This document shows, piece by piece, positions 1 through 64,000 of a stretch of 64,000 bases of DNA. The notes under the pieces were generated by a model. The model did no database searches. It was not told where the DNA came from and was given only the letters and a program-made list of their open reading frames with translations. Every line of letters starts with the position of its first letter. The stretch's first letter is position 1. Location of the stretch: positions 2,976,001 to 3,040,000 of the forward strand of contig OZ242214.1 in the NCBI GenBank assembly GCA_965206595.1, in the 5' to 3' direction. This DNA comes from Candidatus Latescibacterota bacterium. GTDB lineage: Bacteria; Latescibacterota; UBA2968; UBA8231. The position numbers were made by a program, and so were the translations under genes.

Positions 1-695
1 ACAGCGACAAGCACAATCCGCACGTGGTAGCATCCCTGCTCAAGCTCGCGGCAACCTTGCCCGACGCCATCGGGGCGCACGTCGAGCAGGCGGCCGTGGC
101 GGTTTCCCAAAGACGGCTTGCCCCGGACTACATGAAAGTCCTCGAAGGTCTCACCCGGGCCTGGGCAGGCCGGCGGCAGGTCCAGATCGTTTATCGCGAT
201 CCCATCACCGGGACGCGCTCCGAGCGCCTGTTCGACCCCTTTTTCATCGAGCCTTCCTTCTTGGGCTATTCTTGCTACGTGTTCGGGTTCGATCACTTCC
301 GCCAGGCGATCCGCTCCTTCAAGGTCGAGCGGCTGGAAGAGGTCGAGGTGTTGGAAACCCGTTTCGAGCCGTTGCCGGATTTCGATCCCTACGACTACCT
401 CAGGCACGCCTGGGGGATCAGGGGCGGCGACGAGGTGGTGGAGGTAAGATTGCGGTTTTCCAGAAACGCGGTCTATCGGGTCAACGAATCGGACTGGCCC
501 GGGGTGGTGGCCCGGGAGGAAGACCGGGAGGGGCGCTGTACGCTGACGTTTCTGGTCAATCACATTCTGGAAATCAAGTCCTGGATCAGGGCATGGGGAC
601 CGGAATGCGAGGTGTTGGGCCCGGAGGAGCTGCGCCGGGAGATCGGGGAGGAGATGAAGGCTGCGACAGAGCTGTATGGGGACGCCGGAGAATAG
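1..695 (+). CDS. WYL-domain transcriptional regulator (WYL+WCX), 5'-truncated by window edge
   Basis: Frame is open back to the window start. Typical WYL motifs: 'IVYR...ERLFDPFFI...YVFGFDHFRQAIRSFKVERL' and a WCX tail 'IKSWIRAWGPECEVLGPEELR'. The HTH is presumably upstream. Confidence 0.92.
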   Translation, partial: SDKHNPHVVASLLKLAATLPDAIGAHVEQAAVAVSQRRLAPDYMKVLEGLTRAWAGRRQVQIVYRDPITGTRSERLFDPFFIEPSFLGYSCYVFGFDHFRQAIRSFKVERLEEVEVLETRFEPLPDFDPYDYLRHAWGIRGGDEVVEVRLRFSRNAVYRVNESDWPGVVAREEDREGRCTLTFLVNHILEIKSWIRAWGPECEVLGPEELRREIGEEMKAATELYGDAGE

Positions 696-833
696 CCGGA
701 ATCTGCGGCCTGTGGACGTGCCCTCTACCTGGGAAATCGACCGTGGATGTTCGATCGATACGGTTACGTGAAATGTCTTCCTGACAAGCGGCAGATCCGT
801 CAGGATGCGCGACTACATAGGGGACCAAGCAAT

Positions 834-3800
834 ATGAAAAAGGCAATCGGCTGTCTCGTGTGGCTGTTGTCGAGCCTGCAGGCAGGAGCGGAGCCCCTTG
901 TGGAGGGGCGGGTGAGGCTGGCTTCCGGGGAACCGGCGGCCGGGGCGCAGGTGCTGCTGTTCGACCTGACCGACCTGCGCCTGGCGCCGGTCGCTGCGAC
1001 CACCGATGAAGCGGGGTATTTCGCGCTGCCATTCGGTGGGTTGCGGGCATGGATGCCGGTTCTGCCGGAGCGCTTCGAGCTGGGGCACAACTACCCCAAT
1101 CCGTTCAATCCTTCCACCATCATCCCCTACCAGCTGCCGGCCTCGACCCGGGTGCGGCTCGAGGTCTTCAACATCCTGGGTCAGCGGGTGACGACCCTGG
1201 TCGACGGGGAACGTGCGGCCGGCTTTCACACGGCCCGCTGGGACGCCACCGATGCCGCGGGGCGAGCGGTGGCCGCCGGCGTCTACTTCTACCGGCTGAA
1301 AGGCGGCGGGGTGCACCTGACCCGGCGCATGGTGTTGATCGACGGGCAGGCAGGGATTCCTTCGGCAGTGCCTGGCGGTCCGCCAACCGCCGGCCGTGAG
1401 GAGGGGGAAACGTCCCCGGTTCTCGGATTGGCCGTCTTGGGTGAGGGACTGGTCCCCTACCTCGACCCGGTTTTCCGGGTGGAAGCGGGCATGGCTCCGG
1501 TGGACATCGTCGTCGAAACCTCGGGCGGGATCCGGCATGCGAAGGTGGCTTCAGGCGGGATTCTGGGGGACGTCGACAACAACGGCCGGGTCGACATTTT
1601 CGACGCCCTGCTGGTGGCCGTGTACAGCGCCAATGCCAGCCTCGTCATGCCGAACAACGGCGATATTACCCTCGGCGACGTCAACGGGGACGGCCGGACG
1701 GATCTCACCGACGCTTTCCACATTGCCACGTACACAGTGGATCCCTCCGATCCGACGCTGCCCGCAGGAATCGGGGAGGCCCTGGTCCAGGCGACGGCAT
1801 CGCTGTCCCCCCTTCCCTCCACCGTCTCCTTCCAGGACGACGGGACCTGGCACCGGTTTACGGTCCAGGCCGGCGAGCCGATCGTGGTGGTGGCCAACCC
1901 CACGGGAACCACCCCGCGTGTGGAGATCACCAACCTCAGCACCACCAACTTTTGTCCAGCGGAAGCGAACGACGACCTGACACGCCAGGACGGCCAGGAT
2001 ATCGTCCTGGCCGGCTGCTCCTCAGGTACGGGTACAGTTGAACTGCGGCGGGCGTCCGACCAGACCGTCCTGCAAACCTATACCTTCACGATACAGGGAC
2101 AGGGAACCGGTGGAGGGGGCGACGGCAATGCCCCCGACCTGATTGTCGATGCCCCTACGGTCAGCACCAGCAGCCCGGCGGCCGGCGCCTCCTTCACCCT
2201 GAGGGCCACCGTCCGCAACCAGGGTGCGGCTCGGTCGGGATCGACCACCCTGCGCTACTACCGCTCCACCGACGCAACCGTTTCCACCGGCGACACCCAG
2301 GTCGGCACCGACCCGGTGAGCAGCCTGTCCGCTTCCCGCACCAGCTCCGAGTCGATCAGCCTCCGCGCCCCTTCCAGCACCGGAACCTACTACTACGGAG
2401 CCTGCGTCGAGAGCGTCAGCGAGGAAAGCAATACAGGGAACAACTGCTCCGCAGCCGTAACCGTTACCGTGGGCGCCGCCCCGGCTCCCGACCTCGTCGT
2501 CGATGCCCCTACGGTCACCAACAGCAGCCCCACAGCCGGGGCCTCCTTCACCCTGAGGGCCACCGTCCGCAACCAGGGTGCCGCTCGGTCGGGATCGACC
2601 ACCCTGCGCTACTACCGCTCCACCGACGCAACCGTTTCCACCGGCGACACCCAGGTCGGCACCGACCCGGTGAGCAGCCTGTCCGCCTCCCGGACCAGCT
2701 CCGAGTCGATCAGCCTGAGCGCTCCCTCCAGCACCGGCACCTACTACTACGGGGCCTGCGTCGAGAGCGTCAGCGAGGAAAGCAATACAGGGAACAACTG
2801 CTCCGCAGCCATAACCGTTACCGTGGGCGCCGCCCCGGCTCCCGACCTGATTGTCGATGCCCCTACGGTCAGCACCGGCAGCCCCGCGGCCGGCGCCTCC
2901 TTCACCCTGAGGGCCACCGTCCGTAACCAAGGTGCCGCTCGGTCGGGCTCGACCACCCTGCGCTACTACCGCTCCACCGACGCAACCGTTTCCACCGGCG
3001 ACACCCAAGTCGGCACCGACGTGGTGAGCGGCCTGTCCGCCTCCCGGACCAGCTCCGAGTCGATCAGCCTCCGCGCCCCCTCCAGCACCGGAACCTACTA
3101 CTACGGTGCCTGCGTCGAGAGTGTCAGCGAGGAAAGCAATACAGGGAACAACTGCTCCGCAGCCATAACCGTTACCGTGGGCGCCGCCCCGGCTCCCGAC
3201 CTGATTGTCGATGCCCCTACGGTCAGCACCGGCAGCCCCGCGGCCGGCGCCTCCTTCACCCTGAGGGCCACCGTCCGTAACCAAGGTGCCGCTCGGTCGG
3301 GCTCGACCACCCTGCGCTACTACCGCTCCACCGACGCAACCGTTTCCACCGGCGACACCCAAGTCGGCACCGACGTGGTGAGCGGCCTGTCCGCCTCCCG
3401 GACCAGCTCCGAGTCGATCAGCCTCCGCGCCCCCTCCAGCACCGGAACCTACTACTACGGTGCCTGCGTCGAGAGTGTCAGCGAGGAAAGCAATACAGGG
3501 AACAACTGCTCCGCAGCCGTCACCGTCACCGTGGGCGCCGCCCCGGCTCCCGACCTGATTGTCGATGCCCCTACGGTCAGCACCGGCAGCCCCGCGGCCG
3601 GCGCCTCCTTCACCCTGAGGGCCACCGTCCGTAACCAAGGTGCCGCTCGGTCGGGCTCGACCACCCTGCGCTACTACCGCTCCACCGACGCAACCGTTTC
3701 CACCGGCGACACCCAAGTCGGCACCGACGTGGTGAGCGGCCTGTCCGCCTCCCGGACCAGCTCCGAGTCGATCAGCCTGAGCGCCCCCTCCAGCACCGGA

Positions 3801-6800
3801 ACCTACTACTACGGTGCCTGCGTCGAGAGTGTCAGCGAGGAAAGCAATACAGGGAACAACTGCTCCGCAGCCGTCACCGTCACCGTGGGCGCCGCCCCGG
3901 CTCCCGACCTGATTGTCGATGCCCCTACGGTCAGCACCGGCAGCCCCGCGGCCGGCGCCTCCTTCACCCTGAGGGCCACCGTCCGTAACCAAGGTGCCGC
4001 TCGGTCGGGCTCGACCACCCTGCGCTACTACCGCTCCACCGACGCAACCGTTTCCACCGGCGACACCCAAGTCGGCACCGACGTGGTGAGCGGCCTGTCC
4101 GCCTCCCGGACCAGCTCCGAGTCGATCAGCCTGAGCGCCCCCTCCAGCACCGGAACCTACTACTACGGTGCCTGCGTCGAGAGTGTCAGCGAGGAAAGCA
4201 ATACAGGGAACAACTGCTCCGCAGCCGTGACCGTGACCGTGGGCGCCGCCCCTGCCCCTGACCTGGTCGTCGATGCCCCTACGGTCACCAACAGCAGCCC
4301 GGCGGCCGGGGCCTCCTTCACCCTGAGGGCAACCGTCCGTAACCAGGGTGCGGCTCGGTCGGGCTCGACCACCCTGCGCTACTACCGTTCCACCGACGCA
4401 ACCGTTTCCACCGGCGACACCGAGGTCGGCACCGACGTGGTGAGCAGCCTGTCTGCCTCCCGCACCAGTCCCGAGTCGATCAGCCTCTCCGCCCCATCGA
4501 GCGCAGGCACCTACTACTACGGCGCCTGCGTGGTGAGCGTCAGCGGGGAAAGCAATACCGGGAACAACTGTTCCGCAGCCGTAACGGTCACCGTTCCCGG
4601 GACCGTCACTCAGCCAACACCCCAACCCGGAGTGTCGAAGCTGTACTGGTCGGACTGGGGGACGGACAAGATCCAGCGCGCCGACCTCGACGGCTCCCAT
4701 GTCGAAGACCTGGTCACCAGCGCGGGACTGGATGGTCCCGACGGGCTGTCCCTGGATCTGGCCGGCGGCAAGATCTACTGGGCGGATGCGGGCACCAACA
4801 AGATCCAGCGGGCAAACCTCGACGGCTCCGGGGCCGAAGATCTGGTCACCGGCCTGGGGATTCCATACGGGCTGGCCCTGCACGTGTCCGGCGGCAAGAT
4901 GTACTGGACGAACCGGCAGTCGAACAAGATTCAGCGGGCAAACCTCGACGGCTCCGGGGTCGAAGACCTCGTCACCAGCGGCTTGACTTTTCCCGGCGCG
5001 CTGGCACTCGACGTAGCCGGCGGCAAGATGTACTGGACGAACCCGGGCGCGACGAAAATCCAGCGGGCAAATCTGAGCGGCTCCAATGTCGAAGACCTCG
5101 TCACCAGCGGCTTGAGCAGCCCCACCGGGCTCGCACTCGACGTAGCCGGCGGCAAGATCTACTGGACCGACCGGGGCACGGACAAGATTCAACGCGCCAA
5201 CCTGAGCGGCTCCAATGTCGAGGACCTCGTAACCAGCGGCTTGAACAGTCCCAACGGGCTCGCACTCGACGTAGCCGGCGGCAAGATCTACTGGACCGAC
5301 GCGGGCACGAACAAGGTGCAGCGGGCCAATCTCAACGGCTCCGGAGTCGAGGACCTGCTCACGGGGACAGACGGACTGATCGATCCATCCGGTATCGCCA
5401 TTGGGGGAACCGCCGATACCGGGTCCGGTGGTGGAGGTGGTGGCGGCGGCACCTCCCCTGCCCCTGACCTGGTCGTCGATGCCCCTACGGTCAGCAACAG
5501 CAGCCCCACAGCCGGGGCCTCCTTCACCCTGAGGGCCACCGTCCGCAACCAGGGAACCGGGCGGGCTGGCTCGACCACCCTGCGCTACTACCGTTCCACT
5601 GACGCGACGGTTTCCACCAGCGACACCGAGGTCGGAACCGACCCGGTGAGCACCCTGTCCGCCTCTCGCACCAGTTCCGAGTCGATCTTCCTTTCCGCCC
5701 CGTCGAATGCCGGCTCCTACTACTACGGGGCCTGCGTCGAGAGCGTCAGCGATGAAAGCGATACCGGGAACAACTGCTCCTCAGCCGTGACCGTGACCGT
5801 GGGCGCCGCCCCTGCCCCTGACCTGGTTGTCGATGCCCCTACGGTCAGCAACAGCAGCCCCACAGCCGGGGCCTCCTTCACCCTGAGGGCCACCGTCCGC
5901 AACCAGGGTACCGGGCGGTCGGGTTCCACCACCCTGCGCTACTACCGTTCCACTGACGCGACGGTTTCCACCGGCGACACCCAGGTCGGCACCGACCCGG
6001 TGAGCACCCTGTCCGCCTCTCGCACCAGTTCCGAGTCGATCTTCCTTTCCGCTCCGTCGAATGCCGGCTCCTACTACTACGGGGCCTGCGTCGAGAGCGT
6101 CAGCGATGAAAGCGATACCGGGAACAACTGCTCCTCAGCCGTGACCGTGACCGTGGGCGCCGCCCCAGCCCCCGATCTCGTCGTCGATGCCCCTACGGTC
6201 ACCAACAGCAGTCCGACTGCCGGGGCCTCCTTCACCCTGAGGGCCACCGTCCGCAACCAGGGTACCGGGCGGTCGGGTTCCACCACCTTGCGCTACTACC
6301 GTTCCACTGACGCGACGGTTTCCACCGGCGACACCGAGGTCGGCACCGACCCGGTGAGCACCCTGTCCGCCTCCCGAACCGGCTCCGAGTCGATCAGCCT
6401 CCGCGCCCCGTCGAGCACGGGAACCTACTACTACGGCGCCTGCGTCGAGAGCGTCAGCGATGAAACCGATACCGGGAACAACTGCTCCTCTCCCGTAACC
6501 GTTACCGTGGGCGCCGCACCTGCTCCTGATCTCGTCGTTGACTCGCCCTCGGTCACCAACAGCAGCCCGACGGCCGGGGCCTCCTTCACCCTGAGCGCCA
6601 CCGTCCGCAACCAGGGAACCGGGGGGGCTGGCTCGACCACTCTGCGCTACTACCGCTCCACCGACGCGACGGTTTCAACCGGAGACACCCAGGTCGGCAC
6701 CGACCCGGTGAGCAGCCTGTCAGCCTCCAGGACCAGCTCCGAGTCGATCAGCCTCAGCGCCCCCTCCACCACCGGCACCTACTACTACGGAGCCTGCGTC

Positions 6801-7940
6801 GAGAGCGTCAGCGGGGAAAGCAATACCGGGAACAACTGCTCCTCAGCCGTGACCGTAACCGTTCCTGCGACCGTCACTCAGCCAGAGCCCCAACCCGCCG
6901 GGGCCTCGAAGGTGTACTGGTCGGACTGGGGCACGGACAAGATCCAGCGCGCCGACCTCGACGGCTCCAATGTCGAAGACCTGGTGACAAGCGGACTGGA
7001 TGGACCCGATGGGCTGGCCGTGGACGCGGCCGGCGGCAAGCTGTATTGGACCGACGCGGGCACGGCCAAGATCCAGCGCTCCGACCTCGACGGCTCCAAT
7101 GTCGACGACCTGGTAACCAGCGGTCTGGGGATCCCATACGGTCTGGCCCTGGATGTTTCCGGGGGCAAGATGTACTGGACCGACCGGCAATCGTCTAAAA
7201 TCCAGCGGGCGGATCTCGACGGCTCCAATGTCGAAGACCTCCTGACCCTGGCCGGATTGGCTTTTCCAGCAGAAATAGCCGTGGACGCGGCCGGTGGAAA
7301 GATCTACTGGGCGAACCCGGGCGCCGACAAGATTCAGCGGGCCGACCTCGACGGCTCAAACCTCGAAGACCTGGTAACCAGCGGCCTGAGCAGTCCCAAC
7401 GGGGTGGCCCTGGACGTGGCCGGCGGCAAGATGTACTGGACCGACCGGGGCACGGACAAGATTCAACGGGCCGACCTGAACGGCTCCAATGTCCAGGACC
7501 TGGTAACCAGCGGCCTGAGCGGTCCCAACGGCCTGGACCTGGACGCGGCCGGCGGCAAGATCTACTGGACCGACGCGGAGACGAACAAGCTGCAGCGGGC
7601 AAACCTCGACGGCTCCGGAGTCGAGGACCTTCTCACCAGCTCCGACGGACTGGTCGATCCATCGGGACTGGCCCTGGGAGCGGAGAGCGCCAGTGGCAGC
7701 AATGGCGGTAGCAGCAACACTTATGGAGTGGGTGATGCGCTCCCGAATGTCCCCACCGGTTCCTTTTTCCCAGCGCGTCTTTCCGGTGGTGGAAGTATTT
7801 CCAGCTCTGGCGGAAGCACGGTCATCACCTTCAACAATGGCAGCCAGATCGAACTGCAGGATGGGACCACTTATACCTGTATCGCCACGGGGGGCTGCAG
7901 AGTCGAGAACGGACGCGTCACCATGGGGCTTTTTGAATAG
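834..7940 (+). CDS. Giant exported surface protein: signal peptide, FlgD/T9SS-CTD-like domain, dockerin, 7 CARDB-like Ig repeats, YWTD propeller, 4 CARDB-like repeats, YWTD propeller, small C-terminal domain
   Basis: ATG at 834 (MKKAIGCLVWLLSSLQAGA signal). 'NYPNPFNPST...WDATD...GVYFYRL'; paired 'GDVDNNGRVDIFD/GDVNGDGRTDLTD'; 118-aa 'PDLxV...ATVRNQG...YYYGACV..ES..NNCS' repeats; 12 'YW(T/S/A)(D/N)...KIQRA(N/D)L(D/S/N)GS' blades. Confidence 0.9.
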   Translation: MKKAIGCLVWLLSSLQAGAEPLVEGRVRLASGEPAAGAQVLLFDLTDLRLAPVAATTDEAGYFALPFGGLRAWMPVLPERFELGHNYPNPFNPSTIIPYQLPASTRVRLEVFNILGQRVTTLVDGERAAGFHTARWDATDAAGRAVAAGVYFYRLKGGGVHLTRRMVLIDGQAGIPSAVPGGPPTAGREEGETSPVLGLAVLGEGLVPYLDPVFRVEAGMAPVDIVVETSGGIRHAKVASGGILGDVDNNGRVDIFDALLVAVYSANASLVMPNNGDITLGDVNGDGRTDLTDAFHIATYTVDPSDPTLPAGIGEALVQATASLSPLPSTVSFQDDGTWHRFTVQAGEPIVVVANPTGTTPRVEITNLSTTNFCPAEANDDLTRQDGQDIVLAGCSSGTGTVELRRASDQTVLQTYTFTIQGQGTGGGGDGNAPDLIVDAPTVSTSSPAAGASFTLRATVRNQGAARSGSTTLRYYRSTDATVSTGDTQVGTDPVSSLSASRTSSESISLRAPSSTGTYYYGACVESVSEESNTGNNCSAAVTVTVGAAPAPDLVVDAPTVTNSSPTAGASFTLRATVRNQGAARSGSTTLRYYRSTDATVSTGDTQVGTDPVSSLSASRTSSESISLSAPSSTGTYYYGACVESVSEESNTGNNCSAAITVTVGAAPAPDLIVDAPTVSTGSPAAGASFTLRATVRNQGAARSGSTTLRYYRSTDATVSTGDTQVGTDVVSGLSASRTSSESISLRAPSSTGTYYYGACVESVSEESNTGNNCSAAITVTVGAAPAPDLIVDAPTVSTGSPAAGASFTLRATVRNQGAARSGSTTLRYYRSTDATVSTGDTQVGTDVVSGLSASRTSSESISLRAPSSTGTYYYGACVESVSEESNTGNNCSAAVTVTVGAAPAPDLIVDAPTVSTGSPAAGASFTLRATVRNQGAARSGSTTLRYYRSTDATVSTGDTQVGTDVVSGLSASRTSSESISLSAPSSTGTYYYGACVESVSEESNTGNNCSAAVTVTVGAAPAPDLIVDAPTVSTGSPAAGASFTLRATVRNQGAARSGSTTLRYYRSTDATVSTGDTQVGTDVVSGLSASRTSSESISLSAPSSTGTYYYGACVESVSEESNTGNNCSAAVTVTVGAAPAPDLVVDAPTVTNSSPAAGASFTLRATVRNQGAARSGSTTLRYYRSTDATVSTGDTEVGTDVVSSLSASRTSPESISLSAPSSAGTYYYGACVVSVSGESNTGNNCSAAVTVTVPGTVTQPTPQPGVSKLYWSDWGTDKIQRADLDGSHVEDLVTSAGLDGPDGLSLDLAGGKIYWADAGTNKIQRANLDGSGAEDLVTGLGIPYGLALHVSGGKMYWTNRQSNKIQRANLDGSGVEDLVTSGLTFPGALALDVAGGKMYWTNPGATKIQRANLSGSNVEDLVTSGLSSPTGLALDVAGGKIYWTDRGTDKIQRANLSGSNVEDLVTSGLNSPNGLALDVAGGKIYWTDAGTNKVQRANLNGSGVEDLLTGTDGLIDPSGIAIGGTADTGSGGGGGGGGTSPAPDLVVDAPTVSNSSPTAGASFTLRATVRNQGTGRAGSTTLRYYRSTDATVSTSDTEVGTDPVSTLSASRTSSESIFLSAPSNAGSYYYGACVESVSDESDTGNNCSSAVTVTVGAAPAPDLVVDAPTVSNSSPTAGASFTLRATVRNQGTGRSGSTTLRYYRSTDATVSTGDTQVGTDPVSTLSASRTSSESIFLSAPSNAGSYYYGACVESVSDESDTGNNCSSAVTVTVGAAPAPDLVVDAPTVTNSSPTAGASFTLRATVRNQGTGRSGSTTLRYYRSTDATVSTGDTEVGTDPVSTLSASRTGSESISLRAPSSTGTYYYGACVESVSDETDTGNNCSSPVTVTVGAAPAPDLVVDSPSVTNSSPTAGASFTLSATVRNQGTGGAGSTTLRYYRSTDATVSTGDTQVGTDPVSSLSASRTSSESISLSAPSTTGTYYYGACVESVSGESNTGNNCSSAVTVTVPATVTQPEPQPAGASKVYWSDWGTDKIQRADLDGSNVEDLVTSGLDGPDGLAVDAAGGKLYWTDAGTAKIQRSDLDGSNVDDLVTSGLGIPYGLALDVSGGKMYWTDRQSSKIQRADLDGSNVEDLLTLAGLAFPAEIAVDAAGGKIYWANPGADKIQRADLDGSNLEDLVTSGLSSPNGVALDVAGGKMYWTDRGTDKIQRADLNGSNVQDLVTSGLSGPNGLDLDAAGGKIYWTDAETNKLQRANLDGSGVEDLLTSSDGLVDPSGLALGAESASGSNGGSSNTYGVGDALPNVPTGSFFPARLSGGGSISSSGGSTVITFNNGSQIELQDGTTYTCIATGGCRVENGRVTMGLFE
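2130..4600 (+). repeat. Seven tandem 354-bp intragenic repeats (CARDB-like units)
   Basis: The period is visible directly: antisense ORFs recur at 2393, 2747, 3101, 3455, 3809 and 4163. Copies 3-6 are almost identical at DNA level. Confidence 0.95.
5458..6866 (+). repeat. Four further 354-bp CARDB-like repeats
   Basis: Same unit with diagnostic 'NQGTG' and 'SDESDTG' variants; period 354 (5723, 6077, 6431). Confidence 0.93.
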
Positions 7941-7975
7941 GCATTCCTGACGGATGAAAACGCCAGGCGCGAATC

Positions 7976-8078
7976 GGAATTGCCTCGGGCATGATCGTTC
8001 CCTTGCAAGCAGGGTGTACCTCTACCGGCTGGTGAGCGCCGAGAGAGTCCTGAGGCGCAAGCTCACCCGTTGCGCTGA
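7976..8078 (+). pseudogene. Relic 3' end of a sorting-tail gene
   Basis: Reads 'DRSLASRVYLYRLVSAERVLRRKLT' then c[t]g-ttg-cgc-tga, i.e. the family tail 'GRPLASGVYLYRLV...RKLTLLR*' with a 1-nt deletion. No upstream gene body. Confidence 0.85.
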
Positions 8079-8083
8079 GCAGA

Positions 8084-8107
8084 CCGTGCCCCAGTATTCG
8101 GGCACGG
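8084..8107 (+). terminator. 8-bp GC hairpin (possible terminator or processing stem)
   Basis: ccgtgccc-cagtattc-gggcacgg just after the relic stop; poor U-tract. Confidence 0.35.
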
Positions 8108-8144
8108 GTTGCCCGTCATCGACAGGAACAGGGGGCATTACCCC

Positions 8145-11100
8145 ATGAAAACTCCCGTTCTTCTTTCCGCATTATCGGCGGTGCTCAGTTCTTTTTGCAC
8201 ACCGCTGGCCTTTGTCCATCAGCCGTTTTCGTCAGCCGATAGCACGCATTTCCAGCCCTTCGATTACGAGCAGTGGGAGCGCGAGCGCGCCCTCCGCCCC
8301 GCGGCCAAGCGGCTACAGGATTTGAACGTCGGAGAACCGCGCACCGTGCGCCTCTTCTACTTCTTGCCCAATGACCGGCCGTACCGCGCCGAGGTGGTTG
8401 CGGCGATGAAAACCGGGATTGTCGAACTTCAGACCTTCTTCGCGGACCAGATGGAGGCGCATGGGCATGGTCGCAAAACTTTTCAGATTGAAACCGATGA
8501 CCAGGGGGATCCGATCGTTCATCGCGTCGATGGGGACTACCCCGACAGCCATTACAGCAGCAGAGGCTATACAGAGGGCGAGATTGACCGAGCGTTTGAT
8601 AACTCGGCAAACGTTGCAATTATCGTCATGGACCTTAGTAGAGGAGGTTCTATCGCTGGACAGGGAACCGGGTCTAAAAGTAGTGGCTGGCTAATAGTTT
8701 ATGAAGGATGGAATTGGCCTTATGTAGCCCATGAACTCGGCCATGCCTTCGGTTTGCACCACGATTTCCGCGATAGGGCATACATCCTATCGTATGGACG
8801 GCCGAATCGGTCATCAGCCAAGTTGTCCGCGTGCGCTGCCGGGTTTTTAGCCGTGCATCCCTACTTCAGTCCCAATAATCCACTTGAAAACGAATCACCG
8901 CCCACCGTTGAACTCACTTCATCATCTGAATATCCGCCTGGGTCAGAGAGTGTGCCGGTCCGACTGAGAGTCCGCGATGATAACGGGCTTCATCAGGTAA
9001 TCCTTTTCGTTCACCCCAAAAATCCCTTTTTAGGCGGCACCCCCGAAGTGAAGGTGTGTCGTGGATTGGCGGCGGAAACAGATACCGTTGTTGAATTCAA
9101 TTTTGATGGGAGACTTCCGTCCGACAATGTCGGCACTGCGTCTGCGGCTCATACGACCCTCGCCAACACGTCTCAGCATCCAATTTATGTCGTGGCCGTC
9201 GATATGGATGGGAATAGAACTAATACTGCTGGTCCTATTTCTTTAAGGCTTGAAGAGGGACATTCTCCACAACATATTACCACCATTGACAGACAAGGGG
9301 GAGGGGGTGCTTATTTCTATGATGCGGCATTTTCACCGGATGGCACAACTCTAGCTATCGGGACAGGGGGTGGGGTCTACCTGTACAATGCTTCAACAAC
9401 GGGATTTATAATCTTCTTACGCCATACGGAGGGCAATATTTATAGCAACCATTCGGTAGTGTTTTCACCTGATGGAACGCTACTTGCTTCCGGCTCGGCG
9501 GATGGCACAATCAAACTGTGGAACCTGGCAACAAAAGAAAATATCGCCACCTTTGAAGGACATACAGATAGAATCTATTCTGTGGACTATTCCCCAGATG
9601 GCACACTGCTCGCTTCCGGCTCGTGGGATAGCACAATTAAATTGTGGAACGTGGCAACGAAAGAAAATACTGCTACCCTTGAAGGACATACAGATAGAAT
9701 CTATTCTGTGGATTTTTTACCTGATGGTACGCTCGCTTCTAGTTCAACGGATGGTACTGTCAAACTGTGGGACGTGACGACGAACGCGCTGATCGCCACC
9801 ATTGAGACGGGCCACACACGGCCGTTGGGAGTAGCGTTTTCGCCGGACGGTACAACTCTCGCCACATTGTCTGGTTACACGAGCAAATTATGGAATGTAG
9901 CGACAAGAACACAGATCGCCACCCTTAAGTATACGTCGGGTAATTATACTTTCCAGTCACTAGTGTTTTCGCCCGATGGTACAATCATCGCATCATCGAA
10001 TGGTTCCCGGGTCCATATATGGGATGTTTTGACCAGAGAAAATATCGCCACTTTCCCAGGGGGACCGGGTGGGGTGGGAAGACTGCTTTTTTCACCCAAC
10101 GGGACAGAACTCATATCCCAAGGCGGGGGGGCAGTCAAATTTTGGGACGTGTCTGAGTGGCCAGGACAGGTGGACGATACCCTAGAAACCATCCCTGTCC
10201 CAGCGATCAGCGACCGCACGCCGCAGGTGCGCGATGCTATTCTTGGCGCAGTCCGCTTAGACTCTCCTATTATTTCCAACTACGCAAGCATCACCGTGTA
10301 CGACCTTGCTAGAATTACCCAACTATCTCTGAATGGTACAAACATCAATTCCTTGAAAGCTGACGATTTCGATGGTCTCACCGACTTGACGGAACTCCGC
10401 CTGTATGACAACCAGTTGACCACGCTGCCAGAGGGGCTCTTTGACAACCTCAACGCGCTGACAAGGCTTAGCTTGGGAAACAACCGGTTCACCACGCTGC
10501 CGGCGGGTATCTTTGACAACCTCAACTCACTGAATTCGCTCAACCTGCAGGACAACCGGTTGACCACGCTGCCGGCGGGCATCTTTGACAACCTCAACTC
10601 ACTGAATTCGCTCAACCTGCAGGACAACCGGTTCACCACGCTGCCGGCGGGCATCTTTGACAACCTCAACTCACTGAATTCGCTCAACCTGCAGGACAAC
10701 CAGTTGACCATGCTGCCGGCGGGTATCTTTGACAACCTCTCCGCACTGACATGGCTTAGCTTGGGAAACAACCAATTGACCACGCTGCCGGCGGGTATCT
10801 TTGACGGACTCAACTCACTGACAACGCTTGGCTTGGCTCTCAACAGGTTGACCACGCTGCCAGAAGGTATCTTTGACAACCTCTCCGCACTGACATGGCT
10901 TGGCTTGGCTGTCAACAGGTTGACCACGCTGCCCGAGGGCATCTTTGACAACCTCAACGCGCTGGGAGGGCTCCACCTGAACGGCAACCAGTTATCGACG
11001 CTGCCCGAGGGTCTGTTTGACGGGCTATCCTCGTTGGCGACGCTGTACTTGTATGGCAACTCGGTGGATCCGCTGTCGCTTACCGTGTCGTTAGAGAAAG

Positions 11101-11876
11101 TTGGCGCGGATCAAGTCAAAGCCGTGGCCCCTGCCGGTGCGCCGTTTGACCTTGTGCTACCGCTCACCGTGACCAATGGCAGCATCAGCGGCGGCGCAAC
11201 CACTCTCACGATACCCGCCGGCAGCCTCGACAGCCAACCGCTCACCGTGACCCGCACGTCCGGTACGACGGCTGCCGTCACCGTGGATATCGGCACCTTG
11301 CCGGGGCTGCCAGCAAACCATAGCGGCTACGAACTCGTCAAATCCGCCGACCTGCCACTGGAAGCCATCACCGGGACAACTGGCGGCCAAGCTTCCACCG
11401 ATTTCAACGACGACGGCAAAACCGATTTCGTCGACTTCTTCCTTTTTGCCGATGCCTACGGCGGCACCGACGCCCGCTTCGACCTCGACGGCAGCGGCAC
11501 GGTGGATTTCGTCGATTTCTTCCAGTTCGTCGATGCCTTCGGCCCGTCGGCGCAGGCCAAGCTGCTGGCCTTGGCACAGCAGTTGATCGGGCTCCCTGCC
11601 GAAACCCAGTTGCAGCAGAACGCTCCCAATCCGTTCAACAGCGAGACCGTCATTTCCTGGTTCCTCCTGGAGCCGGGTCCGGCGCGACTGGAGGTATTTG
11701 GGCTGACCGGGCAGCGGGTGGCGGTCCTGCATCAGGGGCCGCTGCAGGCCGGCTTCCACCGCATCCACTGGGACGGCCGCGACGATGCCGGCCGCCCTCT
11801 GGCCAGCGGCGTATACCTCTACCGGCTGGTGAGCGCCGGCGGCGTCCTGACGCGCAAGCTCACCCTGCTGAGATAA
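8145..11876 (+). CDS. Exported Zn-metallopeptidase + WD40 propeller + LRR + Ig-like + dockerin-like + FlgD/T9SS-type tail
   Basis: HELGHAFGLHHD; 'FSPDGTLLASGS.DGTIKLW' repeats; 24-aa LRRs 'LTTLPAGIFDNL'; 'DFNDDGKTDFVDF' pair; 'QNAPNPFNSET...RKLTLLR'. Confidence 0.9.
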   Translation: MKTPVLLSALSAVLSSFCTPLAFVHQPFSSADSTHFQPFDYEQWERERALRPAAKRLQDLNVGEPRTVRLFYFLPNDRPYRAEVVAAMKTGIVELQTFFADQMEAHGHGRKTFQIETDDQGDPIVHRVDGDYPDSHYSSRGYTEGEIDRAFDNSANVAIIVMDLSRGGSIAGQGTGSKSSGWLIVYEGWNWPYVAHELGHAFGLHHDFRDRAYILSYGRPNRSSAKLSACAAGFLAVHPYFSPNNPLENESPPTVELTSSSEYPPGSESVPVRLRVRDDNGLHQVILFVHPKNPFLGGTPEVKVCRGLAAETDTVVEFNFDGRLPSDNVGTASAAHTTLANTSQHPIYVVAVDMDGNRTNTAGPISLRLEEGHSPQHITTIDRQGGGGAYFYDAAFSPDGTTLAIGTGGGVYLYNASTTGFIIFLRHTEGNIYSNHSVVFSPDGTLLASGSADGTIKLWNLATKENIATFEGHTDRIYSVDYSPDGTLLASGSWDSTIKLWNVATKENTATLEGHTDRIYSVDFLPDGTLASSSTDGTVKLWDVTTNALIATIETGHTRPLGVAFSPDGTTLATLSGYTSKLWNVATRTQIATLKYTSGNYTFQSLVFSPDGTIIASSNGSRVHIWDVLTRENIATFPGGPGGVGRLLFSPNGTELISQGGGAVKFWDVSEWPGQVDDTLETIPVPAISDRTPQVRDAILGAVRLDSPIISNYASITVYDLARITQLSLNGTNINSLKADDFDGLTDLTELRLYDNQLTTLPEGLFDNLNALTRLSLGNNRFTTLPAGIFDNLNSLNSLNLQDNRLTTLPAGIFDNLNSLNSLNLQDNRFTTLPAGIFDNLNSLNSLNLQDNQLTMLPAGIFDNLSALTWLSLGNNQLTTLPAGIFDGLNSLTTLGLALNRLTTLPEGIFDNLSALTWLGLAVNRLTTLPEGIFDNLNALGGLHLNGNQLSTLPEGLFDGLSSLATLYLYGNSVDPLSLTVSLEKVGADQVKAVAPAGAPFDLVLPLTVTNGSISGGATTLTIPAGSLDSQPLTVTRTSGTTAAVTVDIGTLPGLPANHSGYELVKSADLPLEAITGTTGGQASTDFNDDGKTDFVDFFLFADAYGGTDARFDLDGSGTVDFVDFFQFVDAFGPSAQAKLLALAQQLIGLPAETQLQQNAPNPFNSETVISWFLLEPGPARLEVFGLTGQRVAVLHQGPLQAGFHRIHWDGRDDAGRPLASGVYLYRLVSAGGVLTRKLTLLR

Positions 11877-11890
11877 GGGAGTTTTTTCCG

Positions 11891-14230
11891 ATGAAAAACA
11901 CGCGCTTCAGTCGAAAACTCATCCTGTCGATACTGGCGGCGATGCTGGTGATCTGCGTCCTGCCAGAAACCAGCCACGGTGGAGGCGTCGGTGATGTTAT
12001 CGGAGGAATCGTCGAGGTCACCGTCGGCCTCGTGGAAGTTACCGTCGGGATTGTCGAGATCGCCGTCGGGGTAATCGACCTTACCGTCAGCCTCCTTGCC
12101 ACCCTCGCCTTGCATACGGCTGCCGTCACCGCCGCAATCATCAGCCCGGACGGCGCGATGCTTATCAGCGCAAGCCTCGACCTCACAATTGCACTGTGGG
12201 ATCTCACGACCGGGTTGCTCGGGGCTACCCTGGAGCATCTGTCTCCGGTCCTGAGCCTCGCCCTCTGCCCCATCGATGGCTGCCTTCTCGCGAGCGGGAC
12301 CGAGGACGGCAAGCTGCACTTGTGGAATCCCGAAACCGGGCTGCTCACTTCCACTCTCACCGGGCATACCGCAGCTATCCTGAGCACGGCCTTCAGTCTT
12401 CTTGACCACAGCCTGCTTGCCAGCGGTAGCGCGGACGCGACCATCCGTCTCTGGGACGCGGAAACGGGTACACACCAGCGGACCCTCACCGGGCATACCG
12501 ACAGTGTCCTGAGCGTGGCCTTCAGTTCCACTGGCGACAAGCTGGCCAGCGGCAGCGCGGACGCGACTATCCGTCTCTGGGACGCCCTGACGGGCGCACA
12601 TCAACAGACACTCACCGGGCACACCGAAGCCGTCAGGAGCCTTGCCCTCGGTTCCAGCGACAGCTTGCTGGCCAGCGGCAGTGCGGATGGAACAGTGCGC
12701 TTGTGGAATGCCCTCACCGGGGAACACCTCGCCACTCTCGATCACCAGTCTCCTGTCCTGAGCGTGGCCTTCGGTCCCGGCGACAGTCTGTTCGCAAGCG
12801 GCAGCGAGGACGGCAACGCGCGTTTGTGGGACCTCGCCGGAGAACTCCTGGCCACGCTCGGGCACGAGTCCCCTGTCCGTAGCGTGTCCTTCAGTCCCGA
12901 CGGGGACATGCTGGTCAGCGGGGCGGAGGACGGCAAAGTGCGCCAGTGGCAGGTAACGTCCGTTGCCAGTTGTTGCCCCCGCAATCCGGGCAACGATTTC
13001 GACACCATGAAAGCTGCCGGGAACGACTCGCCGCGAGGCGTCTGGTCGGACGGAACCACCATGTGGGTCGTGGACGACTGGGACGACAAGCTGTACGCCT
13101 ACGGCATGGCATCCAAAGCCCGGGATTCCGCCAAGGACTTCACTACCCTGGATGCGGATGGAAACAACAAGCCGTCCGGCATCTGGTCGGACGGCACTAC
13201 CATGTGGGTCGCCGACTATTTCGACAGGAAGCTGTACGCCTACGACATGGCATCCAAAGCCCGGGATTCCGCAAAGGATTTCAATACCCTGGATGCCGCT
13301 GGGAACACCAGGCCACAGGGCATCTGGTCGGACGGAACCACCATGTGGGTCGCGGACGACTGGGACGACAAGCTGTACGCCTACGACATGACCTCAAAGG
13401 CCAGGGATGCGGCGAAAGACCTGGACACTACCGGGAATCATTACCCTACGGGCCTCTGGTCGGACGGGGCGACCCTGTGGGTTGCGAACTACGCCGCCTC
13501 CAAGCTGCATGCCTACGGCCTGACTACAACGGCTCAGGAACCGGCCAAGGACTTCCACACCCTGCGCTCGGCGGGAAACACACTCCCTGTCGGCATCTGG
13601 TCGGACGGCACCACTATGTGGGTAACGGACGACTCCGACAGGAAGCTGTACGCCTACGACATGCCAACCAATGGTGACCCACCGGTCGCAGACCCACCCC
13701 GAGACCCAGGTACGGGTACAACGGAACCGCCAACGCAAGCGTCAGCGGCGACGGATTTCGATGGCGACGGCAAGACCGATTTCGTCGACTTCTTCCAGTT
13801 CATCGACGCCTTCGGCGGCACGGATTCCCGTTTCGACCTCGACGGCAGCGGCACGGTCGATTTCGTCGATTTCTTCCAGTTCGTCGATGCCTTCGACAAG
13901 CCTGCGCAGGCCAAGATGGTGGCCATTGCTCAGGAATTGATCGGCCTGCCCGCGGCAACCCAGCTGCAACAGAACGCGCCCAACCCGTTCAACAACGAGA
14001 CGGTGATTTCCTGGTTCCTGTTGGAGCCCGGTCCCGCCCGAGTGGAATTGTTCGCGCTGACAGGACAGAGGGTGGCCGTTCTGCACCAGGGGCCGCAGCA
14101 GGCTGGCCGCCACCGCATCCATTGGAACGGCCTCGACGACATGGGCCGCTCCTTGGCAAGCGGTGTCTACCTGTACCGGCTGGTTACGTCCGAAAATCTT
14201 CTGACGCGCAAACTCACCCTCCTGCGATAA
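11891..14230 (+). CDS. Exported WD40 protein with Gly/Val heptad N-terminus, five WSDGTTMW repeats, dockerin-like + sorting tail
   Basis: RBS aaggga; signal peptide; about 7 WD40 repeats; five ~47-aa 'DF.TL..AGN..P.G.WSDGTTMWV.D..D.KLYAY' repeats; 480-nt tail. Confidence 0.9.
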   Translation: MKNTRFSRKLILSILAAMLVICVLPETSHGGGVGDVIGGIVEVTVGLVEVTVGIVEIAVGVIDLTVSLLATLALHTAAVTAAIISPDGAMLISASLDLTIALWDLTTGLLGATLEHLSPVLSLALCPIDGCLLASGTEDGKLHLWNPETGLLTSTLTGHTAAILSTAFSLLDHSLLASGSADATIRLWDAETGTHQRTLTGHTDSVLSVAFSSTGDKLASGSADATIRLWDALTGAHQQTLTGHTEAVRSLALGSSDSLLASGSADGTVRLWNALTGEHLATLDHQSPVLSVAFGPGDSLFASGSEDGNARLWDLAGELLATLGHESPVRSVSFSPDGDMLVSGAEDGKVRQWQVTSVASCCPRNPGNDFDTMKAAGNDSPRGVWSDGTTMWVVDDWDDKLYAYGMASKARDSAKDFTTLDADGNNKPSGIWSDGTTMWVADYFDRKLYAYDMASKARDSAKDFNTLDAAGNTRPQGIWSDGTTMWVADDWDDKLYAYDMTSKARDAAKDLDTTGNHYPTGLWSDGATLWVANYAASKLHAYGLTTTAQEPAKDFHTLRSAGNTLPVGIWSDGTTMWVTDDSDRKLYAYDMPTNGDPPVADPPRDPGTGTTEPPTQASAATDFDGDGKTDFVDFFQFIDAFGGTDSRFDLDGSGTVDFVDFFQFVDAFDKPAQAKMVAIAQELIGLPAATQLQQNAPNPFNNETVISWFLLEPGPARVELFALTGQRVAVLHQGPQQAGRHRIHWNGLDDMGRSLASGVYLYRLVTSENLLTRKLTLLR

Positions 14231-14339
14231 AGAATGCACCAACTCGGTGGGAACTTTAATGGTGGGGCAAAAAATAATTGACAAGGGTCTCTCTGGATGA
14301 GGCTCCCGCAAAAAAGAAATCCCAAAACAGGAGAGAGAT

Positions 14340-14818
14340 ATGCTACGTTTTTTCCCGGTCGTGCACCTGACTGCTCTTATAGTGACTCCGATGGCGATGG
14401 GATAACTATGATTGGGGCGCCGGGTGGGTTTATCACCGGAATCTTTGGAACCCCTTCGCTTTACGTATCCTGGTTTCCGAGTGAAAAGCTGACCATCGGG
14501 CCCGAATTCAATTTCGGGCGTATTGCAGTAGACGGAGATGGCATCACTTCAATTTATCTTGGGGGCCGGGGTGCATTCTTTCCGAATAGCAACGCCATAC
14601 CCGGTGTCTACATACTAGGACAGAGCGCTTTAATCGTCCTGAGTGACGAGTACGACTCCGAGACTGATTTCTCCGCCGGAGCGGGATTGGGTTATCAGTG
14701 GCGTCTGGGCCCTGCTTTCGTCCTTCGGGCGGAAGGGCGGGATCGGCTATGGTTCGAGGACGAAGTCAATGACTTCTCGCTCCTTCTCGGATTGGGTACC
14801 AGACTCAATGACAGATAA
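14340..14818 (+). pseudogene. Outer-membrane beta-barrel gene disrupted by an internal out-of-frame deletion
   Basis: RBS ggagag + ATG at 14340 gives signal peptide MLRFFPVVHLTALIVT, which stops at 14405. The barrel sequence (PSLYVSWFPSEKLTIGPEF...) continues in another frame and matches the intact paralog at 58819-60090. Confidence 0.75.
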
Positions 14819-14894
14819 CCAAGTCGGCCATGTTTTCTGATCCTGGAATCGTTCATGCTCATTCTCCCGTTTGATCCTTAGGAGGAAAGTATAT

Positions 14895-15575
14895 ATGCAG
14901 CGCCTTTTTATGTTTTTCTTCTTGACGGCTATTGTGGTGCACTCGCCGCTCTTCGCCCAGAAGATTGAAGATGTCATTCACTTGAAGAATGGGGAAACCG
15001 TTCGCGGCACCATCATTGAGCAAATTCCCGGCGAATCGTTGAAGATACAAACCGCAGACGGCAGCGTTTTCGTCTATACCATATACGAGATCGCCGAAAT
15101 AACCAGGGAGCCGGTGATGAAAATGGAAGAAGGATTCATCAAGGCCAAAAAGAAAAATCCCTGGCTCGCTTCCGGCCTGTCGTTGCTGATTCCCGGTACC
15201 GGGCAATTCTATAATGACCAATACAACAAAGGGCTGCCCCAACTCGGAGTTGCATTGGCAGGGGCAGGGTTTGTGTGGTGGGGTTTGAGGGATAATTGGG
15301 AGGAATGGGACAACCCGAAATCCTCCTGGAACCCGCTCCAGTGGGTCGATGAGGACGAAGATGATTGGACAATCTTTATCGGGGGCCCTCTTTGGTTAGG
15401 TAGCTTGATGTGGTCGGTGATTGACGCAAACCTCTCTGCCAACCGCATCAATCAGGAAGGTCAACAACCTGATTTCAGCCATCTGCTGGAGTTTGGCGGA
15501 GATCGAGCCACGTTGGGATTGGATCCTGTTTGGGGGCGCTACGGGCCAGGTGGGAAACTGATGCTTCATTTTTAA
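14895..15575 (+). CDS. Exported/membrane protein: 'LKNG' N-terminal domain + TM2-like hairpin domain
   Basis: RBS aggagg; signal peptide; '[31 protein letters not shown]' shared with 58819-60090; '[22 protein letters not shown]' TM2-like motif. Confidence 0.8.
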
Positions 15576-15718
15576 TCTCCACGCCAGCGCCAGCCCTTTC
15601 CATCCTGGCCATGAGAGTTCAACAAAGTCCTGAACTTTTCCCGAGGCAACCGAATCAAAAAATGACTGATAAACTTTTCAAAACCCCGTTTTTCCAGCCA
15701 ACCGCAAGGAGGCAGGCT

Positions 15719-17737
15719 ATGAAGTACTTCGCACTTTTTTTGTTATTCACTTTAAGCCTCGCCACATGCAGAGGACCTCAGGGCCCGCCAGGCCGCGATG
15801 CCGTGGATGGCCAGGTGGGCCCGATGGGGCCTTCCGGCGAGGAAGGGCCCATCGGCGAGGAAGGACCTGAAGGACCCCAAGGGCCTCAGGGGGAAGGGGA
15901 AAAAGGCGATCAGGGGCCTCAAGGCGATCAGGGGCCTCAAGGCGAACAAGGACCTCAAGGGGTAAAAGGGGATCAAGGCCAACAGGGAACCCAGGGCGAG
16001 CAAGGAACCCAGGGGGAACAGGGAACCCAGGGCGAGCAAGGAACCCAGGGGGAACAGGGAACCCAGGGCGAGCAAGGAACCCAGGGGGAACAGGGAACCC
16101 AGGGGGAACAGGGAACCCAGGGGGAACAGGGAACCCAGGGGGGGACCCAGGGGGAACAGGGAACCCAGGGGGAGCAAGGAACCCAGGGGCCTGAGGGATC
16201 CCAAGGACCTCAAGGCGAAGGCCAACAGGGAACCCAGGGCGAGCAAGGAACCCAGGGCGAGCAAGGAACCCAGGGCGATCAAGGGCCCATAGGGCCTCCG
16301 GGCCAACAAGGGGAACAAGGACCCCAGGGGCCTGAGGGACCTCAAGGCGAAGGCGAACAGGGGCCAGAGGGTCCACAAGGACCTGACGGAACCCAAGGCG
16401 AGCAAGGACCTGAAGGCGATCAAGGGCCCATAGGGCCTCCGGGCCAACAAGGGGAACAAGGTCCTGAGGGACCTGCGGGCTCCGGCGATGGCGAACCAGG
16501 GCCTCCCGGGCCTCAAGGGCCTCCTGGCCCCGAAGGACCTCCAGGCGACCAAGGACCTGAGGGACCTGAAGGACCTCCAGGCGATCAAGGACCTGAGGGA
16601 CCTGAGGGACCTGAAGGACTTCCAGGCGATCAAGGACCTGAAGGACTTCCAGGCGATCAAGGACCTGAAGGACCTCCAGGCGATCAAGGACCTGAAGGAC
16701 CTCCAGGCGATCAAGGACCTGAGGGACCGGAAGGACCTCCAGGACCTGGAGGATCCGGAAACGGACCAGGGGGACAGGAACCTCCCGTCTTCGAAGCCAC
16801 GGGAGATAGCGCCGCTCTGGTCGCGCTTTACTATGCTGCGGGCGGGGAATCCTGGACGAATAGGGCCCAGTGGCTCAGCTCCGCCCCCATCAGCGAATGG
16901 TACGGTGTCACCACCAACCCCAGCGGCCGCCTGATCCTTCGGCTGGACCTATCCGAGAATGCGTTGTGGGGGACAATTCCCCCCGAACTTGGTACCCTCA
17001 CCTACCTGGAATACCTGGACCTCTCCGATAACGGGTTGCGGGAGGAGATTCCACCGGAACTGGGAAACCTCGAAAACCTGGAAGTTCTAAACTTGTCCAG
17101 TAATAATTTGGAGGAGGAAATCCCACCCGAACTGGGAAACCTCGAAAGCCTGGAAATCCTCGGCCTGTTCGGCAACGAGTTGGAGGGGGAAATTCCACCG
17201 GAACTGGGAAACCTCCACAATCTGAAAGCGCTGTCCCTGGGTTCCAACAGGTTGGAGGGGGAAATTCCACCGGAACTGGGAAACCTCGAAAACCTGGAAT
17301 TTCTGAACTTGGCAAATAACAGGTTGGAGGGAATTCTACCGGATTTCCTGGCGGACTTCCCCAACCTGGAAGACCTGTTCCTCAATGGAAACCCCCAACT
17401 GAATGGATGCTTGCCGGAGGGGGCGTCGGTGCCGTACTGCACACAGCCAAACAACCTGAATGCAAGGCGCGAGAACGGCGCTACAGTCCTAACCTGGGAT
17501 CCTGTGGAAGGGGCTACCCACTACAATATTTACTACGAAGATTTCTGGAGTGGCTGCTCCGTGACTTCTGGTGGTGTAACTGAAAGTTTATCGTGTGACT
17601 TATTGGAGTCCGGCATCTTCGAGACGACCTACGTCCACACCATTAGGGCGGACGACGATGCTGAATACTGGGTTGCTACCTGCAACAACGATGGGTGCTC
17701 ACCCATATATAGTTATGACTCTGGAGCCAGCCCTTAG
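15719..17737 (+). CDS. Collagen-like (G-X-Y) lipoprotein with plant-type LRR and C-terminal FN3-like domain
   Basis: RBS aaggagg; lipobox-like LATC; about 330 aa of G-X-Y; LRR N-cap '[14 protein letters not shown]...W.GV'; '[12 protein letters not shown]' repeats. Confidence 0.9.
15975..16290 (+). repeat. 18-bp tandem repeats encoding GEQGTQ
   Basis: Repeated ga(a/g)ca(g/a)ggaacccaggg(g/c) units, with one broken unit at the G7 run 16138-16144. Confidence 0.9.
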
Positions 17738-17882
17738 GATAAATTTGGACCAGGAGTACTCATCCGACCACTGTTCAGCGGTCAGCACAAACCCCGGGCC
17801 GGATGAGTACGCCTCTTCCCTATCCGACGGCTTGGATCTGACTCGCAGGAAATACCTCCTTCACCCAGGAAGATGGAACCCC

Positions 17883-18245
17883 ATGCGCGGATGGAGGCGA
17901 ATCCCACTTCTCGGGCTGCTGTTGGGCTGGGCTGCTTGTGGAGCCAGCGGCAAGGGAACCGGGCCGGAGCCGGTAGTTGAGCCGGAACCGGTTGTTGAGT
18001 CGGAACCGGTGGTCGAATCGGAGCCGGTTGTCGAATCGGAGCCGGAACCAAAATGGAAGTGGACTTGTACCGCTACCGCCACTGGCAGAGACCGCCTCTT
18101 CGGAGCGCAAGTTTCTGGCACCATCAGTGTCTCTGAAGACACCGAGGCAGAAGCCCGACAGGATCTTCAGGACGCGGCCTGCTTGATATACAAAGATTGT
18201 GGACAGCTTCAGAACATATCCTGTGATGAACGGGAGGAATCTTAG
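17883..18245 (+). CDS. Small lipoprotein with EPVVES spacer repeats and a 4-Cys C-terminal domain
   Basis: MRGWRRIPLLGLLLGWAAC lipoprotein signal; four 18-bp repeats; four Cys after the spacer. Confidence 0.7.
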   Translation: MRGWRRIPLLGLLLGWAACGASGKGTGPEPVVEPEPVVESEPVVESEPVVESEPEPKWKWTCTATATGRDRLFGAQVSGTISVSEDTEAEARQDLQDAACLIYKDCGQLQNISCDEREES

Positions 18246-18304
18246 ACGTGGGCGAACCACGCACCCGTGCCGGTTTACTTATTGCATCCGGAAGGAGGCA
18301 GTCG

Positions 18305-19423
18305 ATGAACTACTTTGCGTTCATATCGTTGTTAGCTTTCGGCCTCGTCGCATGCGAAGGGCCTCCAGGGCCGATGGGGCCTCCAGGATCTCAGGGCGAG
18401 CAAGGGCCCCCTGGGCCCCAAGGCGAAGCCGAACAAGGACCTGAGGGACCCCAAGGACCCCAAGGACCACAGGGGCCCCCGGGACAACAAGGGCCTGAAG
18501 GATCCCAAGGCGAGACAGATGAACAAGGACCTGTTGCCTCCCCTGCCCTGTCAGATAGTACCGTGCTGGTCGCGTTCTACGATGCCACGGGCGGAGAAAG
18601 CTGGAAGGACAACACCAACTGGTTGAGTGAGGCCCCCATCGTCGAATGGTACGGCGTCACCACCAACCCGGGCGGCAGTTACGTCACCCGGCTCGATCTC
18701 GCGGAGAACGGATTGTGGGGAACGATCCCGCCGGAACTGGCCCACCTTGTCTACCTGGAATTCCTCAACCTGCGCAGCAACGAGCTCCGGGGGGAGATTC
18801 CGGCGGAACTGGCCAACCTTGGCAGCCTGGAAATCCTGGGCCTGGAAAACAACAATCTGCAGGGGGAAGTTCCATCGGGATTAGGCAAACTTGCCAACCT
18901 GCTGGCGCTGGCCCTGGGGAACAACAAGCTGCAGGGGGAGATTCCAACGGTCCTGGGAAACCTCGAAAACCTGGAATATCTGAGCCTCAACGATAACAGG
19001 CTGGAGGGAGTGGTCCCGTCCGAACTGGGAAACCTCGAAAACCTGCAAATCCTGTTTCTCGATGGAAACAACCAGCTGAATGGATGCCTGCCCGAGGGGG
19101 CGTCGGTGCCGTACTGCACAAGTCCAGGAAACCAACGATTCGGGTGGGATGATGAAACGATAGTCGTCAGTTGGGAGCCTGTGGAAAGGGCTACCCACTA
19201 CAATATCTACTGGGACGATTTCTTCACCTCCTGCCATCTGGAGCAAAGCGGCAAGCCGAGTTGGTGCGAGGAACTTGCTACACAGGTCTCCGAGACGACC
19301 TACGTTCACACTGACGCACCGGAACCAGGCATTTTCGACATCAACTACTGGGTCACTGCCTGTAACAGCGATGGGTGCTCGAAGATCGACACTGAAAACC
19401 CGGCCAGGTCTTCGACGCAGTAG
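18305..19423 (+). CDS. Short-collagen LRR lipoprotein (paralog of 15719-17737)
   Basis: RBS aaggagg; lipobox LVAC; G-X-Y tract; LRRs; shared '[16 protein letters not shown]' and 'ATHYNIY' tail. Confidence 0.9.
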
Positions 19424-19487
19424 AAACAAACCTTGCAAGATGGCTTTCATCGGAAACCGGCCCTCTTCATCTGAAAGGAGACAGGCA

Positions 19488-20480
19488 ATGAAATATCTGG
19501 CGCTTTCTTTGGTTTTTGCTTTCGCCCTCACCACATGCACAGGCCCTGAGGGACCAGTGGGACCTCAAGGTCCCCAAGGAGAAAAGGGTGAGCCAGGACC
19601 TGAAGGATCCCAGGGTCCTCAAGGCGAAGGAGAACAAGGGCCGCAAGGGCCAGAGGGACCTCAAGGGCCTCAAGGGGAACAAGGACCTGAGGGACCCCAG
19701 GGGGAAGGGGAACAAGGACCTGAGGGACCTCAAGGCGAACGAGGGTCCACGTACAGCATGCTGTACTGGGCGGACTCCGATGCGGGCAAGATTCAGCGCG
19801 CCAACCTCGACGGTTCCGAAGTTCAAACCATCGTCTCCGGATTGGAGGATCCGGAGGGCATTGCCCTCGACGTGGGCGGTGGGAAGATATACTGGACGGA
19901 ATGGGAGAGCGTTAAGCGGGCAAACCTCGATGGCACCCAGCTCGAAAGCCTCGGCACCGTATGGGGAAGTGACATCGCTTTGGACGTGGCCGAAGGCAAG
20001 TCGTACTTGGCGAACTGGAAAGAGACAATCTACCGTACGGGCCTCGGCGGCTCCCCGGTCGAAACCCTCGTCACCGAAGCGGGTGCATCGGAGGCCATCG
20101 CCCTGGATCTGAGCAGAGGAAAGATGTACTGGGGGGGCTGGCGCGGGGAGGAGATCAGGTGGGCGGACCTCGACGGATCCAAAGTCGAAATAATCGTCAC
20201 CGGAGTGGATCGTGTACGCGACCTGACGGTCGACGAGGGCGCGGGCAAGCTGTACTGGGCGTCGGATGCCGGGGTTCAGCGGGCAAACCTCGATGGTTCC
20301 CAGGTCGAAACCCTCTTCTCCGAAAACAGTATGGGCATTGCCCTCGACCTGGGCGGTGGGAAGATATACTGGACGGAATGGATCGAGGAGAGGATTCGAC
20401 GGGCAAATCTCGACGGGTCACAGGTCCAAACCATCGTCACCGGTTTGGAGTGGCCGCGCGATATCGCCTTGAGTCCCTGA
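19488..20480 (+). CDS. Collagen-stalk lipoprotein with YWTD (LDL-receptor class B-like) propeller
   Basis: RBS aaggag; LTTC lipobox-like; G-X-Y tract; six 'YW...RANLDGS' blades. Confidence 0.88.
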
Positions 20481-20576
20481 AATCTGAAAGGAGCGGGAAC
20501 AGCCCGGAAAGTTGCGGTTTTTTCCCAGGCCTGTTTGCAGCGCTTTTTCGACGGCCATCCCGAACCATAAGGAATC

Positions 20577-22172
20577 ATGAGAAAACACCTCCTGCCCTCA
20601 ATCGTTTTTTCGGTAGCGGCCTGGACCTTTTTGCCCAGGTACATCGAGGCCCAAATAGATGTCGATGTTGTTTCTGAAAGCATCGTCCGTGTTCGCGCGT
20701 ACCAGAAAGACCAGGTTGCGGTTGAGGGAGCCGGGTTTGTCGTCCATGAAACGGGATATGTCCTGACTAATGCCCATCTCGTGGAGAAAGCGGAGCGAAT
20801 AACGGTATTGTCCCTGAAAACGGGCGCCGAGGTGGTTCCCGAGCCGGTGTTCGCCAATCGGGAAATCAACCTGGCCCTTTTGCAGGCACAAAGTTTGAAC
20901 CTGCCTCCTCTCAGGCTATCCGAAAAGTCAGCCGATGTGGGCCGAGCCGTTCAGACGCTGCGCTTCGATGTCATGAGGAATGCCTGGCTTTCTCAGGGGA
21001 CGATAGGTGCCTACGAAACCATTTTTGACAAAAAGGCAGGCCTCCCCGTGGGGCGCCTGCTGCAGCACAATGCCTTGATAACCGCAACAGCCTTCGGCAT
21101 GCCCTTGTTCAACGAATGCGGAGACGTGGTGGCCATCAACATGCCGAACCCTCGCAGCGGCCCGTGGCCGTTTCGCACAGCGAAACCGAAAGGAGCCGTT
21201 TTTGCCTTGAGCAGCAAAAACATGATAGCTGCTCTCGACGACCGGAAAATCGCACATCATGCGGTAAATACTGAATGCCTGAGTGCTCTGGAGCGGGCGG
21301 AACGGGAGGGACTGGCGACTGCGGACAGCCTCAAGCTGGCAAGGGCGCAGGCCGACTCGGCGAGAAGGGCCGCAAAAGAGGCAGAAGAGAAAGAAGTGGC
21401 GTCCCGACAAGAAGCGGAAAGCGTGAAAGCCCGAGCAGACGCTATGAGAAAGGCGGCAGCCGAGAGCATTCAGGCTGCCAAGGCCCAGGTAGAAAGTCTG
21501 AAGACGGCGACAGCGCGGGCAGACTTAACGGGAAAAGCTGCGACCGACAGTCTGCTGGCTGACAAGGCCCAGCCCGAAAGCCTGGAGACAGCAAAAGCGT
21601 GGCCCGATTCCGGGACTGATTACGCCGCCGGCAGCAGTAAGGAAGCAACACAGGAGGTCCCGTTGAGCTTGAAGTGGGGAATTCCAATCGGGGGGGCACT
21701 GGTGTTGCTCTCCCTTCTCGGTTGGTTGCTTGCCTCCCAGCGAAGAAAGGAACAGCTACGCAGTGCGGAGTCCCGTTTGCGTGCAGCGGAAGAAACAGCT
21801 GAAGCAGCGCACCAGGCTGCGGCGGCCGCACCGAAACCCGCCCCTTTCAGATGCCTGCTGGAAGGCCGGGACAGCTCCGGGCGGCAATTCGCATTGACCG
21901 TATCGGCCCTGGCATTGGGTGATCCGGCCGGCGTAACGCTGGGGAGAAGCCCGGAAAACGCCGATTTCGTCATCGACCACGAAGCAGTCTCCCGCGAACA
22001 CGTTCGCCTCAGGTGCACTGGCGCCACGCTCTACGCGGAGGACTTGAACGCACTGAACGGGACAAAGGTGAATGGCCGTTTGCTGAACCCGCATGAAACG
22101 GCGGTTCTCCAAAACGAGGATCGACTCGAGATAGGCCCGATTGCTTTCTCCGTGCGCCTGGTCCAGGAGTGA
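20577..22172 (+). CDS. Trypsin-like (probably inactive) domain - coiled coil - TM - FHA protein
   Basis: Signal peptide; 'GAGFVV...YVLTNAHLV' trypsin fold; TM 'WGIPIGGALVLLSLLGWLLA'; FHA 'LGRS...VSREH...DLNALNGTKVNG'. Confidence 0.88.
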   Translation: MRKHLLPSIVFSVAAWTFLPRYIEAQIDVDVVSESIVRVRAYQKDQVAVEGAGFVVHETGYVLTNAHLVEKAERITVLSLKTGAEVVPEPVFANREINLALLQAQSLNLPPLRLSEKSADVGRAVQTLRFDVMRNAWLSQGTIGAYETIFDKKAGLPVGRLLQHNALITATAFGMPLFNECGDVVAINMPNPRSGPWPFRTAKPKGAVFALSSKNMIAALDDRKIAHHAVNTECLSALERAEREGLATADSLKLARAQADSARRAAKEAEEKEVASRQEAESVKARADAMRKAAAESIQAAKAQVESLKTATARADLTGKAATDSLLADKAQPESLETAKAWPDSGTDYAAGSSKEATQEVPLSLKWGIPIGGALVLLSLLGWLLASQRRKEQLRSAESRLRAAEETAEAAHQAAAAAPKPAPFRCLLEGRDSSGRQFALTVSALALGDPAGVTLGRSPENADFVIDHEAVSREHVRLRCTGATLYAEDLNALNGTKVNGRLLNPHETAVLQNEDRLEIGPIAFSVRLVQE

Positions 22173-22179
22173 GTGAAAA

Positions 22180-23130
22180 ATGAAAAGACGCAGGCCCGAA
22201 CTCAACGTTTTCAGCATGTCCGCGCTCGACCTGCTCGCATCGGCCCTCGGTGCTTTCATCCTGATTACCGTAGTGCTTATCCCCCTGTTTCCGAATCTGG
22301 AAATCCTGGGACAGGTCAGGGGGGAGTTGGCTCAGACAAGAACCGAGTTGGAGCAGACGAAGTCAGACCTTGACCTGGCAATGGCGGACCTGGACCGGAA
22401 GGAATCCAGATCCCGGTTGGACAAGGAAAAATCAGAGCGGGAAAGAACTGAATTGGAGCGCAAAAATATCGAGCTGAAACAGGAAGGGGCCAAGCTCGAG
22501 CAGAAAAAGACATTGGCTCAACAAACCAAATCCGAACTTGTGGAACAGGTGCAGGCGTTGCAACAGCAGATAGACGACACGAGCGTTCTGCTTGGTATAA
22601 AGACAAAGGCGAAAAAGTTCGTATTCGTCATAGATATGTCGGGGAGCATTTACCATCCCGGAGAGCACGACTATCGGCAGTTCATATCACTGTCCATACA
22701 AAACATGCTCGCTTCTTTCAAATCCGAAATAGAGGTCTGCCTGATCGGTTTTCAGGCTCCTGAACGAGGAACCGTGTTGCATTTCTGGCCCGAAAGCAAG
22801 GAATACTTCCAAGTCAAGAAGGATGCACCAAATCAGCTTATTGGAAAGATAAGCGACTGGATGGGAATGGTAGATGGCGTCACACCCACCCGCCCCGCCT
22901 TGCTGGCGGCCATTGCCTTGGACCCCGAAGAAATCATCCTTCTGAGCGATGGAGCTCCCTCGGAGGATTGGCGCACGGTGGTGCGAGCCGTAACCGCTGA
23001 AAACAGCCAGAGAATACCCATACACGCAGTAGCCGTCGGGAATTACACCGCCGACCGCAAGTTCATCGATTTTCTCGTGCATTTGACAAAGCAAAACAAC
23101 GGGTACGTGGTGGGAGCAAAACCGGGCTGA
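22180..23130 (+). CDS. ExbD/MotB-like TM anchor - coiled coil - vWA domain protein
   Basis: N-terminal TM with Asp17 'FSMSALDLLASALGAFILI'; MIDAS 'VIDMSGS', 'GVTPT', 'LLSDGAP'. Confidence 0.88.
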   Translation: MKRRRPELNVFSMSALDLLASALGAFILITVVLIPLFPNLEILGQVRGELAQTRTELEQTKSDLDLAMADLDRKESRSRLDKEKSERERTELERKNIELKQEGAKLEQKKTLAQQTKSELVEQVQALQQQIDDTSVLLGIKTKAKKFVFVIDMSGSIYHPGEHDYRQFISLSIQNMLASFKSEIEVCLIGFQAPERGTVLHFWPESKEYFQVKKDAPNQLIGKISDWMGMVDGVTPTRPALLAAIALDPEEIILLSDGAPSEDWRTVVRAVTAENSQRIPIHAVAVGNYTADRKFIDFLVHLTKQNNGYVVGAKPG

Positions 23131-23156
23131 AATGAACAGCCGAGAGGAGAATAGGC

Positions 23157-23957
23157 ATGGCGAAATCGAACATGATCAAAGCGAAAAGCATCAACAGGGA
23201 GCAACGCCTGATCGCCAGCGTCGTCAGTCTGTCCGGCGGCATTTTATACATAGCGGCTCTGAGTTTTGTTTTCGATCAGCCCGATTCCATTGCAGGCGAT
23301 TTTCTGTTGGATCGGAACTCCAAAAACTTCTCCTACCCGTTCACCATCCAGAACCTCATGTGGCTGTTGTTCTGGTTCGGCTGCGGTGAGCTCTGTGTGC
23401 GCTTCAACCAGGCCAAACTCGAGATGCAGCAGATTTCAAAAGGGTACCTGCCGGAAGGGGATGAGGTTATGCTTCAGGCCCACGAATTGGGGCCCTTGCA
23501 CCAGAAATCCATGCCCGTGGCCAGGGAGCGGACCTTTTATCTACCGCGTCTGATCGGGCGTTGCATCCTGCAATTTCAGGGAAGCCGCTCCGTCAACCAG
23601 GCCAACTCTCTACTGAATTCTTCCCTTGAATTGTTTCAGCACGAGCTCGATCTCAAATATTCGATGCTGCGCTACCTCGTCTGGCTCATTCCAACGATGG
23701 GTTTTGTAGGCACTGTTCTCGGCATCGCCCTGTCTTTGGACTATGCCGCCAAAATTGTAGACCCGCACGACCCGACCTTGCTGCGCCAGATCACGGGGCG
23801 GCTCGGCGTCGCCTTCTACACTACCCTGCTTGCCCTGGTCCAGTCCATACTTCTGGTGTTTGCGCTCCACATTGCTCAAACCCGGGAAGAGATGGCCCTG
23901 AACCAATCCGGGCAATACTGCTTGGACAACCTGATCAACCGGCTCTACGAAAAGTAA
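23157..23957 (+). CDS. MotA/TolQ/ExbB proton-channel family protein
   Basis: 'LIPTMGFVGTVLGI' and 'VAFYTTLLAL' channel helices; four hydrophobic segments. Confidence 0.9.
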   Translation: MAKSNMIKAKSINREQRLIASVVSLSGGILYIAALSFVFDQPDSIAGDFLLDRNSKNFSYPFTIQNLMWLLFWFGCGELCVRFNQAKLEMQQISKGYLPEGDEVMLQAHELGPLHQKSMPVARERTFYLPRLIGRCILQFQGSRSVNQANSLLNSSLELFQHELDLKYSMLRYLVWLIPTMGFVGTVLGIALSLDYAAKIVDPHDPTLLRQITGRLGVAFYTTLLALVQSILLVFALHIAQTREEMALNQSGQYCLDNLINRLYEK

Positions 23958-24010
23958 GTCTCCTTCGAGACCTCTGCGCCTTTGGAAAGCCCTAGAAAGG
24001 AAGGAAACCC

Positions 24011-24664
24011 ATGCCCGTTTTCCGCCGCCCCGATGGCAATATCACCGAGAAAAAGACCGAGAAATCCGAAAAGGACTCCCCCTCGCCCGACCAGGCCAAA
24101 AGGCCGCTGCCACCTGCATCTCAGGAAGGCAATCAAGCAGCCGGTCCCGGGCGTTTCGATGCAGCCACCAAGCGGATGGAGACCGACCGTACTCCACCCG
24201 ACCCGGGAGAGGAGGAAAAAACGCGGCTGGTGGGTGGCCGGGCGCCGCGAGCGGACACAGGCGTCCGCCAGGAAAGCGCCCAAGAGGGCCGCGGCATGGA
24301 TGATCCGGTGGTGGGATGGTTGGTGATCGTCGAGGGGCCGGGAAAAGGCCGGGCCGTCCAGTTGGGTTATGGATCCAATTCCCTCGGGCGCGGCGCAACC
24401 GACCGCGTCAAACTCGATTTCGGCGACGACCAGATTTCGCGAAACGGCCATGCGGTGGTCACGTACGATCCCCGCGGACGGAAGTTCTACGTGCAGCACG
24501 GCGGCGGCACCAACCTGACGTATCTCGGCGATCGGCCCGTTCTCGCACCGACCGAGTTGCCGGCCCAGGGCCGGATCGGCATCGGGAATACGGTTCTCCG
24601 GTTCGTGCCCTTCTGCGGCTTCGCGTTCGACTGGCAGGACTCGGAAGGAAGCGAAGACCCTTGA
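24011..24664 (+). CDS. FHA-domain protein with disordered N-terminus
   Basis: 'VVGWLVIVEGPGKG...LGR...DDQISRNGHA..YD...GTNLTYL...IGNTVLRFVPFC'. Confidence 0.88.
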   Translation: MPVFRRPDGNITEKKTEKSEKDSPSPDQAKRPLPPASQEGNQAAGPGRFDAATKRMETDRTPPDPGEEEKTRLVGGRAPRADTGVRQESAQEGRGMDDPVVGWLVIVEGPGKGRAVQLGYGSNSLGRGATDRVKLDFGDDQISRNGHAVVTYDPRGRKFYVQHGGGTNLTYLGDRPVLAPTELPAQGRIGIGNTVLRFVPFCGFAFDWQDSEGSEDP

Positions 24665-25605
24665 CCGAAAGCGGTCGCTGTGCCGCGAAGCAAATCCGCG
24701 GCAAACGGAGCTATCAGGAAGACGATTACGGCTTCCTCGATGCGCGCGCCCTTGGAAAAGACCGTTACGAACACTCCCTGTTATTGGTGGCCGACGGCAT
24801 GGGCGGGCATGTCGGCGGCGCTGCCGCCAGCGGCCTTCTGAGAAGGATCTTCGTCGAGGCCTACCCGCGGGCTTCCGGATCGATCACCGATCGCCTCCAG
24901 GGCTGCCTGCAATCGGCCAATGCAGCCATGGCCGACGCCATTGCCCAGAAACCCGAACTGGACAGCATGGGTTCCACTTTGGTCGCGGCGGTCGTCTCGA
25001 GCGAAGGCCTGAACTGGATCAGCGTCGGGGATTCCCCGTTGTGGTTGTTCCGCAAAGGCGCACTGGCGCGGTTGAACGCGGACCACTCCATGGCACCGGT
25101 TCTCGCGGACCTGGTAGCTACCGGGAGGATGACCGAAGAGGAAGCCGCCCGGGATCCAAGCCGGCATTCGCTGCGGTCCGCGGTCATGGGCGATGACATA
25201 CATCTGGTGGATGTATCGCCGCGGCCGGTGCCCGTGGAGAAAGGCGACCGGCTGCTGTTGGCCAGCGACGGTTTGATGACCCTCGGCGACCGGGAGATCG
25301 CCGGTATCCTCGAGGAAACGCAGGACGCGTCATTGGAGGATAGCGCCGCGGCCCTTATCCAGGCCGTGGAAGCCGCCGAAAATCCCCGTCAGGACAATAC
25401 CACCCTCTTGTTGTACGCCCCTGCTGAAGGCACGGAAACGGCTGCTGACGCTTCCGAAGAAGCCGATCAGGGGATGCCCCGATTGAGACGCTGGGCCAGA
25501 CTGTTGGGACGAGCCGCGGGCAGAAAACGAAAAGGGGTCCAGACCGGAGAAGGAGATGAGAGTGCAGGGCCGTCGCCGCTACCATCCACCCCCGGTTCCG
25601 GCTGA
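24661..25605 (+). CDS. PP2C/PPM-family Ser/Thr phosphatase
   Basis: TTG start overlapping the previous stop (TTGA); motifs QEDD, VADGMGGH, GSTL, VGDS, LASDGL, DNTT. Confidence 0.93.
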   Translation: MTESGRCAAKQIRGKRSYQEDDYGFLDARALGKDRYEHSLLLVADGMGGHVGGAAASGLLRRIFVEAYPRASGSITDRLQGCLQSANAAMADAIAQKPELDSMGSTLVAAVVSSEGLNWISVGDSPLWLFRKGALARLNADHSMAPVLADLVATGRMTEEEAARDPSRHSLRSAVMGDDIHLVDVSPRPVPVEKGDRLLLASDGLMTLGDREIAGILEETQDASLEDSAAALIQAVEAAENPRQDNTTLLLYAPAEGTETAADASEEADQGMPRLRRWARLLGRAAGRKRKGVQTGEGDESAGPSPLPSTPGSG

Positions 25606-27554
25606 TGGGCGAGGAACAACAGCATCGCCTGGCGTTGCCCAAAGGAACTCGCATACGCGACTTCGAGTTTCATCGGGTTCTCGGCCACGGCGGGTTCGGG
25701 ATCACCTACCTGGGATGGAACATCACCCTGGACATCCCCGTGGCGATCAAGGAGTACTTCCCCGCGGACCTGGCTACCCGCGAACGGAACCTGTCGGTCG
25801 TTCCGCAGACGGACCAGGCCGCCCCCGATTTCCAATGGGGCCTGGAGCGCTTCCTGGACGAAGCCCGCATCCTCGCCCGCTTTCAACATCCCGGCATAGT
25901 CCGCATTCACCACTTCTTCGAAGCCCACCGCACAGCCTATATCGCAATGGACTATGTGGAGGGGGAAAGTCTGTCCGCGTATCTGACGCGCAAGGGAACG
26001 CTGAGCGAAATCGAGCTCCAAGGCATTCTGGATCCGTTGCTGAGCGCGTTGGAAGTGGTACATCGAGCAGACTTTCTGCATCGAGACATCAAGCCCGGCA
26101 ACATCGTCCTCCGAGCAAAGGATGGCTCGCCGGTGTTGCTGGACTTTGGCGCCGCGCGTCAGGCAATGGGTGCGAAAAGCCGCTCGGTCACGTCGATAGT
26201 AACGCCGGGGTATGCGCCGATCGAACAGTATTCAACCCGGGCGGCTCAAGGAGCCTGGACGGACATTTACGCGCTGGGGGGGGTGTGTTATCGGGCGTTG
26301 ACCGGAGAGAACCCTTTCGATGCAACCGACCGGATGCGGAACGACCCGCTGATCCCGGTGGCTCAGCGCTGCGCGGGCAAAGCAAGTCCAAAGTTTCTCG
26401 CGGCGATAGATGCCGCCCTAACGGTGGATGCCCCGGATCGTCCCCAGAGTATCGCGGCGTGGCGAGAGTCCCTTGGCGAGGCGCGGAAAGCGCGGAATGA
26501 TGGGGCCAATGACGCTGCAGTTGCTGGCAAAATGGAGCAGGGCGCGTCGCCATCGAAGCCTCGGAAGAACCTTAAATACAAGCTTGTTGCAGCCGTCCTG
26601 GGTCTGGCCGCTCTCCTGATCGGGGGCGAAAGGTTTGTTGAGCATGCCGAACAGGTGGAATTGGAGAAGAAGCGTCAGGAACAAGCCGCCTTGGTGAAAC
26701 AGGCTCAGGAACAAGCCGCCCTGGAGAAAGAGCGCCAGGACCAGGCCGCGTTGGAGAAGCAGGAGCAGGAAAAAGCGGCCCTGGAGAAACAGCGTGGCAA
26801 ACAGGCGGCGTTAAAGAAAAAGCGTCAGGAACAAGCGGAGCTGGAGAAACAGGCTCAGGAGCAAGCCGCCCAGGAGAAACAGCGCCAGGACCAGGCCGCG
26901 TTGGAAAAGCAGCAGCGGGACCAGGCTGCACTTGAGAAGCAGCAGCGGGAAAAAAAGGCGGCATTGGAGAAACAGCGCCAGGACCAGGCCGCGTTGGAAA
27001 AACAGCGCCAGGAGCAAGCCTTCGTCGCAGAGGTGGGGCGCCCTCCACATCCGGGCGGAATGAACAACGGCGATACCGACCTGCATGTTGCCGCGAGACT
27101 GAACCTGCCCCTGTTGACTGCATCCCTGCTCGAGCAGGGAGCCGATGTCCACGCCACAAACAAGGACGGCTGGACACCGCTCCACGTTGCCGCCAAGGAG
27201 GACGCTGCTGCAACCGCCGGGGTCTTGCTCAAACAGAAAGCCGATGTCAACGCCAGGGAAACATTGTTCGGCTGGACGCCGCTGCACCTGGCCGCGGCCA
27301 AGGAAGATGCTTCTGCGACCGCCGAGGTCCTGCTCCAACAGAAAGCCGACGTCAACGTCAAGGACAAATTCGGATGGACACCGCTGCATTCCGCCGCTTC
27401 AAACAATGCTTACAAGACCGCAGAGGTTTTGTTGAACAGCGGGGCTGATGTCAACGCCAAGGACAATCATGGCTGGGGGCCGCTTTACTGGGCGTCACGC
27501 AAAAAGGCTTCCCAGGCGGCGGACGTCCTGCGCCGTTACGGTGGTCGAGAATGA
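25605..27554 (+). CDS. Hanks-type Ser/Thr kinase - TM - 11-residue-repeat coiled coil - ankyrin repeats
   Basis: TGATG coupling; GHGGFG, VAIKE, HRDIKPGN, DFG, GYAPIEQ; TM 'LVAAVLGLAALLIGG'; 'GWTPLH.AA...ADVNA' ankyrins. Confidence 0.95.
   Translation: MGEEQQHRLALPKGTRIRDFEFHRVLGHGGFGITYLGWNITLDIPVAIKEYFPADLATRERNLSVVPQTDQAAPDFQWGLERFLDEARILARFQHPGIVRIHHFFEAHRTAYIAMDYVEGESLSAYLTRKGTLSEIELQGILDPLLSALEVVHRADFLHRDIKPGNIVLRAKDGSPVLLDFGAARQAMGAKSRSVTSIVTPGYAPIEQYSTRAAQGAWTDIYALGGVCYRALTGENPFDATDRMRNDPLIPVAQRCAGKASPKFLAAIDAALTVDAPDRPQSIAAWRESLGEARKARNDGANDAAVAGKMEQGASPSKPRKNLKYKLVAAVLGLAALLIGGERFVEHAEQVELEKKRQEQAALVKQAQEQAALEKERQDQAALEKQEQEKAALEKQRGKQAALKKKRQEQAELEKQAQEQAAQEKQRQDQAALEKQQRDQAALEKQQREKKAALEKQRQDQAALEKQRQEQAFVAEVGRPPHPGGMNNGDTDLHVAARLNLPLLTASLLEQGADVHATNKDGWTPLHVAAKEDAAATAGVLLKQKADVNARETLFGWTPLHLAAAKEDASATAEVLLQQKADVNVKDKFGWTPLHSAASNNAYKTAEVLLNSGADVNAKDNHGWGPLYWASRKKASQAADVLRRYGGRE
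26660..27020 (+). repeat. 33-bp tandem repeats (QEQAALEKQRQ-type hendecad stalk)
   Basis: About 10 imperfect copies of cagga(a/c)ca(a/g)gccgc.(t/c)tggagaa within the kinase gene. Confidence 0.85.
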
Positions 27555-27616
27555 AATTATCTGGAGCCAGTTCTTCACAACCTCCCCGGATTCATCCGGC
27601 CCACAGGAGAATTCCC

Positions 27617-30600
27617 ATGAAAATTTCGGTTCTACAGTCCGCATGTCTTCTGTTGTTCGCTTTCCTGCTCTTGCCGCCCGCCAGCTATACCTCCCCCTCC
27701 CCTATCGACTGGGCGAATTCCTGCCGGCTGGTCGATTCCGAGCAGTCGGAGGGGGATCACATCCTCGGTCCGGCCCCAAAGCGGCTGGCGGATTCGGACA
27801 GTTCCCAAACACGTACGGTGCAGCTTATCTACTTCATTCCCAATGACCGCACGTTCGACTCCGACGTGGTCGACACCATAAAGGCAAGGATTCCCCGGAT
27901 ACAAACCTTTTTCCGCGACCAGATGCAGGCCCATGGCCACGGCAACAAAACCTTTCAGTTCGAAACCGACGACCAAGGCGACCCGGTGGTGCATCGCGTC
28001 GACGCGCCGAACTCCGACAGCAGCTATCTCCGCTCCTATCGCATGGTCGGCGTCGGCAACGTGCTCCGTGATCTGAGACCGACCTTTGATTCCGGAAACA
28101 GCATTTTGTTCATCGTCGCCGACCATAGCACCTACGATAATCTCGGTTGGGGCAACGTGGCAGGATTTGGCGGCCGGTCGGGAAAAAACAGCGGCTACGC
28201 ACTTCTTCCCCCCAACTTCATCGTCGCAACGGCGGCCCATGAGCTGGGCCATGCTTTCGGCTTGCAGCACGATTTCAACGACGACGCCAACATCATGTCG
28301 TATGGCCCGGGATGGAACCGGTTGTCGGCGTGCAGCGCCGGGTTCCTGGCCGTGCATCCCTACTTCGATGCCGATGTCCCCATTGAAGAACAGCAGACCT
28401 GGGACCTTCTCGCTCCGACGGTCCAGCTTGTTTCACCCCTGAGATATCCAGCGGGCTCTACGAGCCTCTCCCTTCAATTCAGGGTCACGGCTTCAGGGGA
28501 CCGGGGACTACAGCAGGCCCTTTTCTTCCTCAGATCGAGAGCGCCCCACCCTGCTGCGGGGTCCCACGAGGTGAAGGGGTGCCATGACTTGCAGGGTGTG
28601 CAGGATACCGTCGTTGTATTCCAACATGACGGGGTCATCCCGTCCGCGGGCTCGGGTAGTCTTTCCGAGTCCCCTGCGCATTTCGTTTCCGTGCAGGCAC
28701 TCGATAGCGAGGGGAATGCGAACAGCGGACCCTATCGCGATTCTCATTTCGTGCTGGCGGAAGATTCGCCGCACCACCTCGCCACGCTTTTCAGGAATAC
28801 GAGCGAGTTCTCGCCGGAGATCTATGGGGCGAAGTTCTCACCGGATGGATCTCTTCTCGCCGTAAACTCGTCCGCCGGGATCGGGATCTGGGACGTGGCG
28901 ACGAGAACGGCACTTGCTTCCCTCAGTCAAAGAAGCGTCTCCTCCACCGCGTTCTCCCCCGACGGGACCCTTCTCGCTTCCGGTTCCTACAGTACTTCCG
29001 AGGCCAACATCAAGCTGTGGGACGCAGCGAACCAATCCCTCGTCGCCACTCTGCCGGGGCATACCGGTGGGCCTACGGGGGTCCATTCGCTGGCGTTTTC
29101 TCCCAGCGGAGACACCCTCGCTTCAGGCTCAGGGGATCAGACGATCAAGCTGTGGGACGTGGCAAACCGAACCCTCATCGCCACTCTCGAAGGACATACG
29201 AGTCATGTCTGGTCTGTGGCATTCTCCTCCGACGGAACCCTCGCTTCCGGTTCCCGGGACGGCACGGTCAAGCTGTGGAACGTGGCATCGCAAACCAATA
29301 CCGCCACCCTCGAGGGGAATTCGGGCCGGGTCCTCGATGTGGCGTTTTCACCCGATGGAACCCTCCTCGCATCGAGCACGGACCTCGCGATGCAGCTTTG
29401 GGACGCGGCAACGAGGACAATATCGGCCACCCTTCAGGGGCACGGAGAAGCGTCTTTTTCCCCGGACGGGACGATCCTCGCCACTGGAGCTGGACAGGGG
29501 GAGGTCCTGCTATGGGCGGTGGCGACAGCGGGCACAACAGCCGCCCTGGGGCATCCGGGCCGGCTGACTGACCCGGAGGGCTTCGGGATCACCGGGGTAT
29601 TTTCTCCCGACGGATCCCTTCTGGCTTCGGTAGCCATTACCGGAGTCGAGCTGTGGGACGCCTCCGAGTGGACGGGAGTCTCTCCGGTGACCTCGGTGCC
29701 GGCTCACCCGGACAGTGTTGCGCTGGCTGCGTTGTACAACGCCACCAACGGCGCCAACTGGCAGGGCAAGACGAACTGGCTCAGCAGCAGGCCCATGGGC
29801 GAGTGGAAAGGCGTTTCAACCAACAGCCTCGGGCGCGTCAACGATCTGACGCTCAGTGGGAACCGGTTGAGCGGGACAATACCGGCGGAGCTGGGCAACC
29901 TCGCCTTCCTGTCTTCCCTGTATCTCTATACCAACCAGTTGAGCGGGGAGATCCCCTCTGAAATGGGGGACCTCTCCAACCTCAGATATCTGGAACTCAA
30001 CCATAACCAGCTGAGCGGACAGATCCCCTCCGAACTGGGAAGCCTGTCCAAGCTGGAACGACTGTCGCTCCATAGTAACCGGTTGACCGGACAGATCCCC
30101 TCCGATCTCGGCAGCCTGGCCAGCCTTAAACAACTGAATCTCGGTGGTAACCAGTTGACCGGAACGATACCGGCAGAATTGGGCAACCTGACCAACCTCA
30201 CGAGCCTGGGGCTCTCCAACAACCAGTTGACCGGGTCCATACCGGCGGAACTGGAGAACCTGACCAACCTGAGGAACCTGTACCTCGCCGGAAACCAGTT
30301 GACCGGCTGCATCCCGGCGGGCCTGCGGGACGTAGCCAACAACGACTTGGACATGCTGGGTCTGTCCGACTGCGGTCAAACACAAACCCAGGCAACGACC
30401 GATTTCAACGACGACGGCAAAACCGATTTCGTCGACTTCTTCCTCTTTGCCGATGCCTACGGCGGCACCGACGCAAAGTTTGATCTCGACGGTAGTGGCA
30501 CAGTCGACTTCGTCGACTTCTTCCAGTTCGTCGACGCCTTCGGCCAGGCGGGACAGGCCAAGCTGCTGGCGATGGCCCAGGAGATGTTCGGGCTGCCGGC

Positions 30601-30877
30601 TGTCCCCGAGCTGCAGCAGAACTGGCCAAATCCCTTCAACAGCGAGACCGTCGTCTCCTGGTTCTTGGCGAAACCAGGTCCAGCGCGGCTGGAGGTGTTC
30701 GCCCTGACCGGGCAGCGGCTGGCGATCCTGCACGAGGGCCCGCAGCAGGCCGGTTACCACCGCCTTCACTGGGACGGCCGCGACGACGAGGGCCGCCCCC
30801 TGGGCACCGGCGTCTATCTGTACCGCCTGGTGACGGATGAACGCATCCTGACGCGCAAGCTCACCCTGCTGCGTTGA
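27617..30877 (+). CDS. Exported metallopeptidase + WD40 + plant-type LRR + dockerin-like + sorting tail
   Basis: RBS aggag; HELGHAFGLQHD...IMSYG; WD40s; 'LSGTIPAELGNL' LRRs; 480-nt tail. Confidence 0.9.
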   Translation: MKISVLQSACLLLFAFLLLPPASYTSPSPIDWANSCRLVDSEQSEGDHILGPAPKRLADSDSSQTRTVQLIYFIPNDRTFDSDVVDTIKARIPRIQTFFRDQMQAHGHGNKTFQFETDDQGDPVVHRVDAPNSDSSYLRSYRMVGVGNVLRDLRPTFDSGNSILFIVADHSTYDNLGWGNVAGFGGRSGKNSGYALLPPNFIVATAAHELGHAFGLQHDFNDDANIMSYGPGWNRLSACSAGFLAVHPYFDADVPIEEQQTWDLLAPTVQLVSPLRYPAGSTSLSLQFRVTASGDRGLQQALFFLRSRAPHPAAGSHEVKGCHDLQGVQDTVVVFQHDGVIPSAGSGSLSESPAHFVSVQALDSEGNANSGPYRDSHFVLAEDSPHHLATLFRNTSEFSPEIYGAKFSPDGSLLAVNSSAGIGIWDVATRTALASLSQRSVSSTAFSPDGTLLASGSYSTSEANIKLWDAANQSLVATLPGHTGGPTGVHSLAFSPSGDTLASGSGDQTIKLWDVANRTLIATLEGHTSHVWSVAFSSDGTLASGSRDGTVKLWNVASQTNTATLEGNSGRVLDVAFSPDGTLLASSTDLAMQLWDAATRTISATLQGHGEASFSPDGTILATGAGQGEVLLWAVATAGTTAALGHPGRLTDPEGFGITGVFSPDGSLLASVAITGVELWDASEWTGVSPVTSVPAHPDSVALAALYNATNGANWQGKTNWLSSRPMGEWKGVSTNSLGRVNDLTLSGNRLSGTIPAELGNLAFLSSLYLYTNQLSGEIPSEMGDLSNLRYLELNHNQLSGQIPSELGSLSKLERLSLHSNRLTGQIPSDLGSLASLKQLNLGGNQLTGTIPAELGNLTNLTSLGLSNNQLTGSIPAELENLTNLRNLYLAGNQLTGCIPAGLRDVANNDLDMLGLSDCGQTQTQATTDFNDDGKTDFVDFFLFADAYGGTDAKFDLDGSGTVDFVDFFQFVDAFGQAGQAKLLAMAQEMFGLPAVPELQQNWPNPFNSETVVSWFLAKPGPARLEVFALTGQRLAILHEGPQQAGYHRLHWDGRDDEGRPLGTGVYLYRLVTDERILTRKLTLLR

Positions 30878-30951
30878 TGGACCGGTGTGCCAGAATTCGA
30901 CTACTGGCCGCCGGACACATCTCAAAACGGAAAGCACTGGAGGATAACCCT

Positions 30952-33900
30952 ATGAAAACTCCCGTTCTTTACCCCGCCTTTTGGGGGTTGCTGGCTCTCA
31001 TGCTCCCGCCGGCCGCCGCCAATGCTTTCCCCTCGCCGGCCGATAGCGTGCATTTCTGCCAAGTTCTTGATCCCGAGAAATGGGAGCGGGAAAACCCCCT
31101 CCCGGCGGAAAAGCGGACGGCGTTGAACGCCGGGGAATCCCGTATTGTCCGGCTGTTCTACTTCTTGCCCAATGACCGCTCGTATCGCCCCGCAGTGGTT
31201 GAGGCGATGAAAACGGGGATCCTTGAGGTCCAGTCCTTCTATCGCGAGCAGATGGCGGCGCACGGACACGGGAACAAAACCTTCCAGATTGAAACCGATG
31301 CCCAAGGCGTGCCGATCGTTCATCGCGTGAATGGGGACTATTCCGACAGCCATTACAAAGACCGGGGGCGTCCCCAGAACGAGATTAGCCGTGCGTTTGA
31401 CACCTCTTCAATCGTTCAACTCATCGTTATGGACATTAGTAGATCCTCCGGTGGACGTGGTGTCGGGATTAAACAGAGGGGACAGGCAATCGTTGATGGA
31501 AGATGGGATTGGCGCACTGCAGCCCATGAACTAGGACATGCCTTCGGCTTGCAACACGATTTTCGCGATACGTCATACATCATGTCGTATGGATCCGCTC
31601 GGAATTCCTTGTCTGCAGGCGCAGCACAGTTTTTAGCCGTGAATCCCTATTTTAATAGCAGTGTTCCACTTCAAGCGGGATCAGCACCATCCGTCCAACT
31701 TCTTTCTTCAACGCAATATTCGTATGGTGCAACGAGTGTGCCGGTCCAAGTCAGAGTCCGAGATGCTGATGGACTTCAGCAGGTAATCTTATTCGTTAAG
31801 ACGCCTATAGGAGTCAATCTTCCCACAGGATATAATGAAGTAGTAAGTTATCATAATTTGTCCAGTCAACCAGATGCAACCGTCACCTTCAATTATAAGG
31901 GAGGCTTGCCTTCTAAGGGTGATGATGATACGAGTCTTCTCGATCACCTCCGGCATACGATTTATGTCTCGGCTGTTGATAAGCAGGGAAATAGAATTGA
32001 TTCACCCTATAAGTGGACGCTTCAGGCAATAAATATTCCGGAGGCGATTGTCCCGGTCCGAGAGCGCTCACCACAGGTGCGCGAATCTATTTATCAAGTA
32101 GTCAGTAGGTTCCAAGATGGGAGCGTCTCTAGCTATGAACAGATCACTGATGCCCACCTTGCTGCCATTAATACGTTGTTTGTGAATAATATCCATGCTT
32201 CAGACTCTCCCCTGCAATCTAACGATCTTGATGGTCTCACCGGTTTGGAAAGCCTTGAACTAAGATTGGGGGACGGATTTTCAGAGAGAAGTCTTCTGCC
32301 AGCAGGGATTTTTGCAGGACTCACTTCGCTGAGCCGGTTCAAGTTCCTCTATTATGAAAACATATACGGTGATGATCCTTCGCTTTATCCGATTCTACCG
32401 ATTCCCGTAGGGCTGGAGAAGGTTGGCGAAGGTCAGTTCAAGGCGGTTGTACACACTGGTGCGCCGTTTGACATGGACCTGCCGCTCCACATTGTGAATG
32501 GGCGTATCAACGGCGGCACAATTACTATCACGATACCCAGAGGCAGCGTCGAAAGCGCGCCGTTCACCGTGACCCGCAGTCCCGGCACAACCGCTGCGGT
32601 CATCGTGGACATTGAGACGTTGCCGAATACGAGTATCCCAACGAATGCCGGCTACAGCTTCTACAGATCATCCTTCCCGCTGGAAATGTTCAGCCCCTTG
32701 GCGGGAGCACCCAGCCCCGTTACCGAACGCACACCGCAGGTACTCGACGCTATTGTGGCGGCAGTGCCAGAGATAATTCACGTTCACCATGATAGAGAGA
32801 TAACCTACATAGTGAACGGGAGATTTACAGAAGAGACATCTAATTTCGGCCACTATGTGTCTGAGGCACACCTCGCGGCGATTACGAGTCTGGATGTATC
32901 TGGGTCTAGTGGGGTCGACTTAAGCCTCGGAGGCAATTGGTTTAGTTTGCAGGGGAACGCCACAGAACTGAAACCCGGCGATTTTGATGGCCTGACCAAC
33001 CTGACAGAGCTCCGCCTGGACGACAACGAGTTGAGTGCATTGCCGGAGAACATCTTTGACCAGCTCACCAATCTGACGGAGCTCAAGCTAGACGGCAACC
33101 AGTTGAGTGCATTGCCATCCGGCCTCTTTGACCAGCTCACCAACCTGACAGAGATCTACCTAAGCAACAACCAGCTGAGTGCATTGCCAGACGGCCTCTT
33201 TGACCAGCTCACCAATCTGACCCTACTCGCCCTAAACAGCAACGAGTTGAGTGCATTGCCAGACGGCTTCTTTGACCAACTCACCAATCTGACAAGGCTC
33301 TACCTGAACAGCAACCAATTGAGTGCATTGCCATCCGGCCTCTTTGACCAGCTCACCAGTCTGGCACTGCTCAACCTGTTCGACAACCCGTTGAGTTCAC
33401 TGCAGGAGAGCGATTTTGACCATCTCATCAATCTGACAACGCTCATCCTACCCGGCAACAGCAACTCGTCGAATTCATCGCTGGAATTCAGCGGAGACAC
33501 CCCCGTCTGCGACCGCACCCCGCAGGTGCGCGACGCGATTGTGGCCGCGGTACCGGGCGTAAACAATTGTCGCGATGTGACCGAGGCACACCTCGCAGCG
33601 ATTACGGATACGGAGCTGGAGTTGTCTGGTAGTAGCATTACAGAACTGAAACCCGGCGATTTTGACAATCTCACTAACTTGAGAGGGCTCGGCCTAGTCG
33701 ACAACCAGTTGAGTTCATTGCCGGAGGACATCTTTGAATATCTCATCAACCTAGAAGCCCTCGGCATAGCCAACACCCAGTTGAGTTCATTACCAGACGG
33801 ACTCTTTGAAAATCTCACCAACCTGAGAACGCTCGGCATAGGCAACAACACCCAGTTGAGTTCATTACCAGACGGACTCTTTGAAAATCTCACCAACCTG

Positions 33901-36390
33901 AGAACGCTCAGCCTAAGTGGCAACCAGTTGAGTTCATTGCCGGAGGGACTCTTTGAATATCCCACCAACTTGTTATTTCTCGACCTAAGCGGCAACCAAT
34001 TAAGTTCATTACCGGAGGGACTCTTTGACAAAGTTACGCTAGCGCTCGACCTAAGCGACAACCAGTTGAGTTCATTACCTCACGGCATCTTTAAGGGCAT
34101 TTTCGTCGAAATTCCCGACTTTACAGGGTTCTTCGCGTTCGGCACCCCGCTGGGTCCATTTCCAGAGGACGCCTATAACGAACTCGCCGACCCGACGACT
34201 CTCGACCTGACCGGCAACCCAGGTGCCCCCCTGCCTCTCACCGTCTCACTGGAGAAGGTTGCGGATGGTCAGTTCAAGGCGGTGGCCCCTGCCGGTGCGC
34301 CGTTTGATATGGTCCTGCCGCTCACCGTTACCAACGGCAGTATCAGCGGCGGTACAACCACGATCACAATTCCCGCCGGTAGCGTCGAAAGCGAGACACT
34401 CACCATAACCCGCACCTCCGGCACGACATTCGCCGTTACCGTGGATATCGGAACGTTGCCGGAGTTGCCCAATAGCCATAGCGGCTATGCTCTCGTCAAA
34501 TCCGCCGACCTGCCGCTGGTGTTCACGGAATTCGGGGGCATGCTCTCGGTCTGCGAGCGCACGCCGCAGGTGCGCAATCAGATTTGGGCAAGAACGGGTA
34601 TGAGCGATTGCCGTGACATAACCGAGGCACACCTCGCGGCGATTACGAGGCTAGATAAATATGGTGGGGGTCCGGGTTATGGGGACATTACAGCACTGAA
34701 ACTCGGCGATTTTGATGGTCTGACCAACCTGCGAGGGCTCTACCTAAACGACAACCAGTTGAGTTCGTTGCCAGCGGGCCTGTTTGACAACCTCACCGCG
34801 CTGGAAACGCTCAACTTGCACGACAACCAGTTGAGTTCGTTGCCAACGGGCCTGTTTGACAACCTCACCGCGCTGCAAGACCTCGACCTAAGCAACAACC
34901 AGTTGAGCACGCTGCCAGCGGGCCTGTTTGACAACCTCACCGCGCTGGAAACGCTCGACTTGCACGACAACCAGTTGAGTTCGTTGCCAACGGGCCTGTT
35001 TGACAACCTCACCGCGCTGGAAACGCTCAGCATAAGCAACAACCAGTTGAGTTCGTTGCCGGCGGGCCTGTTTGACAACCTCACCGCGCTAGATTTCCTC
35101 CTCATAGGCAACAACCAGTTGAGCACGCTGCCAGCGGGCCTGTTTGACAACCTCACCGCACTGCAACGGTTCGACCTAAGCGGCAACCAGTTGAGTTCAT
35201 TACCAGACGGACTCTTCGGCAACCTCACCGCGCTGGAAGAGCTCTACCTGTACGACAACCAGTTGAGTTCGTTACCAGCGGGCCTCTTTGGTAATCTCAC
35301 CAACCTGCCAGAGCTCTACTTGCACAACAACCAGTTGCGCTCGTTACCAGCGGGGCTGTTTGGCAATTTCACCAATCTGGGTATCGAGCTGGGCAACAAC
35401 CAATTGAGTTCGTTACCACCTGGCCTCTTTGGTAATCCCACCAATCTGGGTATCGGCCTAAGCGGCAACCAGTTGAGTTCATTACCACCGGGCCTGTTTG
35501 GTAATCTCACCAATCTGACATACCTCGACCTGACCGACAACCTTATAAACCCACTGCCCCTTACCGTCTCACTAGAGAAGGTTGCTGAAGGTCAGTTCAA
35601 GGCGGTGGCACCAACCGGCGCGCCTTTCGAACTCGTGCTCCCGGTCAGTGTCTCAGGTCCCGGTGCGATCGTAGGGGGCGCAACCACTGTCACCATTCCC
35701 CCAGGAAGCCTGGAAAGCGCCCCGCTCACCTTTTCCCGCACGCCAGGTACCACGGCTGCGGTCACCGTGGATATAGGCACGTTGCCGGGGCTGCCCGCTT
35801 CTCATTCTGGCTATGCCCTTGTCAAATCCGGCGACCTGCCGCTGGCGTACTATGTCGGGGCCGAAGGAAGGCAGGGGGGAGCCGAAGGAAGGCCGGGCGG
35901 GCAAGTTTCCACCGATTTCAACAGCGACGGCAAGACCGATTTCGTCGACTTCTTCCTCTTTGCCGATGCCTACGGCGGCACCGACGCAAAGTTTGACCTC
36001 GACGGCAGCGGCACGGTGGACTTCGTCGATTTCTTCAAATTCGTCGATGCCTTCGACCAGCCGGGCCAAGCCAAGCTGCTGGCACTGGCCCGGGAGATGC
36101 TCGGATTGCCTGCCGGCCCGCAACTCCAGCAGAACGCCCCTAATCCGTTCAACAGCGAGACCGTCATCTCATGGTTCCTGCTTGAACCGGGTCCGGTGCG
36201 ACTGGAAGTGTTCGCCCTGACCGGACAGCGGCTGGCCGTCCTGCACCAGGGTCCGGAGAAGGCGGGCCTCCACCGCCTTCACTGGGACGGTCGCGACGAC
36301 GAGGGCCGCCCCCTGGCCAGCGGTGTATACCTGTACCGGCTGGTGACAAACGAAGCTGTGTTGACCCGCAAGCTCACCCTGCTGCGTTGA
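30952..36390 (+). CDS. Exported metallopeptidase + repeated cap-LRR-Ig modules + dockerin-like + sorting tail
   Basis: RBS ggagg; HELGHAFGLQHD; four '(E/D)R(T/S)PQV' caps; three 'LEKV..GQFKAV...GAPF' Ig-like modules; 24-aa LRRs. Confidence 0.9.
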   Translation: MKTPVLYPAFWGLLALMLPPAAANAFPSPADSVHFCQVLDPEKWERENPLPAEKRTALNAGESRIVRLFYFLPNDRSYRPAVVEAMKTGILEVQSFYREQMAAHGHGNKTFQIETDAQGVPIVHRVNGDYSDSHYKDRGRPQNEISRAFDTSSIVQLIVMDISRSSGGRGVGIKQRGQAIVDGRWDWRTAAHELGHAFGLQHDFRDTSYIMSYGSARNSLSAGAAQFLAVNPYFNSSVPLQAGSAPSVQLLSSTQYSYGATSVPVQVRVRDADGLQQVILFVKTPIGVNLPTGYNEVVSYHNLSSQPDATVTFNYKGGLPSKGDDDTSLLDHLRHTIYVSAVDKQGNRIDSPYKWTLQAINIPEAIVPVRERSPQVRESIYQVVSRFQDGSVSSYEQITDAHLAAINTLFVNNIHASDSPLQSNDLDGLTGLESLELRLGDGFSERSLLPAGIFAGLTSLSRFKFLYYENIYGDDPSLYPILPIPVGLEKVGEGQFKAVVHTGAPFDMDLPLHIVNGRINGGTITITIPRGSVESAPFTVTRSPGTTAAVIVDIETLPNTSIPTNAGYSFYRSSFPLEMFSPLAGAPSPVTERTPQVLDAIVAAVPEIIHVHHDREITYIVNGRFTEETSNFGHYVSEAHLAAITSLDVSGSSGVDLSLGGNWFSLQGNATELKPGDFDGLTNLTELRLDDNELSALPENIFDQLTNLTELKLDGNQLSALPSGLFDQLTNLTEIYLSNNQLSALPDGLFDQLTNLTLLALNSNELSALPDGFFDQLTNLTRLYLNSNQLSALPSGLFDQLTSLALLNLFDNPLSSLQESDFDHLINLTTLILPGNSNSSNSSLEFSGDTPVCDRTPQVRDAIVAAVPGVNNCRDVTEAHLAAITDTELELSGSSITELKPGDFDNLTNLRGLGLVDNQLSSLPEDIFEYLINLEALGIANTQLSSLPDGLFENLTNLRTLGIGNNTQLSSLPDGLFENLTNLRTLSLSGNQLSSLPEGLFEYPTNLLFLDLSGNQLSSLPEGLFDKVTLALDLSDNQLSSLPHGIFKGIFVEIPDFTGFFAFGTPLGPFPEDAYNELADPTTLDLTGNPGAPLPLTVSLEKVADGQFKAVAPAGAPFDMVLPLTVTNGSISGGTTTITIPAGSVESETLTITRTSGTTFAVTVDIGTLPELPNSHSGYALVKSADLPLVFTEFGGMLSVCERTPQVRNQIWARTGMSDCRDITEAHLAAITRLDKYGGGPGYGDITALKLGDFDGLTNLRGLYLNDNQLSSLPAGLFDNLTALETLNLHDNQLSSLPTGLFDNLTALQDLDLSNNQLSTLPAGLFDNLTALETLDLHDNQLSSLPTGLFDNLTALETLSISNNQLSSLPAGLFDNLTALDFLLIGNNQLSTLPAGLFDNLTALQRFDLSGNQLSSLPDGLFGNLTALEELYLYDNQLSSLPAGLFGNLTNLPELYLHNNQLRSLPAGLFGNFTNLGIELGNNQLSSLPPGLFGNPTNLGIGLSGNQLSSLPPGLFGNLTNLTYLDLTDNLINPLPLTVSLEKVAEGQFKAVAPTGAPFELVLPVSVSGPGAIVGGATTVTIPPGSLESAPLTFSRTPGTTAAVTVDIGTLPGLPASHSGYALVKSGDLPLAYYVGAEGRQGGAEGRPGGQVSTDFNSDGKTDFVDFFLFADAYGGTDAKFDLDGSGTVDFVDFFKFVDAFDQPGQAKLLALAREMLGLPAGPQLQQNAPNPFNSETVISWFLLEPGPVRLEVFALTGQRLAVLHQGPEKAGLHRLHWDGRDDEGRPLASGVYLYRLVTNEAVLTRKLTLLR

Positions 36391-36519
36391 TCCTACCGAC
36401 CGGAACAGAGTTGACAGGGCCTTATGGAACGATGTCATCTGTAATCCATAGCGGTGAACCGAGATAAGGAAAAACGTTATGAGGATGGACGCAAAGCGAT
36501 ATTACAGGAGCATAACCCT

Positions 36520-39372
36520 ATGAAAACCCCCGCTCTGCATTCCGCCTCTTTGGCGTGGCTCGCTCTCGTGCTCTCGACGCCGGCGGTCGGCCATGCTTCG
36601 CCTCCGTCGTTCCCTGAGATGCCATTCCGCCAGCAAATCGATTTAGAGCAGCGGGAGCGCGATCATACTCCCCGCCCTGCCGCCAAGCGGCTGGCGGAGG
36701 CGGACGCCGGCGACCCCCGCACCGTGCGCCTCATCTACTTCCTGCCCAACGATCGCTCGTTCAACTCCGACGTGGTTGACTCGATGAAAACGGGGATTCG
36801 CCGCATTCAGACCTTTTATAGCGAGCAGATGGAGGCCAACGGCTATGGCAATAAAACTTTCCAGTTTGAAACCGACGATCAGGGCGAACCGATGGTTCAC
36901 CGCGTCGATGGTCCATACCCCGAGAGCGAATATTTTTTCGCTTACCGCCTGGTTGGTGCGGGTAATGTGAAGCGGGATGTGGGACAGGCGTTTGATTTCA
37001 GGAGGAACATTTTCTTTATCGTTGTTGACCATAGCACACGTAACCTCTGGGACAATGTCAGAGGTATCGCAGGCCACTTGTCAAAAGAGGGCGGATTTGC
37101 GCTGGTTCCCAGCGACTTCGACTTCGCAACGGCAGCCCATGAACTGGGACATGCCTTCGGCTTGCAGCACGATTTTCGCGATGGTGTCTTCGATGGTGGG
37201 TACATCATGTCCTTTGGCCAAGGACCGGATCGGTTATCGGCGTGCAGTGCCGGGATTTTGGCCGTGCATCCCTACTTCAATCCCGATGTCCCGACTGCGG
37301 TGCAAACCCCACCGACTATCGACCTCGTTTCCTCACTCAGATTTCCAGCCGGCTCAACGAGCTTTTCCGTTCAACTCAGAGTCAGTGTGAATTTCTTCGT
37401 CGATGTTTTTCGCCCTGAGCTGAAGCCGCCGGATCTTCATCAGGTATCTCTATTCGTCAAGACAGGGGGAACAGATGCCGCAGCCGGATTCCGTGAAGTG
37501 AAATTCTGTCATGTATTGTCGGGTGTACAAGATACTGTTGTTGTATTCGATTATGACGGGATTATTCCGTCTGAGGGATCTGCGAGTCTATCCACCTCCG
37601 TTACACAGTATATTGCCGTAGAAGCGATCGATACCAAGGGAAATGTGCGCCAAGCGCACTTTCTCCTGGCGGAAGATTCGCCACATCATATCACTACTTT
37701 GAAGGGGCCTACCTCGCCGGAGGTCTATGGTGCGAAATTCTCACCCGATGGGACCCTCCTTGCCGTACACGCATCCTCCGGGATCGCAATATGGGACGCG
37801 GCGACGCGAACCTATATCGCTGGGCTAAGTCAGCGGAGCGTCTCTTCGGTCGTGTTTTCGCCCGACGGGACCCTCCTCGCTTCCGGGTCTTACAGCCCTT
37901 CCGAGGCCAATATCAAGCTGTGGGACGTGGCGACCCGAACCCTCGTCGCCACCCTGGAGGGACATTTGGGGGGACCTACGGGGGTGCTTTCGCTGTCGTT
38001 TTCGCCCGATGGAGCCCTCCTCGCTTCCGGGTCAGGGGATCAAACGATCAAGCTGTGGGATGTGGCGACACGAACCCATCTCGCCACCCTCGAAGGGCAT
38101 ACAAGTCATGTCTATTCTGTTGCATTTTCACCCGATGGGACGCTCGCTTCCGGGTCGCGGGATGGCACGGTCAAGCTGTGGGATGCGGCGACCCGAACCA
38201 GTGTCGCCACCCTCGAGGGAGGTACGGGCCGGGTTCTCGATGTGTCGTTTTCACCCGATGGGACGACCCTTGCTTCGAGCACTGATGGCGCGATCCTGCT
38301 GTGGGACATGGCGACCAGAACACAGACCGCCACCCTGGATGGGCGTGGCGACGCGTCGTTTTCCGCCGATGGGTCGACCCTTGCCTCCGGGGGAGGAGGG
38401 TACACGGTTCTGTGGGATATGGCGACCAGAGAACAGATCGCCACGCTCGGGCATGCGGGCCGGCTGAGGGATCCCGACGGGTATTGGGTCAACGGGGTGT
38501 TCTCGCCCAATGGGGCTCTGCTCGCTTCAGTATCAATAGACGGGGTACAACTGTGGGATGCGTCGGCGTGGACGCGAACCCCGCCTCATACACTGGTGAA
38601 GATCTCCGGCGATGACCAGCAGGGTACGCCCGGTGCCGCATTGGCGAACCCGTTTGTCGTTGACGTGAGAGATCAGGGCGGTTCGGGGTATGCCGGGGCG
38701 GCCGTCACCTTTGCGGTCACTGCCGGGGGTGGTTCGCTCAGTTCCTCGGCGGAGACGACCGATGCCAGCGGCCGGGCCGCCAGCACGCTGACCTTGGGGA
38801 GCCAGCCGGGGACGAATACCGTGGAGGTGAGCGTGGCCGGGCTTACGCCGGTGACTTTTACCGCCGTCGGGCAAGCTAGCGGCCAAACGGCGACCGATTT
38901 CAACGGCGACGGCAAGACGGATTTCGTCGACTTCTTCCTCTTTGCCGATGCCTACGGCGGCACCGATTCCCGCTTCGACCTCGACGGCAGCGGCACCGTC
39001 GATTTCGTCGACTTCTTCAAATTCGTCGATGCCTTCGACCAGCCGGGGCAAGCCAAGCTGCTGGCACTGGCCCAGGAGATATTCGGGCTGCCTTTGGAAA
39101 CCCAGTTGCAGCAGAACTGGCCCAATCCGTTCAACAGCGAAACCGTCATTTCCTGGTTCCGTTTGGAGCCGGGTCCGGCGCGACTGGAGGTATTCTCCCT
39201 TACCGGGCAGCGGGTGGCGGTCCTGCGCCAGGGTCGGGAGAAGGCGGGACGCCACCGCGTTCACTGGGCAGGCCGGGACGACGAGGGCCGTCCCATGGCT
39301 GGCGGGGTCTACCTGTACCGGCTGGTGACGGCCGAAGGCGTCCTGACCCGCAAGCTCACCCTGCTGCGGTGA
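36520..39372 (+). CDS. Exported metallopeptidase + WD40 + Big_1-like Ig + dockerin-like + sorting tail
   Basis: RBS aggag; HELGHAFGLQHD; WD40 block closely similar to 27617-30877; 'ISGDDQQG...TTDASGRA..TLTLG' Ig domain. Confidence 0.9.
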   Translation: MKTPALHSASLAWLALVLSTPAVGHASPPSFPEMPFRQQIDLEQRERDHTPRPAAKRLAEADAGDPRTVRLIYFLPNDRSFNSDVVDSMKTGIRRIQTFYSEQMEANGYGNKTFQFETDDQGEPMVHRVDGPYPESEYFFAYRLVGAGNVKRDVGQAFDFRRNIFFIVVDHSTRNLWDNVRGIAGHLSKEGGFALVPSDFDFATAAHELGHAFGLQHDFRDGVFDGGYIMSFGQGPDRLSACSAGILAVHPYFNPDVPTAVQTPPTIDLVSSLRFPAGSTSFSVQLRVSVNFFVDVFRPELKPPDLHQVSLFVKTGGTDAAAGFREVKFCHVLSGVQDTVVVFDYDGIIPSEGSASLSTSVTQYIAVEAIDTKGNVRQAHFLLAEDSPHHITTLKGPTSPEVYGAKFSPDGTLLAVHASSGIAIWDAATRTYIAGLSQRSVSSVVFSPDGTLLASGSYSPSEANIKLWDVATRTLVATLEGHLGGPTGVLSLSFSPDGALLASGSGDQTIKLWDVATRTHLATLEGHTSHVYSVAFSPDGTLASGSRDGTVKLWDAATRTSVATLEGGTGRVLDVSFSPDGTTLASSTDGAILLWDMATRTQTATLDGRGDASFSADGSTLASGGGGYTVLWDMATREQIATLGHAGRLRDPDGYWVNGVFSPNGALLASVSIDGVQLWDASAWTRTPPHTLVKISGDDQQGTPGAALANPFVVDVRDQGGSGYAGAAVTFAVTAGGGSLSSSAETTDASGRAASTLTLGSQPGTNTVEVSVAGLTPVTFTAVGQASGQTATDFNGDGKTDFVDFFLFADAYGGTDSRFDLDGSGTVDFVDFFKFVDAFDQPGQAKLLALAQEIFGLPLETQLQQNWPNPFNSETVISWFRLEPGPARLEVFSLTGQRVAVLRQGREKAGRHRVHWAGRDDEGRPMAGGVYLYRLVTAEGVLTRKLTLLR

Positions 39373-39482
39373 TTGGATCGGCCAACCTTGAGCATTGAGA
39401 ATTAGCCTAAAACGTCCATCCGGACGAAAGCAAATTGTGAGCCCTCGAGTTGAAGAACTCGATCAAAAAAAGGAGGAATAAG

Positions 39483-40055
39483 GTGAAAATACTCCATTTG
39501 TTCAGCGTCGTCTCCCTATTGTCCTGTGTCTTGCAGGCGGGATGCGACTATGCCAAACCCACCGATGTCGAGGAGGTGGACAAGAAAGTAGAGACACTCC
39601 GGCAGCAGTTGAACCAACAGGAAGAGGAACTACAGAAGCAGTTGAACCAACAGGAAGAAGCGGTGCAGGAGCGATTGAGCAATTGGGAAATTGTATTCGC
39701 ACTGATCGGCGCCAATTTTTTGGATATGGGGCAAGTAAGATCTGAATCTCCCACACACGGAGTACTCACAACCAACGAGGTTCACGTCTACGAATTCAAC
39801 CAGGATGAGAACCGTGAAGTGACCATTGTTCTGGACGGATCGGGTGACATTGTTTTTTCGCTTCTTCGAGAAATGAACGACGGTAGTTTCGATAACTTCG
39901 GCCGCTTCGATCAGGACTTTGATTCAACATACAGAACCGGTTGGGACGCTTCTATTTTCAATGGGACATTGGAAGCGGCCACATACCTGATCATCGTTGA
40001 GGCATATTCCTTTGAAGAAGAGCTTCAATACCGGATTTCTTTTGCCTTTCCGTAG
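39483..40055 (+). CDS. Lipoprotein with short coiled coil and PPC-like beta domain
   Basis: RBS aggagg + GTG; lipobox LQAGC; duplicated 'QLNQQEE'; 'VHVYEF...GTLEAATYLIIVEAY' resembles pre-peptidase C-terminal domains. Confidence 0.75.
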   Translation: MKILHLFSVVSLLSCVLQAGCDYAKPTDVEEVDKKVETLRQQLNQQEEELQKQLNQQEEAVQERLSNWEIVFALIGANFLDMGQVRSESPTHGVLTTNEVHVYEFNQDENREVTIVLDGSGDIVFSLLREMNDGSFDNFGRFDQDFDSTYRTGWDASIFNGTLEAATYLIIVEAYSFEEELQYRISFAFP

Positions 40056-40150
40056 CCCAACCGAGGCGGCCCTTGGAACGACGCTTGTATATGTTGAATA
40101 GAGCGATAGCCCTGGCAGTTCCATGTAAACCCCGTTGACAGGAGCTTCTT

Positions 40151-42751
40151 ATGAAAACCATGATTTTCATTCGAAACAAATTCCTTTCGGTTCTCGTGGT
40201 GATTTTGATGATATGTGCCCTGCAGGACCATTGCTACGCCGGGGGGGTCTTTGACGTCGTTGGTGACGTCGTTGGCGGCGTTGGTGATGCGGTCGGGGCT
40301 GTTGGTGATGCGGTCGGGGCTGTCGGTGAGGCCGTCGGGGCTGTCGGTGAGGCCATCGGAGTAGTAGTCGGTGCAGTCAGCCTCGTCGCCGGAGTGGTCG
40401 ACTTAAGCGTCAGCCTTGTTACCACTCTCATCGGGCATACGGATTGTGTTTTGACCACGGCTTTCAGTCTGGATGGGGCGACTCTGGCGAGTGGGAGTTG
40501 CGACTTGACAATTCGTTTATGGGATGTCTTCACCGGGACAACCACCTTCATTTTGCGGCATGCGTCTCCCGTTTCGAGTACCGCCTTCTGTCCCCTCGAT
40601 GGCTGTATGCTGGCCAGTGGGACCGAGGATGGGAAAATACACCTGTGGAACCCTGACACCGGGAAACTCAACACCACTCTCACGGGACATACTGCGAGTG
40701 TCTTGAGCACGGCCTTCCATCCCTTTCAGGGCGTCTTTGCCAGTGGAAGTGCGGATTCCACCATCCGTCTTTGGGATGCGAATACCGGTGCCCACCTGCA
40801 GACATTTACCGGACATGCGGATAGTGTTTTAGGTGTCGCCTTCCATCCCGCGGGGGCCTTGTTGGCCAGTAGCAGTGCGGACGCCACTATCCGTCTTTGG
40901 GATGCGAGAACGGGTATTCTCCGGCGTACACTCACCGAACATACGGGGCCCGTAGCAAGCGTCGCTTTCAGTCCCGCCGGAGCCGTGCTGGCAAGCTGCA
41001 GTGCAGACAGCACAGTGCGCTTGTGGGACCCAGCCACTGGCGAACACCTGGCAACTCTCCACCACCCTTCTCCTGTCTTGAGCGTGGCCTTCAGTCCCGC
41101 CGGGGACCTATTGGTCAGTGGGAGTACAGACGGCACCGTGAATTTGTGGGACCCCCTCACCCGGAACCTCAAAGGCGCCCTTGGGCATGGGTCCCCTGTA
41201 ATGAGTGTGGCTTTCAGTCCTGATGGCGGCCTGCTCGCCGGCGGGACCGAGGAGGGTCTGGTCCTCCAATGGCAATTCGTATCCGCACCCAAAATTACCA
41301 GATTCCTCAACAACGACTTCAACACTCTGGAGGCCGCGGGGAACGAATATCCCGAGGGTCTCTGGTCTGACGGCACTACCATGTGGGTTGCAGACTACTC
41401 GGATGGAAAGATTTTCGCCTACGGCGTGAACACCAAGGACCGGGTCCCCGCAAAGGACTTCAACACCCTGAGAGCCGCTGGTAACTCTTTTCCCGGCGGC
41501 CTCTGGTCCAACGGCACTACCATGTGGGTGGCAGACTACCAGGATGGAAAGATTTACGCCTACGGCGTGAACACCAAGGACCGGGTCCCCGCAGCGGACT
41601 TCAACACCCTGGAAGCCGCTGGAAATGAACATCCCCGCGGTCTCTGGTCCGACGGCACTACCATGTGGGTGGCGGACTACTCGGATGGAAAGATTTTCGC
41701 CTACGACATGAACACCAAGGTCCGGGTCCCCGCAAAGGAAATCAACACCCTGGTAGCCGCAAATAACTACACTCCCCGCGGTCTCTGGTCCGACGCCACC
41801 ACCATGTGGGTGGCGGACTACTCGGATGGAAAGATTTTCGCCTACGACATGAACACCAAGGCCCGGGTTCCAGCAAAGGAAAACAACACCCTGAAATCCG
41901 CTGGAAACCGCTATCCCCAAGGCCTCTGGTCCGACGGCACCATCATCTGGGTGGCAGACGGATCGGATGACAAGCTGTATGCATACAGTCTGCTGGCCGG
42001 TCCCAGCTACGACAGCCCCTGCGCTACAGGAGGGGTGGTGCCCAACGCGGCAAGCAACCCGAGGCTGGTGTCCGACTGCGAGGCGCTGCTGGCGGTTGGG
42101 GACTCCCTGGCGGAAACGGGTACACTGAATTGGTCGGAAAGCATTTCCATCGGCAGCTGGGACGCCGTGACCATCGGCGGAACTCCTCCGCGGGTAACAC
42201 GGCTCGAGCTCGCAAGCAGAGGTTTGACCGGGACGGTACCTGCGGAGTTGGGACGCCTGACCAACCTGAAAGCCCTGAAGCTCTCCGGAAACAGGCTGTC
42301 CGGGACCATACCTGCGGAGTTGGGACGCCTGACCAACCTGAAAGCCCTGAGCCTTTCAAGGAACCAGTTGACCGGGTGCATTCCTGCCGGCCTGGGCGAT
42401 GTGCCTGAGAATGACCTGAAAAAGCTACATCTTCCCAATTGCGGTCCAGCGCCAAAAATGATCGGCTTTCCTGTCGAAACGCAGTTGCTGCAGAACGTCC
42501 CCAATCCATTCAACAGCGAAACCGTTATCGCCTACTCCCTGCCTAAACCGGGTCCGGCGCGACTGGAGGTATTCGCCCTTACCGGGCAGCGGGTGGCGGT
42601 CCTGCATCAGGGACCGCGGCAGGCCGGGTACCACCGCCTTCACTGGGACAGCCGCGACGACGAGGGCCGGCCCCTGGGCAGCGGCGTCTACCTGTACCGC
42701 CTGGTGACGGGGGAGGGTGTGTTGACGCGAAAACTCACCCTGCTGCGATAA
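40151..42751 (+). CDS. Exported WD40 + five WSDGTTMW repeats + short LRR + sorting tail (no dockerin)
   Basis: RBS aggag; paralog of 11891-14230 over its N-terminal two-thirds; 'LSGTIPAELGRL' LRRs; ends RKLTLLR. Confidence 0.9.
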   Translation: MKTMIFIRNKFLSVLVVILMICALQDHCYAGGVFDVVGDVVGGVGDAVGAVGDAVGAVGEAVGAVGEAIGVVVGAVSLVAGVVDLSVSLVTTLIGHTDCVLTTAFSLDGATLASGSCDLTIRLWDVFTGTTTFILRHASPVSSTAFCPLDGCMLASGTEDGKIHLWNPDTGKLNTTLTGHTASVLSTAFHPFQGVFASGSADSTIRLWDANTGAHLQTFTGHADSVLGVAFHPAGALLASSSADATIRLWDARTGILRRTLTEHTGPVASVAFSPAGAVLASCSADSTVRLWDPATGEHLATLHHPSPVLSVAFSPAGDLLVSGSTDGTVNLWDPLTRNLKGALGHGSPVMSVAFSPDGGLLAGGTEEGLVLQWQFVSAPKITRFLNNDFNTLEAAGNEYPEGLWSDGTTMWVADYSDGKIFAYGVNTKDRVPAKDFNTLRAAGNSFPGGLWSNGTTMWVADYQDGKIYAYGVNTKDRVPAADFNTLEAAGNEHPRGLWSDGTTMWVADYSDGKIFAYDMNTKVRVPAKEINTLVAANNYTPRGLWSDATTMWVADYSDGKIFAYDMNTKARVPAKENNTLKSAGNRYPQGLWSDGTIIWVADGSDDKLYAYSLLAGPSYDSPCATGGVVPNAASNPRLVSDCEALLAVGDSLAETGTLNWSESISIGSWDAVTIGGTPPRVTRLELASRGLTGTVPAELGRLTNLKALKLSGNRLSGTIPAELGRLTNLKALSLSRNQLTGCIPAGLGDVPENDLKKLHLPNCGPAPKMIGFPVETQLLQNVPNPFNSETVIAYSLPKPGPARLEVFALTGQRVAVLHQGPRQAGYHRLHWDSRDDEGRPLGSGVYLYRLVTGEGVLTRKLTLLR

Positions 42752-42888
42752 TGGATCCCAACCCTGAATCCGGGCCACAACCGGGATTCTTACGAAGTCG
42801 CCGTCCTTGAAAGCCCAAGCGGAGAAACCAAAACAGGATCGCACGCATTGCGCGCCGCGGCTTCCAAATGAGACGGAGAGTTACAGAA

Positions 42889-45800
42889 GTGAAGCATAGC
42901 CCCAAAAAAGCCTTCGTTCTTCATTCCGCTTTCTTTGCGATAGCCAGCTTCACTCTCTTGCGGCCGCCGGCCGCCCATGCTTCTCCCCCGCCGGCCGACA
43001 GCGTGCATTTCTGCGCCTTCGACCACGAGCAGTGGCGGCGTGATCATCCGCGGCCTGCGGCCAAGCGGCTGGCGGACCTGAACGTCGGCGAACCCCGCAC
43101 CGTGCGGATGATCTACTTCCTGCCGAACGACTGGCCGTATCGCGCCGTGGTGGTCGATTCGATGAAGACGGTGATCAAGCAGAGTCAGAGCTTCTATGCC
43201 GAGCAGATGCAGGCGCACGGCTACGGCGACTGGACCTTCCGCATCGAGACCGATGCCCAGGACGAGCCGCTGGTGCATCATGTCGATGGCCAGCATCCCT
43301 TCAGCCATTACGACAACACCCTCGGTACCGCGGTGGTTGCCGAGCTTGAGCAGACGTTCGATCTCGATGCGAACATCTACTTCATCGTACTCGGCACCGA
43401 TGCCCTTCGCCAGGGGAACGGTCAGCCTGCGGGTGGAGTCGGGAGCCGACGGACGAAGAACGGCGGTCATCTGGTGGTACCGGATAGATTCGGTTTCTTC
43501 ACGGTGACCCATGAGCTGGGGCATACCTTCGGATTGTACCACGATTTCAGGGACAACCGATTCATCATGTCGTATGGATTTGATCAGCGCGGGGTCCTGT
43601 CTGCGTGTGCTGCCGAATTTTTGTCCGTGCATACGTACTTCAATTCCGCTATCCCGATTGCAGAGGGGCAGCCGCCAACCGTCGAGATCATTTCGAGCAC
43701 CAGATATCAGCCCGGCACAACAAGCGTCCCGGTTCAGCTCCAGGTCAGGGATTCGGAGGGGCTTCACCAGGTGAGCCTGATTGGCAACGCGAAGCCGTGT
43801 CGTGGATTGGCGGGTGAAGGAGATGCCGTCGTCGAGTTCGACTATGATGGCAGTTTTTGGGCAGGTGGCTTTACGAACCTTTCTGACCAACCCAGGCATC
43901 ACATGCTCATTGTCGCCGTCGATGGCAAAGGGAATGTGAGCGAGACGAATTCGTTCCTTACGGAAATTTCGCCCTACAAGATCGCTACACTGAGGGCGCA
44001 TATGGATTGGGTCAATGCAGTGGCGTTTTCGTCCGATGGAACCCTCGCCTCCGGGTCAGGATCATATGAGTTGAATGATGCATCGGTCAGGCTGTGGGAC
44101 GTGGAGAGCCGGAAAGAAATCGCCATCCTCGACGAGTATACGTCTGCAGTTACTTCGGTAGCCTTTTCCCGCGATGGGACGCTCGCTTCCGTGTCTTTTT
44201 TTGATGGCATCAAGCTGTGGGACGTTGTGCTTCGAAAGGAGATTGCCACCCTGAAGGGGAGGTCTCCCGTGGCAATTTCGCCCGATGGGTCCCTGCTCGC
44301 CTCTCCCTCAGAGTCGGGGGACCACACGATCAAGCTGTGGGACATGAGAACCCGACGGGAGATCGCCACCTTCGTAGGACATACAAGACAGATCAATGCG
44401 TTAGCGTTTTCGCCCGACGGGACCCTTCTCGCTTCCGGGTCAGGGGAAGATGATTCCCCTGATAAAGAAGACCTGACGGTCAGGCTTTGGGACGTGGCCG
44501 CACAAACAGAAGTCGCCACTCTGAGAGGACATTCGGATGGGGTCTGGGCGGTAGCGTTTTCCTCCAATGGCACTCTCCTGGCTTCGGGAGGGGGGTGGAA
44601 TGACTCCACCGTCAAGCTGTGGGACGTGGCGACACAAACAGAAGTCGCCACTCTGAGAGGGCATTCGTTTGGGGTCCGGGGGGTAGCGTTTCCTCCCGAT
44701 GGCGCCATCCTGGCTTCGGGAGCAGGGGACTTCACGGTCAGATTGTGGGACATGGGGAGTTTAAAAGAGGTCGCCACTTTCATAGAGCATACATGGACGG
44801 TCAAGTCAGTGGCCTTTTCCCCCGACCGGACCACCCTTGCATCCGGATCAATGGATAGTACGGTGATTTTGTGGGATGTGTCCGAGTGGACGGGACCCCG
44901 TCCTTTCGCCCTGGAGATCATCTCCGGCGACGGACAGCAGGGTGCCCCCGGGGCGGTTCTACCCCATCCCTTGGTCGTGGAAGTGCGGGACCAGTATGGC
45001 GATCTCCTGCCGGAGGCCACCGTCACCTTCACGGTCACGGCCGGCGAAGGCAAGCTGAGCGGCCGCTATTCAGTGGAGCATACCACCACCGATGCCGACG
45101 GCCGGGCAGAACTGACCCTTACCCTGGGCCCCAACCCGGGGCCGAACATCGTGGGCGTGTCCCTTGGCGGGCGCGAGCTGGAGACGTTTCATGCCAAGGG
45201 CGTGGGCACCGCCGTGGCGGAGTTGGAGGGGGACTACCGGACCTGGCATCTGCCCGAGGGGGCGACGGTGCGTCTGGGTAAGGGCGCTCTGGGGGAAAGC
45301 GACCGGGCGGTGGCCCTTTCGGCGGATGGCCGCTGCCTGGCCGTGGCCAGCGCCATCGGGGTGTGGCTGTACGAGGCGGCCACGTCCCGGGCCCTGGCAC
45401 TGCTGCCGACGGAGAGTGCGGTCCATTCGGTAGCGTTCTCCCTCGACGGCACCTTGGCCGCCGGGTTGGATAACGGCCAGGTCGAGCTGTGGGAGGTGGA
45501 GACCGGGGAGCGGATCGGCACCCTGAGGCATGCGAATTGGGGAGGGGTCACTGTGACGTTCTCGCCGGATGGGACGAGGCTGGCTTCCGGGTCATTGGAG
45601 CAGGTCATCAAGGTGTGGGATATCGAGACCAGACGCGTGGCCGGCACCTGGGAGGTGGCGCGGGACAGCGATTCGTATTGGGACATCCCCGTGGCCTTCT
45701 CGCCGGACGGGTCGAGGCTGCTCTCGGGATTTCAGGACGGCACGGTGCGGCTGTGGGACGTGGCGACACAGACAGAGGTCGTCACGCTGGAAGGGCACAC

Positions 45801-48429
45801 GGACCGGGTTGCTACGGTGTCATTTTCGCCAGACGGCTCGCTCCTGGTTTCGGCCGGGGGATGGGATGATCCCACGGTCCGGCTGTGGGACGCGGCCACA
45901 CAGGCACAGGTTGCCACGCTAAGAGGGCATACCAGCGAAATCCGTTCGGTGGCGTTCTCTTCCCCCGACGGCAACACCCTGGCTTCGGGGTCGGCGGACC
46001 GCACGGTCCGGCTGTGGAACGTGGCGACCCAGACGGAGGTGGCCACCCTGCAGGAGCATAGGGGTGCGGTCCATTCGGTGACGTTTTCTCGCGATGGCGC
46101 CACCCTCATCTCGGGGTCGGCGGACGGCAGGGTACTGCTGCGGGATTTGGAGACGGGCAACGTCGCCGGTCTCTCCGGTCATGAGCGCTTGTCTTCGATG
46201 GCATTTTCCCGTGATGGGGCCACCCTCGCCTCCGGGACCGCGGACGGCACAGTCAGGCTGTGGGACACGGAGACCCAAACACAGATTGCCAGGCTGGAAG
46301 GGCCCACTGGTTGGGTCTATTCGATGGCGTTTTCCCCCGACGGCCTCCATCTGGCTTCCGGATCATGGCGCACGATCACGTTGTGGGACCTGGCGAATCG
46401 GGAAATGATCGCCACCTTCGAAGGGCACAGCGGTGACGTGCGATCGGTTGCCTTTTCTTCTCCCGACGGCGCCACCCTGGCTTCCGCAGGGGGGCGGAAT
46501 GATGCCAGGGTGAGACTGTGGAACGTGGCGACACGCACAGAGATCGCCACTCTGGAAGGGCATACCGGGGGGATCTATTCGGTGGCGTTTTCTCCGGACG
46601 GCGCCACCCTGGCTTCGGCAGGAGACCATCAAGACAACACAGTCAGGCTGTGGGACGTGGCGGCACGGACAGAGATCGCCACCCTCGAAGGGCATACCGA
46701 TGGGATCTTTTCAGTGGCGTTTTCTCCGGACGGCGCCACCCTGGCTTCGGCAGGGGTGTGGGATCGGACGGTCAGGCTGTGGGACGTGAAAACTCGTACG
46801 CACATCGCTACCCTGGGAGGGCATACGGGTGCGGTCAATTCGGTGTCGTTCTCGCCTGACGGCGCAACCCTGGCTTCCGGGTTGTCGGACGGAACGATGC
46901 TGCTATGGAACGTGGCGACGAAGGGAAGAACTGCCACCCTGGAGGGGCACACAGGTTGGGTCCATTACGTTGGGTTTTCCGGCGACGGCACCACCCTGGC
47001 CTCCGGGGCCAGGGATGGCACGATGCTGCTGTGGGATATGGAGTTTCTGCAATCCCGGCCCCATACCCTGACCAGGATCTCCGGCGTTGAGCAGCAAGGG
47101 CCGGTCGATGCGGCGTTACCCCAGCCGTTTGTCGTTTTGGTGCGGGATCAGAACGGGAATCCAGTGGCAGGTGCGACCGTCACCTTCGCGGTCACCGCCG
47201 GCGGAGGGACGCTGACCGCAGAGACCGCAACCACCGATGCAAACGGGCGCGCCGCCACCACCCTGACCCTGGGCCCCGATCCAGGACCGAACACCGTGAC
47301 GGCGGCCGTGGCCGGGCTGGACCCGGTGACCTTTTCCGCGGCCGGGTCAGCGACTCCCCATACCCTGACGAAGCTCTCCGGCCACGACCAGCAGGGAGCG
47401 GCAGGCGCCGCCTTGCCCGAACCGTTTGTCGTCGAGGTCAGAGATCAGAAGGGCCAGCCGCTCGAGGGCGCCCAGGTCACCTTCGCGGTCTCCGCCGGCG
47501 GGGGGACCCTGTCGGTAACCACCGTCACCACCGATGCCAACGGCCGCGCCGCCACCACCCTGACCCTGGGCCGCGATCCCGGGAGAAATACCGTAGTCGC
47601 AAGGGTCGCCGAGCTGAAGCCGGTGATCTTCAGCGCCACCGGACTGGCGATTCCCACGACCCTGACCAGGGTCTCCGGCGACGATCAGCAGGGACCTGCC
47701 GGAGCCGCGCTGGCCGAGCCGTTTCTGGTCGAAGTGAGAGATCAGAACGGCGATCCACTCGAAGGCGCCCAAGTCACCTTCGCGGTCACTGCCGGCGAGG
47801 GGATGCTTTCGGCTGCCACCGCCACCACCGATGCCAACGGCCGTGCCGCCACCACCCTGACCCTGGGCCGCGAACCGGAGACCGTCACCGTGGTGGCGAC
47901 CGTGGCCGGACTCGAACCAGTCACCTTCACCGCCACCGCGGAAGCCACCCCCGACTTCGACGGCGACGGCGAGACCGGCTTCTCCGACTTCTTCCTGTTC
48001 GCCGACGCCTTCGGCGGCAGCGACCCCCGCTTCGACCTCGACGGCAGCGGCAGCGTCGACTTCGGCGACTTCTTCCTCTTCGCCGACCACTTCGGGGACC
48101 CGGCCCGCGGCAAGCTGCTGGCGCTGGCGCGGGAGATGATCGGACTGCCGGACGGGCCGCAGCTGCAGCAGAACGCCCCCAACCCCTTCAACAACGAGAC
48201 CGTCATCTCCTGGTTCCTGCTGCGCCCGGGTGCGGCCCGGGTGGAGGTGTTCTCCCTGACCGGACAGCGGGTGGCGGTGCTGCACCAGGGGCCGGAGAAG
48301 GCGGGTGTCCACCGCGTGCACTGGGACGGCCGCGACGGTCAGGGCCGGCCGCTTGCCAGCGGTGTCTACCTGTACCGGCTGGTCACTGCCGAGCGCGTCC
48401 ACACGCGCAAGCTCACCTTGCTGCGATGA
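42889..48429 (+). CDS. Exported metallopeptidase + multiple WD40 propellers + four Big_1-like Ig domains + dockerin-like + sorting tail
   Basis: HELGHTFGLYHD...IMSYG; about 20 WD40 repeats; 'SG..QQG..GA.L..PF.V.VRDQ' Ig repeats; 480-nt tail. Start codon uncertain (42868 or 42889). Confidence 0.9.
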   Translation: MKHSPKKAFVLHSAFFAIASFTLLRPPAAHASPPPADSVHFCAFDHEQWRRDHPRPAAKRLADLNVGEPRTVRMIYFLPNDWPYRAVVVDSMKTVIKQSQSFYAEQMQAHGYGDWTFRIETDAQDEPLVHHVDGQHPFSHYDNTLGTAVVAELEQTFDLDANIYFIVLGTDALRQGNGQPAGGVGSRRTKNGGHLVVPDRFGFFTVTHELGHTFGLYHDFRDNRFIMSYGFDQRGVLSACAAEFLSVHTYFNSAIPIAEGQPPTVEIISSTRYQPGTTSVPVQLQVRDSEGLHQVSLIGNAKPCRGLAGEGDAVVEFDYDGSFWAGGFTNLSDQPRHHMLIVAVDGKGNVSETNSFLTEISPYKIATLRAHMDWVNAVAFSSDGTLASGSGSYELNDASVRLWDVESRKEIAILDEYTSAVTSVAFSRDGTLASVSFFDGIKLWDVVLRKEIATLKGRSPVAISPDGSLLASPSESGDHTIKLWDMRTRREIATFVGHTRQINALAFSPDGTLLASGSGEDDSPDKEDLTVRLWDVAAQTEVATLRGHSDGVWAVAFSSNGTLLASGGGWNDSTVKLWDVATQTEVATLRGHSFGVRGVAFPPDGAILASGAGDFTVRLWDMGSLKEVATFIEHTWTVKSVAFSPDRTTLASGSMDSTVILWDVSEWTGPRPFALEIISGDGQQGAPGAVLPHPLVVEVRDQYGDLLPEATVTFTVTAGEGKLSGRYSVEHTTTDADGRAELTLTLGPNPGPNIVGVSLGGRELETFHAKGVGTAVAELEGDYRTWHLPEGATVRLGKGALGESDRAVALSADGRCLAVASAIGVWLYEAATSRALALLPTESAVHSVAFSLDGTLAAGLDNGQVELWEVETGERIGTLRHANWGGVTVTFSPDGTRLASGSLEQVIKVWDIETRRVAGTWEVARDSDSYWDIPVAFSPDGSRLLSGFQDGTVRLWDVATQTEVVTLEGHTDRVATVSFSPDGSLLVSAGGWDDPTVRLWDAATQAQVATLRGHTSEIRSVAFSSPDGNTLASGSADRTVRLWNVATQTEVATLQEHRGAVHSVTFSRDGATLISGSADGRVLLRDLETGNVAGLSGHERLSSMAFSRDGATLASGTADGTVRLWDTETQTQIARLEGPTGWVYSMAFSPDGLHLASGSWRTITLWDLANREMIATFEGHSGDVRSVAFSSPDGATLASAGGRNDARVRLWNVATRTEIATLEGHTGGIYSVAFSPDGATLASAGDHQDNTVRLWDVAARTEIATLEGHTDGIFSVAFSPDGATLASAGVWDRTVRLWDVKTRTHIATLGGHTGAVNSVSFSPDGATLASGLSDGTMLLWNVATKGRTATLEGHTGWVHYVGFSGDGTTLASGARDGTMLLWDMEFLQSRPHTLTRISGVEQQGPVDAALPQPFVVLVRDQNGNPVAGATVTFAVTAGGGTLTAETATTDANGRAATTLTLGPDPGPNTVTAAVAGLDPVTFSAAGSATPHTLTKLSGHDQQGAAGAALPEPFVVEVRDQKGQPLEGAQVTFAVSAGGGTLSVTTVTTDANGRAATTLTLGRDPGRNTVVARVAELKPVIFSATGLAIPTTLTRVSGDDQQGPAGAALAEPFLVEVRDQNGDPLEGAQVTFAVTAGEGMLSAATATTDANGRAATTLTLGREPETVTVVATVAGLEPVTFTATAEATPDFDGDGETGFSDFFLFADAFGGSDPRFDLDGSGSVDFGDFFLFADHFGDPARGKLLALAREMIGLPDGPQLQQNAPNPFNNETVISWFLLRPGAARVEVFSLTGQRVAVLHQGPEKAGVHRVHWDGRDGQGRPLASGVYLYRLVTAERVHTRKLTLLR

Positions 48430-48579
48430 TTTGCCGGGATCCGGGGGTGGTTTGCCCTATCTTTTATTCCATGGTTCATATAATTTTGGAATTTTGGTAT
48501 CACTGTAATTTTTTCGTGGCCTTTTTTCAGTGCTTCCGCTCTGAAGAACGCCCCGACTCACCAAAGAACGGAGAGTGCT

Positions 48580-49617
48580 ATGCTGGGGTTTATCCTGCTC
48601 GTTTGCCTTACCGCTTTTTTAGTGACTTCTCCGGTTTCCGCCCAACAGAAAGCCCCTCCGGCCCCTGAGACCGAACATCCTGCCCCGTCTTTGCAGGCCG
48701 TTGAGCCGGTAACCGCCCCGGCGGCCTGCCTGGTTGGTGAACATTCCGGTTTCCCGGAAGCCGACGCGCGGACCGCGGCCCTTCTCGTTTGCGGCGAGCT
48801 GAGCAAGCAGGGCATACCGGTCAGCGAGCCCGTTTTCCGTGCGCCGGACGCGGGGGGTATCTATCGGTTGGGTTTGCACCGCCTGGGGCAAAAGATCCTG
48901 GTTCGCCTGAGTCATGAGTACCCCGCCGGGACGGTCATTGTCGAGCGGCAGATCCAGTTGGGAAATATCGAAGAAATGATCTCGGCGGCGCCGCGATTGG
49001 TCGATGCCCTCGTCCACCGAAAATCGCTCGCTTCCACGGTCGACATGGAGAACGTCGTCGAAGAGGAGGCTCGCAGGCACCGGAAAATACCCGGTGAATC
49101 TCTTTGGGATATAGGACTCCTCGGGACCTTCGCCCTCATCACGGACGCGGACATGATAGCCAAGCCGGGCTACAGGCTCGGGTGGTTTCACGAGACACCA
49201 TCCTATGCCGCGGGAACCGAGTTCTGGGGTGCCGGTGGAGAGGACGATGAGGGCGACAGCTTTCACTTCTTCTGTTGGGGAATCGGCGGTCGCTACTTCT
49301 TCAACAAGCAGAACTTCTCGCCGTATGTGGGCGGTGGCTTCTCCCATGTCTGGGCCGGTTATGAACAAACAGAACCAAGGTGGAATTCGAGATGGGAGAG
49401 GTGGGAAGAGGAACGGGAATCCGAAGATGGAAACGGCCTGGGGGGTTATGTCGTCGGTGGAATAGAAGCCATGCGTCTCACCAGTGTTCGCATGAGGCTC
49501 GAATTGCGTGTGGATCGGCCCTTCTTTCAGCTGCAAACCCGGGACGTGATGCCGGTGACACTGGGTGTTTCCTTTTCTTTCCGCGGAGGAGGAGGAGTCG
49601 GAGGGATGTGGTTTTGA
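48580..49617 (+). CDS. Exported protein with C-terminal outer-membrane beta-barrel
   Basis: Signal peptide related to those at 14340 and 60090; alternating beta strands 'GGRYFFNKQNFSPYVGGG'; terminal Phe. Confidence 0.7.
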   Translation: MLGFILLVCLTAFLVTSPVSAQQKAPPAPETEHPAPSLQAVEPVTAPAACLVGEHSGFPEADARTAALLVCGELSKQGIPVSEPVFRAPDAGGIYRLGLHRLGQKILVRLSHEYPAGTVIVERQIQLGNIEEMISAAPRLVDALVHRKSLASTVDMENVVEEEARRHRKIPGESLWDIGLLGTFALITDADMIAKPGYRLGWFHETPSYAAGTEFWGAGGEDDEGDSFHFFCWGIGGRYFFNKQNFSPYVGGGFSHVWAGYEQTEPRWNSRWERWEEERESEDGNGLGGYVVGGIEAMRLTSVRMRLELRVDRPFFQLQTRDVMPVTLGVSFSFRGGGGVGGMWF

Positions 49618-50189
49618 AACCGGTTCCGGTATCCGCATTCCTGATCTGCTGTGTTCTGGCCTGGTCGGCCGCAGCCGAGACGCAAACGGGCCATTCGGCT
49701 TCCCTGGCCTACGACCGGGCGTTGCTGCAGGGGGCGACGCGTTTCGGGGCGCTGGAGCTGGCTTTTCCCAAGGCGTGCGCAGCTTTTCCCGACAGCCTGC
49801 GGCAGGCGGCTGAGGATGGGGCCCATCAGGCCAATCGGCACGGGTTTCAATACCGAATCGAGCACTTCTGCGGCTTCGCGGAGGGGCACACTCTGGTTCT
49901 CAGTCGCATCGTCGATCAGAAGCCGTCCGCGGACTTCGCCTACCTTGCGGGGTACGAGCCGGTGGAGCCCCGTTCCGAGGACGACTATTTGCAGGTGCGA
50001 TCCATGAATTCGGGGGCGGTAGCGCTCCGGGAGTACTCTTTTGTGCGCTCGGGCTTTATCGTCAGGCAGGTCTTCGTCCAGACCCCCGTGGCAGTGTACC
50101 AGCTGGACGTACTCATCCGGAAAGCGTGGACCGGGGTCATGATCAAGACTTACGAGTCCGTGCTTTCTTCCATTCACATCACTCCCTGA
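49614..50189 (+). CDS. Hypothetical exported protein
   Basis: TTG overlapping the previous stop; signal peptide 'FLICCVLAWSAAA'. Confidence 0.6.
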   Translation: MKPVPVSAFLICCVLAWSAAAETQTGHSASLAYDRALLQGATRFGALELAFPKACAAFPDSLRQAAEDGAHQANRHGFQYRIEHFCGFAEGHTLVLSRIVDQKPSADFAYLAGYEPVEPRSEDDYLQVRSMNSGAVALREYSFVRSGFIVRQVFVQTPVAVYQLDVLIRKAWTGVMIKTYESVLSSIHITP

Positions 50190-50200
50190 TGAGGGATACC

Positions 50201-50485
50201 ATGAAGAAGAAGCTGATCGCCCCGCTGCTGCTGGCTGTTTTCGTCCTGGCCGGCTGCGCCGCCCACATGCACGTGGTGGGCGAGGGAGCGCAAGGGACGG
50301 AAGTGGTAGCCGCACGGCAGTTCTACGTCATCAGCCTGGCGCCGCTCAACGAGGTGGATACGCGCGCCATGGCCGGCGGAGCCGAGGATTACACCATCAA
50401 GACAGCGGCCGGTTTCGTCGACATAGTCATCGCGACGGTCACTGGGGGGATCATCACGTCCCGCAAGGTGGTCGTGGAGAAATAG
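50201..50485 (+). CDS. Bor/Iss-family lipoprotein
   Basis: MKKKLIAPLLLAVFVLAGC lipobox; 94 aa; 'VDT..MAGGAEDYTIKT..GFVD......TGGIITSR.V.V' Bor-like pattern. Confidence 0.75.
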   Translation: MKKKLIAPLLLAVFVLAGCAAHMHVVGEGAQGTEVVAARQFYVISLAPLNEVDTRAMAGGAEDYTIKTAAGFVDIVIATVTGGIITSRKVVVEK

Positions 50486-50506
50486 CCGGACGATGGCGCC
50501 GGTTGT

Positions 50507-50534
50507 GCCGGGCCCTGGGTGACCAGGGCCCGGC
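50507..50534. terminator. Perfect 12-bp GC stem with GTGA (GNRA) loop
   Basis: gccgggccctgg-gtga-ccagggcccggc, 21 nt after the Bor stop; no U-tract. Confidence 0.5.
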
Positions 50535-50747
50535 TGGAGTGTGCGGACGAAACAGGCCCTGGATCCGGAGCCGTAGCGGCGAAAGCCCCAGGTGGAGCAA
50601 GAGGACCACGGTGTTTCTACACAAGCATCGACCATTCGTATCCCACGCCCGGTCCGGGGCCGGTCCGTGCGGCCTCGCCTGCTGTCTGCCCCCCACCCCA
50701 GGCAGGCAGCCCAAATGGACTTTTCAACGGGTGGTCAGGAGCGCGAG

Positions 50748-51569
50748 ATGGCAGATAAGAAAAAGGGAGATTCCTCCAAATCCTCCGGCAAGGGCAAGTT
50801 GAGCCGGGAGGGTTACGAGAAGGAGCTGGTCAAACTCCAGATCGAGCTGGCCAAACTGCAGGAATGGATACGCCACGAGGGCCTGAAGGTGATCGTCATC
50901 TTCGAGGGCCGCGACGCCGCCGGCAAGGGGGGCGTCATCCGGCGCATCACCGAGTCGCTCAACCCCCGCATCTGCCGGGTCGTCGCCCTCGGCACCCCCA
51001 CGGAACGCCAGAAGACGCAGTGGTACTTCCAGCGCTACGTCGAGGAGCTTCCGGCCGCGGGTGAGATGGTTCTCTTCGACCGCAGCTGGTACAATCGCGC
51101 CGGTGTCGAGCGGGTGATGGGTTTTTGCACGGAAACAGAAGTGCAGGAATTCTTCCGCACCTGTCCCGAATTCGAGCGCATGCTGGTGCGCTCGGGAATC
51201 ATCCTGATCAAGTACTGGTTCTCCGTTTCCGAGGAGGAGCAGGGACGGCGTTTCAAACAGCGCATCTCCGATCCGACGCGGCGCTGGAAGCTCAGCGGCA
51301 TGGATCTGGAAGCGCGCACCCACTGGGTCGACTACTCGCGCGCCAAGGACGACATGTTCCGCCATACCGACATCAAGCAGGCGCCCTGGTACGTCGTCGA
51401 CGCCAACGACAAGCGCCGCGCCCGCCTCAACTGCATTTCCCACCTGCTGAGCATGATCCCTTACAGGAACGTGCTGCCGGACAAGCTCGAGCTCCCGCCC
51501 ATGCAGCAGGACGACAGTTACGTGCGCCCGCCGGTCGATGAGCAGACCTTCCTGCCCGAGCTGTACTGA
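50748..51569 (+). CDS. ppk2: Polyphosphate kinase 2
   Basis: FEGRDAAGKGG Walker A; FDRSWYNRAGVERVMGFC; WKLS.MD. Confidence 0.96.
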   Translation: MADKKKGDSSKSSGKGKLSREGYEKELVKLQIELAKLQEWIRHEGLKVIVIFEGRDAAGKGGVIRRITESLNPRICRVVALGTPTERQKTQWYFQRYVEELPAAGEMVLFDRSWYNRAGVERVMGFCTETEVQEFFRTCPEFERMLVRSGIILIKYWFSVSEEEQGRRFKQRISDPTRRWKLSGMDLEARTHWVDYSRAKDDMFRHTDIKQAPWYVVDANDKRRARLNCISHLLSMIPYRNVLPDKLELPPMQQDDSYVRPPVDEQTFLPELY

Positions 51570-51610
51570 GCAGCCCGATCAGCAAGGAAGACCGATGGCC
51601 AAAACCAGAG

Positions 51611-52990
51611 ATGCAGGAATCGCAGTTTAATATGGTTCTTCGAGCACTCATCCTTGCCCTGATGTTGACGGCGCTGGCTGCGTCGGCAGTCGGACAAGCT
51701 TTCCCCACCGCATCAGCAGAGACTGACACCGGCGAGGTCTACGAGACCAGGCACAGTCACGTTCTCGCCTTCCCGAAATACGTGTGGAATGCCCTGACCT
51801 ACCCGGTCGGGCAGCTCACCATCCGGGCCGAACACAAAGGTCTGTTCGCCAACCGATCGGGTAGAGAGCCGAAGACCTTCGGCCTGCTTCCTTATGGAGT
51901 TCTCGGTGGAGAAATGGGAGGCAACCTTGGTGGGGAGACCGGAATTGCTGGTGGGTTCACCATGTTCCATTCCAATTTGTTCGGGCGTGGAAACGGATTC
52001 TCCGCACGTTTGATCGCCAACCGCTCCAATTTCAGCGGGCACGTCCGTTTTGAAGACCCGGGGATCGGCGGCGGTCCATGGTACTGGAATGCGTCTGTCG
52101 AAGCGCTGGATACGAGGAACAAGGGGGCCACCATCAACGGCCGACTGCGTGGTTCCGGGTCGCGGCTCGATTACAAGCAGCGCGACTCGAGGATTACCCT
52201 CGGGCGCCATTCCAATTACGGCGAAACCGAAGGCTATGAACCGGATACCATTGTGGAACTCCGGCTGTCTCACGGCTTCCGCCAGTTTGACGATATCGAC
52301 CGCCTGCCCAGCGACATTGTCGGGGCGAACGAGGCCATCAACCTGTTCTCCGTAGGCGGCCGGGTGGCCTTCGACGACCGGGACTTCAAGCCCCCGACCG
52401 CCTCGATCAGCCACCCCCTGAACTACCAGCTGCCCGGGCGGGTCCTGCTTTTCGCGGAGGGTCTTTACTACAGCTTTCGCGACACCGCCTTCCCCGAGCA
52501 CGGCGGACTCGCCCGGATCGAGGCCGATTACGTAGCCGGCTCCGGGAACGTTCGGTACCTCCACTACGCAGCCGGGCTCCAACGCTTCTTCACCCTTTTT
52601 TTCAAAAACCGGATTCTTGCCTTGCGGGCCAGGCTCGACAAGACACACGCCCTGGGAGACGACAGCATCATCCCGTATTCGGACCTGGCCACCCTAGGCG
52701 GCACTCACCGGTTGCGAGGGTACCGGCGGGGTTCCTTCCGCGGCGAAGGCACCCTGCTGTTCAGCGCCGAATACCGCTACCCGATCCGGGACACCTGGAA
52801 CGCCTTCCTGTTCTGGGACGAAGGGCAAGTCTTTGACCAGTACGGAGACCTCGGACTGAACCAGTTCGAGTACAGTTTCGGGGCCGGCATCAGCGTGCGC
52901 ACGGAGCGCGCCTTCTTGTTCGGGTTGCGCATCGCCCGCAGCAAGGAGGAGGAGGCATCGGCCGGCTTCTCGCTGGAGAAGGAGTTCTGA
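51611..52990 (+). CDS. Omp85 (BamA/TamA-family) beta-barrel lacking recognisable POTRA domains
   Basis: 'LGGTHRLRGYRRGSFRG...SAEYRYPI...FWDEGQV...SFGAGI' Omp85 motifs; terminal Phe; start may be 51632. Confidence 0.82.
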   Translation: MQESQFNMVLRALILALMLTALAASAVGQAFPTASAETDTGEVYETRHSHVLAFPKYVWNALTYPVGQLTIRAEHKGLFANRSGREPKTFGLLPYGVLGGEMGGNLGGETGIAGGFTMFHSNLFGRGNGFSARLIANRSNFSGHVRFEDPGIGGGPWYWNASVEALDTRNKGATINGRLRGSGSRLDYKQRDSRITLGRHSNYGETEGYEPDTIVELRLSHGFRQFDDIDRLPSDIVGANEAINLFSVGGRVAFDDRDFKPPTASISHPLNYQLPGRVLLFAEGLYYSFRDTAFPEHGGLARIEADYVAGSGNVRYLHYAAGLQRFFTLFFKNRILALRARLDKTHALGDDSIIPYSDLATLGGTHRLRGYRRGSFRGEGTLLFSAEYRYPIRDTWNAFLFWDEGQVFDQYGDLGLNQFEYSFGAGISVRTERAFLFGLRIARSKEEEASAGFSLEKEF

Positions 52991-53126
52991 TGAGTTCCCT
53001 GCTGACTGCCCTTTCGGGTCCACTGGCCCTTGGCCGGTTGTCCACACTTTTTTCCCTTCCGCGTGCATCGCCCACTTCCGGTAGACCGCCTGACACTATC
53101 CACCCTCGCCAGAAAACGGTTCGCTC

Positions 53127-54593
53127 GTGAAAACCATCTTCATCATCCTCGACTCCCTGAACCGCCACTACCTCCCCAGCTACGGCCCCTCCTGGGTGCA
53201 CACCCCCAACATCGACCGTCTGGCGCGGCGGGGGCTGGTGTTCGACCGCCACTACAGCTGCTCCCTGCCCTGCATGCCGGCGCGGCGCGACCTGTACACA
53301 GGGCACGCCGGTTTCCTCGAGACGCCCTGGAGCCCGCTGCAGCCCTGGGACGACACCCTGCAGGCGGAGCTGCGGCGCCAGCGGCAGACCTACAGCCACC
53401 TCATCACCGACCACTACCACTACTTCCACAGCGGCGGCGAATTCTACCACGTCCAGTTCGACAGCTGGGAGTTCGTGCGCGGCCAGGAGCGGGACGTGTG
53501 GCGGCCCCTGGTCGACCTGCCGCCGCCGCCGCCCCACCTCGGCAAGTCGCAGCGCGGGTACTGGGCCAACCGCACCTTCGCCGAAACCGAGAACGACGAG
53601 GACTACCCCACCCCGCAGTGCTTCGCCCGCGCCATCGAGTTCCTCGACGCCAACCACGGCGCCGACAACTGGCATCTGCACCTCGAGTGCTTCGACCCGC
53701 ACGAGCCCTTCGCCTGCCCTGCGAAGTACCGCGAGCTCTACGACGACACCTGGGACGGCGAGCACTTCGACTGGCCGGAGTATGCGCCGGTGAGCGAGAG
53801 CCCCGAGGCGGTCGAGCATATCCGCAAGGCGTACGCCGGCACCCTGACCATGGCCGACGCCTGGCTCGGCAGGTTCCTCGACCGGATGGACGAACTGAAC
53901 ATGTGGGAGGATACCGCGGTCGTCATCAGCACCGATCACGGGCATCTGCTCGGCGAGCACGGGTACTGGGCCAAGAACTACATGCTCGACTACGAGGAGC
54001 TGGTGCACATACCCCTCATCGTCTGCGCTCCCGGGATCGGGCACCGGCGCGTGCCGGCGCTGACCTCGGCTCTCGATCTGATGCCGACCTTCATGGAGCT
54101 GCACCGCGGGGAGCTGCCGCCGAACGTGCAGGGACGCTCCCTCTGCCACCTGCTGCAGGGGGATGAAAGCCACCACGACGCCGTGCTCTTCGGCTACTTC
54201 GGCAAGGACATCAACCTCACCGACGGCCACTACAGCTACTGCCGGCAGCCGCTGCCCGGCTCCTTCGCCTACAACCACGCCGCGGTCCTGTGCACCTCAC
54301 CCGACCCCGGCAGGATGGGCAATCCCCTGCACCAGCGGGAAGAGCTCGCCGCGGCGGAGCACGGCCTGTTTCTGCCGCACACCTGCGGCATTCCCCACCT
54401 GCGCCTGAAGACGCCGTCGCACCGGCACCACAACGCCCCCGACTTCAACCCGATCTACGATCTCGAGGCCGACCCGCGGCAGGAGAGCCCGGTCCGGGAC
54501 GGCCGGCTGGAGGAGGAGCTGGCCGGGAAGATGAGGGAGCTGCTGCGGCGCTACGGGGCCCCGGAAAGCGAGTTCCGGCGGGTGGGGCTGTAG
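53127..54593 (+). CDS. Formylglycine-dependent sulfatase
   Basis: 'IILDSLNR', CMPAR (CxPxR), 'FDPHEP', 'STDHG'. Confidence 0.93.
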   Translation: MKTIFIILDSLNRHYLPSYGPSWVHTPNIDRLARRGLVFDRHYSCSLPCMPARRDLYTGHAGFLETPWSPLQPWDDTLQAELRRQRQTYSHLITDHYHYFHSGGEFYHVQFDSWEFVRGQERDVWRPLVDLPPPPPHLGKSQRGYWANRTFAETENDEDYPTPQCFARAIEFLDANHGADNWHLHLECFDPHEPFACPAKYRELYDDTWDGEHFDWPEYAPVSESPEAVEHIRKAYAGTLTMADAWLGRFLDRMDELNMWEDTAVVISTDHGHLLGEHGYWAKNYMLDYEELVHIPLIVCAPGIGHRRVPALTSALDLMPTFMELHRGELPPNVQGRSLCHLLQGDESHHDAVLFGYFGKDINLTDGHYSYCRQPLPGSFAYNHAAVLCTSPDPGRMGNPLHQREELAAAEHGLFLPHTCGIPHLRLKTPSHRHHNAPDFNPIYDLEADPRQESPVRDGRLEEELAGKMRELLRRYGAPESEFRRVGL

Positions 54594-54726
54594 CGGGCGG
54601 GGATACAAGTGGCTGGGTCCGCCACTTCAGAAAGCATCTCCTGACGAAACCTTATCTTAGAAGATTGCTTTCGAAACCAGGGGCACTGGTATTCCGGAGA
54701 ATTCCCCACATACAGTTAGAGGATTG

Positions 54727-56595
54727 ATGACCCAGACCGAATCCGCAACGCAAGACGCGGTGCAAACGGCACCCCACACCTCCATCCGCAACGTCGCCAT
54801 TATCGCCCACGTCGACCACGGCAAAACCACCCTGGTCGACGGCATGCTCAAACAGAGCAATGTCTTCCAGGCGCACCAGCAAGTCGCCGACCGCATCCTC
54901 GACTCCAACGATCTCGAGCGCGAGCGGGGCATCACGATCCTGGCCAAAAACACGGGCATCGTCTACGACGGCACGACCATCAATATCGTCGACACCCCCG
55001 GGCACACCGATTTCGGCGGTGAAGTCGAGCGCATCATGAACATGGTCGACGGCGTGGTGTTGCTCATCGACGCCGTCGAGGGACCGATGCCGCAGACGCG
55101 CTTCGTCCTCAAGCAAGCGCTGGAGCGCGGACACAAGGCCATCGTCGTCGTCAACAAGATCGACCGGCCCGCCGCCCGCCCCGACGCAGTGGTCGACGCC
55201 ACCTTCGATCTGTTTAACGACCTCGGGGCCAGCGACCAACAGGCCGACTTCCCCGTGGTTTACACCCGGGCCCTGGAGGGCCGCGCCGGACTCGCACCCG
55301 ATCGGCTGGCCGAAAACCTGGTCCCCTTGTTCGATGCCATCGTCGGCCACCTCCCCCCGCCGCAGATCGCAATAGACGGTCCGCCGCAGTTATTGGTCAC
55401 GACCTTGGAGCATAGCTCGTATGTCGGCAAGATCGGCGTCGGCCGTTTGAGCAGCGGTTCGCTGGCCGCCGGTCAGGCGATCATGCACATCGACGCCGAA
55501 GGCGAGATGCAGCCGGCCACGGTCGGACAGGTTTTCGTCTTCCGCAACCTCAAACGCGAGCCGGTCGAGCAAGTCCACGCCGGCAATATCGTCGCCGTCT
55601 CCGGCGTGCCCGCCATCGGTATCGGGGATACGTTGACCTGCCCGGAGCGACCGCTGGCGCTGCCGCCGATCAAAGTCGAAGAGCCTACGGTACGCATGGT
55701 CTTCAAGGTCAACGACAGCCCCTTCGCCGGGCGCGAGGGCCGCTTCGTGACCAGCCGCGAACTGCGCACACGGCTTTTCGACGAGTTGGAGAGCAATGTC
55801 GCGCTGCGCGTGGAGGACCTGGATCGTTCGGGCGAGTTTGTCGTGTCCGGCCGCGGCGAGTTGCACCTGGCCATCCTGATCGAGACCATGCGGCGCGAGG
55901 GCTACGAGCTGGCGGTGAGCAACCCCGAGGTCATCTTTCGCCCGAGTGCGCGAGGTATCCTCGAACCCGTCGAGCGGGTCTTTATCGAGGTGCTTGTCGA
56001 GTATCTGGGGCCGGTCAGCGAAATACTCGGCAAAAGGCGCGGGCGGCTGCAGGACATCCGCCACGGCGATGACGGCGTAGTCTACGCCGAATTTCTGGTT
56101 CCCACCCGCGGAGTTCTGGGGTTTCGCCAGCCCTACATGAATACCACGCGCGGTACGGGAACCTTCAACACGCTCTTCCACGATTACGAGCCGGTGACCG
56201 GGGAGATCGACGTGCAGGAGCACGGCTCGCTCATCTCACACGAGCACGGCACCGTCAGCGCCTATGCCCTGGAGCATCTGCAGCAGCGCGGCACTTTTTT
56301 CATCCGTCCCGGGGAGGAAGTCTACGCCGGTCAAGTCGTCGGCCAGACCATCCGCAACGAAGACCTGGTCGTCAACGTCTGCCGCACGAAACACCTGACC
56401 GGCCACCGCGCTACGCCCAAGGCCATAATGGATTCACTCTCACCCCCGCGCATCCTGACGCTCGACGAGGCGATAGAATACCTGGACAACGACGAGCTCC
56501 TGGAAGTGACGCCCAAGGCCTTGCGCCTGCGCAAGAGAGAGCTGCAACACAGCCTGCGCTACCGCGCCGAAAAGAACGCCAGGAAAGAAGGATAG
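54727..56595 (+). CDS. typA: Translational GTPase TypA/BipA
   Basis: [48 protein letters not shown]. Confidence 0.97.
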
Positions 56596-56625
56596 ACCCC
56601 CTCGCCCGGGGCCGCCCCCTGAGCG

Positions 56626-57373
56626 TCAGCTTCCCCGCCTTTCCCGCCAGTACCCCTCCAGGCCGTCCCGCGGCTCCCACCCGAGAAGGCGCCGGGCCTT
56701 GCCGGCCCGTACCTGGTCCTGCGGCAGGTCCGCGGTGATGAAGAACGCCTCGCATCTCGACGGCAGCGCCTCGAGATCGGCCTTGAGGGCGCAGCGGACC
56801 GCGGCGGCCGCGTCCGGGAAGGTGACGGGCGAACGGGTTCATCCGGGCCTGCGGCGCGCCGGCAGGGTGCGGCTCGCAGAAGCGGGAGAAGATCAGCGTC
56901 AGGAGGTGGATCGGGTGCTGTTCGGAAAACAGGCGGCAGATCTCGTGGCCCAGCGACTTGCTGAGCGCGTACAGCCCGGTTCCCGGGTGCGGCGGAATCT
57001 CCTCGACGATGCCGAAGTCCCGGTCGAGGTAGCGGGGCCCGGCGAGGGTGAACCGGGGGCCGGTGTTGACGAAGCGGCGGTGCCCGGCCTCGACCGCGGC
57101 CCTGAGCGCGTTCCAGGTGCCGCGCGTGTTGACGTCGAAGGCGCCGCGGCGGTCCCGCCGCGACACCGAGCAGTTGACGATGGCGTCGGTCCCCTCGGCC
57201 GCGGCCCGCACCTGCCGGTAGTCGGCGGCGTCGACCTGCATGGTCTCGTGCGGGCCGGAGACCGGGACCACGTCGGTGACGCGCAGGTCGCAGTCCCTTT
57301 CCAGCTCCCGGACGACGTGCGGTCCGAGGTAGCCGTTGCCGCCGAGAAGGAGAATTCGCGGCCTACCCGGCAA
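56626..57373 (-). pseudogene. NAD-dependent epimerase/dehydratase with a +1 frameshift (or a sequencing error)
   Basis: GGNGYLG and YALSK motifs. Removing one base from the G-run at 56827-56829 restores '...MNPFAVTFPDAAAAVRCAL...KARRLLGWEP...' ending at TGA 56626-56628. Confidence 0.85.
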
Positions 57374-58613
57374 AGGCGACTCCTCCCCTGCCCTCGAGCC
57401 CGGCGTAGCGCCGGGCGAACCCGGCGCTGCCGTCGTCGTCGATCACCTCGAGGCTGGAGCCGGCCTCGAAGATCGGCAGCCCGGCCTGCCGGTAGCGCCC
57501 GTGGAAGGCGCTGCGGTTACCGGCGATCTCGACGATCTCGCCCCCTGCCCGCGTGTAGCGGTAGACGTGGCGGGGCTCCTTCACCGTCGTGTAGTCGACG
57601 GCGTATTTCTCGATCGCGGCCTCGTCGATCTCGACGCCGAGCCCGGGTCCTTCGGGAACCGGGTAATAGCCGCCCCTCACCTGGAGCGGGGTTTCGAGCA
57701 GCTGGGACTCGTAGATGTTCATGCAGGTTATCGCCGGCCACCGCGCCTCGCTGCAAACGGCGCCGACGTGGGCTGCCCAGGCGGTGGTCAGGCCGGAGCC
57801 GACCAGCTGCAGCCAGAACGGCTTGTTGGCGGCCGCGACGACCGCCTGCTGTTTCATCATCTGCGCGGCCCCGCCCCCGATGATGAGGCCGTCGGCGATG
57901 TCGTCGCGCAGCACCGTCATGATCGCGGGCCGGTCCACGTGCATCGCCACGGGCCGGTCGATCCGGGTGCGGATCTGCCGGTTTCCGGCGACGTCCTCCT
58001 GAGGGATCGGGGTCTCGATCATCGCTACCTGCTCGTACTGCTCCAGGGACTTCAGCAGGGGCACGGCGTTGGCGGAGTTGACGAGGTGGCCGTTGAAGTC
58101 GAGGTCGAGCCGGAACTGCGGCGGGATCACCTGCCCCACCGCCTCGATGCAGGCGTGCAGGTCCTGCCAGGGCCGTGTCTTCAGCTTGGCAGACATGTAG
58201 CCCCGGGCCACCGCGGTCTCGCACTGCCGCGCCCAGTCCTCCGGCCCCATGTCGCAGGTCCACCAGGAGATCGGGCACCAGTCGCGGACCCGGGGGCCGA
58301 GCAGGTCGCTGACCGGGACGTTCTCGTTTCTCGCCACCGCGTCGAACAGGGCGATCTGGACGCCGCAGCCGAGGCCGTCGTCCCAGAGCAGCGAGGCGGC
58401 TTCCCGGCCGAGGATGCGCTCCTCGATGTCGTCGGGGACGCGGGCATGGGTGGCGTTGAGGATGGTCTCCCCCCAGCCGGCGACGCCGTTGTCCAGGGTC
58501 AGCCGGCATAGCTGGACGATCCGCCACGGGGAGATCCAGTGCTGCAGGTGCCGGCCGGCGTCGGCTTCGAACGGCACCTCGAGGTGAATGAGCTCGACAC
58601 GGGCCACCTTCAT
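57363..58613 (-). CDS. Mandelate racemase/muconate lactonizing enzyme (enolase superfamily)
   Basis: RBS aggagg + ATG at 58613; 'GWGET', 'IALFD', KLK, DFN, ETP, 'PEGPGLGVEID'. Confidence 0.92.
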   Translation of the reverse strand: MKVARVELIHLEVPFEADAGRHLQHWISPWRIVQLCRLTLDNGVAGWGETILNATHARVPDDIEERILGREAASLLWDDGLGCGVQIALFDAVARNENVPVSDLLGPRVRDWCPISWWTCDMGPEDWARQCETAVARGYMSAKLKTRPWQDLHACIEAVGQVIPPQFRLDLDFNGHLVNSANAVPLLKSLEQYEQVAMIETPIPQEDVAGNRQIRTRIDRPVAMHVDRPAIMTVLRDDIADGLIIGGGAAQMMKQQAVVAAANKPFWLQLVGSGLTTAWAAHVGAVCSEARWPAITCMNIYESQLLETPLQVRGGYYPVPEGPGLGVEIDEAAIEKYAVDYTTVKEPRHVYRYTRAGGEIVEIAGNRSAFHGRYRQAGLPIFEAGSSLEVIDDDGSAGFARRYAGLEGRGGVAFAG

Positions 58614-58818
58614 TTGGGTCCTCCTGTCGCTTCGGTAACTGCGGGACGGGTCGGGATCGGGCAGACGGATTGCCACCCCCTGTCCAAGCCCGGGCCAAAT
58701 GTACGCAACCGATGCCGGAAGACCGGATTTACCCGGAAAGGTCCGTGTCCCTTTCGATGGTCTCCTGCTCGAGCAGTTCAGGCCAACCGGGACGCAAACT
58801 CCCAAAAGGGATTATGGA

Positions 58819-60090
58819 TCACTTTGCCTGTCTGCGGAAAAGTCTGGTCCCCAGCCCGACAATAAGCGCGACGTCATTAACCTCTTCATTGAACCATCGC
58901 CGATACTGTCCTTCCGCCCGTAAGACGAGGGCAGATCCCAGACACCACCGATAACCCAGACCGGCTCCGGCAGAGAAATCGGTCTCGGACTCACCATCAC
59001 TGGATACTGTCACTAGAGCACCAAGCCCTAGTAAATAGGGACCGGACATCGTGTTGGTTCCCAGAGAGAATGTGCTCCGACCTCCAAGGTAAAGAGAGGT
59101 GATGCCATCTCCATCTGATGAAGCGTTTCCAAAACTGAATTCCGGGCCAATGGACAGCTTTTCACTCGGAAACCACAAAACGTAAAGCGAGGGAATGAAA
59201 TAGGGACGGTGTGCGGGGTGGAGAAACAGATAGTTTGGTGCAGCAGGCACCCCAATATGAGTAAAAGTAACAGTCTCAGAATTACCGAACCAATTAAAAT
59301 TCAGGACGCGGCGGGAAAGTCCAAACATCGTTCCAATTTCGACCTCGGGGGCCGAGGAATTCTTTTGGAGACCAACGCGCCCTGCCCGAGTTCCCACCCC
59401 GAGAAGGAACGAGAAGTCATTAACCTCGTCATCGAACCAGAGCCGATACCGTCCTTCCGTCCGCAGGATTAAATCAGATCCCAGACGCCACTGATATCCT
59501 AGACCGGCTCCGACAGAGAAATCGGAGTCGGAGTCGGAGTAGAAACCATCTATGAACAATAAAGCACCGTGCCCCATAATGTAGGAGCTTGACCTTGCGT
59601 TGCTTTGCAGAAAGAATGCACCCCGACCTCCGAGATGAAGAGAGGTGATGCCATCTCCATCTGCTGAAACGCGTCCAAAACTGAATTCCGGGCCAATGGC
59701 CAGCTGCTCATTCGGAAACCACGAAACGTACAGCGAAGGATTCCCAAAGAATGCAAGCGGCGCACCTGGCACCCCGGTAATTGTGAACCCGTCGCCATTG
59801 GAAGAAAGATGGGAAAGTCCGAACAGCGTGCCGATTTCGACACCGGTAGCCCCATCTTCCGTCTTCATCACAGGTTCCTTGACCATTTTGGGGATCTCGT
59901 TCATCGCATAGACCAATACCCTGCCGTCAGCCGTTTGTATCTTCAGCGATTCGCCTGGAATCTGCTCGACGATGGTTCCCCAAACGGTTTCTCCATTCTT
60001 CAAGTAAATAACATCTTCGGTCTCCTGGGCCAACAGCGGTTCGGTCACTAAAAAAGCGTTCAAGCAGGAAACCAGGAATAACCGCAGCAT
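58819..60090 (-). CDS. Outer-membrane protein: LKNG domain + two tandem small beta-barrels
   Basis: RBS aaggagg; signal peptide; internal duplication 'VEIGT.FGLS...PSLYV.WFP.E.L.IGPEFSFG...DFS.GAGLGY.W...R.EG.YR.WF'. Confidence 0.82.
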   Translation of the reverse strand: MLRLFLVSCLNAFLVTEPLLAQETEDVIYLKNGETVWGTIVEQIPGESLKIQTADGRVLVYAMNEIPKMVKEPVMKTEDGATGVEIGTLFGLSHLSSNGDGFTITGVPGAPLAFFGNPSLYVSWFPNEQLAIGPEFSFGRVSADGDGITSLHLGGRGAFFLQSNARSSSYIMGHGALLFIDGFYSDSDSDFSVGAGLGYQWRLGSDLILRTEGRYRLWFDDEVNDFSFLLGVGTRAGRVGLQKNSSAPEVEIGTMFGLSRRVLNFNWFGNSETVTFTHIGVPAAPNYLFLHPAHRPYFIPSLYVLWFPSEKLSIGPEFSFGNASSDGDGITSLYLGGRSTFSLGTNTMSGPYLLGLGALVTVSSDGESETDFSAGAGLGYRWCLGSALVLRAEGQYRRWFNEEVNDVALIVGLGTRLFRRQAK

Positions 60091-60478
60091 GATCGCCCTC
60101 CTTCAAAGGGTTGCACCAGTCAGGGGCATGGTTCTGTCCTCCGTTAGTGATGTTAAAAACTATCTTTAAAGCGGACAGGGAGTGTCCGTTGCCAGAAATT
60201 AATTCTCGTCGTACGCCTCGGGGAAAACAAAAACGCCAGAAAGAATTTGGTGACCGTATCAATCCTCTCCGGCGTTTACGCCGCAATTCCTGGTCCCCGG
60301 GCCCGGGTCGCGGCGGCATCGTGCCGTCAAACCGCTTGTTGAGCCGCCCTTGGGGACCTCGGTTCGAGCGCTCTGTCCTGCGATCAACGGAGCGGCTTTG
60401 CCACCGAGTCTGAATGACTACGGATGCCGCCATCGATGACTCCATTCACTCGGTGCGGCATATCCGCCAGGGAAAGAT

Positions 60479-63451
60479 TCAGTACTGCAGGTGCCCGCCC
60501 GCGTCCGCGTCCCTTTCGATTGCGGCCTGCTCGATTCGCATGCGGCGGTTGCCGGTCTCGTACGCCGCCAGGCCCCGCACCGGTTCGTCGGGGCCGCGGC
60601 CGAGGCGGCCCCTGACGGTTACCCCGCCCGGCAAGGGGAAGGAGTACCCGACCGGCCCGCTCGCCGGTTCCGGGGTTATGGTCCTGACCTGCGGCTCCGG
60701 CCTGCCCTGAGGCAAGACCCGGTACCGTTGCCCCGCCACCGTTACGAACCTCAGTATATCGCCTTCCAGCTGGGTTCCGTCCCCGGCGGCATCCCCCTTT
60801 TCTTCCAGCAAGCTGTCCCCCGCGGGGCCTTCCCCTGCTCCTTCCGGCACGGTCCCGTCAGCCGCGGCATCCCCTTCCCCCGCACCGATCCCGCTGAGCA
60901 GACACGGCCCGCCCCAGGGATTGCGCAGGCGACACTCCTCCCCAAGCCGGGACTCGATCTCGACGAACTCCACCTCCCCCCCGCGGATCGACGACGTCAC
61001 CAGAAAGCCGCCCCGGGCCAGCAGGCGGAACGAGGCTTCCCATTCCTTCGGCCAGGCCGGAAACACGCGGATGACCTCCGGCTCTCCCGGCCGCGGGGAC
61101 ACGCTCTGCATCAGTCCCTGCTGCAAGGTCCCGGCCGCCATCCCCGAGGGCTCCAGTCCCATCGACTGGATCCCCTGCTCGAAGCAGCTCAGGCCGTTGG
61201 CGAGGTAGGGCTTGTACAGGCTGTAGTGGGCGGCGAGCAGGGCGGGCAGCTCTTCGCCGCGGCCGGCCAGGGGAAAGGCGATCGGGGTGCGCACCAGCGA
61301 CGGCCGCCAATGCCTGCCGGTCATCGCCTTGCGGTGGTTGGGGCAGAGGTCGAGCAGCCGCCGCACCATCGCCGCTTGCGCATCGTCGCCGCTCTCCAGG
61401 GTCCAGGCCTCGAAGGTCTCGACCGGGTGCGCCCAGACGTCCTCGCTCGGGAAGTCCTCCCCCGGGACGTCGATGTGGCCGAGGTGGCCGGCGGCCCAGA
61501 CGTCGTCGGCCAGGGTCCCGAAGGTCAGGGCCTTCGACTCCGGGTCGCTCCCCATCGGGTAGGGGGCGAGGTTCTCGAGCAGGTCCCGCCAGCGCTCCCG
61601 CAGGCCGGCGTCGACCCCGAGGATCTCCGCGGCGCGGACGGCGGGCCCGGCGATGCCGCGGATCGCCGCCAGGTCCTTGAGGCTGTCCTTCACCAGGTAG
61701 AAGGACTCCATGACGTTGGTCCCCTCGAGGTGGTAGAGGCCGTCCTCCTCCTTGACGGCGAGGTGCCGGTAGAACTCGGCGGCGCCGCGCAGCAGCGGAT
61801 AGGCCCTGTCGCGCAGCCAGTCCTCGTCCCCGGTGCGGCGGTACCGCCACCAGGCGTGCAGGGCGATCTTGCTGCCCGTCGAGACGATGTGGGCGATGGC
61901 GGCGAACGGCCGCAGTCCCCGGCGCGCCTCCTCCTCCTTGTTGCCGTCGAACGCCGAGCTGTAGTAGAGGTGGGAGTCGTGCTGGCAGAGGACGCGGGTG
62001 CGCGCCGACAGGGTGCCGCTGCCGGTCCTGCCGAGGAAGTAGTCGCGGAACTCCCGGGCGCATTCTTCCGGAAGCAGCACCGGTCCGTCGGCAGGGCTGG
62101 TCTCGGGAAACAGGGCGCCCGCGGCCACCCCCCAGCGCTGACGGGCGGCCTCCTCGCACAGGGGCAGCTGGCGCGAGTACATGTCGAAGTAGGGCTCGCA
62201 CAGGTCGACGGCGTCGGCGGCCTGGAGCGGCCGGTACATCATCTCGACGATCCAGTGCCAGAGCTGGGTGCCGAGATGGGGGATGTCCCCCTCGGTCTGG
62301 AAGATCAGGCCGGCCCCCTGCGGCACCGGACCGGGGCCGCGCGACGAGGAGGCGGCGTAGTACAGGTGCAGGGTGCGGACGCGCTCGAGGTAGTCGGCGA
62401 AGCCGTCGTCGCTGGTCAGGTGCACGAAGGACCGGGACCAGAAACGGTGCCACCATTCCGCGTGCTCCTCCCGCAACATTTCATATGACATGCCGGCCGC
62501 GGCGTCGAGCAGCTCCAGAGCCCTGTCGCCGGTGCCGCCGGAATCCGGGCCTGCCGCATCGGGCTCGAGTAGCTCCAGGGCCCTTTCCCCCGTGCCGCCG
62601 GCGTCCGGGCCTGCTTTCGCGGCGCTGGAGAGCAGCACCGAGCGGACTCCGTTTTGCGCGGGAAGCACCAGCGTGCGCGCCTCGGGCCGGCCCTTGGAGA
62701 TCGCCTCGCGCTCGTTTGTGATGCCGAGCGGCTTCTCGTCCCACAGCAGGGCCGCCGGCTTCCAGGCGGCCTCGTGCGCCTCGACGGGGGGGTTCGCTCC
62801 CGGAACCGCCACGGCCACAGCGGACCCGGCGCGGTACTCCTCGTCGCGGAAGAACCGCTTCTCCTCGAACTCCTGCACCACCAGCAGCCTGCCGCCGGAG
62901 CCTTCGAAGCGGTAGCGGGCCGTGTGCACCCCGGTCTCGATCTCCTCGGGAATCCAGCGCTTGGCGTTCCAGAGATTGAGGGGCGTGGTCACCTCCGGTG
63001 CCCGCCACATCGACAGGGTCACGCGGATCTCCCGCGGCCGCACGCGCCGGTCGTCGACCTCCACCGCGAGGAGGTCGCGGGCCGAGGAGAGGAAGCAGCG
63101 CACCTGCACCCCGTCTCCGGAGATGGCGACCTCGGCGTCGTACAGGGAGAGGTGCTGGCGGAAGGCATCCCCGGCCGCGAACGCCTGGCCACCTACATCT
63201 ATCTCGATGCGGGCGCAGCCGCCGCGGTAGTCGACCGGGCTGCGGTGCGAGCCGGCGTGGTTGCGGTCCGAGGAGAAGAGGTCGCGCCGGTTGAGGTGGA
63301 AGCGCACCGAGCCCGGCGTCGTCCAGACCGTCGTCCCCATCATGCCGTTGCCGATCGGGGTCCCGTCGATCGACACCTCCGCGGGGCTGTGGTAGACGAG
63401 GTCGGCGCGCGAGACCAGGGCGCGGTAATCGACTGCGATCCCGTCAACCAT
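60479..63451 (-). CDS. GH95-like glycoside hydrolase (alpha-L-fucosidase-related)
   Basis: N-terminal 'PIGNGMMGTTVW'; 'H..WW.RFW'; 'D..WLRDRAYPLLRGAAEFY'; C-terminal 'IRVFPAWP.EW.ASF.L.ARGGFLV'. Start uncertain. Confidence 0.78.
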   Translation of the reverse strand: MVDGIAVDYRALVSRADLVYHSPAEVSIDGTPIGNGMMGTTVWTTPGSVRFHLNRRDLFSSDRNHAGSHRSPVDYRGGCARIEIDVGGQAFAAGDAFRQHLSLYDAEVAISGDGVQVRCFLSSARDLLAVEVDDRRVRPREIRVTLSMWRAPEVTTPLNLWNAKRWIPEEIETGVHTARYRFEGSGGRLLVVQEFEEKRFFRDEEYRAGSAVAVAVPGANPPVEAHEAAWKPAALLWDEKPLGITNEREAISKGRPEARTLVLPAQNGVRSVLLSSAAKAGPDAGGTGERALELLEPDAAGPDSGGTGDRALELLDAAAGMSYEMLREEHAEWWHRFWSRSFVHLTSDDGFADYLERVRTLHLYYAASSSRGPGPVPQGAGLIFQTEGDIPHLGTQLWHWIVEMMYRPLQAADAVDLCEPYFDMYSRQLPLCEEAARQRWGVAAGALFPETSPADGPVLLPEECAREFRDYFLGRTGSGTLSARTRVLCQHDSHLYYSSAFDGNKEEEARRGLRPFAAIAHIVSTGSKIALHAWWRYRRTGDEDWLRDRAYPLLRGAAEFYRHLAVKEEDGLYHLEGTNVMESFYLVKDSLKDLAAIRGIAGPAVRAAEILGVDAGLRERWRDLLENLAPYPMGSDPESKALTFGTLADDVWAAGHLGHIDVPGEDFPSEDVWAHPVETFEAWTLESGDDAQAAMVRRLLDLCPNHRKAMTGRHWRPSLVRTPIAFPLAGRGEELPALLAAHYSLYKPYLANGLSCFEQGIQSMGLEPSGMAAGTLQQGLMQSVSPRPGEPEVIRVFPAWPKEWEASFRLLARGGFLVTSSIRGGEVEFVEIESRLGEECRLRNPWGGPCLLSGIGAGEGDAAADGTVPEGAGEGPAGDSLLEEKGDAAGDGTQLEGDILRFVTVAGQRYRVLPQGRPEPQVRTITPEPASGPVGYSFPLPGGVTVRGRLGRGPDEPVRGLAAYETGNRRMRIEQAAIERDADAGGHLQY

Positions 63452-63835
63452 CCGGGGTGTTCCGGGGCGGGGATACGGCTGAAGATTTACCCATCCCGGG
63501 CCCGTGGAGCTCTGGTTTTCACTTCCCCCCGGCTGACCGTGGGGCTTTGCTTCGATGGGTCGCGTGCCGTATCGGGACATTTCTAAAGGTGTTATCCTTC
63601 CTTTGGTCCGGATTGGGGAAATCGGAGTTCGGCGGTTTCGCCCCTCCAGTCACACTGAAGCGTTTTCCGGCTTGATCTTTTCCCGGAGGAGCTCGATCCG
63701 GATGCCATCCCAACTCGATCACTCCTTTCAAACAATGCCTTCTCCGCCGCAACCAAAAACCGGTCGATGGTTCCTCTGCAAGCCAGCCCGCAGGCCGGCA
63801 GCCCGGAGGGAGAACCGGCCGACAGGGACCACGCC

Positions 63836-64000
63836 ATGAACAGGGACGAGCTTCACGCCAAAGCGGTCCGCCTGGAGCGGGAGCTTCGGGAGACCCGCGA
63901 ACTTCTGCGCCGGGCCTGCCACGACCCCGGTGCTTTTACCGCGGAGCTGGTAAGCACTCGCGCCTACGCTTTCAACGCCGCACGACCGGTCGCCGAGGTG
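63836..64000 (+). CDS. Hypothetical protein, 3'-truncated by window edge
   Basis: ATG at 63836 after 'caggga'; frame open to the end (MNRDELHAKAVRLERELRE...). Confidence 0.55.
   Translation, partial: MNRDELHAKAVRLERELRETRELLRRACHDPGAFTAELVSTRAYAFNAARPVAEV

Follow-up and report, generated by a model that had tools for sequence, protein, structure and literature searches.

Organisation of the locus

Six forward-strand open reading frames occupy positions 20577-27554 of the window, the 64,000-nucleotide stretch of Candidatus Latescibacterota DNA analysed here (Table 1). The first four genes are spaced by 7, 26 and 53 nt. The FHA gene is then joined to the PP2C gene by a TTGA overlap at 24661-24664, the PP2C gene using a TTG start that overlaps the preceding stop, and the PP2C gene to the kinase gene by a TGATG overlap at 25603-25607. 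A first-pass annotation, made from the sequence alone, had described these genes, gaps and overlaps. All of its coordinates match the open reading frame list, its six domain assignments hold and the membrane segments lie at the positions it gave.

Table 1. Genes of the cluster and the gene immediately downstream, in window coordinates.
Gene	Product	Length (aa)	Position	Strand	Basis
P0001	Pseudo-protease reader	531	20577..22172	+	Pfam Trypsin_2 + FHA
P0002	Candidate motor axle	316	22180..23130	+	Asp helix, AlphaFold2 (AF2), Foldseek vWA
P0003	MotA/TolQ/ExbB-type channel subunit	266	23157..23957	+	Pfam, AF2, Foldseek
P0004	Cytoplasmic FHA switch protein	217	24011..24664	+	Pfam FHA 3e-6
PP2C	PP2C-type Ser/Thr phosphatase	314	24661..25605	+	Pfam PP2C_2 5.2e-10, SpoIIE, PP2C
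P0006	Receptor Hanks-type Ser/Thr kinase	649	25605..27554	+	Pfam Pkinase 1.2e-37, Ank 8e-30
	Reprolysin-like metallopeptidase/WD40/LRR protein	1108	27551..30877	+	Pfam; context only, outside conserved system

The start of the downstream gene overlaps the stop of the kinase gene by 4 nt (ATGA), so that the transcription unit probably extends beyond the kinase gene. The cluster as a whole sits within a run of forward-strand genes for giant repeat proteins, a 48-kb island whose Pfam families are collagen, LRR, WD40, CARDB and reprolysin-like. As had been noted at first, no TonB, TolA, flagellar or T6SS family is matched by Pfam among the 33 window proteins or protein pieces scanned, and the same scan contains no cell-wall synthase or tellurite genes.

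The channel and its candidate axle

Pfam places P0003 in the MotA_ExbB family with an E-value of 8.7e-10 (38.9 bits against a cut-off of 22.9 bits). There are three strongly hydrophobic segments (residues 18-36, 174-192 and 218-236) and a weaker one (64-82); an N-terminal helix is probably present in the channel as a fourth. Thr186 and Thr222/223, in the last two helices, are invariant in all 35 aligned sequences and correspond in alignment to GT and TT in the last two helices of PomA; the C-terminal tail, GQYCLDNLINRLY, is nearly invariant in the same set. The AF2 model (pLDDT 82.8) was compared with known structures using Foldseek, and the top rows listed are nearly all ExbB, TolQ, PomA, MotA or ZorA chains. 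The best TM-scores, 0.56/0.66, are to TolQ; all E-values are at least 5.9e-3, none reaching 0.001, and ZorA stands at rank 50 (E 0.14). The channel-family profile, for its part, reaches solved chains only at E ~0.2. A profile search of the genome yields 5 MotA_ExbB and 6 ExbD matches, P0003 itself being single copy, and the closest ExbD-family match is some 760 kb distant. With no ExbD/TolR/MotB gene nearby, P0003 is an orphan channel subunit of the MotA/ExbB family.

The partner that P0003 would need may be P0002. A short basic cytoplasmic N-terminus is followed by a transpore helix similar to those of TolR/ExbD and bearing Asp17, a single unbroken helix of 91 residues (43-133 in the AF2 model) and a periplasmic vWA domain (135-316) with its DxSxS motif at 152-156. 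The Pfam VWA match is weak (E 9.3e-4), its 19.9 bits falling short of the 23.8-bit cut-off. The fold is borne out by the AF2 model (pLDDT 80.4), for which Foldseek returned 85 matches at E <= 0.001, the best being ITIH1 (5.2e-7) and the top rows listed mostly vWA/integrin-I domains. The transmembrane aspartate picked out in the first-pass annotation proves to be shared without exception by the aligned partners (43/43), and so are F11, L18, A20, S21, G24 and F26; these partners differ in their periplasmic parts. In many proteobacterial loci the vWA head is swapped for another domain, and the mechanism cannot therefore depend on vWA chemistry as such. Judged from these alignments, the invariant part of the putative axle is the Asp-bearing helix, not the vWA head, and the original idea of an invariant MotA/vWA pair has to be revised to that extent.

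The phospho-signalling genes

P0004 consists of a conserved N-terminal motif (MPVFRRPDGNITEKKT in the window), a disordered Thr-bearing linker, the FHA domain (103-200) and a conserved C-terminal CG..FDW. Among 24 sequences of the family the FHA Arg, Ser, His and Asn are conserved and R127 and other residues are invariant, as is Thr71 of the linker (EEKTRL; 24/24). Its match to the NCBIfam FhaB/FipA model (6.6e-12) lies under the model cut-off, as does that of the phosphatase to Stp1/IreP (8e-38). The metal-binding motifs of the phosphatase look intact by eye (ED 20-21, DGMGG 45-49, GDS, DG and DN). P0006 carries a kinase domain (20-300) with VAIK, HRDIKPGN and DFG, a membrane segment (323-341), a stalk (342-479) made of a Gln/Glu/Ala/Lys repeat of about 135 residues and, on the extracytoplasmic side, ankyrin repeats (~490-646); this extracytoplasmic head varies from locus to locus.

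The channel's cytoplasmic part was also examined for a conserved threonine, and none was found in the 35-sequence alignment, making a direct phosphorylation mark on the motor channel unlikely. Gene adjacency alone suggests a link between the FHA protein and the motor.

Conservation across genomes

MotA-like relatives are encoded at 531 places in species-representative genomes, of which the best 80 were examined. Linkage was counted for same-strand genes in the 60 of these loci that are flanked by 8 kb or more on each side and that bear seven phylum labels. The channel gene is accompanied by FHA in 59/60, kinase in 58/60, PP2C in 57/60, an Asp-helix protein in 54/60, the pseudo-protease in 49/60, a small FHA protein in 45/60 and a live protease in 33/60; the Asp-helix, FHA, PP2C and kinase genes occur together with some trypsin module in 48. 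In 6/60 no Asp-helix gene was found within 10 kb on the channel gene's strand; L074, one of these six, encodes it on the opposite strand. Two vWA genes were scored in 7 of the 80 loci; in L012 and L032 these are one gene split, leaving five with two full-length copies. The channel and Asp-helix genes thus travel across phyla with FHA, PP2C and at least one receptor kinase, usually accompanied by membrane-tethered trypsin-like modules ending in a cytoplasmic FHA domain.

Linkage of the motor to the kinase/PP2C/FHA set, singled out beforehand as the decisive point, was accordingly found. It bears equally on the notion that an orphan channel gene merely neighbours an ordinary, functionally unlinked kinase/PP2C/FHA operon. 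Genes of these three kinds are common in such genomes, yet in 77/80 loci the start of an FHA gene of the P0004 family follows the channel gene by no more than 900 nt, and all three partners persist across the seven phylum labels despite a permuted gene order. Chance juxtaposition, already contradicted by these counts, is scarcely credible.

The order of the six genes, whose conservation across phyla had been put forward for testing, is permuted from phylum to phylum. Fuller versions comprise seven or eight genes, and two of their products, the small FHA protein and a protease paralogue that is catalytically live, are missing from the window's clade. In terms of gene content, the window's cluster reads as a reduced variant of a conserved five-to-eight-gene system.

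No flanking family beyond this core is common to the loci: after the seven core families no cluster covers more than 14 of the 80, the largest being opposite-strand shadows of core genes, and the reprolysin-like/WD40/LRR family of the downstream gene is not shared either. These results bear on the earlier suggestion that the cluster could regulate export for the island around it, and on the wider idea of a regulator or export helper specific to this lineage. Such a role would fit the position of the cluster within the island's forward-strand run and the 4-nt overlap with the next gene, but the island families are not shared, and the same core occurs in other surroundings in proteobacteria, Acidobacteriota and Rhodothermales. 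The suggestion is largely refuted and we regard it as very improbable.

The pseudo-protease and its live paralogue

P0001 has a signal-peptide-like N-terminus, a periplasmic trypsin/HtrA-like domain (Trypsin_2, E 3.2e-16, residues 51-187), an Ala/Glu/Lys-rich stalk, a membrane segment (363-381) and a cytoplasmic FHA domain (E 8.3e-16, residues 453-520). As first proposed, the catalytic triad is broken: alignment of 96 family members shows His67 retained, with Asn98 at the Asp site and Phe173 at the Ser site. The closest NCBIfam models are HtrA/DegS/MamO, and the FHA domain resembles OdhI below the curated cut-off. The live paralogue of other loci retains the His and Asp motifs together with GNSGGP.

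In the periplasm, which lacks ATP, proteolysis that depends on energy would have to draw on the proton gradient. The rotor head might capture envelope proteins for an HtrA-like live/dead pair under phospho-control, the window's version being decayed or purely sensing. Live and dead proteases adjoin in 29 of the 60 fully flanked loci, both bear cytoplasmic FHA domains or related tails, and axle, pseudo-protease and kinase have stalks of similar length. However, the live protease was not found in 27/60 loci, in any of the 8 rows of the window's clade or, with the query used, in the window's genome, and trypsin modules of any kind are missing from three fully flanked loci (L022, L023 and L025). 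We therefore consider proton-powered proteolysis unlikely.

Distribution and the question of defence

The system is patchily distributed, with 35 carriers among the phylum's 168 genomes, for instance 17 of 31 in one genus and 0 of 8 in another. One genome may hold as many as three copies, and on the MotA tree the rows of proteobacteria are intermixed with those of Latescibacterota. These features, with the variable sensor heads of kinases and axle, common in conflict systems, would suit a Zorya-type anti-phage or anti-invader defence in which the motor senses envelope damage and the phospho-circuit, with the protease in full versions, responds. PADLOC profiles give weak likenesses, P0002 resembling ZorB (residues 7-100, E 1.4e-4) and P0003 resembling ZorA (E 1.1e-5). 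Against this, no PADLOC system model was matched beyond weak or generic matches, P0003 ends 26 residues past its last helix and so lacks the long ZorA tail, nucleases, NTPases and other cytoplasmic effectors are missing from the conserved families, and the window's flanks encode giant repeat proteins, not defence genes. Defence, one of the functions first put forward, gained no positive evidence, and we rate it as quite unlikely.

Proposed mechanism

The reading we prefer, with a probability of about 0.6, is that the cluster is a reduced member of a system built around a MotA/ExbB/TolQ-type (5:2) motor, a phosphothreonine-switched, proton-driven envelope motor. The union of a motor with kinase, phosphatase and FHA proteins and three stalked extracytoplasmic heads, as originally envisaged, is supported by the domain content. 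By analogy with TolR, ExbD and MotB, two P0002 helices would lie inside a P0003 pentamer, and proton flow via Asp17 and the Thr ring would turn or pull the axle; the vWA heads, some 13 nm out on their stalks, could then pull on a periplasmic or outer-membrane ligand. The periplasmic ankyrin head of P0006 would sense a cue and the kinase phosphorylate threonines, the best candidate site being Thr71, which is invariant and lies in P0004's disordered arm. These marks may be read by the FHA domains of P0004, a possible GarA/OdhI-like phospho-switch at the motor's cytoplasmic face, and of P0001, which would present a non-cutting, substrate-binding periplasmic head coupled to phosphorylation state. 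PP2C would return the circuit to its start. The window's lineage would have lost the live protease and the small FHA protein that fuller versions have. The most likely overall role is envelope sensing or force transduction.

Comparison with known systems

A motor core of this kind was predicted independently, by computation, in 2025 (PMC12204202), in an Idiomarina-seeded family: a TolQ-like channel combined with a vWA protein, the Asp helix of which replaces TolR/ExbD, the helix of the TPH-vWA protein being inserted, in an AF3-predicted 5:2 motor, into the pentamer beside a Thr ring. As there, the window has a tolQ-like gene without any tolR/exbD gene and a membrane-tethered vWA protein with a proton-binding Asp in its helix and no SHLS motif. 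The vWA genes of that work are mostly heterologous pairs, in Proteobacteria and Verrucomicrobia, unlike the single gene of the window, the families being compared by description only. Kinase, phosphatase and trypsin do not occur in its main text, where the sole match to 'FHA' is FhaC, and no paper describing the complete system of motor with kinase, PP2C, FHA and protease turned up in the literature searches. The first-pass view that no such system had been described consequently stands for the phospho-signalling and protease genes, which form no part of that published description, but not for the motor core, already predicted in print.

TolQR-TolA and ExbBD-TonB share with the cluster the channel fold, an Asp carried by the single helix of the partner, and a binding domain at the end of a long element that spans the periplasm. 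The cluster differs in that it lacks the periplasmic domain of ExbD/TolR and has no TolA/TonB as a separate protein, stalk and head being borne by the axle, in the probable additional channel helix and in its own kinase, phosphatase and FHA proteins. Zorya ZorAB is likewise a MotAB-like pair outside motility, from which the cluster differs further in lacking the peptidoglycan-binding ZorB domain and ZorC/D/E-type effectors. P0001 shares the Trypsin_2 fold of the HtrA/DegS-family periplasmic serine proteases but, besides its broken triad, has no PDZ domain and has a C-terminal membrane anchor with cytoplasmic FHA.

Thr-phosphorylation circuits include PpkA/PppA/Fha1 of the type VI secretion system, actinobacterial FhaA/FhaB-PstP-PknA/B, GarA/OdhI and the vWA/kinase/FHA/PP2C operons, such as TerY-P. 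An operon of the last type is also on record from Deinococcus (DRA0331-0334). As in these circuits, Hanks kinase, PP2C and FHA are encoded together, and the disordered Thr-bearing arm beside the FHA domain of P0004 recalls GarA. Here, in contrast, the scanned window proteins supply none of the T6SS, cell-wall synthase or tellurite genes, the regulated machine would be a MotA-family motor, and the vWA domain would be periplasmic and part of that motor.

Organisation of the cluster and its surroundings

Six plus-strand ORFs make up the cluster (20577-27554). The first intergenic gaps measure 7, 26 and 53 nt, after which the TTG start codon of the phosphatase gene lies over the TGA of the FHA gene (a TTGA overlap), and the next junction is a TGATG overlap. 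Single membrane helices were located by hydropathy at residues 363-381 of protein 1, 18-36 of protein 2 and 323-341 of protein 6; in each of these three proteins a charged helical stalk lies between the membrane helix and the head. The first-pass annotation had described the same six genes, and its account proved correct in every point that could be checked, namely coordinates, gaps, overlaps, domains, membrane helices, the dead triad of protein 1 and the vWA fold of protein 2. A scan of positions 14000-32000 gave 0 promoters against 4.5 expected and 23 terminators against 21, none above shuffled sequence, and no PADLOC or NCBIfam model matched the cluster at system or equivalog level.

The cluster sits within a plus-strand run of roughly 48 kb (747-48429) of genes for giant repeat proteins, with more ordinary genes (PPK2, Omp85, sulfatase, BipA) following from 50592 on. 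Directly downstream are three paralogues in which an N-terminal reprolysin-like/'Metallopep' zinc-peptidase region precedes WD40 and/or LRR arrays; the start of the first shares ATGA with the end of the kinase gene, and a 4-nt overlap joins the first to the second. Upstream, three ORFs encode bacterial collagen triple-helix repeats, two as fusions with LRRs and one as a fusion with LDL-receptor class B repeats. As listed, the last of these overlaps its predecessor by about 150 nt, so that its start is uncertain.

Features of the window and of a comparison locus (L018, encoding a channel relative in another genome)
Feature	Coordinates	Strand	Basis	Remarks
CARDB/LDL-receptor-class-B protein, 2397 aa	747-7940	+	Pfam	
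WD40/LRR proteins	8109-11876, 11891-14230, 40151-42751	+	Pfam	
Collagen-repeat ORFs	15530-17737, 18248-19423, 19275-20480			upstream of cluster
Protein 1 (P0001), pseudo-protease	20577-22172	+	Pfam	Trypsin_2 + FHA
Protein 2 (P0002), Asp-helix protein, candidate axle	22180-23130	+	Pfam	VWA, sub-threshold match
Protein 3 (P0003), channel	23157-23957	+	Pfam	MotA_ExbB, above cut-off
Protein 4 (P0004), cytoplasmic FHA protein	24011-24664	+	Pfam	FHA
Protein 5, phosphatase	24661-25605	+	Pfam	PP2C
Protein 6 (P0006), kinase	25605-27554	+	Pfam	Pkinase + ankyrin repeats
Peptidase-WD40/LRR paralogues	27551-30877, 30874-36390, 36454-39372			downstream of cluster
WD40/Big_1 protein, 1853 aa	42868-48429	+	Pfam	
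Neighbouring live/dead trypsin-TM pair, example	L018:7270-8625 and L018:6031-7263			among L010-L081
Small FHA gene, example	L018:9640-10005			just upstream of channel gene; seen among L010-L082

Conservation across genomes

Scanning one genome per species with a pattern gave 531 places that encode a protein 3 relative; of these, the best 80 were kept for study. ORFs in these 80 loci were called with a simple ORF caller and clustered all-against-all, family HMMs were built, and families were counted on the strand of the channel gene; family counts of two or more may include overlapping frames. The HMM counts were used in place of single-sequence phmmer mapping, which undercounted the divergent modules (vWA in 30/80, trypsin in 47/80). 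Linkage was measured in those 60 loci whose channel gene has 8 kb or more of sequence on each side.

Families linked to the channel gene in the 60 fully flanked loci (out of the best 80 of 531)
Family	Loci
Protein-4-type FHA	59/60
Kinase	58/60
PP2C	57/60
Asp-helix protein	54/60
Dead trypsin module	49/60
Small FHA protein	45/60
Live trypsin module	33/60
Asp-helix + FHA + PP2C + kinase + any trypsin module	48/60

The first-pass annotation had proposed a single system in which the MotA/vWA pair belongs with kinase, PP2C and FHA genes, and the counts bear out this linkage in other genomes. That the six genes are chance neighbours is largely excluded by the same linkage. In 77 of the 80 loci (best 80 of 531) an FHA gene starts no more than 900 nt downstream of the channel gene. 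Gene order varies: Latescibacterota have the trypsin and Asp-helix genes on the upstream side, and in most proteobacteria, Binatia and Acidobacteriota these genes come downstream. No trypsin module is present in three loci (L022, L023, L025), and the minimal recurrent core is therefore the Asp-helix protein, channel, FHA protein, PP2C and kinase. No eighth common family emerged: outside the seven core families no cluster is present in more than 14 of the 80 loci, and the largest are opposite-strand shadows. A helper or regulator specific to the surrounding island, another role suggested for the cluster, is largely excluded, no flanking family beyond the seven being common to the loci.

By the submitters' own phylum labels the 80 loci divide into Latescibacterota (34), Pseudomonadota (31), Acidobacteriota (8), Gemmatimonadota (2), Binatota (2), Rhodothermota (2) and Actinomycetota (1). 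Those three bins labelled Gemmatimonadota or Actinomycetota fall within Latescibacterota clades on the channel tree and may be mis-binned. The small FHA gene and the live protease of fuller loci are both absent from the window, which belongs to an 8-member clade (support 100) whose members all lack them. This clade is nested in one of 26 members (support 95), where the other 18 carry the small FHA gene in 15 cases and the live protease in 11; because of this nesting on the midpoint-rooted channel tree, the double absence reads as a secondary loss.

Within the window's phylum the channel is found at E ≤ 1e-30 in 35 of 168 genomes (7 of 52 among those of high quality), with a patchy distribution: 17/31 in one genus, 0/8 in another and 0/13 in one family. 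Some genomes hold two or three copies of the channel. On the tree, groups of proteobacteria branch in between Latescibacterota clades, and the Latescibacterota label must change at least four times on well-supported branches. The pattern fits an accessory, horizontally mobile system, with paralogy and binning errors as alternatives. The whole cluster is repeated two or three times in several genomes, on one contig in the case of loci L004/L005 and again of L010/L020/L040, and also as L067/L071; the channel proteins of the L004/L005 pair are identical.

With 531 loci among species representatives and, for a channel profile run against 1.84 billion representative proteins, 198 clusters at E ≤ 1e-30, rising to 1,777 at E ≤ 1e-10 and to 3,524 when the limit is E ≤ 0.001, the system is widespread enough to matter. 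Record names place it in the isolates Nioella ostreopsis Z7-4 (L066), Halioxenophilus sp. WMMB6 (L080) and Gammaproteobacteria bacterium LSUCC0112 (L048), so that genetics is feasible.

The channel and its candidate partner

Protein 3 matches the MotA/ExbB/TolQ family (PF01618) over residues 146-245 with 38.9 bits, against a cut-off of 22.9 bits, and was also recovered by a family search of the genome. Its AlphaFold2 model (pLDDT 82.8) was compared with known structures using Foldseek: nearly all of the top matches listed are A subunits of 5:2 motors (ExbB, TolQ, PomA, MotA, ZorA), none of them at E ≤ 0.001. The best superposition is that on TolQ (TM-scores 0.56/0.66, rmsd 3.7 over 212 columns), again with a weak E-value, and a profile of the channel family reaches solved chains among PDB sequences only at E about 0.2. 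Judged from the profile and the model, protein 3 is therefore probably a distant branch of the 5:2 A-subunit superfamily. Thr186 and Thr222/223 belong to the last two transmembrane helices and are the same in all 35 of 35 sequences; they align with the GT and TT of the last two helices of PomA, residues that line the pore.

The genome has five MotA_ExbB and six ExbD matches, and two of its ExbB genes have adjoining ExbD genes. Protein 3 is an orphan, the closest ExbD match lying about 760 kb off; the obvious candidate for its partner is protein 2, encoded 26 nt upstream. At its N-terminus (MKRRRPELNVFSMSALDLLASALGAF), protein 2 has a single helix (membrane span 18-36, with a basic N-flank) in which Asp17 is invariant in 43/43 aligned relatives. 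The Asp-bearing helix, SALDLLASALGAF, contains no His and lacks the SHLS motif. The AlphaFold2 model (pLDDT 80.4) consists of a helix at 12-33, an unbroken helix at 43-133 and an alpha/beta domain at 135-316. Foldseek matched this last domain to vWA and integrin-I domains (85 matches at E ≤ 0.001, the best at 5.2e-7), and a DxSxS metal-site motif is present as DMSGS at residues 152-156. The periplasmic part thus comprises helix and vWA domain, with no Pfam match to the ExbD/TolR periplasmic domain (PF02472) or to an OmpA-like domain, so that protein 2 is not a member of ExbD/TolR/MotB proper; its helix may work as theirs does.

Across phyla the first 40 or so residues of the Asp-helix protein are near-identical in alignment, while the remainder diverges. 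In the window's group there follow a long coil and the vWA domain described here; a short linker with another kind of vWA is seen in Acidobacteriota, Rhodothermales and some gammaproteobacteria; in many proteobacteria and in Binatia the head is a non-vWA domain of roughly 100 residues (motif DIDLHV.DP.G ... GPGNEIW; examples in L039, L045, L048, L051, L053, L065 and L067) for which Pfam gave no match. Among ten distant axle proteins, Pfam found a vWA domain in five and only coiled-coil noise in the other five. In two SAR86 partners from the Asp-helix region search, UniRef names the non-vWA domain DUF2135 ('DUF2135 domain-containing'). Precomputed Pfam annotation assigns PF28006 and PF28019 matches to relatives of the axle protein. 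The window has one vWA gene; two were scored in 7 of the 80 loci (best 80 of 531), of which L012 and L032 prove to have one split Asp-helix gene each and five to have two full-length copies (L042 and L043, both in tandem, and L062, L081 and L082).

Phospho-signalling components

The cluster kinase (Pkinase, 130.2 bits) has the VAIK, HRDIKPGN and DFG motifs. Protein 5 scores 39.7 bits against PP2C_2 (cut-off 24 bits), with the metal-binding Asp motifs present, and 130 bits against the NCBIfam equivalog Stp1, under its 230-bit cut-off. Ankyrin repeats form the head of the window's kinase. Heads in a sample of ten loci were FGE-sulfatase-like (3, one of them together with a peptidoglycan-binding domain), Sel1 (2), PEGA (2), PDZ (1) and none recognised (1), and the kinase of L076 has DUF6804 and a tudor-like domain on one or other side of the membrane. 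Up to six kinase genes occur within 10 kb in Latescibacterota loci.

In 24 sequences of the protein-4 family the FHA residues R127, S143, H147 and N168 show no or almost no variation. Thr71, within the motif EEKTRL of an otherwise disordered arm, is invariant. The combination of arm and FHA domain is reminiscent of GarA/OdhI, with sub-threshold NCBIfam matches to FhaB/FipA and OdhI. The small FHA protein of fuller loci (105-175 residues as called, median 131) is encoded directly upstream of the channel gene in 45/80 loci (by clustering; best 80 of 531); used as a query, it found no match in the window's genome. One listed channel relative, P0026, which matches both MotA_ExbB and FHA in Pfam, was rejected as a MotA-FHA fusion, being a small FHA gene read frame-shifted into the channel gene.

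The C-terminal tail of the small FHA protein (type GPVRRNxxTGEII) is resembled by the N-terminus of the protein-4 family, MPVYRGPDGKIIEEKT, the motif common to both being PV.R...G.I. A regular expression found the motif in 35/45 small-FHA tails, 49/55 protein-4 heads and 1/1,238 other ORFs of the same loci; written post hoc, after both had been seen, it speaks for specificity within this data set and not for significance. Because the two look-alike motifs flank the channel gene, they may represent a shared docking site or peptide. The channel ends 26 residues past its last helix (266 aa in all), and its family alignment has no conserved threonine in the cytoplasmic part; if FHA proteins bind the channel, they thus probably do so without phosphate on the channel side. 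A complex prediction for the channel and protein 4 scored 0.00; it was run without controls and counts neither way.

Protease modules

The trypsin domain of protein 1 keeps His67, with Asn98 at the Asp site and Phe173 at the Ser site, and is predicted to be catalytically dead; Pfam found no PDZ domain in this protein. The proteobacterial dead copy has lost the His as well. Fuller loci have a second trypsin-TM module, adjoining the dead one, with an intact triad (motifs TNxHV, DLA, GNSGGP). Live (GNSGGP) and dead (AFGMP) modules stand side by side in 29/60 fully flanked loci (best 80 of 531). A live-protease query against the window's genome returned protein 1 itself as top match, at 27-30% identity, the others being generic HtrA-like genes elsewhere. 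The rival reading of the system as one for proton-powered periplasmic proteolysis has the intact triads on its side; against it stand the loci where a live module is lacking, the window's among them.

A model for the cluster

Our reading of the cluster is a motor of the TolQ-like/TPH-axle class that is switched by phosphothreonine. Channel and axle would form a 5:2 assembly, with the vWA head of the axle exerting force on a ligand. The kinase may target Thr71 of protein 4, and the FHA proteins would act at the cytoplasmic face of the motor; the pseudo-protease could serve as a ligand-binding co-receptor. If this motor reading is right, the cluster represents a phosphorylation-switched motor class whose axle extends into the periplasm and bears binding heads that can be exchanged, and would offer a testable route to the coupling of membrane energy with envelope sensing or remodelling.

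A more ambitious version, to which we assign rather long odds, is a proton-powered, phosphorylation-gated 'pull-and-cut' machine of the envelope. Its rotating axle, with an exchangeable head (vWA here), would seize periplasmic or outer-membrane proteins, apply force and present them to the membrane-tethered live/dead pair of HtrA-like proteases, the cytoplasmic FHA tails signalling both ways with the cell; the window's lineage, having the dead protease alone, would be a pure force-and-ligand sensor signalling through threonine phosphorylation. Were it true, a compartment that has no ATP would be the site of energy-dependent proteolysis or mechanosensing.

Comparison with known systems

Ion-driven 5:2 motors power flagella, TonB-dependent uptake, Tol-Pal, gliding and one phage-defence system. 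To our knowledge, none of these is equipped with a dedicated Ser/Thr kinase and phosphatase, proteins that read phosphothreonine and tethered protease modules. A rival reading of the cluster is a defence system like Zorya. Protein 3 (266 aa) lacks the long cytoplasmic tail of ZorA, and protein 2 bears a vWA head where ZorB has a peptidoglycan-binding domain; Zorya models gave weak ZorA and ZorB matches alone, with no ZorC/D or other Zorya component. Protein 1 differs from HtrA/DegP/DegS in its broken triad (H67 present, N98, F173) and in having no C-terminal PDZ domain. As for T6SS core genes, none of 33 window proteins or protein pieces run against Pfam matched a T6SS family.

Literature searches for MotA, FHA, PP2C and vWA, or TolQ, FHA and PP2C, in one paper found none, and looser queries likewise; by term search, FHA and vWA are absent from the available text of a 5:2-motor review (PMC9389320) and of a 2025 paper on MotAB evolution (PMC12505986). 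The closest precedent is a 2025 computational prediction (PMC12204202), whose available text describes a tight association of TM-tethered vWA proteins with tolQ homologues in the absence of tolR/exbD, AF3 models in which the helix of the vWA protein inserts into the pentamer, and vWA genes typically arranged as heterologous pairs. The motor core itself is therefore already in print as a model-based prediction. The terms kinase, phosphatase and trypsin do not occur in the main text of PMC12204202, and, as far as the literature searches reach, nothing in print connects such a core with live/dead protease modules or a threonine-phosphorylation circuit. The Asp-helix region search gave no Idiomarina name among the matches listed, and the Idiomarina-seeded family of PMC12204202 was compared by its description in that text.

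By that description, the cluster shares with these motors a tolQ-like gene (protein 3), an adjoining gene for a TM-tethered vWA protein (26-nt gap), the absence of tolR/exbD nearby, and an Asp-bearing helix without the SHLS motif (protein 2). The single vWA gene of the window differs from the heterologous pairs of PMC12204202, whereas loci L042, L043, L062, L081 and L082, each with two Asp-helix genes, resemble them.
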